Source: Phycisphaerae bacterium
Lineage (GTDB): Bacteria; Planctomycetota; Phycisphaerae; UBA1845
Direction: 5' to 3'
NCBI GenBank assembly: GCA_029260235.1
Contig: JAJDDP010000112.1
Location: 1-59,243, forward strand
Length of the DNA: 59,243 nucleotides
Shown here: in pieces, positions 1 to 59,243 of the stretch
How positions within the stretch are numbered: the first letter of the stretch is position 1
Layout of the letters: each line of letters begins with the position of its first letter
Made by a program: the position numbers and the translations under genes
The notes under the pieces: generated by a model
The model's input: the letters and a program-made list of their open reading frames with translations, nothing else
Told to the model about the DNA's origin: nothing
Databases searched by the model: none

Positions 1-2495
1 GTGGAGATCTCAACGGCGACGGCTACAACGAAATCATTGTCGGGGCACCCAGTGCTCGCGGGGCCCTGCCTCCATTTGGAGGGCAATTCGGCGGAGAGGC
101 CTATGTGATCTTTGGGGGCGACATCGTGGGGGCGGGCGGGCTGATCGAACGGGCTGACCTGGACGGAGCGGGCGGATTCTTGATTCAAGGGGAGCTCGTT
201 TGGGGCAACCTAGGTACCAGCTGCGCCGCAGCCGGCGACGTGAACGCCGATGGCTACGACGACCTAATCGTAGGAAACCCAGGGCCTGGCCCGGACTTGG
301 ATCGCTCTGGGTTTGCATACGTTTTCTTCGGCGGCCCCGACATCGGGCAAAGTGGAATCTTGCTGCCTTCGCAGCTCAATGGCAGCAACGGGTTTGCGAT
401 CAACGGATTGACGGGTTTCGACGGCACCGGACGCCGGCTTAGCGGAGGTGGCGATGTCAACGGCGATGGGGTGGACGACTTGATCGTCCAAGCCGACCAC
501 GAAGTCTACGTCATTTTCGGCAGTCCTTCATTGGGGGCGGGTGGCCAATTCGATCCAGCATCGCTGGACGGCTCGAACGGTTTCGTAGTCCGGACCAACT
601 TTGGCTCAGCCTTGTTCTTCAACGACGTATCCGTTGCCGGCGACCTCAACGCCGACGGAATCGACGACGTGATCATTGGCAGTGCAGGGGCAAGCGGGGG
701 ACGCGGCGAAGCCTATGTCATCTTCGGGAGGAGCTCTCCGCTCGACTGCAACGGAAATAGCCTGACCGATGTCTGCGAGATTGCCCAAGGATTGGCTGCG
801 GACTGCAATGACAACGGCATTCCCGATGAATGCCTAAACATCGAAATGGACTGCAATACCAACGGCACTCCCGATGCCTGTGACGTCGCCTCAAACGGCC
901 TGCCCGATTGCAACAGCAACGGCGTGCCCGACCTCTGCCAAGACCAAGAGGCTGATTGCAACAATAATGGGGCACCCGACCAATGTGACATCGCCGAAGG
1001 AACCAGCACCGATTGCAATGGCAACGGCGTCCCTGACGAGTGCAACAGCCTGGAATTCGATTGCAACAACAACGGCGTCCCTGATCCTTGTGATGTCCAA
1101 AACGGACCAAGCAGCGATTGCAACGCCAATGGCATCCCCGATGAGTGCATCGCGTTAGAATTCGATTGCAACAACAATGGCATTCCAGACGCCTGCGACA
1201 TCACTTCGGGCCTGCTGCCGGATTGCAATACCAATGGCTGGCCGGATGGATGCGAAATAGCCCGTGGTAGCATCTCGGATTGCAACACCAACGGCGTTCC
1301 CGACGCCTGTGACATCAGCGCGGGCGCCAGTTCGGACTGCAATACCAACGGTATCGCCGACGACTGCGAAGAGGGTTGGGCCGCCGACTGCAATTCAAAT
1401 GGCGTGTCCGATCTCTGCGACGTAGCTGAGGGTAATGGGCACGATTTCAACGACAACGCTGTGCTCGATGAGTGCGAACCCAATCGCAACATCCGCGTGC
1501 GGCTGGGAGACGGCTGCAGTGAAGAACCGACCGGTGAGTTCGACGACCCCTTCTGCTCGATCCAGCAGGCCATCTTCAACAGCATCCCCGGCGATGAAAT
1601 TGTCCTGGACACCGGTGTGTACACCGGGCAAAGGAATATGAACTTCTTTGGCCGATCAATCACCATCCGTTGTGCGGACGGACCCGCTGGCGGGCCTGGA
1701 CAGTGCATCATCGACCTGGAACATGCGGGCCGGGCGTTCTCGCTGGCCAATGAGGAAGACGCTGACGCAGTCATCGAGGGGTTGATCATCATCAACGGCA
1801 GCGCCTCGCAGGGAGGAGCCATCTTCTGTGAGGAGAGTAATCCTACCATTCGTAATTGCATCATCACTGATTGCACCGCCCTGATCGGCGGAGCTGTCTA
1901 TTGCCTCAACGGAAGTGCGACGCTGGAAAACTCTATCATCGCCCGCAACTCGGCAGAATTGGGTGGCGGCTTCTTCGTCCTGAGCGAGGCTGCCTCAGTA
2001 CGTCACTGTACATTTGTCGAAAACCTAGCCATTCAAGGCGGGGCGGTCGCCTGCCTGGGGACCGCGCTGGCTGTAGACCAGACCATTCTCTGGGAAAACT
2101 CAGCTACCCAGGGGCCAAGCATCTTTGCTTTCGAGTCGCCTCCTGCATCCGCGATTGTGGTTCGATACTGCGACGTCCAAGGGGGACAAAGTTCGATTTC
2201 ACTCGACGCTGGTTCAACGCTGATCTTTGGCGATACCAATCTCGATGCTGATCCGCGATTCGCCGATTTGGCAGCTGGGGATTACCAGCTGCGGCGACGT
2301 TCACCCTGCCTGGGGTCGGGTGATCCTGCCTTCATACCCCAAGCGGATGAACGAGACGTCCACGGCGATGATCGCGTGATCGGAACGGTGGTCGACATCG
2401 GTGCCGATGAATTCTTGCCTCATCTTGAGACGCCAAGTCCTCCCGGCCCGCTGCCCAGCGGACGTCCATCGGCCGAAGCTGGTTCCGGAGGATAA
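1..2495 (+). CDS. Secreted adhesin-like protein, 5'-partial (reading frame begins at nt 3). It has N-terminal FG-GAP/integrin-alpha-like repeats, a central Cys/Asp-rich calcium-binding-like tandem repeat region, and a C-terminal right-handed parallel beta-helix (pectate-lyase-like) domain.
   Basis: The frame of ORF 105..2495 stays open to the window edge. Upstream translation GDLNGDGYNEIIVGAPSARG... is an FG-GAP repeat. Repeated motifs DVNADGYDDLIVG, GDVNGDGVDDLIV and DLNADGIDDVIIG are integrin-alpha FG-GAP/Ca-binding loops. Residues 214-458 form the DCNxNGxPDxC repeats. The C-terminal NxIIARNSAELGGGFF and NCIITDCTALIGGAVYC segments resemble PbH1 beta-helix repeats. Confidence 0.8.
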   Translation, partial: GDLNGDGYNEIIVGAPSARGALPPFGGQFGGEAYVIFGGDIVGAGGLIERADLDGAGGFLIQGELVWGNLGTSCAAAGDVNADGYDDLIVGNPGPGPDLDRSGFAYVFFGGPDIGQSGILLPSQLNGSNGFAINGLTGFDGTGRRLSGGGDVNGDGVDDLIVQADHEVYVIFGSPSLGAGGQFDPASLDGSNGFVVRTNFGSALFFNDVSVAGDLNADGIDDVIIGSAGASGGRGEAYVIFGRSSPLDCNGNSLTDVCEIAQGLAADCNDNGIPDECLNIEMDCNTNGTPDACDVASNGLPDCNSNGVPDLCQDQEADCNNNGAPDQCDIAEGTSTDCNGNGVPDECNSLEFDCNNNGVPDPCDVQNGPSSDCNANGIPDECIALEFDCNNNGIPDACDITSGLLPDCNTNGWPDGCEIARGSISDCNTNGVPDACDISAGASSDCNTNGIADDCEEGWAADCNSNGVSDLCDVAEGNGHDFNDNAVLDECEPNRNIRVRLGDGCSEEPTGEFDDPFCSIQQAIFNSIPGDEIVLDTGVYTGQRNMNFFGRSITIRCADGPAGGPGQCIIDLEHAGRAFSLANEEDADAVIEGLIIINGSASQGGAIFCEESNPTIRNCIITDCTALIGGAVYCLNGSATLENSIIARNSAELGGGFFVLSEAASVRHCTFVENLAIQGGAVACLGTALAVDQTILWENSATQGPSIFAFESPPASAIVVRYCDVQGGQSSISLDAGSTLIFGDTNLDADPRFADLAAGDYQLRRRSPCLGSGDPAFIPQADERDVHGDDRVIGTVVDIGADEFLPHLETPSPPGPLPSGRPSAEAGSGG
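744..1478 (+). repeat. In-frame tandem repeat array of about 14 copies inside the CDS. It encodes DCN-x-NG-x-PD-x-C units with alternating 19- and 16-residue periods (about 57- and 48-nt DNA units).
   Basis: DCN recurs at ORF residues 214, 233, 249, 268, 284, 303, 319, 338, 354, 373, 392, 411 and 428, with a degenerate DFNDN at 447. The D-x-N-x-N-G-x-x-D spacing is EF-hand/dockerin/TSP3-like. The long antisense ORF 713..1876 is an artefact of this repeat. Confidence 0.8.
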
Positions 2496-2659
2496 CGGCC
2501 GGTCGCTTCAGGCAACGCCTATGCGTCGCTGCACAGCGGCTTCTGCGAGCTTATCGCCTGTGGCATTCTTCCCTGGTCATGTGCCTATCTTGGCTTAGGA
2601 ACACTGTCACGCTAAACTAGTCAGCGGTAGGTTCCGGTGGGCTGACAGGAAGACGCCTG

Positions 2660-3490
2660 ATGAAACGGCAATCACATCAAGAAAATGGCTTTACGCTCAT
2701 CGAGTTGCTGGTGGTGATCAGTATCATCGCCCTGTTGCTCTCGATCCTGCTGCCCAGCATGTCTCGGGCGAAGGCCCAAGGGCGGACGGTGCTCTGCCTT
2801 AGCCATCTGCAACAGCTTAGCAATGCCATGCACCTGTACACCAACCAAAACCTCGACTATGTGCCTCAGGTCTATGGCGGTCCGGTTGGTTGGCTAGCCA
2901 AGCGTGGCGCCCTTTACCGCATGACGGTTGAGTCGGGCATGTTGGCGGATACCGACGAATACCCAGACCTGTTGGTCTGCCCCGACACCCAACCAAGGGG
3001 CGCTCTTAGCTATGCCCTCAATGCAGTCGTGTTCGGCTACGAAACGCAGAATCTTGGCCCCGATGGCAGACCCAAGGACGAGGGGACGGGCGATACTGCG
3101 CCGGACGACTCTGATGAAGACAATCCCTTCACCTACGAAATTCCGCCCCTAAAACTCTCTCGGGTCAAGAGTCCCGGGAAGGTCGTCGCGCTGTACGATG
3201 TAAATATTGCCTCTTTAGGGCGGGTTTGGAATTCCAGCTTGCACACCGACGAATCCGATCTCTCCGATCAATTCACGGGCAACGGCATGCTGGGCACAGC
3301 CAGGCCCAATCCGGCTGGCTTTATGTGGCAAGAATCGTTGGACGAAGATCCCTTCCAGGCGAAGTCGCCCCACGATTCAGGCCACAACATCCTCTTTGTG
3401 GATGGCCATGCCAGTACACACAGCCAATGGCAGCCAGGGCTGACGACCCGCCTCACCGGCAGTAACCCCAACGACGACGTGCTGCACTAA
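2660..3490 (+). CDS. Prepilin-type N-terminal cleavage/methylation domain protein (DUF1559-type, H-X9-DG family; planctomycete pseudopilin-like).
   Basis: N-terminus MKRQSHQENGFTLIELLVVISIIALLLSILLP is a class III signal/pilin motif (G|FTLIELLVV). C-terminal HNILFVDGHAS matches the H-X9-DG motif. An AGGAAG RBS-like sequence precedes the ATG. Confidence 0.85.
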   Translation: MKRQSHQENGFTLIELLVVISIIALLLSILLPSMSRAKAQGRTVLCLSHLQQLSNAMHLYTNQNLDYVPQVYGGPVGWLAKRGALYRMTVESGMLADTDEYPDLLVCPDTQPRGALSYALNAVVFGYETQNLGPDGRPKDEGTGDTAPDDSDEDNPFTYEIPPLKLSRVKSPGKVVALYDVNIASLGRVWNSSLHTDESDLSDQFTGNGMLGTARPNPAGFMWQESLDEDPFQAKSPHDSGHNILFVDGHASTHSQWQPGLTTRLTGSNPNDDVLH

Positions 3491-3580
3491 GGCGTTGTTG
3501 AATGATGTCTTGCTTGCCGAGAAGTCACTCAGGCGCGGGCCCAGCTCACTCATCGCTGGGGCTGCGCCTGTTCGCACAGC

Positions 3581-4774
3581 TTATTCCTTGCTCATTTTAT
3601 CCTTGCGGCCAATCACGCCCAGTCTGGGCGGCGTGAGCATTCGCAGCTGCTTGGCAATCTCATCCAATTCTTCGCAGGCCTCAGCAAGATTGTCTTTGGC
3701 GATGGGTAATTGGATGGCCACTTCCTTGTCGAACTTATCTGCCAACTCAAACAGTCTCTTAGCCCGAATTTCTTCTTTCCGTTCTTCGAGGAAACTGATT
3801 TGGGCTTCGAGTTCAGCTGCTTGCATGGAAGCCTGGGCCAATTCACTGTTGTAAGCGCCCAGGGCATGGCCACCGACCTGCTGGACAACCTCTTTGCGTG
3901 CTTGGAGTAACTCGACCCGGGCGTGGGCTAATTGTTCTTGCGCTTCAGAGAACTCCGGTGAGGACGCAACCATCTTGGCCTCATGACGAGCCTTATAGCG
4001 AGCTAGGTTCTGTTCGTGTATCTCAACCACTCTTGTTAGCTCATGAAGGATGGCGTCCCCGTCTGCCCTTGCCTCAAGATCCGCCGAAATCTTGGCAACT
4101 CGCTGCTCCAACATGGCTTGGCGTATGCGCCGCGTATGGAGTTCCATATCCAGGTGTCGCTTGTCTCGGGCCAACTCGGTCAACTCTTCAGTGATGACTT
4201 CAGCAGATAAGTCGGCTCTACCCGATTCTTCCAAGAGTTGCCGTCTTAGTTGTTGAAGCTCTTCTAGGCGGGTCTCAGCCTCAGCGCGGTGGGACTTCAT
4301 CATATCGAGGCGTTGTGCAGAGTGGCGAAGATTGGCTTCGTGAATCTGGTGAATCGCGCTGTCCAACTGATCGCAGATGGCCAGCATCGCTTGGCGGGCC
4401 GGCGTAGTGGGTGCAAATGAATCAGCAAGCGAGATCTCCATCTCTACCACCATCGAAGACTCGAACGGCTCGCCGTGATGCAGGACAGCCATGTCGATGT
4501 CCAGCCTGCCTTCTACTAAGGCCAAGTCCGGGTCGGCGTCTCTTGAACTTGCAAAGGCCGCCGAGAGAACTTCTGAACTCTTAGCCATGGAGAATAGAAC
4601 TTCTTCGTTAAGATGGACGGATCCAGAAGACCAGGAAAGATTTAGCAGGCAGCGTGCCTCGCGTTGGCTGCTGCGCTCCTTTTCAGCCATTTGGGCGGCA
4701 CATGGCGCTATCGGCATGAGCAGCCAGGTGAAGGCAGGAACCAGAGCGAGAGACTTGAGTATTTGCGACATCAT
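3581..4774 (-). CDS. Secreted coiled-coil protein (hypothetical). It is the last gene of the ECF sigma / anti-sigma operon.
   Basis: Signal-peptide-like N-terminus MMSQILKSLALVPAFTWLLMPIAPCAAQ. Most of the protein is heptad-rich with charged residues (EELQQLRRQLLEE...). GGAGGTG lies 4 nt upstream of the ATG. The start overlaps the upstream gene's stop as ATGA. Confidence 0.6.
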   Translation of the reverse strand: MMSQILKSLALVPAFTWLLMPIAPCAAQMAEKERSSQREARCLLNLSWSSGSVHLNEEVLFSMAKSSEVLSAAFASSRDADPDLALVEGRLDIDMAVLHHGEPFESSMVVEMEISLADSFAPTTPARQAMLAICDQLDSAIHQIHEANLRHSAQRLDMMKSHRAEAETRLEELQQLRRQLLEESGRADLSAEVITEELTELARDKRHLDMELHTRRIRQAMLEQRVAKISADLEARADGDAILHELTRVVEIHEQNLARYKARHEAKMVASSPEFSEAQEQLAHARVELLQARKEVVQQVGGHALGAYNSELAQASMQAAELEAQISFLEERKEEIRAKRLFELADKFDKEVAIQLPIAKDNLAEACEELDEIAKQLRMLTPPRLGVIGRKDKMSKE

Positions 4775-5385
4775 AGCGCACCTCCGTTGTATTGGTTCTG
4801 CAGTGCATCCAATCGACTTTTGGCTACATCTGCGTAAGGACTGTTCGGAAAAAGCTCCACTGTGCGGCGATAGGCGAGAATGGAAGAGCGGCGCAAGCCC
4901 AGCTCGCGGTCCATGCGGTCAGCTTGAACCACCATGATCAGCGATGCTTCCTCAGCCAAGCGCAGCGCATCTGCGATGGGATTTCTGGTGAGCGACTGAA
5001 CTCTTGCTCCAGCAGCCACTGTTTTGAACTGTTGGATTCGGGCGGCGAGCAATTCCCGGGCAACAAGGCGGCTGACGGCTACTTCCGTCTCCCAGTGCAT
5101 TCTCGTCGCTGAGCTTGCTTCCGGCGGAGCGGCGGGTAGTTCGACGACTACGTCGAAACGCTGAGCAGGTTCGAGACTCGGTTGGGATCGCGTCAGCACC
5201 AGCGAGATAAGAAGGACAAACACGATGGCAGAGCTGCATCCAGCTGCGGTTCTGACTCGATCACGTCGCTGTTTTCTCGCCTGCACATGCTTAGCCCATT
5301 CGAGTGGGTCGGTTGTTATGAGCGGAGCTTGACTCGCTGACTGGTCAGCCCGCTGTAGCAAATCCTTGAGCGGCTGATCAGGCAT
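4771..5385 (-). CDS. Putative anti-sigma factor (single-pass membrane protein) cognate to the upstream ECF sigma factor.
   Basis: Position immediately downstream of the ECF sigma gene. One hydrophobic helix (SAIVFVLLISLVLT) follows a cytoplasmic N-terminal segment. Start chosen at MPDQPLKDLL (ATG at 5385), preceded by GAGGGGAA, rather than the ORF-track start 5400 that overlaps sigma by 23 nt. The stop overlaps the next start (ATGA). Confidence 0.5.
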   Translation of the reverse strand: MPDQPLKDLLQRADQSASQAPLITTDPLEWAKHVQARKQRRDRVRTAAGCSSAIVFVLLISLVLTRSQPSLEPAQRFDVVVELPAAPPEASSATRMHWETEVAVSRLVARELLAARIQQFKTVAAGARVQSLTRNPIADALRLAEEASLIMVVQADRMDRELGLRRSSILAYRRTVELFPNSPYADVAKSRLDALQNQYNGGAL

Positions 5386-5896
5386 GGTCGTTCCCCTCAT
5401 CTGCTAGTTCAATTTGTTCACGCAGCATGCGCCGCGCCCGGCTGAGGCGAACCTCGACCGCATTTTTTTGCATCCCTAGCACCGAGCAGATTTGATCCAC
5501 CGGCATCTCAGCCAGGTAATGCAGAACGATGACCTCGCGGTACTTGTCAGGCAGGATCATCACCGCTTGGCGAACGGCCTCCATGCGGGGCGATGAGTCG
5601 GGCGTGGCGTTGACTGAGGATTGTTCTGCCTTGCCGCGCGCCCAGCCTAGGAATCTATCAACCACTTTTTGGCGCCGGCGTCGTTTGCGGCAGATATTGA
5701 CGGTGATAGATGTTAGCCACGTACCAATTTGGGCATCGCCGCGAAATCGTTTAAGGTTGGTCAAAGCAGCCATGAATACGTCCTGCACAACGTCGTCCAC
5801 TTCCGCGGGCCAGCCCAGCAATCGATAGGCGAGCACGGCAATCCTGTGGCGATGGTCCGCGACAAGTCGCTCAAAAACCTCGTGTTCGCCGCCCAT
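5378..5896 (-). CDS. ECF-type RNA polymerase sigma-70 family factor (sigma-E/sigma-24 group).
   Basis: Region 2: DDVVQDVFMAALTNLKRFRGDAQIGTWLTSITVNICRKRRRR. Region 4: EVIVLHYLAEMPVDQICSVLGMQKNAVEVRLSRARRMLRE. Size 172 aa. Confidence 0.85.
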   Translation of the reverse strand: MGGEHEVFERLVADHRHRIAVLAYRLLGWPAEVDDVVQDVFMAALTNLKRFRGDAQIGTWLTSITVNICRKRRRRQKVVDRFLGWARGKAEQSSVNATPDSSPRMEAVRQAVMILPDKYREVIVLHYLAEMPVDQICSVLGMQKNAVEVRLSRARRMLREQIELADEGNDHA

Positions 5897-6039
5897 GGAG
5901 CATCGGTCTCGCTTGGTTCGGCAGGCAATGACGGGTTGCTCCTCGGCTGAACGCGTCGCTGGCTGGCTGCCGATCTTCTTCTGTAAAGGTTAGATCCCAA
6001 GGGGTCTTGAATACTTACAGCGATCATCAAGAAAGAATG

Positions 6040-6076
6040 GCCACCCCTGCCGGAATGTTGATGAGGTGGCTTTGAA
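6040..6076 (-). terminator. Possible intrinsic terminator hairpin downstream of nnr (GCCACC...GGTGGC stem, about 19-nt loop, followed on the minus strand by ATTCTTTCTT).
   Basis: Inverted repeat gccacc/ggtggc read directly from the sequence just beyond the 3' end of the minus-strand nnr gene. The T-tract is weak. Coordinates are approximate. Confidence 0.2.
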
Positions 6077-6096
6077 CGCCGCAAACGTGCCTCGCG

Positions 6097-6780
6097 TCAG
6101 GCTTGGACCCGCTTGATTAGGCTCGGAGGGGCGCCGATTCCGCCGACCAGCAGTTCACCGACGAAGCGCTGGGCGTCTGGCCTAATCAGGCCAACCTTAC
6201 TGGCGACAAAAGTCATGGTCAGGTCTGCCTCGATCGTCGCATTGGCGGCGACGCCCGTGTTGCAATCAAGACCGGAAGGAACATCGACGGCAAAGACCAA
6301 GCTCTTCTTGGCTTGGTTGATCCCCAGAATCAGATCCGCCATCGGTTGGCGGACATCTCCGTTGAAGCCCGTTCCCAGTAAGGCATCCACCACTATGTAG
6401 CCGTCATCCAATTGGGATACTGCCTCTTGGGCTGACGCTTGGTCTTCGATCGTCCCAATGGTCAAGCCCATTTTAGCCACGATGTCGTAGTTAATGTGGC
6501 AGTCGTGGCTGAGCCGCCCCGGATCACCGGCAAGAAAAATCGAAGAGATGATCTCGTGGTTAGCCAGGTGGCGGGCGATGACAAACCCGTCCCCACCGTT
6601 GTTGCCCGGGCCGCAGAAAATAGCGACGCGCTCTGCCTGCTGAGCGCGAATTCGGTAGCGTACTTGCTCTGCGACGGTTCGCCCGGCGTTCTCCATGAGG
6701 ACCACGCCAGGAATCCCAAGCTCCTCGATAGCTAGTCGATCCACTTCACGAACCTGTTCTCGTGTGAGAATGGCATCCAT
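6097..6780 (-). CDS. nnr: NAD(P)H-hydrate epimerase (YjeF N-terminal domain, Nnr/NnrE).
   Basis: Hallmark motif VAIFCGPGNNGGDGFVIARHL and MENAGRTVAEQV. Start set at MDAILTREQV (ATG 6780), typical for the family. The ORF-track start 6804 is 8 codons longer. Confidence 0.75.
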   Translation of the reverse strand: MDAILTREQVREVDRLAIEELGIPGVVLMENAGRTVAEQVRYRIRAQQAERVAIFCGPGNNGGDGFVIARHLANHEIISSIFLAGDPGRLSHDCHINYDIVAKMGLTIGTIEDQASAQEAVSQLDDGYIVVDALLGTGFNGDVRQPMADLILGINQAKKSLVFAVDVPSGLDCNTGVAANATIEADLTMTFVASKVGLIRPDAQRFVGELLVGGIGAPPSLIKRVQA

Positions 6781-6983
6781 GACGGTGCATTGTACGCTGC
6801 CCAAGGCCAGGCCCCAACCAGTTTTTTGATCGAATTTGGACTATGTCGGCACTTGTGGGCATTGAGCGAACCACCAGCTGTGGAGGCACTCGCGTGGGAA
6901 GTCGATAGGCCACTTGACTTGCTCGAGAGCATGATTTCTTTATGATTTGCCTCCGCTGGATCCTTGGCGTGGCAGGAGCTTCT

Positions 6984-8324
6984 ATGAGTATCGTTATCGC
7001 AGGCGCGGGCGAAGTTGGCAGACACGCAGCCGAGGTGCTGGTCGGCGATGGCCATAACGTGGTCATGGTTGATTTGTCGGCGGCCAAGTTGCGCGCCCTG
7101 GAGGATCGCCTCGATGTGCGCACCTTGCAGGGCAATTGTGCCCATGCTGAGGTGCTCCGCGAAGCCGGAGTCGCCAAGTGCGAGCTGCTGCTGGCTGCTA
7201 CCGATATCGACGAGATCAACCTCCTGGCTGCCATTGTTGCCAAGGGCATCGGGGCTAAGCGTACGTTGGTGCGTGTTCATCACAGCGCATACTTCTCGGG
7301 GAAGGGCCTCGATTATGCCACCCATCTGGGAATCGAGGAACTAATCTGCCCCGAATACCTCACCTCCCAAGCTATCGCCCGGACGCTGCGCAATCCCGGT
7401 GCGTTGGCCATCGAGGAGTTTGCCCGCGGTCAAATTGAGATGCAGGAGTTGCCCGTCGATGAGGACGGAGCCGCCATCGGCAAACCGCTCGCCGAGTTGA
7501 AACTACCGGCCGGGGTTCGACTTGCCCAGATTCGGCGCAACGAAGCCACCGTCCTGCCTTCGGCCAAAACGACCATTCAGGTGGGTGACGTGGTTACCTT
7601 GATCGGTGAACGCAAGACCTTCGAGCAAGGGAGAAAGATCTTTGCAGCTGGCACGTCCAAGCGGAAAACCGTGGTCATCATGGGTGGAACAGCCATGTCC
7701 GTCTGGTTGAGCAGGGCCTTGGAGAAGCGGGAATTCTCGGTCAGGCTCTTTGAGAAGGACGCTGAACGAGCGGAGGAACTGTCCAACAAGCTGCCCCATG
7801 TTACCGTTATCCGGGCAGACCCTACTGAGCAGGAAGTGCAAGAAGAGGAGCGTATCGGGCACGCCGACGCCTTCGTAGCCGTCACCGCCGACGACGAGCA
7901 TAACATTCTCTCCGCCGCCCAGGCCAAGAGCTTGGGGGCTAAGATGGCTATTTCCGTTGTCCAACGCACCACATACATGCACCTTTATAGCAGCGTGGGC
8001 GTTGATCGGGCGTTTAGCCCCAGGGTGGTTGCTGCGGCTGCAGTGCGAAAGATGCTCGACGTTGGTCCCGTGCGATTGTTGGCTTCCTTGTCCGATGGAG
8101 CAGCCGACGTCTACGAGATCAGACCGACTCGAAAATCAATCGCCGTAGGTAAAGAATTAAGGAATCTCAAACTGCCGCCCGAGTGCATGATCGGCGCGAT
8201 ACAGCGAGACGGAACAGTTAAGGTCCCCGGGGCTGATGACACTATCGCCATTGGGGATACGCTGCTATTGATCGGCCCCGATGGCATCGAACGGAAACTC
8301 AAGAAAATATTCGCCACCAAGTAG
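6984..8324 (+). CDS. trkA: Trk potassium uptake system NAD-binding component TrkA (two RCK_N + RCK_C modules).
   Basis: MSIVIAGAGEVGRHAAEVL Rossmann start. A second RCK_N at VVIMGGTAMSVWLSRAL. AGGAGC RBS lies 5 nt upstream of the ATG at 6984. The ORF-track start 6942 is in frame upstream. Confidence 0.85.
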   Translation: MSIVIAGAGEVGRHAAEVLVGDGHNVVMVDLSAAKLRALEDRLDVRTLQGNCAHAEVLREAGVAKCELLLAATDIDEINLLAAIVAKGIGAKRTLVRVHHSAYFSGKGLDYATHLGIEELICPEYLTSQAIARTLRNPGALAIEEFARGQIEMQELPVDEDGAAIGKPLAELKLPAGVRLAQIRRNEATVLPSAKTTIQVGDVVTLIGERKTFEQGRKIFAAGTSKRKTVVIMGGTAMSVWLSRALEKREFSVRLFEKDAERAEELSNKLPHVTVIRADPTEQEVQEEERIGHADAFVAVTADDEHNILSAAQAKSLGAKMAISVVQRTTYMHLYSSVGVDRAFSPRVVAAAAVRKMLDVGPVRLLASLSDGAADVYEIRPTRKSIAVGKELRNLKLPPECMIGAIQRDGTVKVPGADDTIAIGDTLLLIGPDGIERKLKKIFATK

Positions 8325-8390
8325 ACCGGTTGAGTAGGGCTGCCTACTGGATCTGTCCGAGCAGCTGTTCAACCAGCAGAGCAAGAACCA

Positions 8391-9932
8391 GTGAACGCCA
8401 GAATCATCCTTACCCAACTCGGCGTGTTGTTGATGGTGCTTAGCGGCTCTATCTTGGCCATCGCGTGCTGGTCGGGCATCCAAGCGCTGATGGGAGCTCC
8501 GGGCGAGTCGTTGGCATTCCGGGCTTTGGGGTATTCCGCCTTCACCGGAGCGGTGCTAGGCCTTGGACTCTGGCTCGGCAGCAAGAAACCCACCGGCGCC
8601 GTTGGACGCAAGGAAGCCCTGCTGTTGGTGGCCGTCAGTTGGTTGCTAGCCGGCGCCCTCTGCGCTTTACCCTACCGATTGTGGGCTGAGTTCGCCGCGG
8701 GGCAGGGCGATCACGATCCAGCCTTCGGGTCATACGTCAATTGTTACTTCGAAGCCATGAGCGGGCTAACCACCACCGGCGCCACTGTGCTCACCGACAT
8801 CGCGTCACTCCCTAGAAGCATGCTGCTCTGGCGTTCGTTGACCCACTGGCTGGGCGGCCTGGGTATCGTCGTGCTGTTTGTGGCTGTGCTGCCGATGCTC
8901 GGCGTGGGTGGCAAACGCCTGTTCAAGGTCGAAGCTCCCGGCCCGACATCAGAAGGGGTCAAGCCGCGCATCCAAGAGACGGCCCGCGCCCTTTGGATCA
9001 TTTACCTGGGCCTCACTTTCGCCGAAATCTTGTTGCTGTGGGTCTTTGGGTTGGACTTGTTTGAGTCGGTCTGCCACACGTTTGCGACCTTGGCGACTGG
9101 AGGGTTCAGCACGCGCGGAGGCAGCGTCGGCGAGATAAACTCCTTGTCCGTCGATGTCGTTCTCATCGTATTCATGGTCTTGGCCGGCATCAACTTCGGG
9201 CTGTACTACGCGATTTGGCGGGGCCATTGGCGCAACGTTTGGAAAGATCCTGAGCTGAGGGCCTACCTCGGCTTCATGGCGATTGCTTCAGCCGTAATCG
9301 TCGGGTTCCTCTGGGACGACATCATTGTCACCTCGGCAGGCCAGCAGGCTGAACCGTCATTTGGATCCGCCCTGCGCCACGGCGTGTTCCAGGTGGTATC
9401 TATTCAGACGACAACTGGTTACTGCACCGCCAATTTCGATCTTTGGCCTTTCGTGCCTAAGGCGATACTGCTCGGGCTGATGTTTGTTGGAGGCTGTGGC
9501 GGATCGACCGGAGGCGGTATCAAGGTCGCCCGAATCGTCATCATGGCCAAGGTTCTCTGGGCAGAGATTGAACGCGTATTCAGGCCCAATGTCGTCCGCC
9601 CCATCCGCATGGGGAAAACCACAATCGACCCTGAGCTCAGGCAGGGGGTAACCGTCTATGTGCTCATCATCCTGATCATCTTTGCGCTGGGCACTTTCGG
9701 GTTGATGGTTCTGGAGCGTTCAGCCGGGCTGGATATCACTACGGCTGCTACCGCCTGCGTGGCCACTCTGAACAACATAGGCCCAGGCCTAGCCAGGGTG
9801 GGGGCGATCGAGAACTTCGGCTGGTTCTCCGACGGCAGCAAAATCCTGATGAGTTTGCTCATGGCCTTGGGCAGGCTGGAAGTCTACGCCCTGCTCGTGC
9901 TCTTCGTACCAACTTTCTGGCGCGGAGAGTGA
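8391..9932 (+). CDS. trkH: Trk/Ktr family potassium transporter membrane subunit TrkH.
   Basis: GTG start. Selectivity-filter-like motifs TTTGATV, TTTGYCTANFDLWPF and GGCGGSTGGGIKV. Multi-pass hydrophobic profile. Lies immediately downstream of trkA. Confidence 0.85.
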   Translation: MNARIILTQLGVLLMVLSGSILAIACWSGIQALMGAPGESLAFRALGYSAFTGAVLGLGLWLGSKKPTGAVGRKEALLLVAVSWLLAGALCALPYRLWAEFAAGQGDHDPAFGSYVNCYFEAMSGLTTTGATVLTDIASLPRSMLLWRSLTHWLGGLGIVVLFVAVLPMLGVGGKRLFKVEAPGPTSEGVKPRIQETARALWIIYLGLTFAEILLLWVFGLDLFESVCHTFATLATGGFSTRGGSVGEINSLSVDVVLIVFMVLAGINFGLYYAIWRGHWRNVWKDPELRAYLGFMAIASAVIVGFLWDDIIVTSAGQQAEPSFGSALRHGVFQVVSIQTTTGYCTANFDLWPFVPKAILLGLMFVGGCGGSTGGGIKVARIVIMAKVLWAEIERVFRPNVVRPIRMGKTTIDPELRQGVTVYVLIILIIFALGTFGLMVLERSAGLDITTAATACVATLNNIGPGLARVGAIENFGWFSDGSKILMSLLMALGRLEVYALLVLFVPTFWRGE

Positions 9933-9995
9933 TCAGAAAGAGCAACCCGCGGGCAAACGCCTTGTATTATGCAGTAGTAAGCTGGAGGCTACGAC

Positions 9996-11360
9996 TTGTT
10001 GGGACCAGGAATTCACATTTTGATGGTTCTAGGTTTGTGCGTGTTCCAGCCCTCGGGGAACACCACTCAGCCATCAGACGATGCAGCTGCTACGGAACTT
10101 TTCGAACTGGTCACAGCTTACTTCAAAGCCCCCAAATCTTCTCAGCGGGCCAAGATTGCATCCCAGATTGCCGAACAGGCCGATAGCGATTTAGACGCGG
10201 TGGCTAATGCGGTTGGGCAAGTGCAACTTTGGAGTCCGCAGAAGTCGGGCTTCACCTCGTTTGAACTCAAGACGCGCGGCGAAACAAAGACGCCGGTCGA
10301 TGTGTTTGTGCCGCGCGACTACGATCCTTCGCAGGCCTATCCCCTCGTGGTGGTCTTGCACGGCCAGGGTGGACGGGGCAGGGGCGTCCTGGGTTACCTT
10401 TGGAAGATGCTTGGCCAACACGCCAACAACTTCATCATCGCAGCCCCAACCGGTTACCGCGGCTGCTCGTTCATGGAACCTGAAGACGCAGCGGGTGATC
10501 CCCCGGCATTATTGAGTGAACTGGTGAGGCGCTACCATGTGGACCGTGATCGCATCTACTTGGTAGGCTTTTCCATGGGAGGCCATGCCGCCTACATCAT
10601 GGCCACGCTCCACGGCTGCCATTTTGCTTCGGTAGTGTCAGTGGCCGGCACCCTGGTGCTCCCCTATACACAGCTATGTTCGTTGCTGCTGCCCAACATG
10701 CTCAACACACCGGTCATGGCTGTCTGGGGCAAAGAAGATCGTTTCGATGGCGAGGGTAAACCAGCCATCGGCGGTGGGATAGCCGGCGTCAACCGCCGAC
10801 TTCGCCGGTTGGCCCGCAAGGGCGATCTGCCGTTCACTGCGTTTGAAGTCGAGGAGGCTGGGCATATGGATGTTGAGCCACCCATAGAACCCCTCCTGGG
10901 GTTCTTGCAGATGAAGCGCCGGGCCGCCCCCAAGACCATCGTTCACTACTTCCGCTATCCAGAACAAGGCCGAAGCGGATGGCTGCGGCAAATCAAGTTC
11001 TTAGGTAGGCCGTGGAATGGGGCGCAACTGAGCGTGATAACCCGACCGGGTGTCGATTTTGACGAGTATGTGGTCGAAGCGGTGCGGAAAAAGCTCGCCT
11101 ACTTTGGAGGGACCATCGAGGGCCAAGACATCGACTTGCAGATGAGACGCACAGACAAATTGGAACTGCTGCTCAATGACAAGTTGATCGATCTGGACAA
11201 ACCGATTCACCTGAAGGTCAACGGCAAGATTCGTTTTGAGGACCAAGCAAAGCCGAGCATCAAAACGCTCTTGAAGATCGCCCACCGCGACTGGGATTTC
11301 CAGAACCTATACAGCGTGCGGCTCATCGTTGGTCGCAAAGCGCTTGCTCGGCAGGATTGA
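9996..11360 (+). CDS. Secreted alpha/beta-hydrolase (esterase/PHB-depolymerase-like, phospholipase/carboxylesterase family).
   Basis: TTG start preceded by GCTGGAGGCT RBS. Nucleophile elbow GFSMGGHAAY. VVVLHGQGG oxyanion region. N-terminal hydrophobic segment. Confidence 0.6.
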   Translation: MLGPGIHILMVLGLCVFQPSGNTTQPSDDAAATELFELVTAYFKAPKSSQRAKIASQIAEQADSDLDAVANAVGQVQLWSPQKSGFTSFELKTRGETKTPVDVFVPRDYDPSQAYPLVVVLHGQGGRGRGVLGYLWKMLGQHANNFIIAAPTGYRGCSFMEPEDAAGDPPALLSELVRRYHVDRDRIYLVGFSMGGHAAYIMATLHGCHFASVVSVAGTLVLPYTQLCSLLLPNMLNTPVMAVWGKEDRFDGEGKPAIGGGIAGVNRRLRRLARKGDLPFTAFEVEEAGHMDVEPPIEPLLGFLQMKRRAAPKTIVHYFRYPEQGRSGWLRQIKFLGRPWNGAQLSVITRPGVDFDEYVVEAVRKKLAYFGGTIEGQDIDLQMRRTDKLELLLNDKLIDLDKPIHLKVNGKIRFEDQAKPSIKTLLKIAHRDWDFQNLYSVRLIVGRKALARQD

Positions 11361-11396
11361 TTTCCGTAAGGGCTTGCGTTGGCCACACCTGCCCAA

Positions 11397-11906
11397 TCAT
11401 GCGTCGCTGGCTGTTTGCGACCAGTCTTCTTCATACAGCTGATAGGCTGTGGGCGTCATGCCCATATGCTTGTACGTCGCATGGGCTGGGGCGTTCTCGC
11501 TCTCCACATAGAGCCGGATCCCACAGACGTTCCCGCGGTCCTTGGCTGCATGCTTGATGTGCGCATAGATGGCAGCGAAGACGCCACGACGACGGACAGC
11601 GAGGGTCACATAAACGCTTTGAATCCACCAGAACATGCCATTTCGCCAGTCGCTCCATTCGAAGGTGATCATGGCTTGCCCGACCATCGTGCCATTCAGT
11701 TCAGCCACAAAGTAGCGGCCTAGTTGGGGATCAGCGAAGACAGCCTCGACGCCAGCGGCGATCACCCCATCGTCCAAGTGCCTGCCCTCTGATTCGATGG
11801 CCATGGCTTGGTTGAATGAAGCAATCGCAGGTCCGTCGCCAGGGATGGCTGAACGGACATGGAACGAATCTGCCAAATCTCCTGTGATCTTAGATGTGTC
11901 TTTCAT
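11397..11906 (-). CDS. GNAT family N-acetyltransferase.
   Basis: Acetyl-CoA binding region VTLAVRRRGVFAAIYAHIKHAAKDRGNVCGIRLYVESENAPAHATYKHMGM. Start set at MKDTSKITG (ATG 11906), which has a strong GGAGGAAGG RBS. The ORF-track start 12017 lacks an RBS. Confidence 0.75.
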   Translation of the reverse strand: MKDTSKITGDLADSFHVRSAIPGDGPAIASFNQAMAIESEGRHLDDGVIAAGVEAVFADPQLGRYFVAELNGTMVGQAMITFEWSDWRNGMFWWIQSVYVTLAVRRRGVFAAIYAHIKHAAKDRGNVCGIRLYVESENAPAHATYKHMGMTPTAYQLYEEDWSQTASDA

Positions 11907-12123
11907 GCTTGGTGTCCTTCCTCCAACGTAGCCCTCGGATTGGCTGGCAAGGGCCGAGAATATAGGGTTTTTTGCTAAGTGCCTACAGATGGCAGCAAAT
12001 TGGGCTGCCACCACCATCTTCTGACGCTCTTGGGTTGGAAGCTGGGCTTCTGATCAAGTATAATCAGCGATTCGATGATGCCGTTATGGATTCGGCACAC
12101 CCGGAGCAACCTGGAGGGGAACG

Positions 12124-13647
12124 ATGCACCTGGCAATTGCTAGTCGGAATACGCGCACAGACTACGGAACCAAAGTTGCCGCAGCGCTATTGGCGGTAGG
12201 CGTACTTGCGCCGTTTTGCCAAGCCTACGATCCCCTGGCCGGTGATTACTCCAAAGATCAACCGCTGGACATTCGCATTGTCGCATACAACCATAACCGG
12301 AATTTCATCGAGGATTCGAACACCGATGCAGCCTTTGACCGCATCCTAGTCGCGCTGAACCCCGACATCATCTGCTTCCAAGAGTTTACCAGTAACACGT
12401 CCCAAAACGATGTTGCCAACCGCCTCAACAGCATCTTGCCCACAGGCGGGAGCGGCTGGCAGATTCATTTTGGACTGCTAGGCGGGATTCGGACAGTGCT
12501 CGCCTCACGCCATCCCCTGACCATGACCCGCACCGACACCATTCCCGCTTCTTCCACGCGGGGTGTGACCATTGCCTTGGTCGATCTTCCCGATGCCGAT
12601 TACAGCCTGGATGTCTATCTTCTCGGTGTACATCTAAAATGCTGTGGCAACCCTGGTGGTTCTGAGGATGCCAGCCGGCAAGACAGCGCCGACGCCATGG
12701 CCAACTGGATCGGCGATGCCCGCGGCGTGTCCAGGCCTTCCGGCGAAAACATCGCCTTGCCCGCCAATACGCCGATCATCTGCTTGGGTGACTTCAACAT
12801 GGTGGGCGGTCCCCAGCCGGAAGATACCCTGATCACCGGGAACATTCAGGATGAAGGCACCTACGGTCCTGACGTGCAGGGTGACTGGGATGTTTCTGAT
12901 ATGACCAACCTAGGCCCGGTCGATCCATTTACCGGCGACGACTTCACCTGGCAGGGCAGCCAGAGTTTTGCCCCCAGTGCGTTGGATCGATTCATCTACA
13001 CCGATAGCGCTGCCACCGTCGCCAACGCTTTCATCCTCAATACCGATACCATGACCTCGGGTGCACTTGCAGCTGCCGGCTTGCAATCAGGAGATACGTT
13101 GCCCGAGAACTCTTCCGACCATCTGCCCATCGTCATGGACGTGCGCATGAGCGGGGTTCCCGAATGCACGACACCTGCTGAATGCGACGACGGACTGTTT
13201 TGCAACGGGGCTGAGGCCTGCGTAGCTAACACCTGCCAACCGGGTACGCCGCCCATCCTGGACGATGGCGTCGGATGCACAATCGATGGTTGCGATGAAA
13301 CCAACGACATCGTCACTCACGCACCCGACAACGGCTTGTGCCCCGACAACAGCGTGTTCTGCGATGGCCTCGAATCGTGCGACCTGGTCTTGGACTGCAT
13401 CTCGAGCGGCACGCCATGCACAGCGGGCACTTGGTGCGACGAAGCCAACATCGCCTGCCCTGCTTTTGGCGGCGGAGATTTTGAGCCGGACGCTGATGTG
13501 GATTTGATTGACGTGGCTGCATTCCTGCGCTGCTTCGGCTCGTCGGCAGGGCCGGGCTGCTATGCAGCCAATCTCTTGGGTAACGACGGTATCGTGGGCT
13601 TAGATGACTGGTCGGCATGCGTGACAGCCATGACCGGTCCCCAGTGA
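12124..13647 (+). CDS. Secreted endonuclease/exonuclease/phosphatase (EEP) family protein with a C-terminal Cys-rich region and a dockerin-like tail.
   Basis: Signal peptide KVAAALLAVGVLAPFCQA. EEP motifs IVAYNHN, DIICFQEF and SDHLPIVMDV. C-terminal CDDGLFCNGAEACVANTCQPG...CDGLESCD Cys-rich repeats and GGGDFEPDADVDLIDVAAFLRCFG. GGAGGGG RBS. Confidence 0.7.
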   Translation: MHLAIASRNTRTDYGTKVAAALLAVGVLAPFCQAYDPLAGDYSKDQPLDIRIVAYNHNRNFIEDSNTDAAFDRILVALNPDIICFQEFTSNTSQNDVANRLNSILPTGGSGWQIHFGLLGGIRTVLASRHPLTMTRTDTIPASSTRGVTIALVDLPDADYSLDVYLLGVHLKCCGNPGGSEDASRQDSADAMANWIGDARGVSRPSGENIALPANTPIICLGDFNMVGGPQPEDTLITGNIQDEGTYGPDVQGDWDVSDMTNLGPVDPFTGDDFTWQGSQSFAPSALDRFIYTDSAATVANAFILNTDTMTSGALAAAGLQSGDTLPENSSDHLPIVMDVRMSGVPECTTPAECDDGLFCNGAEACVANTCQPGTPPILDDGVGCTIDGCDETNDIVTHAPDNGLCPDNSVFCDGLESCDLVLDCISSGTPCTAGTWCDEANIACPAFGGGDFEPDADVDLIDVAAFLRCFGSSAGPGCYAANLLGNDGIVGLDDWSACVTAMTGPQ

Positions 13648-13672
13648 TCGACGTGCTTGGCGTGCCGGGGCC

Positions 13673-14659
13673 TTAATGCCCATCCTGCTGGGCGGGGGCC
13701 GCCTTCTTGATCAACCAGCCATTCCATTCTTGTTGATACGCAGCCGAATTGGCGGCTGTGATCAGGCGGAGGGGTGCATTAAATCGCGGCAAGATCAACG
13801 TCTTGCCTTCTAGCGTCGCGGCGCACATTTCGATGGCCCGACTCATGATCTTCTCGTAATCGGCTACGACCACAGTGTCACAATGCCCGGCCTGGATCTG
13901 TTCATGTATGCCCGGCAAAGGCCCTGGACGAACCAGGCGCCAGCGGACGGCTACCCCATCTTCGGCGACCAGTTTGGCGACCGGCCAATCACCCAGCGAC
14001 GCCCAGCCATCCAGTCCCGGGAAACGTTCGGTGGTTTCACCCAGAATATCCTTTAGGTGCAACAGCCGCTCGCTGCAATCCACTTCCTTCAGCATAGTTA
14101 GGCGTGGATATCGTTTCATTTTCCGCCTAAAACCGATGAGCCGTTGGCGATAGCTTGGATCTCCTCCTGCATGCAGAACAGCATAGGTGCCGTGTCCTTC
14201 GATCTGGCCAGCCAAGGCCTCTGCCAACCGCACGCCCAGTTCCATCTCGTCGATGCCGCTAAACAAGAACGGCTCGCCAGCATCGACCGACTTCATCAAC
14301 GCAACGACCACCACACCTGCATCGCGAAGTCGCTCTAACATCGGCCTGCTCGCCAAAGGATCAGCTACTTGGATGCAGACCGCCCGCAGACCCTGCTCTT
14401 GCAGGTCATCGAGCAGGGCGGCTTGCAGCTGGTGAGAGGGTCTTTCCGGAGCGACGCACCGAAGCTCGTATTCTGCGGTGGTCCGTTGGAAGCGAGCCGT
14501 CGTCGCCTCAAGAATAGGCCAAAGCGGATCGGTTTGGCTGGTGCCAATCACCGCGATCACACCGCCTTGGCGACTACGACTTCGTGGATCTGACGGTTCG
14601 CACCCGGTGACGGCCACAACTGAGATCATCAATAGTCCGATAGTGAGCGGGCGACTCAT
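13673..14659 (-). CDS. Lipoprotein with periplasmic-binding-protein type I fold (sugar/LacI-type substrate-binding domain).
   Basis: MSRPLTIGLLMISVVAVTGC lipobox (start ATG 14659; the ORF-track start 14692 is 11 codons upstream). VIAVIGTSQTDPLWP...AVCIQVADP pattern typical of Peripla_BP_1/4. Confidence 0.55.
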   Translation of the reverse strand: MSRPLTIGLLMISVVAVTGCEPSDPRSRSRQGGVIAVIGTSQTDPLWPILEATTARFQRTTAEYELRCVAPERPSHQLQAALLDDLQEQGLRAVCIQVADPLASRPMLERLRDAGVVVVALMKSVDAGEPFLFSGIDEMELGVRLAEALAGQIEGHGTYAVLHAGGDPSYRQRLIGFRRKMKRYPRLTMLKEVDCSERLLHLKDILGETTERFPGLDGWASLGDWPVAKLVAEDGVAVRWRLVRPGPLPGIHEQIQAGHCDTVVVADYEKIMSRAIEMCAATLEGKTLILPRFNAPLRLITAANSAAYQQEWNGWLIKKAAPAQQDGH

Positions 14660-14862
14660 GCCGATAGCTCCACAGGGCCATGGGGCGGGCAATACAGCAA
14701 TTTTTCTTCAAAACAGCCTTCTTCCGTCCTTCGTTGGCGATTGCGCCTGATCCGCGCCGATGTTACTTGCATCCGCGGGCCAACGCGGGCATAATGATGG
14801 GTCTGCGTGTTCGTGGCTGCAAGAAGAACATTGACATCCAAAGAGAGGATCGGGAAGACTTT

Positions 14863-15606
14863 ATGGGCGAACTGATCGCTTCGTTACAGCGGCTTCAAGA
14901 AATCGAGTTAGAGCTTAACCGGATTCGCAAGGGAGAGGAAGCGAAGCTTCGTCAAATCAGCGGGGCAAGCAGAAAAATCGTCAGGCTAGATGACGACCTT
15001 CTTGATCTCGGACGGACCAGCGACCAACTCCAGCGCGAATCCAACGCGCTTGAACTTGAAGTCAAGACACGCGAAGCAGCCGTAACCAAACACCGCGAAG
15101 AACTCCTCAAAGCCCGCACTAATAAAGACTATGCCACCATTCTGACGGCCATCAACACCGAAAAAGCTGACACCTCAAAGATCGAGCAGTTGGCCTTGGA
15201 AAAACTCACCGAGGTTGAAGGCTTCCAAGCTCAAATCACTACGCGCGAAGAAGAGAAGTCTGGAATTCAGGCTCGCCAAGACAAGGTCCAGGCGGCCTTG
15301 GACGCATATCGTGCCGAGACTGCAGACGAGCGCGAACGACTGGAGCAGTCCCGCAAAGAAGCATCAACAACATTGCCCGCTTCAGCCCTAAGCACCTTCA
15401 CCCGCGTCGCTGATCACCATGAAGGCGAAGCATTGGCGGAAGTGTTGAAGATTCATCCCAAGCGCGAGGAATATGCGTGCGGCGGCTGCAACATGCAGAT
15501 TCCTCTTGATTCAGTCAATACGCTCCGCTCCAGGGATGAAATCCGATTCTGCGCAAGTTGCGGTCGCATCCATTACCTGGCCGACACCCAAGTTGTCCGC
15601 GCGTAG
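14863..15606 (+). CDS. Zinc-ribbon domain protein of the COG1579 family (coiled coil + C-terminal C4 zinc ribbon).
   Basis: Coiled-coil body. C-terminal CGGCNMQIPLDS...CASCGRIHY zinc ribbon. Start at MGELIASLQ (ATG 14863), preceded by a GAGAGGA RBS. The ORF-track start 14680 adds an implausible 61-aa basic leader. Confidence 0.65.
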   Translation: MGELIASLQRLQEIELELNRIRKGEEAKLRQISGASRKIVRLDDDLLDLGRTSDQLQRESNALELEVKTREAAVTKHREELLKARTNKDYATILTAINTEKADTSKIEQLALEKLTEVEGFQAQITTREEEKSGIQARQDKVQAALDAYRAETADERERLEQSRKEASTTLPASALSTFTRVADHHEGEALAEVLKIHPKREEYACGGCNMQIPLDSVNTLRSRDEIRFCASCGRIHYLADTQVVRA

Positions 15607-15885
15607 AACGATCCGCGCGACGGCTTGCACTGATCGCTGACATGATGCGTTAACGCCTTGGTTGAGCACTGGCAATCATACAAAAGCGATGGCGCCAGTG
15701 CTGTCCATTGGCAGCGCTGTTCGCAACATCGACTTCTGGACGTCGATCTGCGAGACTGGGCAGCCCTCCAAGATTCAATTCCCAACTAGCACCTGCCCAC
15801 CCTTGTTCCCGCTTGGTAGGGCATACTTACTGCGTCGCGTTGACGCACGGTGCCTGCTTTACTAGAGTGGCGTGCGGATCAATTT

Positions 15886-16761
15886 ATGGCCGCATTCATG
15901 CCATTCAATCGGGGCCGGTGGGTAACCCTGGCAGTCTTGCTGATGTGTTCGGGTTGCAGTTGGTTTGCCCAAACGTTCGGCCAAGCCCCCACCCCCGCCA
16001 GCGAACCGCCCTCAGACCAGACCGCTTTCGACTCTGGTGCCGCCATTGGTGAGGCTCCGGGCGGTGATGAACTCATCGTCATCCAGATGCAGTTTGACGT
16101 ATTGCGCGTCGAACTGCCCGCCCAGGATGTTCAGCACAGCGAAAAGGTGTGGAACTATACCAACGAGCTGTGCGGCGATCCGGTACAGGCTGCCATGTTG
16201 CGCCGCAACGGATTTCGGGTAGGTGCTGCCACCGCCGATACATGGGCCGCCTTGCGGGCCATGTTTGAGGCCTGTGGCGCTACCGCTACCCGGGCTTCGC
16301 ACATCGTTCAGCACAGTGCGCCGCTGACCTTGGACCTTGGCCCTATCGAGCATGCCGAATCTTTTTTTCTGTTCACGCCCGATAATCAACTGATTGGGCA
16401 GACCTTCGATCGGGGCAACAAGTACATTCATCTGGATTACGCCGTACCCCCCGAAGCGGGCGGGGCGATCATGGTTCAGATCACGCCTGAAGTTCACCGG
16501 TTGAGCCAGCAGAAGCGATGGCGGCGCGAAGGGGATGAGATTCGCGAGGTTCACGACTATGAGGGAAAGGTGTACCATCTGTTGAGCCACATGGTGAACA
16601 TTCCGCCGGGCCAATTCTTGATCATAGGCCCTGACACCAGTGGTGCAAGTGCGTTGAGTGTGGGCCACCGTTTCTTGAGGCGAAAGCACATGGGCAAACA
16701 ATTTGAGACCGTACTTTGCATTACCCCCCAGCCCTTCCGAGTAGAGCTGGCGAAGCGCTAA
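15886..16761 (+). CDS. Hypothetical lipoprotein, translationally coupled to the downstream histidine kinase.
   Basis: WVTLAVLLMCSGCSW lipobox. The stop TAA overlaps the ATG of the kinase gene (TAATG at 16759-16763). The start is uncertain: GTG 15850, ATG 15886 or 15898. Confidence 0.5.
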   Translation: MAAFMPFNRGRWVTLAVLLMCSGCSWFAQTFGQAPTPASEPPSDQTAFDSGAAIGEAPGGDELIVIQMQFDVLRVELPAQDVQHSEKVWNYTNELCGDPVQAAMLRRNGFRVGAATADTWAALRAMFEACGATATRASHIVQHSAPLTLDLGPIEHAESFFLFTPDNQLIGQTFDRGNKYIHLDYAVPPEAGGAIMVQITPEVHRLSQQKRWRREGDEIREVHDYEGKVYHLLSHMVNIPPGQFLIIGPDTSGASALSVGHRFLRRKHMGKQFETVLCITPQPFRVELAKR

Positions 16762-17876
16762 TGGCGAACCCGCACGCTCACGACGGCCCAACCGAGGATC
16801 GGTTCGCGTCTGGTGATCTTTTTCGTCTGTTGTGCGAGCACGCTGGTGTCGCGCTCATCGCTACGGACAAAGATTTGAAGATCCAATTTTGGAATGCAGG
16901 GGCAGGCCGGATTTTTGGAGCAGCAGCATCGCCTATGGTGGGCACGCCGATGCTTTCCATCCTGCCTGCCCAAAACAGGGCAGCCGCCGAGAAAATTCTT
17001 CGAGCATCCATTACCCATCACGAAATCAGCGAATTTGAATTCGACCAGCGCGACCAAAAGGGCGAGTTGGGTCACTTTTCTGCCTCCATTTCACCCTTGG
17101 TCAATGACGAGGACCACACCCTGGGAACAGCGATCTGGGTGCGAGACATCACCCGGCGAACGCGCCTGCACAAAGAAGTTGCCCATGGCCGGAAGATGTC
17201 TGCCCTCGGTGAGATGGCCGGGGCAATCTCCCATTACTTCAACAATATCCTTGGCGGATTGGTCACCAGTATCGATTTTGCAATTACGACCGGGATTCCT
17301 CAAATCGAACACAAGACTCTGGTCCAAGCTGCACGTTCCTTGGGCCGGGCTGCGCGGCTTGTGCAAAACCTCTTGGCCTTTGCAGAAGGCGACCACCGCT
17401 CGGAGGACCAAGCCGATCTGACCGAAGTCCTGCTCTTCGCCATCGACGCCGTAGAACCCGACCTCGGCGCTGCAGGCGTGGAGTTGAAATTGGATATTTC
17501 GCCGGTACCGGTGACGGCTGTCCCGCGCAAGCAGTTCATGACCGCCATCCTCAACATTATGCACAACGCCAAAGACGCGATGCCTTCAGGTGGCAGGCTG
17601 AGTGTTGCCCTTGAAACGCGCGACCAAGAATGCGTTGCTCGTATCGAGGATACAGGCGTCGGAATGGCAGAAAACGAGCTGGAGCGGATCTTTGAGCCGT
17701 TCTACAGCACAAAGACACTTCCCGACAACCCCGAAGATCGCGCTCCAGGGCTTGGCTTAGCCGTCGCCCACGGCATTATCCAGGAGTGTGGAGGCCACAT
17801 CTTGGTCAAGTCAATAGTCGGGGAGGGATCAGTCTTTGAAATTAGCATCCCCTTTGGCACGACCCCAAACCGCTGA
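16761..17876 (+). CDS. PAS-domain sensor histidine kinase.
   Basis: PAS-like N-terminus (LLCEHAGVALIATDKDLKIQFWNAGAGRIFG). HisKA H-box HGRKMSALGEMAGAISHYFNNILG. HATPase_c N/G1/G2 boxes (MHNAKDAM, EDTGVGM, GLGLAVAHGIIQECGG). Confidence 0.8.
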   Translation: MANPHAHDGPTEDRFASGDLFRLLCEHAGVALIATDKDLKIQFWNAGAGRIFGAAASPMVGTPMLSILPAQNRAAAEKILRASITHHEISEFEFDQRDQKGELGHFSASISPLVNDEDHTLGTAIWVRDITRRTRLHKEVAHGRKMSALGEMAGAISHYFNNILGGLVTSIDFAITTGIPQIEHKTLVQAARSLGRAARLVQNLLAFAEGDHRSEDQADLTEVLLFAIDAVEPDLGAAGVELKLDISPVPVTAVPRKQFMTAILNIMHNAKDAMPSGGRLSVALETRDQECVARIEDTGVGMAENELERIFEPFYSTKTLPDNPEDRAPGLGLAVAHGIIQECGGHILVKSIVGEGSVFEISIPFGTTPNR

Positions 17877-17916
17877 ATGTTCTGCAACTCCGTCGACCAT
17901 GCCAACATTGGCTTGG

Positions 17917-19617
17917 TTATTTCTGACGCCGAGCATGCCACCCTGACAACATAACCAGCGACAACAAACTCATCATCCCGATACCGTTCCCGCAGAGAGT
18001 AAAGCCGCTGCCCGGGCCGTCCTGCAAAGCAGAGCCACTGCCGCCGCCCGCCGTTTCCACGTCAGCCACTTCGAAGTCATTGGCAACTAATATCTCGCCG
18101 GCGCCGGTCTTACTGAGGAGCAGCGTCCGCGAGATGGAGGGCTGATCGATCTCGGGTACGGTGATGCCAAAGCCCGGCGTCCCGCCGGTTCCTCGAATAA
18201 CTAATTCGCCGTCCCGGCCTGTGCCTTCGCCTAGCCGCAACTCCCAGTTCGTACCCCGTGAGGTACAGCGGCTCGTCAGGGTTGCATTGCGGGTTAGTGC
18301 CTGATCTTCGATGTCGGGGTTGAACGAGAAAATGGGATCCACGGTCATTTCGTCAGCAGACATCGTGGTATACAGCCTGGTGATGTAGGGCATTCCCTCA
18401 AAGACAGTCAGCGTTTCTTCCAACGGCGCGATGATGGCACTGATCAACTCATTGAGCACGGCGTTGCGTGCAGCGGCCATCGCTTCTGCGCCGACTGCGT
18501 CTTGCAGCAATGACGGAATCGAATAAACAACCTCGTCCTCGCCCTCGGGCAAGGGGAGTTGGCGAGACAGAATCTCAGCCACTTTGTCTTGGGAAAACAG
18601 GAAGTTGTTGTACGCCTCACTATAAAACTGTCCGTCGTCCGCAATGTTGCCCAAGCGGGCTACCTCTAAACGGTATGTGTCTGGATCCGGCAATTGGCTT
18701 ACAACATCAATATCGGTTCCCGCATAATCCGTAGCAAACCCCAGGCCATCGCCGGTCTCGTTCATCGCGTCGGTGACCAAGCCTTGATAGTCGGCGTAGG
18801 CAGCGAAGGTTCCGTTGTACCAATTCAGCTTCGTGTAGTTTACCTCGACGTGTGGGTAGTTAAGCGGCACAGCTTGCGAGGCGCCCAAGATCCAAACGAT
18901 GATGCCCATATCCTCGACGGCAGCGACGGCAGTCAATCGAAGCGGAATCATCGGCGAGGCTGATTCGTAGGCAATCTTCAAAGGTTGAATATCGCCCACG
19001 CCTTGGCCCTGCCGAAGCTTCAAAGCTACAAAATTCATTCCCTCTTCGACGTATGGGCCGATGAGATCTGACCCTCGTTCAGTGAGGTCGTAGCCATTGT
19101 CATCCAGCCAAGTCGCCATGGCTTGAGGGTCGTCGCTGCTGACCAGCTGCAAATCGAATGGCCCGACAACCTCCTCCTGGAGAATTTCTACACCATCGTC
19201 CGTATCTCCGGGTCCAGCGTCCCCACCCGCCGCGCTATCTGCTTGGGCAAATCCATCACCTTCGTCAAAGCACTCTTGGCCCTCATAGCTGAGCACGAAT
19301 TGAGGCCGGGTCGCTTGCTCAAGAGATGGGAAAACCAAATCACTGGCCAACTCGAACTCCGGTACGCCCGGGACGGGCAGCACCCAGGAGAAATCTTCCG
19401 CATCCCCCTCGTATTGAATAAGCACAATGGCCGTAACTTTATTGCCATCCTGGCGGAAAATGATCTGCTCCCCGGCTTGGTCAATGGGCACCAATTGGCA
19501 GAAGAACCCACCGCACGCCCAAGCAAGCGAAGCTGCCACACCCGCAACGCATAGTAAAGCACATACAAACCATGATGTTGGCAACTGGCTACGCGTGCAG
19601 CTCCTCTTGCTATCCAT
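17917..19617 (-). CDS. Secreted hypothetical protein, DUF2330-like (mature N-terminus ACGGFFC). It has an acidic central region and a C-terminal hydrophobic anchor plus basic tail.
   Basis: Start at MDSKRS (ATG 19617, GGAG 8 nt upstream). Signal peptide WFVCALLCVAGVAASLAWA followed by CGGFFC. C-terminus ...CGNGIGMMSLLSLVMLSGWHARRQK, a sorting-signal-like arrangement. The DUF2330 assignment is from memory of the family. Confidence 0.55.
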   Translation of the reverse strand: MDSKRSCTRSQLPTSWFVCALLCVAGVAASLAWACGGFFCQLVPIDQAGEQIIFRQDGNKVTAIVLIQYEGDAEDFSWVLPVPGVPEFELASDLVFPSLEQATRPQFVLSYEGQECFDEGDGFAQADSAAGGDAGPGDTDDGVEILQEEVVGPFDLQLVSSDDPQAMATWLDDNGYDLTERGSDLIGPYVEEGMNFVALKLRQGQGVGDIQPLKIAYESASPMIPLRLTAVAAVEDMGIIVWILGASQAVPLNYPHVEVNYTKLNWYNGTFAAYADYQGLVTDAMNETGDGLGFATDYAGTDIDVVSQLPDPDTYRLEVARLGNIADDGQFYSEAYNNFLFSQDKVAEILSRQLPLPEGEDEVVYSIPSLLQDAVGAEAMAAARNAVLNELISAIIAPLEETLTVFEGMPYITRLYTTMSADEMTVDPIFSFNPDIEDQALTRNATLTSRCTSRGTNWELRLGEGTGRDGELVIRGTGGTPGFGITVPEIDQPSISRTLLLSKTGAGEILVANDFEVADVETAGGGSGSALQDGPGSGFTLCGNGIGMMSLLSLVMLSGWHARRQK

Positions 19618-19876
19618 GATTCGATCTCCACGAATTGTTTGGGGGAAAGATTGACCTAGACTCCCACCTCTGCGGCTATTATCACTTGCACCAAGTCCGT
19701 GGCAACAGTGTATTTCCAAAGTTGCCCCGCTTTCCAAACCCAACATGGAAGCGGGCTGAGGCCTAGGCCCACCTCAGGTTAGCCGCCGCTTGAATCCAAC
19801 CTCGCTGGGCAGGTAGACTGCCACACTGCAGCCGTAGTCGGAATAGCTGTTTGACTGTTTCTGCGTTTGGATATTC

Positions 19877-20500
19877 ATGGCCAGATACCAAATCCCAAGA
19901 ACTCGCGTTCGCGTCGAGATTCGCGTATCCAACTCGCGGTTCATCGCGACCTTAGCCCCCGCGTTCACCGCCAAGGAAGCCCACGCACTGGTGCGCGAAC
20001 TTCGTAACGAAATGCCGGATGCGACGCATCATGTTTACGCCTTTCGCATCGGGTATGGGGCGAGCATCACCGAGGGCATGAGTGACGACGGCGAACCGTC
20101 CGGCACCGCAGGCCCTCCAGCCATGGCCGTTGTTCGCGGATCGGATGTCGGAGACGTCGCCTTGGTCATCACCCGCTATTTCGGAGGAACTAAACTCGGA
20201 ACCGGTGGCCTTGTCTCAGCCTACAGCGCTGCGGCTAAGGCTGCCTTTGCCGTGCTCGAAACCGAAGAAAAAGTGAACCGCTTGTCCTTCCAGTTGGATG
20301 CTCCCTACAGCCTACTCGAGCCTATCCGGGCACTACTGGTTGAAGCTGAGGCCCAACTCGTTCGTGAAGCCTTCGATGCGCAAATACACCTGCACTACAA
20401 GATCCCAGACGAAGAGGTGGCTGCATTCGAGCAAGCCTTGCGCGATCTTTCGGCAGGCACGGTCCGACCTCGCAGCCTCGAACCCGGCGCTCGGCACTAA
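19877..20500 (+). CDS. yigZ: IMPACT family protein YigZ (UPF0029).
   Basis: Hallmark RYFGGTKLGTGGLV motif. N-terminal RFIATLAP...HHVYAFRIG. Confidence 0.8.
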   Translation: MARYQIPRTRVRVEIRVSNSRFIATLAPAFTAKEAHALVRELRNEMPDATHHVYAFRIGYGASITEGMSDDGEPSGTAGPPAMAVVRGSDVGDVALVITRYFGGTKLGTGGLVSAYSAAAKAAFAVLETEEKVNRLSFQLDAPYSLLEPIRALLVEAEAQLVREAFDAQIHLHYKIPDEEVAAFEQALRDLSAGTVRPRSLEPGARH

Positions 20501-20620
20501 GAAGAGGCCCTCCAGGAAATGGCTTGACAAGCAGCGGCCAGCTGCAACCATAGCCAGCCGTCAGAGCGATTCTGGATTCAAGGGTCTTTGGTCTATGAAG
20601 ATTGAGAAAGGGTGGTTTTC

Positions 20621-21115
20621 ATGCCACAGCCAATTCATGTGGGCATCATCATGGGTAGCCAGAGCGACTGGGACACGATGAAGCCAGCCGTGGATCTTCT
20701 TGATGAGTTCGGGGTGACCCACGAGGTGAAGATCATGTCAGCCCACCGCACGCCCGACGCAGCCCTTGCATACTCAGCATCTGCCATTGAGCGCGGTATG
20801 AAGATCATCATCGCCGGCGCCGGCGGAGCTGCTCACCTGCCTGGCGTATTGGCAGCCAAGACCACGCTGCCGGTTCTCGGCGTACCGGTGCAATCCAAGG
20901 CGCTTCAAGGATTGGACTCGCTATTGTCCATCGTGCAGATGCCCAAAGGGATTCCGGTGGCGACCTTGGGCATCGGCTCATCCGGCGCCGCCAACGCCGC
21001 CCTCTTAGCGATAGCGATCCTCGCGCTAAGCGATAGTTCATTACGGACTAAGCTCGATGAATTCCGTGAGCGCCAAGCCCAGAGAGTTCTGGACCAACCC
21101 GATCCAAGAAACTAG
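20621..21115 (+). CDS. purE: N5-carboxyaminoimidazole ribonucleotide mutase (PurE).
   Basis: [31 protein letters not shown] and PVLGVPV signatures. GAGAAAGGGTGG RBS lies 5 nt before the ATG at 20621. The ORF-track GTG 20612 is an alternative start. Confidence 0.9.
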
Positions 21116-21176
21116 CTGGCCGCACTTCTTAGGGAATTGCGAACAAGAGTAGTGCCTCCTACTGGAGTAACATTAG

Positions 21177-21644
21177 ATGACCGAATTACTGTGTAAATGC
21201 GGGCTGATCGCGGGAATGTTGTTGGCAAGTGGGTGTATTCGCCCGGGTGGCGGATCGCGGGAATCGCTGCTTCATACTGACCGACAGCTGTCTGAGGCCG
21301 TTCGAGGCGACGACATCAATCTCATCGCTGGTTTTTGGACTGAGGATGGAACTCTCTTCACGGGGGGACGACCGACGATTGCAGGCAGAGAGAATTTCCG
21401 CCAGTTCGTAGCCCAAAACCGCTCTAAACCCGGATTCGCGATGACATGGGAAGTGGCCGAGGCGGTCGTTTCAGATGGTGGCGACCTTGGATACGTTCTA
21501 GGCCCTTACCAACTCACCGTCCCAACACCCGAGGGCGGACTGAAAACTTTGAAGGGCAACTTTGTCAGCATTTGGCGGCACGAAGATGGCCAATGGCGCT
21601 GTGCTCGGAAGTTCAACTCTCCACTTCCAGCGCCCGGTAGCTAA
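21177..21644 (+). CDS. Lipoprotein with SnoaL-like/DUF4440 (NTF2-fold) domain.
   Basis: LIAGMLLASGC lipobox. FWTEDGTLFTGGRPTIAGRENFRQFV and FVSIWRHEDGQWRCARKF are typical of the NTF2-like ketosteroid-isomerase fold. Confidence 0.5.
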   Translation: MTELLCKCGLIAGMLLASGCIRPGGGSRESLLHTDRQLSEAVRGDDINLIAGFWTEDGTLFTGGRPTIAGRENFRQFVAQNRSKPGFAMTWEVAEAVVSDGGDLGYVLGPYQLTVPTPEGGLKTLKGNFVSIWRHEDGQWRCARKFNSPLPAPGS

Positions 21645-21717
21645 TGCGGAGCTTGGCTTCACCGTGACAAGTTCACAGGCGCGGCTTGAGATGAGGTGGC
21701 CGGAGCAAGGTACTGCC

Positions 21718-23979
21718 CTAACCGCGATAGTAACCCCGAATTATCTCGCTGGCCTTATTGTTGGACAGGTCGAGGGCCCCCAACGCCTGGCTGGCTGCTG
21801 AACGCATGACCAGGTCAGCTTCGGTGCGGGCTAGGTTCAACACTTTTGAAACGCGATCATCATCCAACTGGTTGCCGAATACTTTGGCGGATGTTGCCAA
21901 GGTATCGAAGGCGATGAGCCGTAGCGTTTCGGAGTTGGCGTCAAAGAGTGCCGCGTCAGCCACCGCTCGCTGAGCGCCGCTGGTTCCAATGAGCGAGAGC
22001 ACAGCCAAGCAGCGCGTCTGCAATTCTTCATCCCCAGAGCCAGCGGCTTCGATAAGCGCGTCTTGGGCACGGGCGTGATCCAAGGCTGTCCGACCGTGAA
22101 TTGCCACGCGGCCCAGGGCGTCGGCAGCTTCCAGGGCCAAGCTTGATGCCAATGCCGGGTCTAGGGTCGTCCCGCCCGAACCGGCCTGTATCTGGGCTGC
22201 CAAGTCGATCAGCTCCGAGCCCGAGGCGCCGGCATCGACGACTCGCACGGTTGAAAACGCTGCTGCCATCTGGCTCGCCAGCGAGTGACCGCCATCCTTG
22301 ACCAGAATGACAATCGGTGTCTGTGCGAAGTAGAACTCCCGCTGCAGAGCTTCAACGGCAGAAGCCAAGCCCGGGGCTTCGATGTCGGTCGAGAGGAAGA
22401 AAGCGGATACGCCGTCCAACTCACCCCGCGCCCGGGACAACGCCTTGTTGAAGCTGCCCTCAGCGACCACTTTGCTCGACCCGATGCGCAACTCCGACTG
22501 AATGCGGGTCATGCTATCTGAGTCAACATCGACTACGACGAAACGATCACCGCCGTTCTGCACCAGGGCGCCGGCCAAGATGGGTACGATCAGCGGCGCT
22601 CCAGCAAAGCGTGTAGCCGGCAACGCATTGGCCAGTGCCAAGGCAGCCCGAATCCGAACAACCCGATTGGGGAATTCTAGCGCCTGTACTAGAGGCTGCT
22701 TGAAGTCCTCGGTGCCCACCAGCGAAGCTTCGCCCGCCACCGAATGCAAGGCAGCAATGGCGCCCAGTGCAACCTGGGCATCGCGATCCTTGACCGCACG
22801 TTCCAGAACCAGATGGGCATACCGAGCACCTGCCGCCCGCGTGAAGTAGAGGCTTCTCGGGAAATCTTGCTGTTTGGTCGCGTCGGCAAGGTCGCCTTGG
22901 GCTTGCTCGGGGGATTCAACATCCAAGCCCAATCGTGCCTCGCGGCGAATGTTGGCCGCTAACCAAAGGGCGATGGCTTCGTCGCCACTGGGGTCAATTT
23001 GTAGAGACTCTTCGCAGCACCGCATAGCCATGACCTGGCCGAAAATCTGCTGCGGGACGGGCGTAGCCTCGACGAAGCTGGTCTGTTCGTTCCAATACCA
23101 AACGTTGGCTGTCTCCAGTCGCGGATCAGCCGCGACCGAGCCTACTTCGTCGTAGTATTGCTGACCAACCAGGTAGAAGCCCGCAGCCGGCGATGTGGCC
23201 AGGGGTCGGCCAAACTTTGCCTCGATCATTTTGCCCGCGTCGACCGCAGCCTTGAGCGTTGCTGGGTTCAAGCCTTCTTGCACGGCTACCTTCTGTAGAT
23301 AGGGCACAGCCTGCGGATACCCGATAGCGCCAAGCACCTGAATCAACTCGACGCGAGTCGCCTCGTCGTTCGTCACCAGAGCAGCCACCAGCGGATTCAA
23401 GGCTGAGCGACCAATCTTTGGCATTGCGGTCAAGATACGCGAATGCAGCTCAGCCTTGGCGGGATCCATCAGCGCATGGATCATCCAGGGCACGGCATAC
23501 TCGCCCGATTCGATGAGACGCTGCGTGGCAAAGTGTTCCATCTGTGGCGGGCCGCCCAACTTTTCGATGCTCAGTTTGATACGCTCGGTGTCCTGGCGGA
23601 CCAGAGACTCGCCTTCTTGAATCAGGCTGATGACCCGCTCGGCGTTCTCTCCGAGTGTCGAATTCCGAATGATAATCAGCAAGGTCTCTAGGCTTCGCGG
23701 ATCCTGATCAGCCACCCGCATCAAGGTGACCGGGTCGAGATCAGGGTGGCCGAGCAAGCTCTGGGCAAACTGATCCGCCTGATCGAACTGCCCGACCCGC
23801 GCATAGTGCATGAAGTCTCCGTACAGCGACGCGACGGTAGGCCCATCGGCAGAGCCGCCCGACTGGGCAATGACCGGCGACGTGGCAAGCAACAGTGCAA
23901 ACGAGACAGCCACAATCGCTGAACGAGCGGAGTCAATCTTTAAGATGCCATAATGAGCACGATGCATTGGATTCTCCAA
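21718..23979 (-). CDS. Large secreted HEAT/PBS-lyase-repeat protein (hypothetical).
   Basis: Signal peptide AIVAVSFALLLATSPVIAQ. Repeated alpha-helical HEAT-like units (LNPLVAALVTNDEATRVELIQVLGAIGYPQAVPYL; RVVRIRAALALANALP; RCLAVLSLIGTSGAQRA). Confidence 0.55.
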   Translation of the reverse strand: MENPMHRAHYGILKIDSARSAIVAVSFALLLATSPVIAQSGGSADGPTVASLYGDFMHYARVGQFDQADQFAQSLLGHPDLDPVTLMRVADQDPRSLETLLIIIRNSTLGENAERVISLIQEGESLVRQDTERIKLSIEKLGGPPQMEHFATQRLIESGEYAVPWMIHALMDPAKAELHSRILTAMPKIGRSALNPLVAALVTNDEATRVELIQVLGAIGYPQAVPYLQKVAVQEGLNPATLKAAVDAGKMIEAKFGRPLATSPAAGFYLVGQQYYDEVGSVAADPRLETANVWYWNEQTSFVEATPVPQQIFGQVMAMRCCEESLQIDPSGDEAIALWLAANIRREARLGLDVESPEQAQGDLADATKQQDFPRSLYFTRAAGARYAHLVLERAVKDRDAQVALGAIAALHSVAGEASLVGTEDFKQPLVQALEFPNRVVRIRAALALANALPATRFAGAPLIVPILAGALVQNGGDRFVVVDVDSDSMTRIQSELRIGSSKVVAEGSFNKALSRARGELDGVSAFFLSTDIEAPGLASAVEALQREFYFAQTPIVILVKDGGHSLASQMAAAFSTVRVVDAGASGSELIDLAAQIQAGSGGTTLDPALASSLALEAADALGRVAIHGRTALDHARAQDALIEAAGSGDEELQTRCLAVLSLIGTSGAQRAVADAALFDANSETLRLIAFDTLATSAKVFGNQLDDDRVSKVLNLARTEADLVMRSAASQALGALDLSNNKASEIIRGYYRG

Positions 23980-24641
23980 GCGGAAAGTTCAGGAAGCCTC
24001 CCGATCGCCGAAGATCAGCCATGCGTAGGCAAGCCGCGTCCCAGGCCAAGCAGACCCAAGCCGCACCACCACCGCAATCTGCGATCCATCCGCAAACCGG
24101 CAGAACAGCAGTATAGGATACCCATAAACGACGTCAACGCTCCGCTGACGCCCGCCCCATTTATGCCGGGCGGACGTACCGGGTGGTCCGACGCGATGAA
24201 AATAGCGGGTTGCTGCTTGCAGGCTGCTACGAGGCGAAAGAGCCTTTCGTCATTCCCGCCCGCGCGGAAATGACGGGCTTCAACATTGACAAATGGCACA
24301 CGTGGCAAGCCTGAACGACATTGGCCTAGAACGAGATTGAGATGAGGTAGGACTCCGCGAAGACTCGCTCGCCGCCGTCAGCCTACGGAGTGGATTGTAG
24401 ATTTGGTGTCTGTTAGGGCGGAGAGGCCATACGGGCAAGGTCCGATGGAGACCCACCTGCCCACCCAGTAACCAATATTGTGGCAAGAACTGGCTTTGGG
24501 GTTTGAGCAGCTGCGTCATCCAAGAAGCGATTAATCGACTAACCTACTCGTTGGCCCATTCGCCCTGCGGGCATCGTTCGTTGCTCAACAGGTTGAATCT
24601 GGCGACTGGCGGGAGCGGTCATCCCTGCTGCCGAGGCGGGA

Positions 24642-25184
24642 TTGACTCAAGATTTGCCTATCTTCTTCGCAGATCGAAGGTCCAGTCCGATCATGCACGA
24701 TTGGCACGGTGACGAGAAGACCATCTGTCCGCCTGTCTATTGGGATATCGCCATTGGCAGCGGCGCGTGTGGCCTGGGGTGTCGAGGGTGTTACCTTCTG
24801 GGCACCTTCCAAGGAATGCGCGATCCGCATCAACCTCTCCTCTATGAGAATGCAGCCTTCTTCTGGAATGCCGTTCGTCGGTGGCTCATCTCGCCGCGCC
24901 GGCGTGCGTGCCACACGCTAGGCACCTTTCGCGAAACCCGTGCGAGCCTGGACTATTGGCGACGGCACTGGAACCTTCCAGCTATGGAGTGGCGACCCGA
25001 GACCCTTCAACGTGACGGAACCCACCGACACACACCGGTTGCCTATCGTGTCATGACCTATGAAGCAATCGCTGCCCTGTGCGCCGAGTTCTTCTCCAGC
25101 ACAGTCGTTTCACTCTGCGAAGAGACGACGGAGCTTCGCCGCCTGTCAAAGCTAACATCAGGCTCATGTGATTGTGTGCGGTGA
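24642..25184 (+). CDS. Questionable ORF (180 aa) with a CGLGCRGC (C-x3-C-x2-C) motif. It may be a remnant of a radical-SAM-like gene, or non-coding.
   Basis: It is the only sizeable ORF in a 1.3 kb stretch with weak coding signal. No RBS. The C-terminal half is Arg/Trp-rich and low-complexity. Confidence 0.2.
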   Translation: MTQDLPIFFADRRSSPIMHDWHGDEKTICPPVYWDIAIGSGACGLGCRGCYLLGTFQGMRDPHQPLLYENAAFFWNAVRRWLISPRRRACHTLGTFRETRASLDYWRRHWNLPAMEWRPETLQRDGTHRHTPVAYRVMTYEAIAALCAEFFSSTVVSLCEETTELRRLSKLTSGSCDCVR

Positions 25185-25277
25185 GACCTGTGCCCTGGCA
25201 GGATCCGGAATGCTCGAATGCAGGGAACCCTGAAGTCGTGGCGAGATCAAGTTCGCTGTATCGAAGTTGCCGACCCT

Positions 25278-25655
25278 CTATTGGTCAGACTTATCGCCCT
25301 GCTCAGATGCCCCCAGAGCCGACTGCCCGCGGTCGGCCTCTACGATGGCCAAGTGGCGCACCAGCATGGTCAATTCGCGGCGAAGGTGTCTTAGGCGAAT
25401 ATAGACCATCGAGAACCCTACCAGCATAGCCAGGGCGGTGGCATAGAGCAGCAGATTCGCCCCGCGCCCCAGGCCAAAGAACTGGGCGATGCGGGTAGTC
25501 GCATCGGGCCATAGAATTGCGCAACCAGCCACAAACCAGACTACTGCCGACGCCAGCCCTTCGCGGCGGGTCGACCAACCCCGGTGGGCGGCTAGCAAAC
25601 TCATGAAAAACAGCAGGGCAGCCAACCCTACGAAGAGAAACTGAAACAGGTTCAT
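25278..25655 (-). CDS. DUF2304 family small membrane protein (partner of polyprenyl-phosphate glycosyltransferases).
   Basis: Three to four TM helices (FLFVGLAALLFFMSLLA; AVVWFVAGCAILW; LLLYATALAMLVGFSMVYI). The start overlaps the upstream GT2 stop (ATGA). GT2+DUF2304 adjacency is a known conserved pairing. Confidence 0.65.
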   Translation of the reverse strand: MNLFQFLFVGLAALLFFMSLLAAHRGWSTRREGLASAVVWFVAGCAILWPDATTRIAQFFGLGRGANLLLYATALAMLVGFSMVYIRLRHLRRELTMLVRHLAIVEADRGQSALGASEQGDKSDQ

Positions 25656-26374
25656 CGCATCACCCTCCCGACGAGGTAGTGGAACACAATGCGCAGCGCA
25701 CCACGCGAAGATTGGCCCTTGGCCAGCGAATGTTCGGTGTATCTAATCTGAACAGGGATCTCTTTGAAGGTCAGCCCCGAGTGGGCAACCTGATCGATCA
25801 GCTCGCTGGCATGGGCCATCCGGTCCAGCGTGATGTCGATCTTCTTGGCTGCTTTCCGAGAAAACGCCCGCAGCCCATTGTGGGCGTCGGTCAGGTTCAC
25901 TCGATTTACCGCACGCGTAAACAAGACAGCCAACTGCAAGGTAATGCGGCGCGACCTGGGCATGTCGATGGTCTCGCCCAAGAATCGAGAGCCAAGAACA
26001 ATCTCGCATTCACCCCGATGAATCGGTTCGACCAGCGCCCAGATGTCCTCGACACGGTGTTGCCCATCGCCGTCGAAGGTCACGACGAACCGCGCTCCCC
26101 TACGAAGGGAGAATTCGATGCCCGTCTGAAGCGCTGCTCCTTGCCCTCGGTTGATAGCGTGACGAAGGGCGAAGCCGGTGTGTTGCTTGGCTATTTCATG
26201 CGTCTCGTCCGAAGAGCCGTCATCGACCACCACGACATGTGGATAGATAGCCCGAACCGCTTGGATCACCTCGGCGAGGCACGGGCCTTCGTTGTAGGCG
26301 GCGATGACCACGAACACATCGCGGGCGACTTCCGGGGGTGGGCTGCTTGGATTCTTCGGGGTTTCGCCGCTCAT
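25652..26374 (-). CDS. GT2 family glycosyltransferase, dolichyl/polyprenyl-phosphate mannose (or glucose) synthase-like (DPM1/Ppm1-like), soluble catalytic domain.
   Basis: DVFVVIAAYNEGPCLAEVIQAV..VVVVDDGSSDETHEIA (DxD), RGQGAALQTG and FVVTFDGDGQH motifs. 240 aa with no TM segment. Confidence 0.8.
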   Translation of the reverse strand: MSGETPKNPSSPPPEVARDVFVVIAAYNEGPCLAEVIQAVRAIYPHVVVVDDGSSDETHEIAKQHTGFALRHAINRGQGAALQTGIEFSLRRGARFVVTFDGDGQHRVEDIWALVEPIHRGECEIVLGSRFLGETIDMPRSRRITLQLAVLFTRAVNRVNLTDAHNGLRAFSRKAAKKIDITLDRMAHASELIDQVAHSGLTFKEIPVQIRYTEHSLAKGQSSRGALRIVFHYLVGRVMR

Positions 26375-26670
26375 CTTCTCCCAATCATGCGTTCATTTGC
26401 TTCGGATCGTGTTCCAAGGCCGATCCAGCCTCCTATCCTATCCATCGTTCCGCCGTCCTTCCAGCAAAGGCCCATAACCCACCGATGGCGATCATGGTAA
26501 CTCAGCTATCGAGCTTCACACAAAAGGCCGATGCCTGATGAGATTGGTGGGCCTCCAGGGTTGATCCATTCGTGCGAGTGGACTACTCATAGCGGACGTT
26601 TCGGTGGCATAGCATGGCCTCTGGCGGATGCCGCTATCCTGCCACAGGCTTAGCCCGTGAAGGAATCGCG

Positions 26671-29085
26671 ATGTCGCGTAGAAAAAAGCACGACAAACCA
26701 GCGGTCGAGGAGGCTCTTCCTCAGGGAATTGAAGCTCCATGGTGGCTGCCACTACTGATTGTGGCGGCTGGGCTGATTGCCTACGCCAACAGCTTCGCAG
26801 GCCAATTCATGCTGGACGACGTCAAGGAGATTTGGCTAAACACCAAGATCCAATCGCTGACGCCGATAACCGATCTGCTTTTCCACCAACGCAGACCAGT
26901 GGTCGCCCTGACGCTGGCATTGAACTATGCGGTCGGGGGCACGAAGGATCTTGAAGGCTATCACGTCGTCAACCTAGCCGTCCATCTGATGGCAGGCTTG
27001 GTGCTGTTCGGCTTGGTTCGTCGCACATTGTTGCTTGATCGATTCAAGAAGCTTGACCCCCGCTCCGCACCTTGGATCGCTGCAGCCGTCGCGGTCTCGT
27101 TCGTGGTACATCCGCTCCAAACGCAGTCGGTGACCTACTTGATCCAACGGGCAGAGTCGATCATGGCCCTGTTCTATCTGCTCACCATCTATTGCGTATT
27201 GCGAAGCCATGGATCCATGCGTTCCACAGCGTGGTACGCAGCCGCAGTGTTTTGTTGCGGGCTGGGGATGGCCAGCAAAGCCGTCATGGTGACTGCCCCG
27301 GTCATGGTGTTCCTGTTTGATGCAATCTTCCTATCCCGCTCTTGGCTTGAGCCGATTCGACGACGTTGGCCCTTGTATGCTGGCTTGGCCGCCACCTGGT
27401 TCGTGCTGGTTGGGACTGGGGTTGTGGGGGGCGTTCTTAGTCAAACGCCTTCCGCCACCAATACCGTTGGGTTCTCCTATACAGGGGCGACGCCGCTGGA
27501 ATACGCCCTGAGCCAACCTAAGGTCGTTCTCCGCTACCTATCGCTAAGTTTTTGGCCTGCAGGTCAGTGCTTGGACTACTCTTGGCCCGTCGCTTCTAGC
27601 CCGGCGGATTACGCCGTGCCGCTGCTTTTTCTAAGCCTGCTGCTTGGCGGAACACTTCTGGGCCTACTCAAACGATCCTGGGTGGGTTTTTGCGGGGCTT
27701 GGTTCTTCTTGATTCTCATGCCCACTTCGAGCTTCATTCCCATCAAGGATGTCATCTTCGAGCACCGTATGTACTTGCCTTTGGCTGCGGTCATCGTGTT
27801 GGTGGTTCTAGGTGCGCGGAAGATTCTGAGTTCAATGCTCGCCCCGATTGTGGTTGACGCGCAGTCGCGCCTCTACGTCTCCATTGGCATAACCCTGGTG
27901 GCCTCGGGTTCCTTGGCTGTCGTCAGTCTAGTCAGGAACAACCTCTACGCAGGGCGGGTGCAGATGTACAACGATGTCGTGCAAAAGTACCCACTCAACA
28001 TCAGGGCGTGGAATAACCTGGGGACGGCTTACCGCACCAAGAGTGCCAAAGATGAAGCCTTTGAAAAATACCGGCGGAAATTTCCGGGCAAAACGCAGGC
28101 GGAATTCAGGCAGATGCTGACCGACAAAGCCTTGTCCGCCTACAGCAAAGCGATCGAAATCGATCCCGAATTCGCGTCGGCATTGGCCAACATCGGATCC
28201 GTCCTCGAAGCCCGCCGACAGTTCCCAGAGGCTATGTTGTACTACCAGCGGGCCTTGAAAGCTGAACCGCGTGAGGGTGTTCGCCATGCCGCAGTCGGCA
28301 GGCTCGCCTCAAGACAGGGCCAAGGCGAACTCGCCCTTTCTGCACTCAAAAAAGCTATCGCGCTGAAACCCGATGCCTCAGAGTACCAAGTCGCCTTGGC
28401 CGAAGAGTTCGCAGCCCAGGGCAACTTCCAAGAATCAGCTCAGATCTACAAGCAGCTTCATACATCGCTGCCGGATAACAATCTGGTGCTTTACAAGTTA
28501 GGAATGGCCCTTCAGCAGGCGGGCCACTACCAGCAAGCGGTGGATGTGCTTACTGATTTGCTCGCCCGGGAACCAGATCACTTCGATGCCCGGGTCGATC
28601 TAGGCCTGACCATGATTCGGATGGGGAATCCACAGAAGGGCATTGAAACCTATCGGGAGGTGCTGCGGGCCAAACCCGATCATGCACCTGCTCACTACAA
28701 CCTCGGATTGATCCTCCAACGTTCTGGGGATTTGGTCGAAGCCGAACAGGAATACCGAGCCGCGATGGAGGCGGATCAAGACCACGTCGATGCGATTTGC
28801 AACCTCGGTGTTGTGCTCAAGGAGCAGGGACGGATTGAGGAGGCTGAGGCAAGCTACCGAAGCGTCTTGATGAGGGATGCCAGGCACGTTCTCGCCCATT
28901 ACAATCTGGGGATCCTCTTGCATGAACGCGGGGATCTGCTGGAAGCTGCTGAACACTACCAAGCGATCCTGGCCATTGATCCGGCCCATCAGCAAGCCCA
29001 GAACATGCTCGGCTTCCTCCGCAGGCGACAGCAGAGAGAGGCGCAGCCGGCGGCGAAATCGCCCGACAATTCTGCAGTGCGTTGA
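26671..29085 (+). CDS. TMTC/PMT-like GT-C membrane domain (DUF1736/PMT_2-type, about 11 TM) fused to a C-terminal TPR repeat domain. Putative protein O-glycosyl (mannosyl) transferase.
   Basis: Start at MSRRKKHDK (ATG 26671, AGGA RBS). First periplasmic loop YANSFAGQFMLDDVKEI carries the acidic DD motif of GT-C enzymes. There are several hydrophobic helices through about residue 430, then at least 9 TPR units (AWNNLGTAYRTK, ALANIGSVLEARRQFPEAMLYYQRAL, AHYNLGLILQRSGDLVEAEQEYRAA, ...). The architecture matches eukaryotic TMTC1-4. Confidence 0.75.
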   Translation: MSRRKKHDKPAVEEALPQGIEAPWWLPLLIVAAGLIAYANSFAGQFMLDDVKEIWLNTKIQSLTPITDLLFHQRRPVVALTLALNYAVGGTKDLEGYHVVNLAVHLMAGLVLFGLVRRTLLLDRFKKLDPRSAPWIAAAVAVSFVVHPLQTQSVTYLIQRAESIMALFYLLTIYCVLRSHGSMRSTAWYAAAVFCCGLGMASKAVMVTAPVMVFLFDAIFLSRSWLEPIRRRWPLYAGLAATWFVLVGTGVVGGVLSQTPSATNTVGFSYTGATPLEYALSQPKVVLRYLSLSFWPAGQCLDYSWPVASSPADYAVPLLFLSLLLGGTLLGLLKRSWVGFCGAWFFLILMPTSSFIPIKDVIFEHRMYLPLAAVIVLVVLGARKILSSMLAPIVVDAQSRLYVSIGITLVASGSLAVVSLVRNNLYAGRVQMYNDVVQKYPLNIRAWNNLGTAYRTKSAKDEAFEKYRRKFPGKTQAEFRQMLTDKALSAYSKAIEIDPEFASALANIGSVLEARRQFPEAMLYYQRALKAEPREGVRHAAVGRLASRQGQGELALSALKKAIALKPDASEYQVALAEEFAAQGNFQESAQIYKQLHTSLPDNNLVLYKLGMALQQAGHYQQAVDVLTDLLAREPDHFDARVDLGLTMIRMGNPQKGIETYREVLRAKPDHAPAHYNLGLILQRSGDLVEAEQEYRAAMEADQDHVDAICNLGVVLKEQGRIEEAEASYRSVLMRDARHVLAHYNLGILLHERGDLLEAAEHYQAILAIDPAHQQAQNMLGFLRRRQQREAQPAAKSPDNSAVR

Positions 29086-29153
29086 TCTCGGACATCGGTA
29101 AGCGAAGCCACAGGGGATAAGTCCTGTCGAATACTAGCCAACCACGGGTTAGT

Positions 29154-30161
29154 CTGGTCATACCAGGGCGGAATTGCGCATCCACGCTCCGGCAATGCCT
29201 GTCTGCCGTTGTACCCATTCTTGACCAGCCCGAGAGTTGTTTGGGCGAAATCATCTTTGTGGACGACGGTTCGGATGACCAAACGACCGACATCGTGGCG
29301 GAGTTTCCGGTTTCCTGCCTGCCAAGCAGTGATCGAGGCCCTGCCGCCGCCCGGAATACAGGCTGGCAAGCCGCTCGATTTGAACTGGTATGGTTTGTCG
29401 ATTCAGACTGTGTCGCCCATGCAGATGCACTGGCCCGATTGCTTCCCCACATGGATGATCCCAAGGCCGGCGGCGTGAGCGGTAGCTACGGCATCATGAA
29501 TCCAGATTCTCTGCTCGCCTGCCTGATCCACGAAGAAATCATCGAGCGCCACTTGCAGATGCCCTTGAAGGTAGATTTCTTGGCTACGTTCAATGTGCTC
29601 TATCGCCGCGACGTGCTGGAATTGGTGGGCGGGCTTGATGAGCGGTACCTCAAAGGACAAGATGCAGAGCTATCATTCCGGGTTACCGAGCAGGGCTACG
29701 ACCTTCGGTTTGAGATTCAATCCCTGGTCAAGCACTTTCATGCTACGCATTGGCTGCGCTACTTCCGCACGCAGCGGCACCAGGGTTATTGGCGTGTTTT
29801 CCTGCACATGAATCATCGAGGCCATTCCTCCGGGGATTCTTACAGCAGTTTGATCGACCACATTCAGCCGCCTTTGGCTATGCTTTCGTTGGGATCGTTG
29901 GCGTTACTGGCTTGGCCTAGTTGGCGCTGGACAGCTATGGTTCCGTTTGCGCTGTTGATGCTGGCGCAGCTTCCCATGACCGGGCGACTGCTCTCTCGCC
30001 TGCGGCAAAGCAAGTACGCGATGTTTGCTCCGATGAGCGTTCTTCGGTCATACTGGCGCGGCTTGGGGATGTCGCTTGGTGTACTCAAATACACGGCTGA
30101 GCGGTTGTCTGGAGCGGATGATCTGAACAAGGGCGGAGACCCCGCCGGCCAAGACCAATGA
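29154..30161 (+). CDS. GT2 family glycosyltransferase with C-terminal membrane anchor (GtrB/ArnC/DPMS-like polyprenyl-phosphate sugar transferase). The start codon is unresolved.
   Basis: Conserved N-terminus SLVIPGRNCASTLRQCLSAVVPILDQPESCLGEIIFVDDGSDDQT, then VWFVDSDC (DxD) and two C-terminal TM helices. The in-frame ORF opens at 29121 after a TAA. No ATG/GTG/TTG lies upstream of the TTG at 29241, which is downstream of the conserved VIP strand. 29154 is a CTG just before VIP. Confidence 0.65.
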   Translation: MVIPGRNCASTLRQCLSAVVPILDQPESCLGEIIFVDDGSDDQTTDIVAEFPVSCLPSSDRGPAAARNTGWQAARFELVWFVDSDCVAHADALARLLPHMDDPKAGGVSGSYGIMNPDSLLACLIHEEIIERHLQMPLKVDFLATFNVLYRRDVLELVGGLDERYLKGQDAELSFRVTEQGYDLRFEIQSLVKHFHATHWLRYFRTQRHQGYWRVFLHMNHRGHSSGDSYSSLIDHIQPPLAMLSLGSLALLAWPSWRWTAMVPFALLMLAQLPMTGRLLSRLRQSKYAMFAPMSVLRSYWRGLGMSLGVLKYTAERLSGADDLNKGGDPAGQDQ

Positions 30162-30192
30162 CCCGCACATTGATGCAATAGGAGTAGCCCGC

Positions 30193-32010
30193 GTGTATGC
30201 CTCGCTTCCTTTCTGGTTCGCCCTAGCCATCCCGGGTTACGTCATCATCCGGCTTTTCTGCAAGGATGAATTGGAATCAGGCCTGCTGGGCACATTCGGT
30301 CTTTCTTATGTGGCTGTCCTCGGTGTGTTGACGCCGGTATCGCTCGTCTGCTACTGGTTCGAGCTGCCCGTGGGCGTCTTCTCAGCCGCATGCGTACTCC
30401 TTGTTCTGGCGAGCCTCTTTGAAATCACTCGGCGCAAGTGGTGGTTTGACTTGGCTAAGCTGGGCGTGGCTGCGCTGTCGATCGAGCTGTTGATCATCCT
30501 TGTCGATGCGATCATGGGGGCACGTACGGGAGGATTCTTGGGCGGAGACAGCCGCGTCCATCTCGCCCGCGTTCGGTTCTTGCTGGATCATGGATTCTGC
30601 AATTACGATCCTTATGTGGGTGCTCCATCGTTCTTCCCCACGTATCACACCAACATTCTGCATGCCCTCTATGCAGCCTGCTCTCAGATCACCTCGGTCC
30701 ACTACATCGATGCATGGTATGCCAGCTTGGGCTGGGGAAAGGTGATGATCGCATCGGGAGCCTACTACATGGCTTGGTGCGTCTTTGGGAATCGCTGGGC
30801 TGCCTGGGCGGCGGCAGTGTGCGTGGTGGCGACGTACGCTCCCATTCCCTTTGTCATCTACCCCAACAAACTGGCTCCGCTCTGGCTGGTTCCATGCATG
30901 ATCGGCGTGGCCGTTCGATTGTTGGACCGCCATCTTGGTTGGCAAGGTGTAGCCCTGCTTGGGATCGGCTCTTTGCTATTGGGCCAGGCACATGGCTTGT
31001 ACGCTGGTTTTGCGGCTGTCTTGTTCCTGCCTCTCCTGGCAGGCGCCGCCTTGTGGCACCTGCTGAGAGATCGACGCCACTGGATTAAGCCCAGCGTAGC
31101 TGCCTTGGCGGTTACGATTGGCGTGGCCTTCCCCATGACCTCGCGGGCACACTCTAGGCCCAAGGAGCCCAGAGCCTCAACTCAGCAAGTCACCGTCGAG
31201 AGTCAATCGAGCGATTTCATCCGGTTTGAAAACGGCTGGAAAATGGTCAACCTCAATCCCCAAGGCCAATGGTGGCGCAAGATTATCCAGTTGGGTGCGA
31301 TTGGCATTGCCCTGCTCACCTGCCGCAGGAAGCAAGTGGCCTTCGTTGTCGCCATCGAAGTCGTCGCCATTGCCATTCTCTATGCCCCGCCTTTATGTAC
31401 GATGGCCATTCACTATTTGGGCGCCGAGTGGGTTGTGTCCAGACTTGGATTCGCCATCAGCGTGAGCACCCTGATCCTCTTGCCGGGGGCGGTCACATTA
31501 CTGTTGGCCAACCGCTTCAAGAATAGATGGGCACAAAGCCTGATCAGTGTCGTGCTCTTTGTAGCTGCCGCATTTCATGGGGCTACTTCCGATTACTATT
31601 CTTGGAAGAATTACGGGATAGCCATCAAAGCCAAGGTGAACAAGCAGAAACAATCACTCAACTACTTCCACCAGATCCAACCGTTCCTGACCAAACATAT
31701 CCCCGAGGGCAGCGCAGTCTTGGCTGAGGCGGATTACGGGATGTGGCTGGTCTTGCTTCATGACTGCTACATTGTGGCAGCCAAGAGCAGCCAAAACGGC
31801 GTGAATGACCTGACTGAACGTCGGGCAGACCTAGCAGTGCTACTAGCCCCTGGCACTCCATGGATTGATCGGCTCAATCTGCTGAACAAATACGGAGTTT
31901 CCTACCAGGCAAGCTCAGCCACTTCGCGTCCCCAGCCATGGGTCGAGGATCACCGACTGGATTCATGGCAGACAACGGGGTTGACCATAAGCCGCCTCAA
32001 GCTGGATTGA
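30193..32010 (+). CDS. Large polytopic membrane protein (about 12+ TM) with a C-terminal soluble domain. Hypothetical, possibly a GT-C-fold glycosyltransferase or glycan polymerase.
   Basis: Strongly hydrophobic segments through about residue 470. Acidic loop CKDELESG near the N-terminus. Co-oriented and tightly spaced with the two preceding glycosylation genes. Confidence 0.55.
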   Translation: MYASLPFWFALAIPGYVIIRLFCKDELESGLLGTFGLSYVAVLGVLTPVSLVCYWFELPVGVFSAACVLLVLASLFEITRRKWWFDLAKLGVAALSIELLIILVDAIMGARTGGFLGGDSRVHLARVRFLLDHGFCNYDPYVGAPSFFPTYHTNILHALYAACSQITSVHYIDAWYASLGWGKVMIASGAYYMAWCVFGNRWAAWAAAVCVVATYAPIPFVIYPNKLAPLWLVPCMIGVAVRLLDRHLGWQGVALLGIGSLLLGQAHGLYAGFAAVLFLPLLAGAALWHLLRDRRHWIKPSVAALAVTIGVAFPMTSRAHSRPKEPRASTQQVTVESQSSDFIRFENGWKMVNLNPQGQWWRKIIQLGAIGIALLTCRRKQVAFVVAIEVVAIAILYAPPLCTMAIHYLGAEWVVSRLGFAISVSTLILLPGAVTLLLANRFKNRWAQSLISVVLFVAAAFHGATSDYYSWKNYGIAIKAKVNKQKQSLNYFHQIQPFLTKHIPEGSAVLAEADYGMWLVLLHDCYIVAAKSSQNGVNDLTERRADLAVLLAPGTPWIDRLNLLNKYGVSYQASSATSRPQPWVEDHRLDSWQTTGLTISRLKLD

Positions 32011-32171
32011 GGCAGGGCTATTGGGTCTTCTGGCTTGCGCTGCTGCGCCATGCCCCAGCTGCGTTCCACCGAAGAGGTGACGCATGCTTGCCGGCGATCA
32101 CTGGTCTTAACCTCGTCACCCGCAGTGCAGCAATGGCAGGCTAGGTTCCCGCCAAGCTGCTGGGCCAATGG

Positions 32172-35100
32172 CTAACGATTGCTCCCGAAGTTGTTTCCAT
32201 AAATGATGTAGACATCGCCAGTATTGGGCCGCCGGCCTGTCGAGGGATCGGTACCCGGGGTGCCAGGACCTTGCGGCAGGTTCTCGTCGGTGAAATCTGC
32301 CTTGGTATTGCCGATGGCGATATCATCGAAGCCGTCGTTATTGACGTCGCCCAGAAAACCAACGTGGTCTGGCGGCGCCTCTTCGGGCCTGCCTATGACA
32401 TACGGGCTTTGGAAGACGATGCCCGGCAACTCATCAGTGCCGACCAGCGATAGATTGAACGACTGGTTGGTCAGATGTGGTCCGCCGAAGATCAGGTAGA
32501 CCATGCCCATGCGATCCTGGCCACTTGCATCGGTCCGCACCTCGCCCGAGGCTGCGATGAGCAAGTCACCGAACCCATCCTGATTGAAATCGCCCGCACT
32601 GCTGACCGAAGCGCCGGCCCGGTCGCCGATGTTAGAGCCGAAGAAGGCTACGCCTGGTAAGTCGGAAGTGCCGATCTGCGAAATAGTCCGGTCGCCATCA
32701 ATGGTTTGGCCTCCAAACACGACGCCCACAAAACCGTTGTCTACCGGGCAACAGTCGGAGGCTCCGGTCTGCAAGCAATCCAACACTTCCATGTCAAATT
32801 CATCGATTATTCGGTCGTTGTTGTAGTCGAACGCCTTGCACCGATCATCCATGAACACTTCCAAGCCATCGCAAGCCGCGAAGCTGCTGTCGCTCAAGTC
32901 AACAGAATCCACGTCACCGTCGCCGTCGAAGTCAGCCGCACACTGGGTGCGGACCAAACCGCCTGCATCGGCAAACGGCGAGGCGATGGCCAAGTCGCTG
33001 ATCCGATCGCCGTTGACATCGTTGAGCCGTTCTTGCAAATGTCCCAATCGATCATTGGGAGATTCACCTCGGACCCGCAGCATGGGCGGACGCTGGAATG
33101 GATCGTCGGCTAAACCTAGCTGGAAATCTCCGACCGGCACGCGTCCGTAGACCACATAGGATGCGCCGGCATTCTCAGCGGCGCGGTCGTTGAGCGGCGC
33201 ACCACAGGCGATATCCGAGACGCCGTCCAAGTTAAAATCGCCGGCATAGCGGGCTTGGCCCAGGAAGTCGTCCACATCCTCGGCAAAAATCTCGAAGCTG
33301 CCAAATGGGATGATTGTCCCGGGGCGTGATTCAGGGTCCGTCTGATCACAACTCCCGCCAACTGAGTTGTCCATGAGCGGAATTATCGCATTGCCGTCAA
33401 GCGTCTCAGCCTTGTCACGCCATACCCCATTTCCACCGCGTACGACGTCAAGCGAGTCATAGTTAGTGCCCGGGAGCACGATGATGCTGCCCCTGTAGGC
33501 GCGGCTGGCTAGGTGGGTGGAGAAGGGGAAGAAGCCGCCCAGCTCCAGATCCAGGACGTCGCGCTCATTCATCGGTGCCGAGATGATGATCTCGTCGAGC
33601 TGATCGTTATTGATGTCGGGCATGGAATCGACATGCTGGCCGAACATCCCTCTGAGCGGAGGCTGATTCAAGAAAAGGTGATCTACCGCGTCGTACCATC
33701 CTGCCTGGAACCGGCAGCCGCCAATTCGACCAGCCTCATCTGGAGAGCTGGCGAGCTGGGTATTGTCCCCGGTCTCGCTCTCAGCACTTCCGCCGATCAC
33801 TATGGGGCCTTCCTGGCCGACCAGCTCCAGGGAAACGGAAGTGGCTTCGAGGCGATCCGGATTGACAATCCCGTCGTTGTCGCGGTTGTCGCTGTCGATC
33901 AGAGTCACGAAGCCGAGTGCTTCGATGGTGGAATCTGGGTTTCCAACCCCGTCCTCGTCGTCATCAGAGAAGTTGTTCCCAAATGAATCGGGATAGCAGC
34001 CCACCGAATTACCACTCAATCGCCTCGAATAGTCGATTGTCAACGTTGGTCGGTCATCCAAGACGCCGTTAAATTCGCTGGAGCGGGCTTCGCTGTTGTC
34101 GTTGGCGTCGTCATCTGGGACCAAGATCAGCAGGATTTCGTTATTTACGCCGGCGAGTTGACCGTCAATGAGTTTCTGAACCAGCGTCGAGATGTCAACC
34201 GAGGTGGTATCGGCCGTGTCCCCGCTGTAATTGCCCAGATCTTCATCGTCGTAGTCAATGTCGTCATCGATGGCGGGGTTTCCGCCATTCGGTGCGCCGC
34301 CAGTCATCGAGAAGCTGTTGAAGGTGACATTCGATTCGTTGAATGGCGTGAAGCACTCGTGGACGGTCGCGTCGCCGCCGGTGTTTGAGATTCGTACCTC
34401 AAGGTTGGCGCCCAGGTCGGTGACATCCGTGGCATTGTCTGGGATGGTCGCCAGAAGATTGCGAATTCGGATAAGCCCCCACTTGCTACGATTCGGGCCG
34501 TCATTGAGCCAAATGATCCGTTGCTCGGCCCCGAAATTGGTATTGGGCTCTTCGCTGTCGATGTATGTGTCTTCAAACCCCGAGAATCCACTCCCGACGG
34601 CGTCTTCGTCGCCAATAGTGGTCTCCAAACTACCTGCCCGGATTTCGAGAGTGACATCTATCGTGTCCTCGCCAGTGGGGTCCGGCGGATCGTCGCCGGG
34701 GTCATCATCGCGTCCTTGAAAAACGCCGTCCACGTGGGCCAACCCGAACAGGAGATCGGCACGACCGTCGCCATTGAGGTCGGTGACCGTAGCCACATCG
34801 GTAATACCCTGAGTCTGGGGGTTGGAGATGAGGATTGCACTGCCTCGCGGTGGCACTCCTTCAAAGATTACGCCGGGAATGTCCGTGCTGGTACTATTGA
34901 CGCTAATTTGGCCGCCGAATCGACCCTGGTGTCCGTAGATCAGGTACGCTTCGCCGATGTTCCCCTGGTTCCGCGGATTGCCGAACTGGGCTACGAGCAG
35001 CAGGTCGTCGATACCATCGGCATCGAAATCTCGGGCGCTAATCATACGGGAACCCAAATTGGACCCCGGATTGAAACCCTTGAACACCGCACCAAGAAGC

Positions 35101-36062
35101 ACTTGGCCAATCTGGCCCAGATCCACCGTGCCGCTTACCGCCTGACCGACACTAATGGTACCGTTGGCATAGGAATGGAAAGGCTGGTTGCCGCCATCGT
35201 CGATAGTTGCCCGAACAAAGTAGGGCCTGCCGTCAGGCCTGACTTGGATCACCGATAGGTCCACGTCCTCGGTTACCGTGATCGTGTCAAAATCGCCGTC
35301 GTTAATGGTCTGCTGTGACAGGACGATGATTTCGCCGGGCTGAGGGTTCGTGGGATCGTCGTTGGTTGGATCATCGTCGAAATCCAGCAGCACATAGAGC
35401 GTTGCATCGCTATCGGCATCATAGGGGAACAGCGGATCGGGGATGTTCGCTGAAGGCTGAACAGTCACGCTCAGCTCATCTTCTTGGGTGATGCTGAGGT
35501 TGAAGGACGGCGTCAAGACGACGACGGTTGGAGGTTGTGTGGCCGGCTGGAACCCTTCCTCGGTGATGGTGATGACCACGCGGGCAGACTCCGACTCGCG
35601 GACCGTGGCAAAAGCTTGGACTGGGGCGTTGATGCCATCCCTAATCGTGCCGCGCAGGTAATAGCGGCCCGAAGGAATCGCGGACGTCGAGACCTCGAAG
35701 GATTCGGGGTTGGGCTGCAAGCTCGAATCGAGGTCGTCCTCAGGGAGGCCATCCACCAGCGGAATCGCTTGGGCTAGCTCCAGAATATCGACCAACTCGA
35801 AACCGATCAGACCAGATGAGTCCGGGTCGAAATCTGTCCATAAGATGGTAAACTGCCCGCCTTGTTCGACGGCCACGTCCTCGACGGGTGTGGTAATCTC
35901 CAAGAGCGGCGATGTGTTACCTGTGACCCCAGGGCCGGAAATCGGAATGGCTGACTCATTGCCACCGGTGCAGGATATCCCGGCGCCGGCAATCAAGGCA
36001 ACAGCCATCCCAGCGTAGGCTGCGAATATTCGAGTCTTGGGGGTGAAGGTCCGGTCTGCCAT
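32172..36062 (-). CDS. Giant secreted FG-GAP/integrin-alpha-like repeat protein (1296 aa from the chosen start) with many Ca-binding DxDxDG loops.
   Basis: Start at MADRTF (ATG 36062, GGAG 8 nt upstream) with signal peptide AAYAGMAVALIAGAGISC. Many FG-GAP-like units (DFDADGIDDLLLVAQFG, DLNGDGRADLLFG, DFNLDGVSDIACGAP, DVNGDRISDLAIASP, DFNQDGFGDLLIAAS, DVNNDGFDDIAIGN) and a dockerin/EF-hand-like DFDGDGDVDSVDL. Confidence 0.8.
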   Translation of the reverse strand: MADRTFTPKTRIFAAYAGMAVALIAGAGISCTGGNESAIPISGPGVTGNTSPLLEITTPVEDVAVEQGGQFTILWTDFDPDSSGLIGFELVDILELAQAIPLVDGLPEDDLDSSLQPNPESFEVSTSAIPSGRYYLRGTIRDGINAPVQAFATVRESESARVVITITEEGFQPATQPPTVVVLTPSFNLSITQEDELSVTVQPSANIPDPLFPYDADSDATLYVLLDFDDDPTNDDPTNPQPGEIIVLSQQTINDGDFDTITVTEDVDLSVIQVRPDGRPYFVRATIDDGGNQPFHSYANGTISVGQAVSGTVDLGQIGQVLLGAVFKGFNPGSNLGSRMISARDFDADGIDDLLLVAQFGNPRNQGNIGEAYLIYGHQGRFGGQISVNSTSTDIPGVIFEGVPPRGSAILISNPQTQGITDVATVTDLNGDGRADLLFGLAHVDGVFQGRDDDPGDDPPDPTGEDTIDVTLEIRAGSLETTIGDEDAVGSGFSGFEDTYIDSEEPNTNFGAEQRIIWLNDGPNRSKWGLIRIRNLLATIPDNATDVTDLGANLEVRISNTGGDATVHECFTPFNESNVTFNSFSMTGGAPNGGNPAIDDDIDYDDEDLGNYSGDTADTTSVDISTLVQKLIDGQLAGVNNEILLILVPDDDANDNSEARSSEFNGVLDDRPTLTIDYSRRLSGNSVGCYPDSFGNNFSDDDEDGVGNPDSTIEALGFVTLIDSDNRDNDGIVNPDRLEATSVSLELVGQEGPIVIGGSAESETGDNTQLASSPDEAGRIGGCRFQAGWYDAVDHLFLNQPPLRGMFGQHVDSMPDINNDQLDEIIISAPMNERDVLDLELGGFFPFSTHLASRAYRGSIIVLPGTNYDSLDVVRGGNGVWRDKAETLDGNAIIPLMDNSVGGSCDQTDPESRPGTIIPFGSFEIFAEDVDDFLGQARYAGDFNLDGVSDIACGAPLNDRAAENAGASYVVYGRVPVGDFQLGLADDPFQRPPMLRVRGESPNDRLGHLQERLNDVNGDRISDLAIASPFADAGGLVRTQCAADFDGDGDVDSVDLSDSSFAACDGLEVFMDDRCKAFDYNNDRIIDEFDMEVLDCLQTGASDCCPVDNGFVGVVFGGQTIDGDRTISQIGTSDLPGVAFFGSNIGDRAGASVSSAGDFNQDGFGDLLIAASGEVRTDASGQDRMGMVYLIFGGPHLTNQSFNLSLVGTDELPGIVFQSPYVIGRPEEAPPDHVGFLGDVNNDGFDDIAIGNTKADFTDENLPQGPGTPGTDPSTGRRPNTGDVYIIYGNNFGSNR

Positions 36063-36431
36063 CAGAGTTACTCCTAAACGACCAGCCATCCCAACGATCA
36101 TCATCTCAGCCGTGCCATTGCACATTTTTGAGACTAGATCCGTCGCATAAACGGGTGATCCAACCTACTACATAGCTTACCCAGGCCACATCGGCTCAGC
36201 TAAGGACGATGCGGCGAGTCATGCAGAACCAAGCGAGGAAGCAGCGCACGCGCAACAGCTGAAGAAGCCGCCAAATCGCAGGCTCATGCAGCCGAATCAT
36301 AGAAGCGCCTCAGATGTCCCGTCAAGCATCCACTATTTCCCCGACTCTTGCCCAGGAGGCCGAGGCCCAGTCGGCGGGGTCGAACATTCGCCACCAGGGA
36401 CAAATGCTGACAAAACTGGGGAAGAAATGCC

Positions 36432-37139
36432 TTGTCAAGCCAACCATTGGGCGGTCCAATGTGGGCTATGAGTGACTATCCGCCATCGCCCGCTGCCCCG
36501 GTCGAATACGCAGGGTACAATCAGCCTAATTCGCCTCAGGCAACCAGCTCAGCCGCAGTGGCTGGCTTCGTCTGCTCGCTGGTTTGCTGCGTCCCCATTT
36601 TGACCCAGCTAGCAGGGTTTATTCTGGGAATCATCGGCATAGCCAACACCTCGGCCGGCAAAGCCCGCGGCAGGTGGATGGCGGTCTCCGCACTGATAAT
36701 CTCACCCTTGGTGGCGATTGGATGGGTAGTTGCCACCGTGATCTTGGTCAAGCTCACCTTCGGGATGATGGGCTTAGCCATGAAGCTAGAGCCCGTGCTC
36801 GCAGCTACAGAAGCTAATCTCCCTGCGTTGGTCAGCCAACTCCACGAGAACGCGTTCTCCAGCAGGCTTCAGGTACGCGTGGATGAAGAAGCGGTATTGG
36901 CCTTCCTTGGCGGAGTGAAGCGTGAGTACGGCAGCATCGTCAGCCTGACAGGAAATCCGCAAGCCCCGATTTCCAGTTCGCCCGACGCACAATCAAGCAT
37001 TATCCAACTGGATGCCAGCTTCGAGAAGGACGGCACCCAAAGCGAAATCGAGGTCGAGGTGACGCTGGGATTTGACGGTTACACGCCGAAGATCGACAAC
37101 ATCAAGATTGGCGAGTTGGAGCTCGCTCCAGAGCAGTAG
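36432..37139 (+). CDS. Hypothetical membrane protein, DUF4190-like (Pro-rich N-terminus, two TM helices, C-terminal soluble domain).
   Basis: N-terminal YPPSPAAPVEYAGYNQP. TM helices AAVAGFVCSLVCCVPILTQLAGFILGIIGIA and WMAVSALIISPLVAIGWVVATVILV. Confidence 0.5.
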   Translation: MSSQPLGGPMWAMSDYPPSPAAPVEYAGYNQPNSPQATSSAAVAGFVCSLVCCVPILTQLAGFILGIIGIANTSAGKARGRWMAVSALIISPLVAIGWVVATVILVKLTFGMMGLAMKLEPVLAATEANLPALVSQLHENAFSSRLQVRVDEEAVLAFLGGVKREYGSIVSLTGNPQAPISSSPDAQSSIIQLDASFEKDGTQSEIEVEVTLGFDGYTPKIDNIKIGELELAPEQ

Positions 37140-37332
37140 TCGGTGGTTTCCTGCCCCAAACCTGCGGTTATCGGCCCATTACCGCCGAAGTAGCGGCCGT
37201 CCAACCTCACACGGGGTTGCCGACACAAATGTAGGCCAATCATTGTTGTCTCCTCCGGCGCGAGTTCCTATACTGCCCGATTCAAGTTGGGGTCAATTTT
37301 TGAGTTTTTTTTGCATGACAGGAAAGTGAACC

Positions 37333-37938
37333 GTGACGGAAATTAAAGCAACGAATATCACATGGCATGAGGGACACGTCGGACGCGAAGAGCGCGAAGG
37401 TATGCTCAAGCAGAAGGGCGCCCTCATTTGGATGACCGGTTTTAGCGGCTCGGGGAAGAGCACCGTAGCCTATACGCTCGAGCATGCCCTCGTTCAGCAG
37501 GGCCGTCTCGCTTATGTGCTCGATGGCGACAACGTCCGCCATGGCCTCAACAAGAACCTGGGCTTTAGCGCCGAGGACCGTACCGAAAACATCCGCCGCA
37601 TTGGTGAAGTCGGAAAGCTTTTCGTGGACGCCGGCATCATCACCATTACCGCATTCATCAGCCCGTACCGCGCTGACCGCGACCAGGTACGCGAGCTGTT
37701 CGGCGCCGACGATTTCTTCGAGATTTTCTGCCACGCACCACTCGATGTCTGCGAAGAGCGTGACCCGAAGGGCCTGTACAAGAAAGCCCGCGCCGGCGAG
37801 ATCAAAGGCTTCACCGGCATTGACGACCCCTACGAGGAGCCGACGAAGCCCGAATTGATCATCCCGACCCACGAGCTATCGCCGCAAGAATCCTCGATCA
37901 AGCTGATCGAAATGCTAGAGGCCAAAGGCAAGCTGTAG
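37333..37938 (+). CDS. cysC: Adenylyl-sulfate (APS) kinase CysC.
   Basis: P-loop GFSGSGKST. LDGDNVRHGLNKNLGFSAEDRTENIRRIGEV and FISPYRADR signatures. GTG start preceded by AGGAAAG. Confidence 0.9.
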   Translation: MTEIKATNITWHEGHVGREEREGMLKQKGALIWMTGFSGSGKSTVAYTLEHALVQQGRLAYVLDGDNVRHGLNKNLGFSAEDRTENIRRIGEVGKLFVDAGIITITAFISPYRADRDQVRELFGADDFFEIFCHAPLDVCEERDPKGLYKKARAGEIKGFTGIDDPYEEPTKPELIIPTHELSPQESSIKLIEMLEAKGKL

Positions 37939-37967
37939 GCAAGCCGTAGGCAAGCCGTAGGCAAGCC
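37927..37967. repeat. Direct tandem repeat of an 11-bp unit GTAGGCAAGCC (3 full copies plus a partial) that spans the cysC stop codon.
   Basis: Read directly: ggcaagct gtaggcaagcc gtaggcaagcc gtaggcaagcc tcacggg. The 11-nt period places TAG in all three frames. Coordinates are accurate to about +/-1. Confidence 0.7.
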
Positions 37968-38017
37968 TCACGGGCGAGTAGCAAGACAACAGCCCAAGCA
38001 GCGGGCACGGCTGATAA

Positions 38018-38545
38018 TTATCCCCAAGCCTCAGCGATGGCGCTTGGGGATTTTTCGTTGGCCGATTCTATCGCGAGAAGGCAGCGCTTCATGTCAAGGC
38101 CGTTGAGGTAGCCGGTTAAGGCGCCGCCTTTGCCCAGCACGCGGTGACACGGAACGATGATTGAAATCGGGTTCTGGTTCATGGCTCCCCCTACCGCACG
38201 ACTTGCACCGGCCCGGCCCATCGCCCTGGCAATGGTGCCATAGGTTGTGGTTGTGCCGTACTTCACCCTACAAAGCAGTTTCCAAGCCTGCTCTTGGAAC
38301 GGTGTACCGATCAACTCAAGCGGCAACGAGAACTCCCGCAGTTCTCCGGCGAAATAGGCTGCCAATTGCCCGTGGGTCTCGCCAAACTCGTCATCGGCTC
38401 GCCGCCACGACTCATCCGGGGCGAACTTTCCGTCGCTTGTCATCACCCGTGCGTGACGGATTTGTCCATCGATGGCTGCAATCACCAGCGTCCCGAAAGG
38501 AGTTTCAAACGTCGTAAACATTGTTGATTCAGCATTCATGATCAA
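38018..38545 (-). CDS. ogt: Methylated-DNA-[protein]-cysteine S-methyltransferase (Ogt/MGMT).
   Basis: Active-site IVPCHRVLGKGG. HTH YGTTTTYGTIARAMG. The start overlaps the stop of upstream ada-alkA (ATGA). Confidence 0.85.
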   Translation of the reverse strand: MIMNAESTMFTTFETPFGTLVIAAIDGQIRHARVMTSDGKFAPDESWRRADDEFGETHGQLAAYFAGELREFSLPLELIGTPFQEQAWKLLCRVKYGTTTTYGTIARAMGRAGASRAVGGAMNQNPISIIVPCHRVLGKGGALTGYLNGLDMKRCLLAIESANEKSPSAIAEAWG

Positions 38546-39987
38546 TCCTCAGATAAACTCATCCACAGGTGCATGGCTGCATAAGCACGCCACGGGCGCC
38601 AGGGTTCGGACGCCGTGATAATGTCGCTGGCACGCTTCACGCCCAGCGCTTGTTTGATGCCCAAGTCAGATTCAAGAAATGCGTCGGGCCAATGATGTGC
38701 CCGCATAGTGATGTAGGACGCCGTCCAAGGCCCGATTCCGGTGATCGCAAGCAGTCGGTCAGTCGTGCGCTGAATCGGAGCACCCGGGCAAAGCAGCGTT
38801 GGCTCATGCAGGCAAGTGGAGGCAAGCCCGCGCAGCGAGGACGCCCGCGCCAACGGCAACCCGATCTCGGCAATATCTTCTACCCCAATGGCCAAGACTG
38901 CCTCAGGTGTGGGGCTTAGTCGAGTGAGTTCTTTGAAGGGAGTCTCGGCAGGCTCGCCAAACTGTTCGGCAAAGCGTCCTGCAAGCGTGCTGGCACCCCG
39001 AACTGAGATTTGCTGCCCGAGGATGGCTCGCCAAGCCAGCTCAAACCCGTCGAATGCGCCTGGGACCCGCAGCCCCGGCCGCCGTGCTACGAGTTTTGCG
39101 AGCAGCGCGTGGTCGGCAAGGTGTTCATCGATCACGTCAGGACGGGCATGGAGGTCAAATAGATCCCGCAGCCGGGCGAGCAGCAGCTGGAGCGCCGGAG
39201 CGAGGGTCGAAGAGACGCGGACAACGAGCGAGTTGCTCTCTCCGTTTCGAGCGACTTCGACCCAGCCGGAGTACTCGCCAAGGACTACCGTTCGCCGGTA
39301 GCTGCCCGCATGCACCGCTTCCACGCCGCTGATCGCTCGACGCTCGATGAACTTCAGAAGATCCTCCCAGGCGAATGGCGGCCTGTACGACAATCGCAGC
39401 GTCAACGACTCGCCCACTTGTTTGACAGCCCCGCGCTGTCTTAGGCGGCTCGGGGGCATGCAGTAATGCGTGGCGAACGATTCATTGAACCGACGTACGC
39501 TGGAAAACCCGCTGGCGAAGGCGACCCGCGTTACAGAGAGATCCGTTTCGGTCAACAGCTGCTTGGCAAGAAGCAAGCGAGAGGTCTGGGCCAGCTGAAT
39601 CGGCGATGCCCCGGTCCCCTCGCGCACGATGCGGCGAAGCTGGCGAGAACAGAGGTCAAAATCTGCGGCCAGGGCCTCCACGTCCGCTTCTCCGTTTAGG
39701 CACCCCTCCTGGATTCGGGCAACGATGCCCGAGACGGTGGCAGCCCGCTCTTCGTAAGGTGCGACGGTGGGCGCGCGTTCCGGGCGACAGCGCATGCAGG
39801 GTCGATACCCATCAAGCTCAGCCGCCGCGGCGGTGACGTAGAAGGTGCAGCTCTTTCGCCGGGCCTTCTTGGCTGGGCATACGGGGCGGCAGTAAATCCC
39901 CGTGGTCGAGATGCCCACAAAGAACAATCCATCAAACCGCCGGTCACTGGCGAGCAACGCCTTGTAGCAAACATCCGCATCCAACAT
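38542..39987 (-). CDS. Ada-like bifunctional regulator/repair protein. It fuses an N-terminal Ada Zn-methylphosphotriester methyltransferase domain, an AraC-type HTH, and a C-terminal AlkA-type DNA-3-methyladenine glycosylase II (HhH-GPD).
   Basis: N-terminus LLASDRRFDGLFFVGISTTGIYCRPVCPAKKARRKSCTFY...YRPCMRCRP (Cys4 Ada_Zn_binding). AraC HTH RIVREGTGASPIQLAQTSRLLLAKQLL...SGFSSVRRFNESF. C-terminal HhH GIGPWTASYITMRA. Mycobacterium tuberculosis has the same AdaA-AlkA fusion plus a separate ogt. Confidence 0.8.
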   Translation of the reverse strand: MLDADVCYKALLASDRRFDGLFFVGISTTGIYCRPVCPAKKARRKSCTFYVTAAAAELDGYRPCMRCRPERAPTVAPYEERAATVSGIVARIQEGCLNGEADVEALAADFDLCSRQLRRIVREGTGASPIQLAQTSRLLLAKQLLTETDLSVTRVAFASGFSSVRRFNESFATHYCMPPSRLRQRGAVKQVGESLTLRLSYRPPFAWEDLLKFIERRAISGVEAVHAGSYRRTVVLGEYSGWVEVARNGESNSLVVRVSSTLAPALQLLLARLRDLFDLHARPDVIDEHLADHALLAKLVARRPGLRVPGAFDGFELAWRAILGQQISVRGASTLAGRFAEQFGEPAETPFKELTRLSPTPEAVLAIGVEDIAEIGLPLARASSLRGLASTCLHEPTLLCPGAPIQRTTDRLLAITGIGPWTASYITMRAHHWPDAFLESDLGIKQALGVKRASDIITASEPWRPWRAYAAMHLWMSLSED

Positions 39988-40180
39988 GGCGGCCTATTCT
40001 AGCAGGATGCGAACCGGCAACTAGCGGTTTTCGGACATCGTTTCCTATCCGTCCGAAACGCCGACACGCTCTGTCTGCATGTCCGAGATCAGCCAGCTCA
40101 ACCTTGCAGCGGCAGTCAGACCAGATAGCATCGACCGACTGAAGGTTGATTTCGATCTGAATCGTTGAGGAGATGGTGTC

Positions 40181-40984
40181 ATGGGGATCCTGGATAGCGT
40201 CAAGCAAACTTTCAACATCGCAGGCTCCGAAATCAGCGTGCTGATCGACGACGATGTGTACTCACAAGGTGGTGTGGTAACGGGCAAGTTTCTCATCAAA
40301 GGCGGGCAGTACGAGCAAGATGTTCGATCCATCCGTCTGGAACTCAAAGAGTTCTGGACCGAGACTCGCTCGTCTGGCAAAAACACCACCACGGTCACCG
40401 TGTACGAGACGCACCAGACCGTGGACCTAGCTGGGGCAACCGCCATCGAACGCCACTCAGAGCAGGAGTACAGGTTCGAGGTTCGCCTGCCGACGAACGC
40501 CCGCGTCTCGACTACGCACACAGGTTGGCTGCTGAAGGTCCACCTCGATGTCCCTAAGGCGATCGACCCTTCCGGCGAGCTCAAGCTCACCGTCCAGCCT
40601 GCCGCAGAGCTACTGGCCATCGTCGAAGCGTGTGAGACGTCGATGCGGTTCGAGGAGAGTCTCCGTCACCGCCGCTGGGATGCCAAGACTACCGCCACCC
40701 GCTTTCGCCTCCTCCCTCCTGAAGTGCTCAAGTCGGAATTGGACTACCTGCGGCTTGAACTCAAGATGGGGGAGGACGGCTCAGTCAGCGGCACGCTCGT
40801 CTTCGACCTGCAAGAGAAGAGCATAGGCGACTATTTCAAAGCCCTCGTCAACAAAGACCAGGTCAAGCGACCGTTGAACCTCAGCCGCGAGCAAGTCCTG
40901 GCCGACGACGGTGGGCCGAACACATTGGCCATCAGCAAAGTGATCGGCGACGCCGTCCAGGAGGTCGTCGAGCAGCGGCAGTAG
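40181..40984 (+). CDS. SpoOM family protein (Spo0M-like sporulation-control protein homolog).
   Basis: N-terminus MGILDSVKQTFNIAGSEISVLIDDDVYSQGGVVTGKFLIKGGQYEQDVRSIRLEL matches the SpoOM pattern (MGFFDKLK...VDTVLDKDEY.PGE.V.G...I.GG...Q.I..I.L.L). Confidence 0.65.
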   Translation: MGILDSVKQTFNIAGSEISVLIDDDVYSQGGVVTGKFLIKGGQYEQDVRSIRLELKEFWTETRSSGKNTTTVTVYETHQTVDLAGATAIERHSEQEYRFEVRLPTNARVSTTHTGWLLKVHLDVPKAIDPSGELKLTVQPAAELLAIVEACETSMRFEESLRHRRWDAKTTATRFRLLPPEVLKSELDYLRLELKMGEDGSVSGTLVFDLQEKSIGDYFKALVNKDQVKRPLNLSREQVLADDGGPNTLAISKVIGDAVQEVVEQRQ

Positions 40985-41054
40985 TGACAACGGATTCGGA
41001 GCCGCTCATGGTAGGGGCTGGTGCGCAGGTCTAGCGAGAACCTGCGATGCGGTT

Positions 41055-41459
41055 TCAAGACTCTTCATCCCTGGCGGAACACTGCCAGCAGTTCGAGAAG
41101 TGGCCTTCGATCTCTTCGCCGCATGTGGGGCAGACCCAGAGGGTCGGCCTATAGAACTTTTGGCCGCATTCTGGGCAGCGGGGTTCCGGTAGCCCGGCGA
41201 GGTCATAGCCACATTTTCCGCAGTGCGAGGGGTTGGTGTCACGCCGTAGGTCCACATCAGCCAACAACCGACTCGCGGTCTCCAACTCCTGGTCAGCAAC
41301 CACCCACACGGTGGCAGACGAATAGGTGCCCGGACCCAGCTCTGCTCGCCCGTCGGACAGCAACTCGCCCTGAACCACAGCCTCAATCCCATGCTCCTCC
41401 AAGTAGCCACGGATCAGGTGGGCTTCAGCCGAAGTCGTTGTTGATCGGACCTGCTTCAT
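41055..41459 (-). CDS. DUF2007-domain protein fused to two C-terminal zinc ribbons.
   Basis: AEAHLIRGYLEEHGIEAVVQGE (DUF2007-like) followed by CGKCGYDL...CPECG and CPTCGEE...CWQC. Confidence 0.5.
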   Translation of the reverse strand: MKQVRSTTTSAEAHLIRGYLEEHGIEAVVQGELLSDGRAELGPGTYSSATVWVVADQELETASRLLADVDLRRDTNPSHCGKCGYDLAGLPEPRCPECGQKFYRPTLWVCPTCGEEIEGHFSNCWQCSARDEES

Positions 41460-41511
41460 TGGGGGGTGCTCCTAACAAAACCAGGCTACGCCGTCGTAGC
41501 AGCGTGCCCGC

Positions 41512-44151
41512 CTACTTCCCGCTCTTGGTCTTGAATAGGGCTTGGGCTGCCGGCGATTCCTTCATGGGTAAGGTCAGTCGCCTTTTGCCGTCGTACGCAT
41601 ACAACGCGCTGGCTACGGCTGGGGCGGTGGGGACCAGGCCTATCTCGCCTACTCCTCTGGCGCCGTAGGCGCACTCGGGGTCGGGCTCTTCTATGAGGAT
41701 GACCTCGACCTCGGGCATGTGCGACGCCCGCAGCACGCGGCAAGACTTGATATCCTTGTTGACCAGTTCGGCCCCTTGGGTGGGGAAGTCTTCGGTCAGG
41801 GCGTAACCCAGGCCCATGTGGACTGCGCCTTCCAACTGGCCTTCCAGCAGGGTGGGGTTGATGGCTTTGCCTACGTCGTGGGCAGCGACAACCTTTGACA
41901 CTCTTCCGTCGTCATTGAGGATGGCGACCTGCGTAGCGAACCCGTAGGTCAGGTGCGTCTTGGGTTCAGGCACGTCAGCGCCCAACTTATGGGTATCGGT
42001 GCAGGCCCATGAGCCGTGGTAGGTTTTGCCGTTCAAATTTGCCAGCGACTTGCCAGCCGCAAGATCTGCCCTCAAACCCTTGGCAGCTTCGATGATCGCC
42101 GCTGTGGATAACACCGTCCCGCGGCTGCCCGTGGTTTGGCCGCTGGCTAACTCTTCGCTGGTGTCGGTAGTCACCCGGAAGGTTTCCGACGGTAAGCCCG
42201 TTTCTTCGACGGCGGTTTGCAGACAGACGGTGAACAATCCCTGGCCCATTTCAGTAAAGCCGATCCGCACGGTGATTTTCTCGTCTTGATCCACCATCAG
42301 AGCAGCTTTGCAACCGTCAGCCAGTCCATTACCGATGCCAACGTTCTTGATGCCGCAGGCAATACCGGCATGCTTGGCGTTGCGGTAGGCATCCTTGACC
42401 GCCAGCAACGTCTTCTTGAGGCCAAACGGTTTGATCATCTTTTGACCGGTCGCAAAGCGGTCGCCGATCTCCATCACGTTCCGCCAGCGCATCTCCCAAC
42501 CATCGATGCCCACCTTCTCAGCCAGCATGTCCATGCATGATTCAATGCCGAAGGCAGCCTGGTTCGCCCCGAAGCCTCGCATGGCTCCGCACGGCGGATT
42601 GTTGGTGTAGACGCACTTGGCTTCCAGGTCGATGTTGTCGACGCGGTAAGGCCCTGCGGCGTGGCCTCCCGCCCGTTCGAGCACCTTGGCACCCACCGAG
42701 GCATAAGCGCCGGTGTCGCCGATCATTCGGGCATGGACGGCCGTCAAGTGCCCGTCCTGGTCACACCCTACGCGGTAGTGCATCTCGATCGGATGTCGCT
42801 TGGGATGCACGCGGAAGCTCTGCCCTCTGGTCAAGGTCACCTTGACGGGAGCGTCGCAAAGTAGAGCAGCCAAAGCGGTCTGGGCTTGGATGCTCATGTC
42901 CTCTTTGCCACCAAAGGCGCCGCCATTGGCTACCAGATCAACGCGGACCTTCGATTCGTCGACGCCTAGCATGCTAGCGATTTGTCGCCGATCGTCGAAA
43001 ACGCCTTGGCCTTGCGAATAGACCTGGACGCCATCTGTTCCCAGCGGATGGGCTAGGCAGCTTTCTGGCTCCAAGTACAGATGCTCGATCCGCTGGGTGC
43101 TAAACGTCCCCTCAACCACATGGGTGGAGTGGGTTAACGCTGCTTCGGCATCTCCTCGCTGGATGCGGGCAACCGACAGCAGGTTGCCGCCGGGGTGGAC
43201 GAGCGGGGCGTCAGGCGCGAGGGCTGCGTGTGCGTCAGCCACAGGTTCGAGCACTTCGTAATCAATCTGAATCGCCTCAGTTGCTGCTTGGGCATGACGC
43301 ACGGTATCAGCCACGACAACGGCTAACACGTCGCCGATGCATCGCGTTTCCTGTCCTACGGAGACAAAGACGGGCCAATCCTTCTCGATCAATCCGACCA
43401 CCGGATCGCCAGGCACGTCAACAGCAGTGATGATCCGGCAAACGCCTGGCATGGCTGAGGCTGTGGAGGCATCGATCTTGTTGACCTTCGCCCGAGGATG
43501 ATCAGCCAGCCTCACCGCACCGTGCAGCATGCCTTCCATGCGCATGTCATCGACGTAAGGTCTATCCCCGATGGCGGTGATCGCCCCATCGTAACGGTCC
43601 AACCGGCTGCCTACTCTTCCGGACGTGTCACCTTCTGGCATAACTTCGCCCCGCCGAACTCCTGCGTACATCTCGATGGCATCGAGGATCTTGGTGTATC
43701 CGGTGCAGCGGCAGAGATGGGCACGCAGGCCGTGGGCGATTTCGTCGCGTGAAGGGTTAGGCCTATTCTCCACGAAGTCCACCGCCCGGTTGATGATCCC
43801 GGGAATGCAGAAGCCACACTGCACCGCCCCGCAGCGGACGAAGCACTGCGAAATCTGTTGGCGAACGTCTTGGGGCAAGCCCTCGTTGGTGACGATCTCT
43901 TTGCCAGCCATCTTCTTGGCTGGGAGCACGCAACTCAGCGCCGGTTTGCCATCGACCATGACCGTGCAGCAGCCGCACGATGCCTGAGGCTGACACCCGT
44001 TCTTGGGCGAAGTAACGCCAAGCCGCTCGCGCAGCACGTCCAGCAGCGTCTCGCCCTCTTCAAATGAAGAGGAAACCGGTTGGCCATTCAAAGTAAAGGC
44101 CACCGCGTGCGTTGCATCTACCGATGAGGCGCTATCGTGCATCCGATCCAA
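41512..44151 (-). CDS. Molybdopterin-dependent aldehyde oxidoreductase / xanthine dehydrogenase family protein, single-chain MOP type (N-terminal 2x[2Fe-2S] domains + Mo-binding domains, no FAD domain).
   Basis: Plant-type ferredoxin Cys cluster ASCGCCTVMVDGKPALSC. Second 2Fe-2S QCGFCIPG. Ald_Xan_dh hammerhead and Mo-pterin domains (GFGGKE-like AFGGKED; GQGLFT). 879 aa. Confidence 0.85.
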   Translation of the reverse strand: MDRMHDSASSVDATHAVAFTLNGQPVSSSFEEGETLLDVLRERLGVTSPKNGCQPQASCGCCTVMVDGKPALSCVLPAKKMAGKEIVTNEGLPQDVRQQISQCFVRCGAVQCGFCIPGIINRAVDFVENRPNPSRDEIAHGLRAHLCRCTGYTKILDAIEMYAGVRRGEVMPEGDTSGRVGSRLDRYDGAITAIGDRPYVDDMRMEGMLHGAVRLADHPRAKVNKIDASTASAMPGVCRIITAVDVPGDPVVGLIEKDWPVFVSVGQETRCIGDVLAVVVADTVRHAQAATEAIQIDYEVLEPVADAHAALAPDAPLVHPGGNLLSVARIQRGDAEAALTHSTHVVEGTFSTQRIEHLYLEPESCLAHPLGTDGVQVYSQGQGVFDDRRQIASMLGVDESKVRVDLVANGGAFGGKEDMSIQAQTALAALLCDAPVKVTLTRGQSFRVHPKRHPIEMHYRVGCDQDGHLTAVHARMIGDTGAYASVGAKVLERAGGHAAGPYRVDNIDLEAKCVYTNNPPCGAMRGFGANQAAFGIESCMDMLAEKVGIDGWEMRWRNVMEIGDRFATGQKMIKPFGLKKTLLAVKDAYRNAKHAGIACGIKNVGIGNGLADGCKAALMVDQDEKITVRIGFTEMGQGLFTVCLQTAVEETGLPSETFRVTTDTSEELASGQTTGSRGTVLSTAAIIEAAKGLRADLAAGKSLANLNGKTYHGSWACTDTHKLGADVPEPKTHLTYGFATQVAILNDDGRVSKVVAAHDVGKAINPTLLEGQLEGAVHMGLGYALTEDFPTQGAELVNKDIKSCRVLRASHMPEVEVILIEEPDPECAYGARGVGEIGLVPTAPAVASALYAYDGKRRLTLPMKESPAAQALFKTKSGK

Positions 44152-44246
44152 CTCCCAAGGAATGTTGCCCGCTTACAATCTTCCCATGGTAGCAGATCTG
44201 CAAGATCGCTTCGACCGCCCTCCGCGAATTAGCGCCCCAATCTGCA

Positions 44247-45599
44247 CTACGGCTTCTTGGACGGCGAAGGATCCGCACCCGTCGCTGTCGCCTTGCCGCC
44301 GTTGCCGAGGTTGCCTGCTATCCCCTGGGTCAATGCCCGAAGGTCGATGCCCAGCACACTGTCGAGCGTGGCTAGGGTTTCGGTCATCATGCGGGCGCGA
44401 CCCATTGCCCCGCCGGCGATGGCTTTGCCTTCGCCGCTGTCGATGACGGTCACGTTGCCCAGATCGATGTTGGCCACCGTGCTGGTGATGTCGCCCATAA
44501 CCTCGGGCAGCATCTCGGTCAGCATGACCTTGAGCGCATCTGGATGGGCTTGGATGGCTTTGCCGATCAATTCGATCGAAGCCGCTCGAGCTTTGCCTTC
44601 TTCAAATACCGAGGCGGCATCACCCTCTGCTTTAGCTTTGGCGACGTCGCGGGCGGCGTTGGCCTGGGTGACGTCGGTTGCGTTGAGCCGGGCCTCCTCA
44701 GCCTCGGCGGCGGCCTTGTTCCGCTCGGCTTCTTTGAACGAGGCTTCCTTGGCCAATTCTGCTTTACGAATACGCAGGGCGTTTTCCGATTCGGCGATGA
44801 ACTTGTCTGCGCCCAGGCGGGCTTCCTCTGATTTCTGGCGACCCAGCGCCTCTGCCGTCTTGGCTTCGGCATCCTGCTGGGCCTGAGCCGTCCGCGCTTG
44901 AGCGGTGGCCTCAGCTTCGCGAATATCAGCTTCGGATTTCTTCTGGGCTTCGTACTGTCTCGCTTCGGCGCGGACCTGCGCCGATGCTTTTCGGGCGATG
45001 GACTCTAGGTATTGATCGCCATCGTGAACGTTCTGAATGTTCACGCTGTCGATGACCATGCCCAGCTTGCGGAAGTCGTCCACGACTTCATTGAGCACGG
45101 TGCTGACGAATTTGTCGCGGTCACTGACGATCTCTTCGGGCGTCATTTTGCCCATGACCGCCCGCAGGCCTCCCTCAAGCGTTTCCCGGGCAACGCGCTC
45201 CATCTCTTTTTGAGGCTGGCCCAGGAATCGTTCGATGGCGTTGCCCATAAGGCCTTCATCGGAGGATACCTTGACGTTGGCTACCCCGGTCACCGTCACG
45301 GGGATCATCTTCCCACCGCCGGATTGGGCGTTGACTTCCAGGCTAACCTGCATGTTTCTCAGGCTAATCGAAGCTACCTCTTCGATGATGGGGATGACCA
45401 TGGTTCGTCCACCCACCAAAGTGCGATAGCCTCGACCCTCGTCGCTGCGCTTTCCGCTAATGACCAACAGTTCGCTCGGATTCCCGACGACCATCAGCTT
45501 GGCTACCAATGCCAAAAACGCGATGATGATGAAGAGAATGCCGCCGCCAATGACCACGGTTGTATTCAAGAGACTCGCTGCAAGAATGAACGTCTGCAT
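44247..45599 (-). CDS. Flotillin-like SPFH/band-7 domain protein (YqiK/FloT-like).
   Basis: N-terminal TM FILAASLLNTTVVIGGGILFIIIAFLALVA. SPFH domain. Long Ala/Glu/Lys-rich coiled-coil flotillin repeats (AQARTAQAQQDAEAKTAEALGRQKSEEA...). Confidence 0.8.
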   Translation of the reverse strand: MQTFILAASLLNTTVVIGGGILFIIIAFLALVAKLMVVGNPSELLVISGKRSDEGRGYRTLVGGRTMVIPIIEEVASISLRNMQVSLEVNAQSGGGKMIPVTVTGVANVKVSSDEGLMGNAIERFLGQPQKEMERVARETLEGGLRAVMGKMTPEEIVSDRDKFVSTVLNEVVDDFRKLGMVIDSVNIQNVHDGDQYLESIARKASAQVRAEARQYEAQKKSEADIREAEATAQARTAQAQQDAEAKTAEALGRQKSEEARLGADKFIAESENALRIRKAELAKEASFKEAERNKAAAEAEEARLNATDVTQANAARDVAKAKAEGDAASVFEEGKARAASIELIGKAIQAHPDALKVMLTEMLPEVMGDITSTVANIDLGNVTVIDSGEGKAIAGGAMGRARMMTETLATLDSVLGIDLRALTQGIAGNLGNGGKATATGADPSPSKKP

Positions 45600-45704
45600 G
45601 GTGCCACCTCCCTTATCTATGGTTGTTCTGTGTTGCTCCCGGCGACCAGCCTGCAGGGCGTGCAGAAAGTCTCGTAGCCGGCTTCTCCCCCGCCTCTGGT
45701 GCCG

Positions 45705-46370
45705 CTATGGATTGTTCACAAAATCAAATTCGTCGCAGGAAACAACTTCTGCCAGACCATTTGCGTAGGCAACGATCATCACAGCTTGGCCTAGCTTGAA
45801 TGCGTCATCCGCATGCTTTGACTTGGCGGTGATGAACCGCTCTCGCCCGCGAACCGCAACGGCGATCTCACCGCGCTGGCCCTTTTCGATGGCGCTGGCT
45901 ACACGGGCTTTCTTGTCGAGGAAATCCGCACTGACCGTAGTTCGGCCTCCGCTGGTTCGCTTGATCCAACGCATAATCTGATGGGCACCCTGCCCAAGAA
46001 CCAACCCAGCGCCAAGGGCTGATGCCAGGACCAACATGGGCGACATCGAATCTGAAGTCGACAACACCGTACCCACCAAACCAAACGCCGCCAGAAAAAA
46101 GACAACAAAGTTCATCGAAAACCACTCAGCCAACGAGAATCCGCCGACCGAGCCGCTCCCCATTCCCACGCCTTCGCCGCCCATATCGACATCGACGTCC
46201 AAGTCCATATCAATGTCGAAGCCGTCCATGTCAACGTCGGCATCGCCACCGAGGAGTGTTGAAATAAGTAGCATCCCGCCCCCGACGATTAGGCAGATTA
46301 CATATCCCATCGCCCAGCCGCTAAGCGCCGCCAGTGGCAGGTCTACAAGGTTGGCTGTCCAAACGTGCAT
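45705..46370 (-). CDS. NfeD-like membrane protein (YqiJ-type; TM region + C-terminal OB-fold), partner of the flotillin gene.
   Basis: Start at MHVWTANLV (ATG 46370, AGGAG 9 nt upstream). The ORF-track start 46625 would overlap the next gene. Acidic D/M-rich segment. C-terminal GEIAVAVRGRERFITAKS...MIVAYANGLAEV OB-like beta strands. Confidence 0.65.
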   Translation of the reverse strand: MHVWTANLVDLPLAALSGWAMGYVICLIVGGGMLLISTLLGGDADVDMDGFDIDMDLDVDVDMGGEGVGMGSGSVGGFSLAEWFSMNFVVFFLAAFGLVGTVLSTSDSMSPMLVLASALGAGLVLGQGAHQIMRWIKRTSGGRTTVSADFLDKKARVASAIEKGQRGEIAVAVRGRERFITAKSKHADDAFKLGQAVMIVAYANGLAEVVSCDEFDFVNNP

Positions 46371-46527
46371 CGCCCGTGGCTCCTGTTCAAGAAGTGACAG
46401 ATAGGACAAAGCGGATGCTTCGGTCCCTAATAGAAGCCTACCACGCAAAAGGCACGTCGGCCATTTGAAAATCAAGTTTGTTTCATAACCAGCGACAACA
46501 ACCGACGACCCAAGGCCCCGAAACGCC

Positions 46528-47328
46528 TCAAGAACCAACGGAATCACCCCAGTAGTCGGCGTAGGTCTTCGGCGTTTCGTAGACCCGAACTCGGTGCAAC
46601 TTGGCTGGGCCAAAACATCCGTCAAGTAGAGCCCAAATGACGCGGGTAATGTTTTCCACCGTCGGATTCAAATGGTCGAATTCCGAGCAGTCAGTGTTGA
46701 GATGTTTGTGATCCAAGCGGTCGATGACCTGCTCCTGGACCGTTCGTTGAAATTCACGGTGATCGGTGATCGCACCGGATTGACCGTCGGGTTTGCCAGC
46801 CACACTGATTTCGACGACGTAGTTATGCCCGTGGCCATTCGGATTGGAACACTTGCCAAACAGCTCGAGGTTTTCTTCATCGCTAAGCCCCGAGCAACAC
46901 AAGCGGTGCGAGGCAGAAAACTCGAATGATTCGGTTAGTACGATCACCAGAAGCCTGCCTCTCGAAACGCAGAAGTGCTGGAAGGGAGTGGTGTGCAGCT
47001 CCAGCGATTCCAGTTTGACGCTGGCCAGTGTCCGATCCTCTAAGCTACCCCAAACCGAAAGCAGTGCCGATGCCCCCGGCAGGCAGCCACCCGGAGCGTT
47101 CGCCCACGCTTCTTGAAGATGCGGAATCGCCACCTCGCGGAGAAGACGATCCATGGCCGTGATGTTGCATAGAAATCCGGTCTTCGCATCGGCTGTCCCA
47201 CTAATCGTAGCCCGAAGCAGCAGAAACGGCACAATGCCATCACAAGCAGGCCAACCAGCCCAAGAATTGAGCGGAGGCTGATCCAGCCCGCCAGAAAGAC
47301 AAAACCGCACTTCGCGCGTCAGTCTCAT
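46528..47328 (-). CDS. Two-domain 6-pyruvoyl-tetrahydropterin synthase (PTPS/QueD T-fold) family protein.
   Basis: C-terminal domain FEFSASHRLC...CSNPNGHGHNYVVEI...DHKHLN...VRVYETPKTYADY matches the PTPS zinc/catalytic motifs (eukaryote-like CxNPNGHGHNY). The N-terminal half is a second degenerate T-fold. Start at MRLTREVRF (ATG 47328). Confidence 0.6.
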   Translation of the reverse strand: MRLTREVRFCLSGGLDQPPLNSWAGWPACDGIVPFLLLRATISGTADAKTGFLCNITAMDRLLREVAIPHLQEAWANAPGGCLPGASALLSVWGSLEDRTLASVKLESLELHTTPFQHFCVSRGRLLVIVLTESFEFSASHRLCCSGLSDEENLELFGKCSNPNGHGHNYVVEISVAGKPDGQSGAITDHREFQRTVQEQVIDRLDHKHLNTDCSEFDHLNPTVENITRVIWALLDGCFGPAKLHRVRVYETPKTYADYWGDSVGS

Positions 47329-47403
47329 ACGCAGGATTGTAGGGCTGCACTTCGGAGCCGCCAATAACCAACGCCACCTTGAATCAGGGCGAGGTCAAGC
47401 CGG

Positions 47404-48348
47404 TCAATTCTGAGCAAACAGCGGCGTCGATAGATACCGTTCTCCGAAGCTGGCTAGCACGACGATGATGGTTTTGCCCTTGTTCTCGGGGCGATGGGCT
47501 ACTTCGTTGGCTGCACAGAGGGCGGCTCCTGATGAAATGCCGCAGAGGATGCCTTCCTGCTTGGCGGCGCGTCGGCCCCACTCGAAGGCATCTTCACTGC
47601 TGACCAAGCAGACGTCGTCTATGATGTCCAAGTTCAAGACGCCAGGAATAAATCCGGCTCCGATGCCCTGGATCATGTGTTTGCCAGGGGCAAGCTTTTC
47701 GCCGTTTCGAGCCTGAGTGATCACCGGGGAGGTGGAAGGTTCGACCGCAATACACTTGAAATCTGGCTTGCGCGATTTGAGTACCTCGCCCACGCCCGTG
47801 ATGGTGCCACCCGTGCCAACGCCAGACACCAAGATGTCGGCTTTTCCGTCGGTGTCCCCCCAGATTTCCTCTGCGGTGGTCTTGCGGTGGACCTCAGGGT
47901 TGGCGGGGTTGTCGAACTGCTGGGGCATGAACGCGTTGCTGTTCTTCTTGACCAATTCTTCGGCGGCGCGGATGGCTCCGGGCATGCCCTCATCGCGCGG
48001 GGTGAGCACCAGGTCCGAACCCAAAGACTGCAAGACCTGCCGGCGTTCCACCGACATGCTTTCTGGCATGGTTAGCGTTAGGTTGTAGCCTTTGGCGGCA
48101 CAGACATAGGCCAAGGCGATGCCGGTGTTCCCCGAAGTCGGTTCGATGATCTTGGTGTCTTTGGTGATTTTGCCGTCCCGCTCAGCCGCTGCGATCATGG
48201 CTACGCCGATGCGATCTTTTACGCTGGTTAGCGGGTTGAAGAATTCGAGCTTCGCGTACACATCAGCCGGAGCGTCAATGATCCGCTGAATTTTGACCAG
48301 CGGTGTATGTCCGACGGTGCAGGTAATGTCTGGATGCAGATTGGCCAT
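47404..48348 (-). CDS. cysK: Cysteine synthase (O-acetylserine/O-phosphoserine sulfhydrylase; CysK/CysM family, PLP-dependent).
   Basis: PLP-lysine region [15 protein letters not shown]. Glycine loop [22 protein letters not shown]. Confidence 0.9.
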
Positions 48349-48447
48349 GACCTATGAACTCCCAAATTCCGTGTACACGCCCGCTTGGTGTGTGATCAAG
48401 CGACGAGGTTAGGCCCGCCAGCCATGAGTGTCAAACCCTCAGCTGCA

Positions 48448-48924
48448 TCAAGATACGGTCAGCTCAACGGCTGAAAACTGCTCCGCCGCATTGGCTAGGC
48501 GCCACGCCGTCGCACCCACCACTTCGCCATTGCGGACCCCTAAGATCAAGTAGAGCTTTTCTTGCCAAGCCCCAGCCAAGTCCACCGAAGAAGGCGCCGT
48601 CGAGCCGTCCGGATGAGAATGGTAGAATCCGACAAGTGACAGGCCGCCATTCATCCCGGATCGCAGGGCTGAGAAGGTGACGGTCGGCTCGATTTCGTAG
48701 GCCTGGGTTCTGTCGGATGGATGAACGTTGATCGCAGGCTGGACGCGTTCGATCATCACGGTGTCCGCATGGATAATGCCGAGCAGTAGGCCACAACATT
48801 CCAGTGGGGCGTCAGCCAAGGCGTGTTCGACAATCGAGCTGAACAAGGTTGGCCCAATTCTCACGCTCATGGGACTCCGCTGGGAAGGGCATATCGTCGG
48901 CAACTGGCGATCCTCAACGGTCAT
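48448..48924 (-). CDS. JAMM/MPN+ metalloprotease of the Mec+ (CysO-cysteine hydrolase)-like type.
   Basis: HEHALADAPLECCGLLLG, NVHPSDRTQAYEIEP and FYHSHPDGSTAPSSVD correspond to the E...ECG, HS/Y-H and SxxD JAMM motifs, as in M. tuberculosis Mec+. Start at MTVEDRQ (ATG 48924, GAGGA 6 nt upstream). The ORF-track start 49197 is probably too long. Confidence 0.65.
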   Translation of the reverse strand: MTVEDRQLPTICPSQRSPMSVRIGPTLFSSIVEHALADAPLECCGLLLGIIHADTVMIERVQPAINVHPSDRTQAYEIEPTVTFSALRSGMNGGLSLVGFYHSHPDGSTAPSSVDLAGAWQEKLYLILGVRNGEVVGATAWRLANAAEQFSAVELTVS

Positions 48925-49077
48925 AGCCATTCCTCGATCCTGCGAGGCGGAACCAGCCCATCGCAGGCTGTGCTGGTGAACATCGCAGTGGGGATTTGCC
49001 AGCCTGGCTCCTGCACTTGCTCTTGATTGTGTCTCGGCTATAGTGCGGCAGAATTCTGCGTTCTTGAAAGGGTGAGT

Positions 49078-49272
49078 ATGAATATGAATGACCGCCGCAT
49101 TCGGATAGCTCGACGCGTTGTACTGGTGATGGCTGCACTGCCCCTTCTCCAAGTGGGCTCTTGTGCTCCCCAGTTCATCGCCTCGGCGTTCGCTCAAGGA
49201 ACAGCCTTTCAGGTCTCCACCTTTTTGGCTACCTCGCTTGAAACCGTCTTCTTCAACGCACTAGGCCTGTAA
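49078..49272 (+). CDS. Small hypothetical secreted/membrane protein (64 aa).
   Basis: GAAAGGG RBS 6 nt upstream of ATG. N-terminal MNMNDRRIRIARRVVLVMAALPLLQVGSCA signal-like segment. No homology recognised. Confidence 0.3.
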   Translation: MNMNDRRIRIARRVVLVMAALPLLQVGSCAPQFIASAFAQGTAFQVSTFLATSLETVFFNALGL

Positions 49273-49319
49273 GTCGCTGCTGCCAAAGCAACGCCGGCGG
49301 CTCGACAAGCAGAGGCAGG

Positions 49320-50639
49320 CTAGGCCCGAACTATCTTGGACCGCCCTGTCTTGACGGTTGCGGCTGCATTCCGCGTGTCAATGACCAGCTTGGCGTGCTT
49401 GACCAGCCATGCGTAGTCGTAGTCGTCGTGGTCCGTGGCGATGAGCACGCAGTCATACCCAGCCACCATCTTGGCTGACAGCTTCTTGCTCGACATCTTC
49501 AAGTCGTATTCCCGCATCTTGTGGGTCCGCGGGATGTAGGGGTCATTGTAATCAACCTTCGCCCCCCGTTCGGTCAGCAACTCGATCAGCTCTAGCGACG
49601 GAGATTCCCGGCAGTCGTCGATGTTCTTCTTGTAGGCCAGCCCCAGGAGCAGAATCTCGGAACCATTGAGCGGCTTCTTACGATCATTCAGCGCCTCAGC
49701 CGTGCGGGCAACCACATACTCTGGCATCTGCGTGTTGATCTCACCAGCCAGCTCGATGAACCGGGTGGACATCCCCACGCTTCGGGCTTTCCAGGTGAGG
49801 TAAAAGGGGTCGATGGGAATGCAATGGCCGCCCAAGCCAGGGCCGGGATAAAACGGTTGGAATCCGAATGGCTTGGTCGCAGCAGCCCGCACCACTTCCC
49901 ACACGTTGATGTCCAGCTTGTCGAACAGCACCTTCATTTCGTTCATCAAGGCGATGTTGACGCATCGGTAGACATTCTCAAGAATTTTGCACGCCTCGGC
50001 CACATCGCAGCTATCCACTGGTACGACATGGCTGATGGCCGCCGCGTAGAGCGCCGCCGCCAACTTCTTGCTCGCCGGGCCTAGACCACCCACGACTTTG
50101 GGAATGGTAGACGTGTTGTAGTCCTTCCGCCCCGGATCCTCTCGCTCGGGAGAATAGGCTAGGAAGAAGTCCTTCTCAGCCTTGAGGCCGCTGCTTTCCA
50201 GGATGGGCTGGACCAATTCGCGTGTAGTCCCCGGATAGGTTGTGCTCTCCAGTACAACCAGCTGACCCGGCTGAAGGTGCTCGGCAATCATCTCTGCCGT
50301 GCTGACCACATAGCTCATGTCCGGGTCACGCGTGTTATTCAGAGGAGTCGGGACGCAGATGAGGATTGCCGAGCACTTGCGAAGGTCGCGAGGATTGGTG
50401 GTCGCTTTGAATGCCTTCTTGGCCACCAGCTCCTTGAGGAGCTTCGATCCAATATGCTTGATGTAGCTCTTGCCGGCGTTGAGCATCTTGACTTTGCTCG
50501 CATCGACATCCAGGCCAACGCAGCGGAAGCCCGCTTGGCAGAAGGTCTGCATCAATGGCAACCCGACGTATCCCATGCCGACGATACCAACGGGGGCTTT
50601 TCGATCTTCGATTCGCTGCACAAGTGTCTTGACGTTCAC
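49320..50639 (-). CDS. UDP-sugar 6-dehydrogenase family protein (UDP-glucose / UDP-N-acetyl-D-glucosamine(mannosamine) dehydrogenase).
   Basis: N-terminal Rossmann VGIVGMGYVGLPL. Catalytic-Cys region GPGLGGHCIPIDPFYL. GTG start at 50639 with a GAAAGGA RBS. The ORF-track start 50678 is 13 codons longer. Confidence 0.8.
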   Translation of the reverse strand: MNVKTLVQRIEDRKAPVGIVGMGYVGLPLMQTFCQAGFRCVGLDVDASKVKMLNAGKSYIKHIGSKLLKELVAKKAFKATTNPRDLRKCSAILICVPTPLNNTRDPDMSYVVSTAEMIAEHLQPGQLVVLESTTYPGTTRELVQPILESSGLKAEKDFFLAYSPEREDPGRKDYNTSTIPKVVGGLGPASKKLAAALYAAAISHVVPVDSCDVAEACKILENVYRCVNIALMNEMKVLFDKLDINVWEVVRAAATKPFGFQPFYPGPGLGGHCIPIDPFYLTWKARSVGMSTRFIELAGEINTQMPEYVVARTAEALNDRKKPLNGSEILLLGLAYKKNIDDCRESPSLELIELLTERGAKVDYNDPYIPRTHKMREYDLKMSSKKLSAKMVAGYDCVLIATDHDDYDYAWLVKHAKLVIDTRNAAATVKTGRSKIVRA

Positions 50640-50803
50640 GCAAGAGATCCTTTCTGAATCCAATGTCAAACAATTCACGGGCTGGGATGATAAGAGGACG
50701 CCTCCCCGGCGTCCATCTTAGACTAGAACCAAACTACCGCGGTCTGGTCGGTGCGGGCGGCGAGCTCAACGGCATCCGCACTAAGGTGGCACAGGTTATC
50801 GGA

Positions 50804-52414
50804 TCATTCGAGGTAGGTTTGGCTGCCCGGCGCGATGGTGGGGTAGTCCGTCGATCCGCTCTTCAGATCGGCGGCATCCATGGCCAAGATGGGGCTGATT
50901 TCCACGGTGCAGTCGGGGTCGCCGCTCGTTGTTCTGGGAATCTCAACCCCGCAGTCCTCAAGCCACCGCGCCGCCCGGCTGCTCTGGTCTTGCCGTGAAG
51001 TTTCCGGGCTGTCTGCGCCGGTGGCATTCTTGATAGGGCTAAATACCTCGCCACGCGTCGATTGCAGGAGAAGTGGATTCTTCGCCAGGGGCAATGTGTC
51101 GAATACGAACATCTCGAACTTGAACGCATTTGGCTGAGTCGGCTCGACCATCTTGCCTGTGACGATGTCAATATGTGGCACTATCTTCTTGGCCCGATGC
51201 CACGGCAAGGAAACATCAGAACCAGCCCGTGTCAACAATTCCAGGAAAGATTGGCTCAAGACATGCACAGCGATATTGGCAGCGTCATACGTCCGCGTGC
51301 CGTCGGCATTCTTAACTACGGCCAACTCGGCTGGTAGGTCGGAGTACTCCACTACGCTCAGCTTACCGCCCACCAAGGCGAACACACCCACCGGCTCTTC
51401 GTCGAAGGCTTTGCCAATGGTCAAACTCGATGCTTGTGACTTGCTCTCTTGATGAAGCCCAAGCAGCAGCGGATCAATCGGCTTGACCAACGGGTTATCG
51501 ACCTGGAAGTAGCTAAGAAGTTCCACGCCGTTAGAGGCCATGTCGCTAAGAGCGCCGCTGGCTGCGAGGGCCCGAATCGTGCCACCATGACCGTCCGGCG
51601 ACAGGGCTACGCGATGCTTCTTAGCCAGCAGAATATGCCCGTCTTGATCGACGGCGGGCATCACGCCTTGGGTGAAGAAGAAGACCTGCTCGGGGTCGAG
51701 CCCAAAATGGCCATGGGCATCGAAGAATCGCTTGGTCTGGGCGTCATTGTCCGGAGAGGTCATCACGTACCATCGAACCTGGTGGCCAAACCGCCGCTCA
51801 GCTGCCAAGAGCGATTCAGCGAAGAGTTGAAACAGCGGCTTATGCTTGATCGGGGAGGCGGGGAAGGCGCCCTTAGGGCCATCAAAGCCCAGACGCGTAC
51901 CTTGGCCCCCAGCCACCACCATGGCAGCGACCTTTCCGGCAGAGACAAGGTCTTTGCCACACTGAACAGCTGAGGCATATCGCTCCCGCTCTTCGGGAGA
52001 CCGAGAGTTGGCCGGCTTGCACGGCGGAGGGCGAAGATCAACTGGCGGCTTCGCTTCAGCCGTCGGGTCAAGATGCTCTGCGATCAGATCACCTACCAAC
52101 GCAAAATCAATCCGGGCGACATCAGCCAACAGCGCCTCACGCTGCGGCTGGTCAAGCACTTCCCAATAGGCAAACAGGTGGGCCTGCCCAGCCTCACGCG
52201 CCGTCTTACTGAGTTGGTCGAAATCTATGAACAAACATCCACTCCAACAAAAAAGGTGAACAAGAAAGGTGTCAGGAAGATTTATCAGGCCGCCTATCCA
52301 CACTCCAGGCGTTTCTGGGCTAGTCAATTTGTCCATGCGCAGCCAACGGCTGTCGTTCAGAGTTTGAAGTGCAGTGTTATCCGGCTGCACTGAATAGAGG
52401 CCGTAGGCTGGCAC
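50804..52414 (-). CDS. UDPGP-family nucleotidyltransferase, eukaryotic-type UDP-N-acetylglucosamine (UDP-sugar) pyrophosphorylase (UAP1/AGX-like).
   Basis: Signature AAMVVAGGQGTRLGFDGPKG. N-terminal HLFAYWEVLDQPQREALLADVARIDF. Mid-domain VMTSPDNDAQTKRFF. Size 536 aa. The start (52414 vs 52336) is unresolved. Confidence 0.75.
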   Translation of the reverse strand: MPAYGLYSVQPDNTALQTLNDSRWLRMDKLTSPETPGVWIGGLINLPDTFLVHLFCWSGCLFIDFDQLSKTAREAGQAHLFAYWEVLDQPQREALLADVARIDFALVGDLIAEHLDPTAEAKPPVDLRPPPCKPANSRSPEERERYASAVQCGKDLVSAGKVAAMVVAGGQGTRLGFDGPKGAFPASPIKHKPLFQLFAESLLAAERRFGHQVRWYVMTSPDNDAQTKRFFDAHGHFGLDPEQVFFFTQGVMPAVDQDGHILLAKKHRVALSPDGHGGTIRALAASGALSDMASNGVELLSYFQVDNPLVKPIDPLLLGLHQESKSQASSLTIGKAFDEEPVGVFALVGGKLSVVEYSDLPAELAVVKNADGTRTYDAANIAVHVLSQSFLELLTRAGSDVSLPWHRAKKIVPHIDIVTGKMVEPTQPNAFKFEMFVFDTLPLAKNPLLLQSTRGEVFSPIKNATGADSPETSRQDQSSRAARWLEDCGVEIPRTTSGDPDCTVEISPILAMDAADLKSGSTDYPTIAPGSQTYLE

Positions 52415-52626
52415 CGTAAGCTACTCGCGCATGAGGTTGGTCTCCAACAGCCTTCAGAGATCGCGATCCTCGGACATCCGTGTGACGCTGTAGCCATCCA
52501 AGGCACACGCACAGTACCCGGCCCAAACAGGCCACGCAACGGCGAACAGTTGCGGCTAACGGAGCTTCTAAGATCTTCGTGGTTGGCCTGACGCCTTTTC
52601 CTGGCCGTCGCTGTCTCGTTGCTGGT

Positions 52627-53829
52627 TCAGCCTCCACGACATAGGCAGGCGTGGACGGCGCGGCGTAGTGCGTTTTCTCTGGGATCGTTCCAGAAGTTGA
52701 GGCCCATTTTGTTGCTGGCGTAAGCGAACCCAATTTGCGAATCGGGGTCGCCGTAGCCGGAGGGTCCACCCACGCCATATGTTCCAAAGGCCCTTGAGCT
52801 GCTGCCAAAGCGAAAGAATGACGATGGCTGCATGAATCCGCGGGAGTATGCTGAATCGACCTGGAGTACCATGTCGCGGGACCCTTGAGTCGGTGTCGCC
52901 GAAGGCAAGGTCATAGCAGGATTGTCAAGACGTAGCCGATGTCCGCCCGACACGAACTCATCGTACGCCCGGGCGACGCTCCTGACTTGTCCGATTCCAT
53001 TGCCTGACGGAATCTCCACCGCACGGAGAGGCGGACGACCTATATCGGTTGGGCTCCTTGGCCAGGGATTCATCAACGCGCGAAAGCTCAGCGACCACGG
53101 GCGGGGAAACATCAGGGCAAATCGCGGGGGACTCCACCGCAAGCTACGCAACGCTTGGATTGGTCCAATTCCTTTGATCTCGGCGATACGTTCCTCCGGC
53201 ACGTTGGTGGGTGTTCCGATGTAGAACTCCAGACCCAGCGGCTGGGCAACCTCTTCCTGAAAAAACCGACCGAGTGTTCTCTGTTTGGGGTCCACGCGGC
53301 TGATCAGTTCATTTTCCAGCCAACCTATCGTCCAGCAATGATAGCCGTGCCGGGTGCCTGGCTCCCAGACAGGGCGCTGTCGGGCTAGCAGGGCAGCCAT
53401 ATAGTCCGCATCAGCGATCCGCTCGGCATTCAGGATCTCATCTACAACACACAGGCCGGCCTGATGTGCCAACAATTGTTCAACGGTGATGTGTTGTTTT
53501 CCATGCTGCGCGAACTCAGGCCAATAGGTTGCTACCTTCTCCTCCCACGAGAACAAGCCGCGTGCCCGCGCAACCGCCAGAGCCATGGCTGCAAGTCCCT
53601 TCGTGGCTGAAAAAACCAGCACAAGCGTATCCTGCTCCCAAGGCGCACGGATTCTGGGGTCTCGGAATCCGCCCCAGAGGTCCACGATTGCCTGGCCGCG
53701 GCGGTAGACCGCACAGGCTGCGCCAAGTTCGCCCCGCTCGAGGAAATTGCGCTCAAACTCGTCTGCGACTTCTTCGAATCCGCTGGCGACTGTTCCCTGG
53801 GTGATATTTCCTAACGATGGTCCAGGCAA
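52627..53829 (-). CDS. Serine hydrolase of the beta-lactamase/transpeptidase superfamily (class C beta-lactamase / esterase EstB-like).
   Basis: S-x-x-K motif VFSATKGLAAMA. Y-x-N-like region HGYHCWTIGW. PF00144-like length of 400 aa. Confidence 0.75.
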   Translation of the reverse strand: MPGPSLGNITQGTVASGFEEVADEFERNFLERGELGAACAVYRRGQAIVDLWGGFRDPRIRAPWEQDTLVLVFSATKGLAAMALAVARARGLFSWEEKVATYWPEFAQHGKQHITVEQLLAHQAGLCVVDEILNAERIADADYMAALLARQRPVWEPGTRHGYHCWTIGWLENELISRVDPKQRTLGRFFQEEVAQPLGLEFYIGTPTNVPEERIAEIKGIGPIQALRSLRWSPPRFALMFPRPWSLSFRALMNPWPRSPTDIGRPPLRAVEIPSGNGIGQVRSVARAYDEFVSGGHRLRLDNPAMTLPSATPTQGSRDMVLQVDSAYSRGFMQPSSFFRFGSSSRAFGTYGVGGPSGYGDPDSQIGFAYASNKMGLNFWNDPRENALRRAVHACLCRGG

Positions 53830-54180
53830 GATCGCTCTCCTGTCGCGCCGTTTCGTGATCGGCGTAAGGGATGCACAAGTATCAGCCTATCCGATCCTGC
53901 CCCTTGTGGCTTCGTTCATTGTCCAAGGTTATTCACTTCGGTCGCGGAGAAACTCTGTAAAAATGCCGTCGTATGAGGAGGAGCAGCCGCAAAGCAGGTG
54001 AGCCTGCAGGGCGCATGTCATACTGGTCGTCATGACGGGCCCTCCTGCGGTTACAAAATTCGACGATTCGCATGGCTGATTTCGCATCCGGCATGTGTGC
54101 TGCTATGATGGTCTCTTACGGGCTGACGGCTGGAGGGCCCCGTTCTTGGCCCCTCTTCTTGGGCAATGTCGGGAGACACG

Positions 54181-56229
54181 ATGATGGAACGACTTGGTGG
54201 GTTGACCGTAGCCTTGTTGGCTGTGGCTGCGTTGGCGATGGGGCCGACGGAGGTTCGGGCCGATGATGATTTGGTGGGGCGGATTGCGCGGGCTGGTGAT
54301 GCCAAGGACTATCCCGGCGCTGATATGGTGGTGGTTCTTGATCGGTCGGTTGTTCAAATTGCTGCCGATGGGTTGGCGACCACCAACCGGATTCGATTGC
54401 TCAAGATTTTGACCGACGGCGGCGTTCGTGAGCAGTCGGTACAGCAGTTCGATTTCGATCCGTTGACCAATCGTTTTCAAGTGAAGGCGATTCGTATCCA
54501 CCGGGCTGAGGGTGGTGTCGATTCGGTAGACTTGAAATACTTGCAGACCGCGCCCTCACCAGCGGGCACCATTTTCTGGGGCGGGATGTTTCAGACGGTT
54601 TCCTTGCCGCGGCTGGAGGTGAACGATTGCGTTGAACTGGTCACCACCAAGACCGGGTTCAACTTGGCCTATCTCGACAAATCAGCCCCCGGACCCGTCG
54701 TTGGCGCTGCGACGCTCGAGCCGCCCATGGCAGGCCACTGGCACGACACGGTTTATTTCCAAGAGTCATACCCCATCATCGAGAAGGCGTACATCGTGCG
54801 AGCGCCGAGGGAGAAACCCATCCAATACGAGGTGTGCCACGGGCAGATTCAGGCGTCGGTGCAGTTCAAGGGCCAGATGACGGAGTATTCGTTCGTAGCC
54901 AAGGATGCCGGCATCGTTCCAGGCGAGCCGCGTGCGTTGGCCTTTGGAGACAAAGCCTGCAAGCTGGTACTGACCACCGTCGAGGATTGGATCGCCAAGT
55001 CGAAGTGGTTCCATGATGCCAACGTCGGGCAGTTCGAGTCAACGCCGGAGATCAAAGCCAAGGTGGACGAGATCATCGCAGGCATCGAGGACGACACCGA
55101 AAAGATGCGGGCGATTAACTGCTGGGTGGCCGACAATATCCGCTATGTCGGAACGACGCGCGGGCCTTGCGAGGGGTATACCATGCACTCGGGCGTCGAG
55201 ACCTTCCGGGATCGCGGCGGCGTCTGCAAGGACAAGGCCGGCATGGCTGTGACCATGCTAAGGGCAGCCGGTTTCGATTCGTTTCCGGTGATGACCCAGG
55301 CTGGCTCGGAGGTAGAGGCTACCCCGGCGGATCAGTTCAATCATGCCGTTACCACCGTTCGCAATGCCGATGGCTCGCTGCTGCTGCTGGATCCGACTTG
55401 GGCGCCCAAAAGCCGCGAGCTGTGGTCATCCCGCGAATGTTTGCAGCACGTCATATTCGGCATACCCGAGGGCCACGAGTTGGCGCGGTCTCCCTACTTC
55501 CCCCCGGAGCACAATAAAATTGAATGTGAATCGAGAGGCCTCATCGATCAGGAAGGCCGACTGGAAATCCACCTGAATTACGAGTTGGCCAATTATCCAG
55601 ACACCAATTTTCGTCGAGGCGTGACCCGGGCGCGCAAACCTGATCAGCGGGCGCTGGTGGAAAGCTGGCTGGCCCCCTTGGGTGGGCGGTACACCATGAC
55701 CAAATTGAAGCATTCAAATCCCACCGACTACCAGCAGAACTCCAAGATCGATGCGTCGGTTCAGGTCGATGCCTATGTTCTGGGGACCGGGCCTATGAGG
55801 ATGTTCCGCCTGCCACTGCTTCAGCATCCCTTCGGGCAAGTGTTCATGGCTGATGTGTTGCAGGAGGTGCCCAAGAACGAGGATCGCCAGTTCGGCATGA
55901 AGATGCGCACCACTCGGCTGCTGAACTACAGCGACACGCTTGATTTGCCTCGCGGTTGGGTTGTCGAGCAGGTACCCGAAAATGTTGAAATCGATAATGA
56001 TGCCGCCCGTTTGGTCTTCAAGACTGAAACCCGTGACAACGCACTGCACTACGAACTGGAAGTTGCTGTTAAGCAACACATCATTCTGGCTGACAACTAT
56101 CAGGATTACTACGAGGTCAACAAGAAACTGCTCGAGTTGAGGGATGCGTGGATCATGTGTAAGCCCGGTGAGAGCCAAAGCACGCCCGTGGCTGATGCCC
56201 ATGCCTCGGCAGAGGAGGTGACCCGATGA
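54181..56229 (+). CDS. Secreted DUF3857 + transglutaminase-like cysteine-protease-fold protein.
   Basis: Signal peptide LGGLTVALLAVAALAMGPTEVRAD. Transglutaminase core GGVCKDKAGMAVTMLRAAGF with downstream His/Asp. N-terminal DUF3857-like beta domain. GGGAGA RBS. Confidence 0.7.
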   Translation: MMERLGGLTVALLAVAALAMGPTEVRADDDLVGRIARAGDAKDYPGADMVVVLDRSVVQIAADGLATTNRIRLLKILTDGGVREQSVQQFDFDPLTNRFQVKAIRIHRAEGGVDSVDLKYLQTAPSPAGTIFWGGMFQTVSLPRLEVNDCVELVTTKTGFNLAYLDKSAPGPVVGAATLEPPMAGHWHDTVYFQESYPIIEKAYIVRAPREKPIQYEVCHGQIQASVQFKGQMTEYSFVAKDAGIVPGEPRALAFGDKACKLVLTTVEDWIAKSKWFHDANVGQFESTPEIKAKVDEIIAGIEDDTEKMRAINCWVADNIRYVGTTRGPCEGYTMHSGVETFRDRGGVCKDKAGMAVTMLRAAGFDSFPVMTQAGSEVEATPADQFNHAVTTVRNADGSLLLLDPTWAPKSRELWSSRECLQHVIFGIPEGHELARSPYFPPEHNKIECESRGLIDQEGRLEIHLNYELANYPDTNFRRGVTRARKPDQRALVESWLAPLGGRYTMTKLKHSNPTDYQQNSKIDASVQVDAYVLGTGPMRMFRLPLLQHPFGQVFMADVLQEVPKNEDRQFGMKMRTTRLLNYSDTLDLPRGWVVEQVPENVEIDNDAARLVFKTETRDNALHYELEVAVKQHIILADNYQDYYEVNKKLLELRDAWIMCKPGESQSTPVADAHASAEEVTR

Positions 56230-58133
56230 GAGGTTCAACCGTGGGGGAAGGCATGTTTCACAATCTAAAGCGGGGCGTCTTCGCCTTGGCTTTGTTGGTT
56301 GTGCCTGCGCTGGCATTGGGGCAAGAGTTGCCCAACGTCGGTCAGGCAGAATACCCCAATGACGATGCCGTGATCCTCCGTTGGAAGCAGGTTTGGACTC
56401 TGGAGGAAGATGGCAGACAAGTCTATGAGGATCACCGCTTCGTCAAGCTGCTCAATGATCGATCTTGGCGTCGCTACGCGGACCCACGCATCGATTTCCT
56501 GGATGGAGCAGAATCGGTCGAGATTCTCGCAGCCCGAGCGCACCTGCCCGACGGCAGCGTATTGAACATTCCCGCATACTCGTTCAACACGGTTTCACCG
56601 CGCGGGGTCTTCCGTTGGCCTGCCTTCTCTGGTTGGCGGCAATTGGTTTGCACTTTTAGTGGGGTGCAGAACGAGGCTGTCCTCGAACTGCACTACAAGC
56701 GCACCAGCCAACCCCGCACGCGGCGATGGCTGTCGGCAGACTTGCGGATCGGCGATGTCGATCCGGTTGTAGAACGCGTTGTCGAGGTCAATTTGCCTTC
56801 TAGTGCCAAGCCATTGCACCACAAACTCACCTTGGCTAAGTCGAACTTCGAGCAAATGAGCGAAGGTAACCAGGCTCGCTATCGCTGGGTGTTCAATGAG
56901 ACCGCTGCAGATCCAGACCAAACCGCTTGCCCCCCTTGGAGGCAGCGCTGCGGTCGGTTGGTGTTTAGCGACTGTGCGTCGAGTGCAGAATGGGCCGGCG
57001 AAATTCTGCGCGAAGTCGATTCAGCCGGTGAGCCAAGCAAGCACCTGCGGAAATTCGCCAAGAAGGCGACCGAGGGTGAAGTCGGTGAGATCGGTCGCAT
57101 TCGAGCGATCGCCGCCAAGTTCAAGACGACATTCAATTTTGTAAATGATGCGCGCACTTGGGTGGGGCGCAGCACGCGATCAGCAGATGAGGTTTTTGAC
57201 AGTTGCTACGGTTCTCCGCTTGAGAGTGCAGGCCTGCTGCTTGGATTGTTGCGGTCCGCCGGAATCGATGCTCATCCTTGTGTTGCGGTAGATCGTTCCC
57301 TTTTTTCCAAAGACATCGCCAATGAAGCTGACTTGGTGGCCGTGGTGATTGAAGTGGCTGCGCTTGCGGGGCCAATTCGGCTCGATCCTGCCTCGGGCAT
57401 CATCAACCCCAACGGTCCATGGCGGGACCGTGATCTCATCTTAGAAGAGGGCGGAAAACTGCGGCGCGTTTCTCTGGCTATGTCAACCGCCGAGCCTGAT
57501 TCGGTGCGGATTGACGGTCGTCTCGAAGTGGATGAAGAAGGCAAGAGCCTCTCGGGACAGCTAACCATTGAATTGGCCAACCTGTTCGTCAATCCCGAGG
57601 CGCTGCGGGATGAAGCCAGCCGCAAGAAGCGGTTGGAGTCGATTGTTTCGCAACTCATGCCGCACTTGAAGGTCACTAATTTCTCGGTATCGCAGTTCTC
57701 GCCGAGCCGCATGGTCGCGTCGGTCTCGATTGAATCATCCAAACCATTGAAGGACGTGTACGGCAAGAAGATGTTTGAGATCAGCCTGAATTCTCCCGCG
57801 CTGGCCAAGGCCCAGCTGCCGATCAATATCCCGGCGCGGCGAACGGCGATTCAATTGCCAGGCGTGCTGAGAGAAGACATCCGTTTAACCATCGAGTTGC
57901 CCAAAGGCTGGTCGCCCGCCATCGTGCCCACGGCGTTCGACTCCGGGCAGCAGGCCTGGGGGGCGTGCCAGCTGAACGTCGAAGTCGCCGACGGCAGCGT
58001 GCAGTTCAACCGGAGCACCCGATTCGATACCCGTCAAATCGCAGCCGAAGATTTTTCCTCAGTTCGCCAGGCAGTCCGCACACTCCAAGATCATGGCGGC
58101 CGGACGTTCCTGATCGAGAAGGTTGACCGGTAG
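56226..58133 (+). CDS. Secreted DUF3857/transglutaminase-like paralog, translationally coupled (ATGA) to the preceding gene.
   Basis: Signal peptide VFALALLVVPALALGQ. Transglutaminase-like segment DSCYGSPLESAGLLLGLLRSAGIDAHP. Domain order parallels the upstream gene. Confidence 0.65.
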   Translation: MRGSTVGEGMFHNLKRGVFALALLVVPALALGQELPNVGQAEYPNDDAVILRWKQVWTLEEDGRQVYEDHRFVKLLNDRSWRRYADPRIDFLDGAESVEILAARAHLPDGSVLNIPAYSFNTVSPRGVFRWPAFSGWRQLVCTFSGVQNEAVLELHYKRTSQPRTRRWLSADLRIGDVDPVVERVVEVNLPSSAKPLHHKLTLAKSNFEQMSEGNQARYRWVFNETAADPDQTACPPWRQRCGRLVFSDCASSAEWAGEILREVDSAGEPSKHLRKFAKKATEGEVGEIGRIRAIAAKFKTTFNFVNDARTWVGRSTRSADEVFDSCYGSPLESAGLLLGLLRSAGIDAHPCVAVDRSLFSKDIANEADLVAVVIEVAALAGPIRLDPASGIINPNGPWRDRDLILEEGGKLRRVSLAMSTAEPDSVRIDGRLEVDEEGKSLSGQLTIELANLFVNPEALRDEASRKKRLESIVSQLMPHLKVTNFSVSQFSPSRMVASVSIESSKPLKDVYGKKMFEISLNSPALAKAQLPINIPARRTAIQLPGVLREDIRLTIELPKGWSPAIVPTAFDSGQQAWGACQLNVEVADGSVQFNRSTRFDTRQIAAEDFSSVRQAVRTLQDHGGRTFLIEKVDR

Positions 58134-58229
58134 TCGATCGGCCACAGCGCTGTTTGAGACCTCTTCAAATTGCGTTAGGATACACAGCCGAATTGAACGA
58201 ATCGAACCATAAGGAGTGTCCTTGCGCCC

Positions 58230-59243
58230 ATGCCATCGGTTTTTGAAACGCTTAGCGAACGAGGCTTCATAGAGCAGGCGACCGACCCCGAGTTGGGTAA
58301 CCTCCTAGCCAAGAAGAAGCTTACGCTGTACGCCGGCTTTGACCCCTCAGCCTCGTCTCTGCATATTGGCCACTTGGTGCCCATCATGGGCTTGGCCCAT
58401 TTTCAGCGGGCGGGCCATACACCGCTGCTCCTGGTGGGTGGGGCCACCGGCATGATCGGCGATCCCAGCGGAAAGTCTGAAGAGCGCAATTTGCTGACGT
58501 CCGAGCGCGTCCAACAACACAGCGACGCCCTGGCTAAGCAGATGACACGCTTTGTCAGCTTCGAGGGCGACAACGCTGCGCGCATGCTCAACAACGCCGA
58601 CTGGATCGGGGAATTCAGCTATCTCGAGTGGCTTCGCGACGTGGGCAAGTATTTCACGGTCAACATGATGTTGGCCAAGGAGTCGGTCAAACGCCGTGTC
58701 GAGAGCGAGCAGGGCATCAGCTACACAGAGTTTAGCTACATGCTCTTGCAGGCCTATGACTTTCTGCACTTGTTCCGTGAGTCCGAATGCGTCTTGCAGG
58801 TTGGCGGGTCGGATCAGTGGGGTAACATCACCGCCGGTGTGGACCTGATCCGCCGGGTGTGCAGCCAGCAGGCCTTTGGTATGACCTTCACCTTGATCAA
58901 GTCAGCCGGCGGCGAGAAGTTCGGCAAGACCGCAGCCGGTGCGGTGTGGCTGGACGCGGAGAAGACCAGCGTTTGGGATTTCTATCAGTATTGGATCCGC
59001 GTCGATGATCGCGACGTGATCCCCTACTTGAAACTGTTTACCTTCTTGCCAATGGATCGAATCACTGAGTTGGAGCAAGAAGTAGCTGACCAGCCAGGCC
59101 GGCGCACTGCGCAGAAAATCCTGGCATTTGAAGCAACCACCATCGTGCACGGGGCTGAGCAAGCAAAGGCCATGGAGCAAGGTGCCAAGATGCTCTACGG
59201 ACAGGAGCTCAAGGATCTCTCCGACGATCAGCTCCAGGTGCTC
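58230..59243 (+). CDS. tyrS: Tyrosine--tRNA ligase (TyrS), 3'-partial (runs off the window end).
   Basis: HIGH motif LHIGHLVPI. KMSKS-equivalent KFGKT. GGATGMIGDPSGKSEERNLL. AAGGAG RBS upstream. The frame is open to the last base (338 codons). Confidence 0.9.
   Translation, partial: MPSVFETLSERGFIEQATDPELGNLLAKKKLTLYAGFDPSASSLHIGHLVPIMGLAHFQRAGHTPLLLVGGATGMIGDPSGKSEERNLLTSERVQQHSDALAKQMTRFVSFEGDNAARMLNNADWIGEFSYLEWLRDVGKYFTVNMMLAKESVKRRVESEQGISYTEFSYMLLQAYDFLHLFRESECVLQVGGSDQWGNITAGVDLIRRVCSQQAFGMTFTLIKSAGGEKFGKTAAGAVWLDAEKTSVWDFYQYWIRVDDRDVIPYLKLFTFLPMDRITELEQEVADQPGRRTAQKILAFEATTIVHGAEQAKAMEQGAKMLYGQELKDLSDDQLQVL

Follow-up and report, generated by a model that had tools for sequence, protein, structure and literature searches.

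The eukaryotic TMTC1-4 protein O-mannosyltransferases (CAZy GT105) provide one precedent for a protein acceptor of a TPR-bearing GT-C glycosyltransferase (PMC7801869). They possess a GT-C N-terminus of about 11 transmembrane (TM) helices, a DD motif in the first extracytoplasmic loop and an extracytoplasmic C-terminal TPR array. In P. aeruginosa, glycosylation of pilin requires the D-arabinofuranosyl transferase TfpW, in which 11 predicted TM helices and a periplasmic DDX motif are combined with a periplasmic TPR domain at the C-terminus (bioRxiv 10.1101/2020.04.19.049825). The N-terminus of TfpW is cytoplasmic, the enzyme uses a polyprenyl-P-sugar, and its gene adjoins the substrate gene pilA and the D-Araf pathway.

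Synthesis of a lipid-linked donor by a GT2 and an adjacent DUF2304 activator is known from the Gac system of Streptococcus (GacI/GacJ/GacK/GacL) and from PpgS/Rv3632/Rv3779 of Mycobacterium/Corynebacterium, where polyprenyl-P-HexNAc is formed and used outside by a GT-C. The synthases GacI and PpgS are bound and stimulated by their DUF2304 partners, GacJ and Rv3632; both characterised pairs yield HexNAc-P-polyprenol for glycan modification, their products feeding GT-C enzymes (bioRxiv 10.1101/180810; PMC9671496). These GT-Cs lack TPRs and modify cell-wall polysaccharides; the Gac system includes a flippase, GacK, and the corynebacterial PpgS locus an extra GT2, Cgp_0396. Actinobacterial Ppm1/Pmt and fungal PMT systems combine a lipid-P-sugar synthase with a PMT-clan GT-C acting on secreted proteins; their donor sugar is mannose, and PMTs carry MIR or WW-like luminal domains, not TPRs.

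The window analysed here, a 59,243-nucleotide stretch of DNA from a Phycisphaerae bacterium (Planctomycetota), contains a five-gene cluster whose products most likely build a lipid-linked sugar intracellularly and transfer it, beyond the inner membrane, by means of two membrane glycosyltransferases, one of them with the build of the animal TMTC enzymes. All five ORFs proposed in an earlier sequence-only reading of the window were recovered in an ORF check with the same coordinates and strands. They form two divergent units: the minus strand carries the genes for a glycosyltransferase, GT2a, and a DUF2304 protein downstream of it, and the plus strand those for a GT-C-TPR protein, a second glycosyltransferase (GT2b) and a membrane protein designated P5. 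As in the Gac and PpgS systems, the donor would be made by a GT2+DUF2304 pair and used by a GT-C, and as in corynebacteria an additional GT2 is present. In contrast to those systems, the GT-C carries TPRs and no counterpart of GacK is seen in the cassette; PMT genes, for their part, are not clustered in this manner.

GT2a (25652..26374, minus strand, 240 aa) is a predicted polyprenyl-phosphate sugar synthase of the PpgS/GacI class. It is a soluble GT-A glycosyltransferase, with no TM segment found by hydropathy analysis, a Pfam GT2 match (E 4e-23) and the motifs VVVDDGS and FDGDGQH, the latter including the DxD. Its stop codon overlaps the start of the DUF2304 gene as ATGA, in agreement with the translational coupling noted earlier. 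The DUF2304 gene (25278..25655, minus strand) encodes a small membrane protein of 125 aa with three hydrophobic segments, predicted to be TM helices, and matches Pfam PF10066 (E 4e-16, 59.6 bits, cutoff 25.5). In 71 of 80 related loci this gene directly follows GT2a, and its product is, by sequence, a synthase partner of the GacJ/Rv3632 type. The best NCBIfam match of GT2a is PpgS, a polyprenyl-P-GalNAc synthase, at 225.5 bits, followed by AglJ at 87 bits, while the Dol-P-hexose transferase model scores 55 bits. Since the PpgS score is below the equivalog cutoff of 370 bits (NF058614), GT2a is a PpgS relative, not an equivalog, with all other families far behind. The sole PDB sequence match is the Pyrococcus Dol-P-Man synthase 5mlz (E 3.8e-8). 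The PF10066 match, the relatedness to PpgS and the 5mlz match support the earlier proposal that the two proteins are a lipid-linked-sugar synthase pair, although not the DPM1/Ppm1-like label given to GT2a. The sugar is probably a HexNAc, judging by the nearest relatives, and mannose is not favoured because PpgS is closest to GT2a and both characterised pairs make HexNAc-P-polyprenol. This family placement counts against the O-mannosylation put forward in the sequence-only reading, which had itself named the grouping of its GT2s as grounds for refutation.

The plus-strand unit begins with GT-C-TPR (26671..29085, 804 aa, previously given as 805 aa). A membrane domain of about 11 TM helices (residues 1-427, 26671..27951) is followed by a C-terminal array (residues 429-791, 27955..29085) of 9-10 TPRs and a capping helix; this part has strong Pfam TPR matches, and in the structure model about 8 repeats are regular and 1-2 irregular. 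The DD of the FMLDDVKEI loop (D49-D50, 26815..26820) is invariant across 20-41 homologues, and so are RP, K203 and EHRxY; in position the four correspond to M1, M2, M4 and M7, motifs with which the TMTCs bind their donor. The odd number of TM helices and the positive-inside rule suggest that the TPR side is periplasmic, and the DD loop and phosphate-binding residues are proposed to face the periplasm as well. Residues 1-450 have no Pfam or NCBIfam match even at E<=10, and sequence and profile searches of the membrane domain against PDB sequences returned none, so that its assignment to GT-C draws on the predicted structure and on homologues. The modelled membrane domain adopts a GT-C fold with Pmt4 and Pmt2 among its best fold matches; when the full-length model was compared with the PDB by Foldseek, only TPR proteins came back, which is uninformative on this domain. 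Pfam PMT_2 is matched by 8 of 20 homologues of 48-54% identity (best E 1.1e-11), two of which, P0019 and P0008, exceed its gathering cutoff, while TMTC_DUF1736 is matched by one of 20 close homologues at E=0.1. The PMT_2, DUF1736 or TMTC match expected earlier for residues 1-430 is thus absent from the protein itself and appears, as PMT_2, in its homologues. The fold model, the invariant D49/D50 and the TPR matches nevertheless support the proposed architecture of a putative GT-C N-terminal domain with a conserved DD loop and a TPR array.

The TMTC-type identity once suggested for this protein holds for its architecture and several motifs. Shared positions are the DD (M1), RP in EL1 (M2) and K....T in EL3 (M4), with R-A-E in place of RxD (M3), E-H-R-x-Y in place of ERxxY in EL5 (M7), and VHPLQT where TMTC3 has VHPIHT. 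However, TMTC_DUF1736 (PF08409), a loop domain between TM7 and TM8 of the TMTCs, was not detected in GT-C-TPR, and the metal-binding Glu of M4 is absent. GT-C-TPR is also bacterial and predicted to be periplasmic, and its operon additionally encodes GT2b and P5. Its genomic partner is a PpgS/DUF2304-type synthase and not DPM1; its donor sugar is therefore probably not mannose. TfpW, compared by its described architecture, is likewise a bacterial GT-C with a DD-type motif and C-terminal TPRs, but the cassette has no linked substrate gene and its donor synthase is a GT2+DUF2304 pair. The membrane-domain family comprises 33,646 clusters at 50% identity (E<=1e-3), or 7,237 at E<=1e-30, with several paralogues per genome and varying TPR lengths. 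Public sources that name these proteins mostly call them no more than 'tetratricopeptide repeat protein', and the literature searched yielded no functional study of this family.

P5 (30193..32010, plus strand, 605 aa) is polytopic by hydropathy and structure model, as expected from the first reading, and contains a C-terminal alpha/beta domain (residues 503-605, 31699..32007). It has no Pfam or NCBIfam match even at E<=10 and no match to PDB sequences in sequence and profile searches, so the Pfam check expected to return GT-C families did not do so; the GT-C fold itself is borne out by the model. According to this model, P5 is a second GT-C, with an AglB/AftA-like fold in which the likeness to AftA equals that to oligosaccharyltransferases. 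Identity to AglB/STT3/PglB and mycobacterial AftA is 10-12%; unlike STT3, AglB and PglB, P5 shows no WWDYG-type motif by eye in the C-terminal domain, and no Pfam STT3 or AftA match is found. P5 itself does not match DUF6541 (PF20176), and its homologues do so weakly (23.7-30.4 bits), one passing the gathering score of 29. Profile-profile comparison of P5 and GT-C-TPR found no similarity, which indicates that they are not paralogues. Between them lies GT2b (29124..30161, plus strand, about 345 aa), a membrane-associated GT2 with D, DxD, (Q)DAE and QRxQGYWR motifs of the 'QxxRW' type. Its best NCBIfam matches are MftF and EpsD, not GtrB or ArnC, and its PDB matches are generic GT-A enzymes. Of the membrane-anchored GT2 described previously, the glycosyltransferase is confirmed, but the C-terminal helices are only moderately hydrophobic, none exceeding the hydropathy threshold.

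The cluster is a real one, kept in at least 10 distant lineages, far beyond what chance would give. Among 26 informative metagenome loci found through P5, 16 have the full five-gene order; these fall into nine groups with less than 70% identity between groups, the window being additional. Mutual identity of the nine lineages is just 28-60%, and their gene order and orientation are identical, as in the window. The conservation of the arrangement, which the sequence-only reading had proposed to check, is thus established, and since this order persists in at least 10 divergent lineages the five genes can be considered a functional unit. The first contexts seen, of solitary P5 homologues, had suggested that the order is not conserved, which the metagenome scan overturned. 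The closest orthologues retain GT2a and DUF2304 divergent from GT-C-TPR, and four-gene and two-gene subsets occur (L087, L093 and L085). At loci found through GT2a, GT-C-TPR is present in 16 of 36 from Planctomycetota, at some of them in tandem arrays of up to four, while in other phyla the GT2a-DUF2304 pair adjoins PMT or PMT_2 GT-Cs without TPRs. No conserved companions beyond the cluster's own genes and no conserved candidate substrate gene beside it were found in related loci. An upstream 753-aa HEAT protein had appeared syntenic with a 730-770-aa gene of two loci (L003 and L004); the proteins are unrelated by phmmer, so synteny with these loci is restricted to three core genes. The earlier link to FG-GAP/repeat proteins of the window is left without support because no FG-GAP homologue occurs in any related locus, the FG-GAP neighbour not being conserved with the cluster.

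On balance, the five genes probably form one periplasmic glycosylation cassette, and the logic by which a donor synthase supplies a GT-C is very probably correct. By homology, GT2a, held and stimulated by the coupled DUF2304 protein, would glycosylate polyprenyl phosphate at the cytoplasmic face, with a nucleotide sugar as donor. The lipid-linked monosaccharide would be flipped across the membrane by some further factor. Three-component systems of the Gtr/Arn/Gac type combine a synthase and a GT-C with a dedicated flippase; among the genes conserved in this cluster none resembles GtrA, Wzx or ArnEF, and a Wzx-like gene was seen only at some loci of other phyla. In the periplasm, the PMT_2/TMTC-like GT-C would use the lipid-linked sugar, with its TPRs selecting or holding the acceptor, and P5, the unrelated GT-C, may be a second user. 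The least certain step is that of GT2b, which travels with both sub-modules: it might prepare the acceptor or a primer on the inner side of the membrane, or else add a second sugar. TMTC1-4 and TfpW suggest by analogy that the TPR-bearing GT-C may well glycosylate periplasmic or surface proteins, which we regard as close to an even call. From Planctomycetota one O-glycoprotein has been described, the S-layer protein of Kuenenia, which bears a GalNAc-rich glycan (PMC5088730). It is conceivable, if unlikely, that Planctomycetota and relatives have a TMTC-like protein O-glycosylation in which one PpgS/DUF2304 synthase provides a polyprenyl-P-sugar, possibly HexNAc, to a much expanded and often tandemly arrayed set of GT-C-TPRs, each recognising different periplasmic or surface proteins by its TPRs, with the glycan lengthened in the five-gene cassette by P5 and GT2b. 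Animal TMTC1-4 would then have a counterpart in bacteria, and possibly their evolutionary origin there.

The same cassette could instead act on non-protein acceptors, decorating or assembling an envelope glycan or glycolipid (LPS/lipid A, a lipoglycan, or a peptidoglycan-linked or capsular polysaccharide; compare GacL, Rv3779, ArnT and AftA) with the TPRs as a periplasmic scaffold, a possibility of real weight though we hold it the more doubtful. Scaffolding by TPRs is also known from systems of polysaccharide export. Both characterised GT2+DUF2304 pairs supply glycan-modifying GT-Cs, and in C. glutamicum the additional GT2 encoded next to ppgS, Cgp_0396, a parallel to GT2b, is required for the same phenotype in arabinogalactan modification. 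P5 is as near to the arabinan-priming AftA as to oligosaccharyltransferases, enzymes of the QxxRW class such as GT2b typically act on lipid or polymer acceptors, and no substrate protein gene is kept nearby. However, the acceptor is a protein for every characterised GT-C with fused TPRs (TMTC1-4, TMEM260 and TfpW), the best fold matches of GT-C-TPR include protein O-mannosyltransferases, and its many paralogues, their tandem arrays and their unequal TPR lengths are more easily reconciled with numerous macromolecular acceptors than with a single glycan.

That protein glycosylation would take the form of TMTC/PMT-type O-mannosylation, with GT2a as a Ppm1/DPM1-like polyprenyl-P-mannose synthase, is improbable. 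Among proteins of solved structure, sequence search relates GT2a to a Dol-P-Man synthase alone, GT-C-TPR has a TMTC-like architecture and several of the motifs, and its homologues match Pfam PMT_2 and PMT. Against this stand the 225 bits of GT2a to PpgS (GalNAc) compared with 55 to the Dol-P-hexose transferase model, DUF2304 partners known only from HexNAc-P-polyprenol synthases, the missing TMTC_DUF1736, an Ala replacing the Glu of motif M4 (KE(T/Q)xxT), and the HexNAc/GalNAc nature of the only characterised planctomycetal O-glycan. The genes might also be unrelated neighbours, a common TPR membrane protein happening to adjoin envelope glycosyltransferases: some P5 homologues are solitary, and in so large a family with several paralogues per genome some adjacencies are expected by chance. 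Yet the identical order and orientation in nine lineages and the window, the recurring subsets and the lack of any other conserved synteny around the five genes effectively refute this explanation.

A family mostly named only for its TPRs is thereby tied to a lipid-sugar donor synthase in a compact conserved cassette, which gives a direct way of testing what the family does. With proteins as acceptors, bacteria would have an analogue of the TMTC pathway, whose enzymology is still poorly defined and whose genes underlie human disease, and the cassette would open envelope and surface glycoprotein biosynthesis in Planctomycetota to study; a TMTC-like system, if true, could explain the making of surface glycoproteins such as the Kuenenia S-layer. 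With glycans as acceptors, it would define a new route of envelope decoration, in which the transferase, unusually, bears TPRs.

The two units are separated by 296 bp (26375..26670), presumably a shared promoter region. The promoter scan found no sigma-70-like site in this interval, promoter and terminator scans across the region were at chance level, and 23500..32500 has no Rfam match. A Shine-Dalgarno-like GAAGGAA precedes the ATG at 26671. The start of GT2b probably lies further upstream than TTG 29241, where the public gene call begins: this is the first ATG/GTG/TTG of a frame that stays open as far back as 29121, and the strand RVSLVIPGRNC, conserved at the N-terminus, is encoded upstream of it. 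The GT2 profile aligns from its position 1 only with an ORF that reaches back to 29121, and orthologues start MSDERVSLVIPGRNC, which suggests that translation probably begins at a non-canonical CTG at 29124.

All five open reading frames that the sequence-only reading had assigned to a TMTC-type protein O-glycosylation system are present. On the minus strand, a GT2 gene (GT2a, 25652..26374) encoding the motifs VVVDDGS and FDGDGQH overlaps the DUF2304 gene (25278..25655) in an ATGA shared by its TGA and the DUF2304 ATG; the DUF2304 product matches PF10066 (59.6 bits) and contains three hydrophobic segments. The divergent plus-strand genes encode the 804-aa GT-C-TPR protein (26671..29085), with FMLDDVKEI past the first hydrophobic helix and a strong TPR array, a second, membrane-type GT2 (GT2b) and, downstream of it, a polytopic 605-aa protein (P5, 30193..32010).

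The observation is confirmed, and it is strengthened by the conservation of the five-gene order. Decisive for the linkage was a reverse search of metagenome contigs with a P5 alignment: among the 26 recovered loci with enough upstream sequence, 16 carry the complete order of DUF2304 and GT2a divergent from GT-C-TPR, GT2b and P5, one lacks GT-C-TPR, one lacks GT2b and eight contain P5 alone. The full-order loci form nine groups at <70% P5 identity, are mostly 28-60% identical to one another and 28-38% identical to the window in P5, and range in GC content from 0.57 to 0.75. Their GT-C members retain FVxDD, and a TPR tail of 130-240 aa is preserved in most. Other arrangements include DUF2304 and GT2a divergent from GT2b and P5 (L087), and GT2b, two P5 genes and a GT2 in series (L085, which shares its genome with L003). 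All-against-all clustering of the cassette loci found no conserved flippase or candidate substrate gene, and the sole additional conserved gene, present in many of them, encodes a third GT2. The latter is distantly related to GT2b and often lies just beyond P5 or DUF2304 (L092 8512..9645; L093 7213..8301; L095 7463..8596; L110 8454..9455; L112 573..1820); the window lacks it and has a convergent FG-GAP gene after P5.

GT2a matched PpgS, the mycobacterial polyprenyl-phospho-GalNAc synthase, by a wide margin in a family profile scan (225.5 bits, below the equivalog cutoff of 370), followed by AglJ (87 bits), Dol-P-hexose transferase (55 bits) and ArnC (27 bits). Its only sequence-detected relative with a solved structure is the Pyrococcus Dol-P-Man synthase (E 3.8e-8), and no transmembrane segment was found in GT2a. 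A search with a GT2a alignment recovered 80 loci from many bacterial and archaeal phyla, 71 of which have a DUF2304 gene directly after the GT2 gene. GacI makes GlcNAc-P-undecaprenol and is bound and stimulated by GacJ (bioRxiv 10.1101/180810), as PpgS is stimulated by Rv3632 (PMC9671496); outside the membrane, the GT-C enzymes GacL and Rv3779, respectively, consume the products (bioRxiv 10.1101/180810; PMC9671496). Both GacJ and Rv3632 are DUF2304 proteins, known partners of exactly the enzyme class of GT2a. Together, the PpgS-class match and the retained DUF2304 partnership lend good support to the pair as a predicted lipid-linked sugar synthase. The nearest characterised relatives of GT2a make HexNAc donors, so that relatedness favours a HexNAc rather than the mannose expected from a DPM1/Ppm1-like enzyme.

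Among the loci recovered with GT2a, GT-C-TPR is encoded in 16 of the 36 labelled Planctomycetota, mostly within about 3 kb, and in none of the 44 from other phyla; nine loci have a GT2b homologue alongside the pair. In L003 and L004, which hold the closest GT-C-TPR orthologues, the divergent core of DUF2304, GT2a and GT-C-TPR is kept, and GT2b and P5 are absent. Tandem arrays of two to four GT-C-TPR genes (L006 1..7087, L009 64..3980, L010 2..8025, L034 9029..12970) adjoin a single GT2a-DUF2304 pair, an arrangement suggestive of one donor serving many transferases. In other phyla the pair adjoins TPR-less PMT or PMT_2 GT-Cs (L029, L043, L076), a Wzx-like protein (L062) or a Wzy_C protein (L074).

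Residues 1-450 of GT-C-TPR gave no direct match in Pfam, NCBIfam or PDB sequences, the expected PMT_2, DUF1736 and TMTC matches being absent from the query itself. A word-indexed search returned >6,000 matches to the membrane domain, mostly from Planctomycetota and Phycisphaerae and mostly named just 'tetratricopeptide repeat protein'; an exhaustive search gave 33,646, 17,003 and 7,237 clusters (50% identity) at E<=1e-3, 1e-10 and 1e-30. Eight of 20 homologues, 48-54% identical over the membrane domain, matched Pfam PMT_2 (best E 1.1e-11), and one matched PMT. Because TMTC_DUF1736 was matched only once among these 20 (E=0.1), GT-C-TPR is placed outside the TMTC family, as a TPR-bearing GT-C of the PMT_2 clan. 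The AlphaFold model, built from 41 sequences, is confident (pLDDT 90.8, pTM 0.83). The helix pattern and loop charges are compatible with 11 transmembrane helices and a basic cytoplasmic N-terminus, which would place the DD, K203, D302/W305 and EHRMY loops and the TPRs in the periplasm.

The donor-binding motifs published for TMTCs include M1, M2 (SHKSYRP), M3 (RxD), M4 and M7 (ERxxY) (PMC7801869). When invariant GT-C-TPR residues were lined up with them by eye, DD fell at the place of M1, and R75-P76, R160-A-E162, K203...T208 (without the Glu) and E364-H-R366-M-Y368 were the counterparts of M2, M3, M4 and M7; VVHPLQT also resembles AVHPIHT of TMTC3. The protein is thus TMTC-like in its TPR-bearing architecture and, by this alignment, in several motifs. 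That prokaryotes have TMTC homologues has been noted before (PMC7801869).

The P5 family is small (44 clusters, all without names). No oligosaccharyltransferase motifs are visible by eye in P5, a profile comparison found no similarity to GT-C-TPR, and a few homologues matched DUF6541 weakly. Hence the cluster has two GT-C enzymes of different kinds. Since two P5 homologues have C-terminal TPRs of their own (P0133, residues 627-748, and P0161), this group has acquired TPR fusions on two GT-C scaffolds that are unrelated to each other.

The public gene call for GT2b (306 aa) is N-terminally truncated. Its first ATG/GTG/TTG is at 29241, yet the frame stays open back to 29121, codons for the conserved first beta-strand RVSLVIPGRNC lie at about 29145..29177, orthologues start with MSDERVSLVIPGRNC, and the GT2 profile is matched from position 1 only in the extended protein. 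These features indicate that translation probably starts at CTG 29124, six bases past AGGGGA and the sole option upstream of 29241. With no canonical start upstream of 29241, either the start is non-canonical, the sequence contains an error or the gene is decaying. GT2b contains DDGS, DSD, QDAEL and QRHQGYWR; these are the 'D, D, D, QxxRW' hallmarks of membrane GT2s whose acceptors are lipids or polymers. It matches Glyco_tranf_2_3, GT21 and MftF/EpsD, not GtrB, ArnC or DPMS, and among the components it has the least certain function.

In the proposed scheme, GT2a with DUF2304 would make a polyprenyl-P-monosaccharide that periplasmic GT-Cs would consume, and we regard such feeding as likely. 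The sequence-only reading is partly supported: its pairing of a lipid-linked sugar synthase with a TPR-bearing GT-C is upheld, a mannose donor is not favoured, and TMTC membership and the FG-GAP link find no support. For the TPR enzyme we lean slightly towards a protein acceptor, at somewhat below an even chance: proteins are the acceptors of every characterised TPR-fused GT-C (TMTC1-4, TMEM260 and P. aeruginosa TfpW), PMTs are among its best fold matches, and the expanded set of paralogues points to numerous macromolecular targets. A glycan or lipid as acceptor is only slightly less likely, as both characterised GT2-DUF2304 systems act on wall polysaccharides, an extra GT2 is likewise required in the corynebacterial locus, P5 resembles AftA no less than it does OSTs, and GT2b is of the lipid- or polymer-acting type. 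One O-glycoprotein bearing a GalNAc-rich hexasaccharide is known from a planctomycete (PMC5088730), and literature searches turned up nothing on this cassette or on GT-C-TPR proteins of planctomycetes. The cassette is a variant of the known 'lipid-sugar synthase plus GT-C' systems, set apart by the TMTC-like TPR transferase, second GT-C and auxiliary GT2.

Comparison with related loci showed that neither the 753-aa HEAT-repeat gene (21718..23979) nor the FG-GAP gene (32172..36125) is conserved with the cassette, which leaves the suggested FG-GAP connection unsupported. The 1.3 kb at 23980..25278 contains no convincing gene or Rfam match and may be a gene remnant; an ORF there (24642..25184, plus strand), with no Pfam or NCBIfam match, encodes CGLGCRGC, a CxxxCxxC radical-SAM-like motif. 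A 229-aa PEP-CTERM protein ending PEPGTFALLAAAGLFWRRRRR adjoins the three-gene core at L003 3999..4688 and L004 4478..5164, and no such gene occupies the matching position in the window. Proteins of the PEP-CTERM class are exported to the surface, and these two could be candidate substrates for glycosylation. Pfam-annotated, envelope-related genes of the window outside the cassette (105..2495, 2660..3490, 32172..36125, 37333..37938 and 49320..50678) encode two FG-GAP giants, counting the one at 32172..36125, a type IV pilin-like N-methylation-motif protein, an APS kinase and a UDP-glucose/GDP-mannose dehydrogenase.
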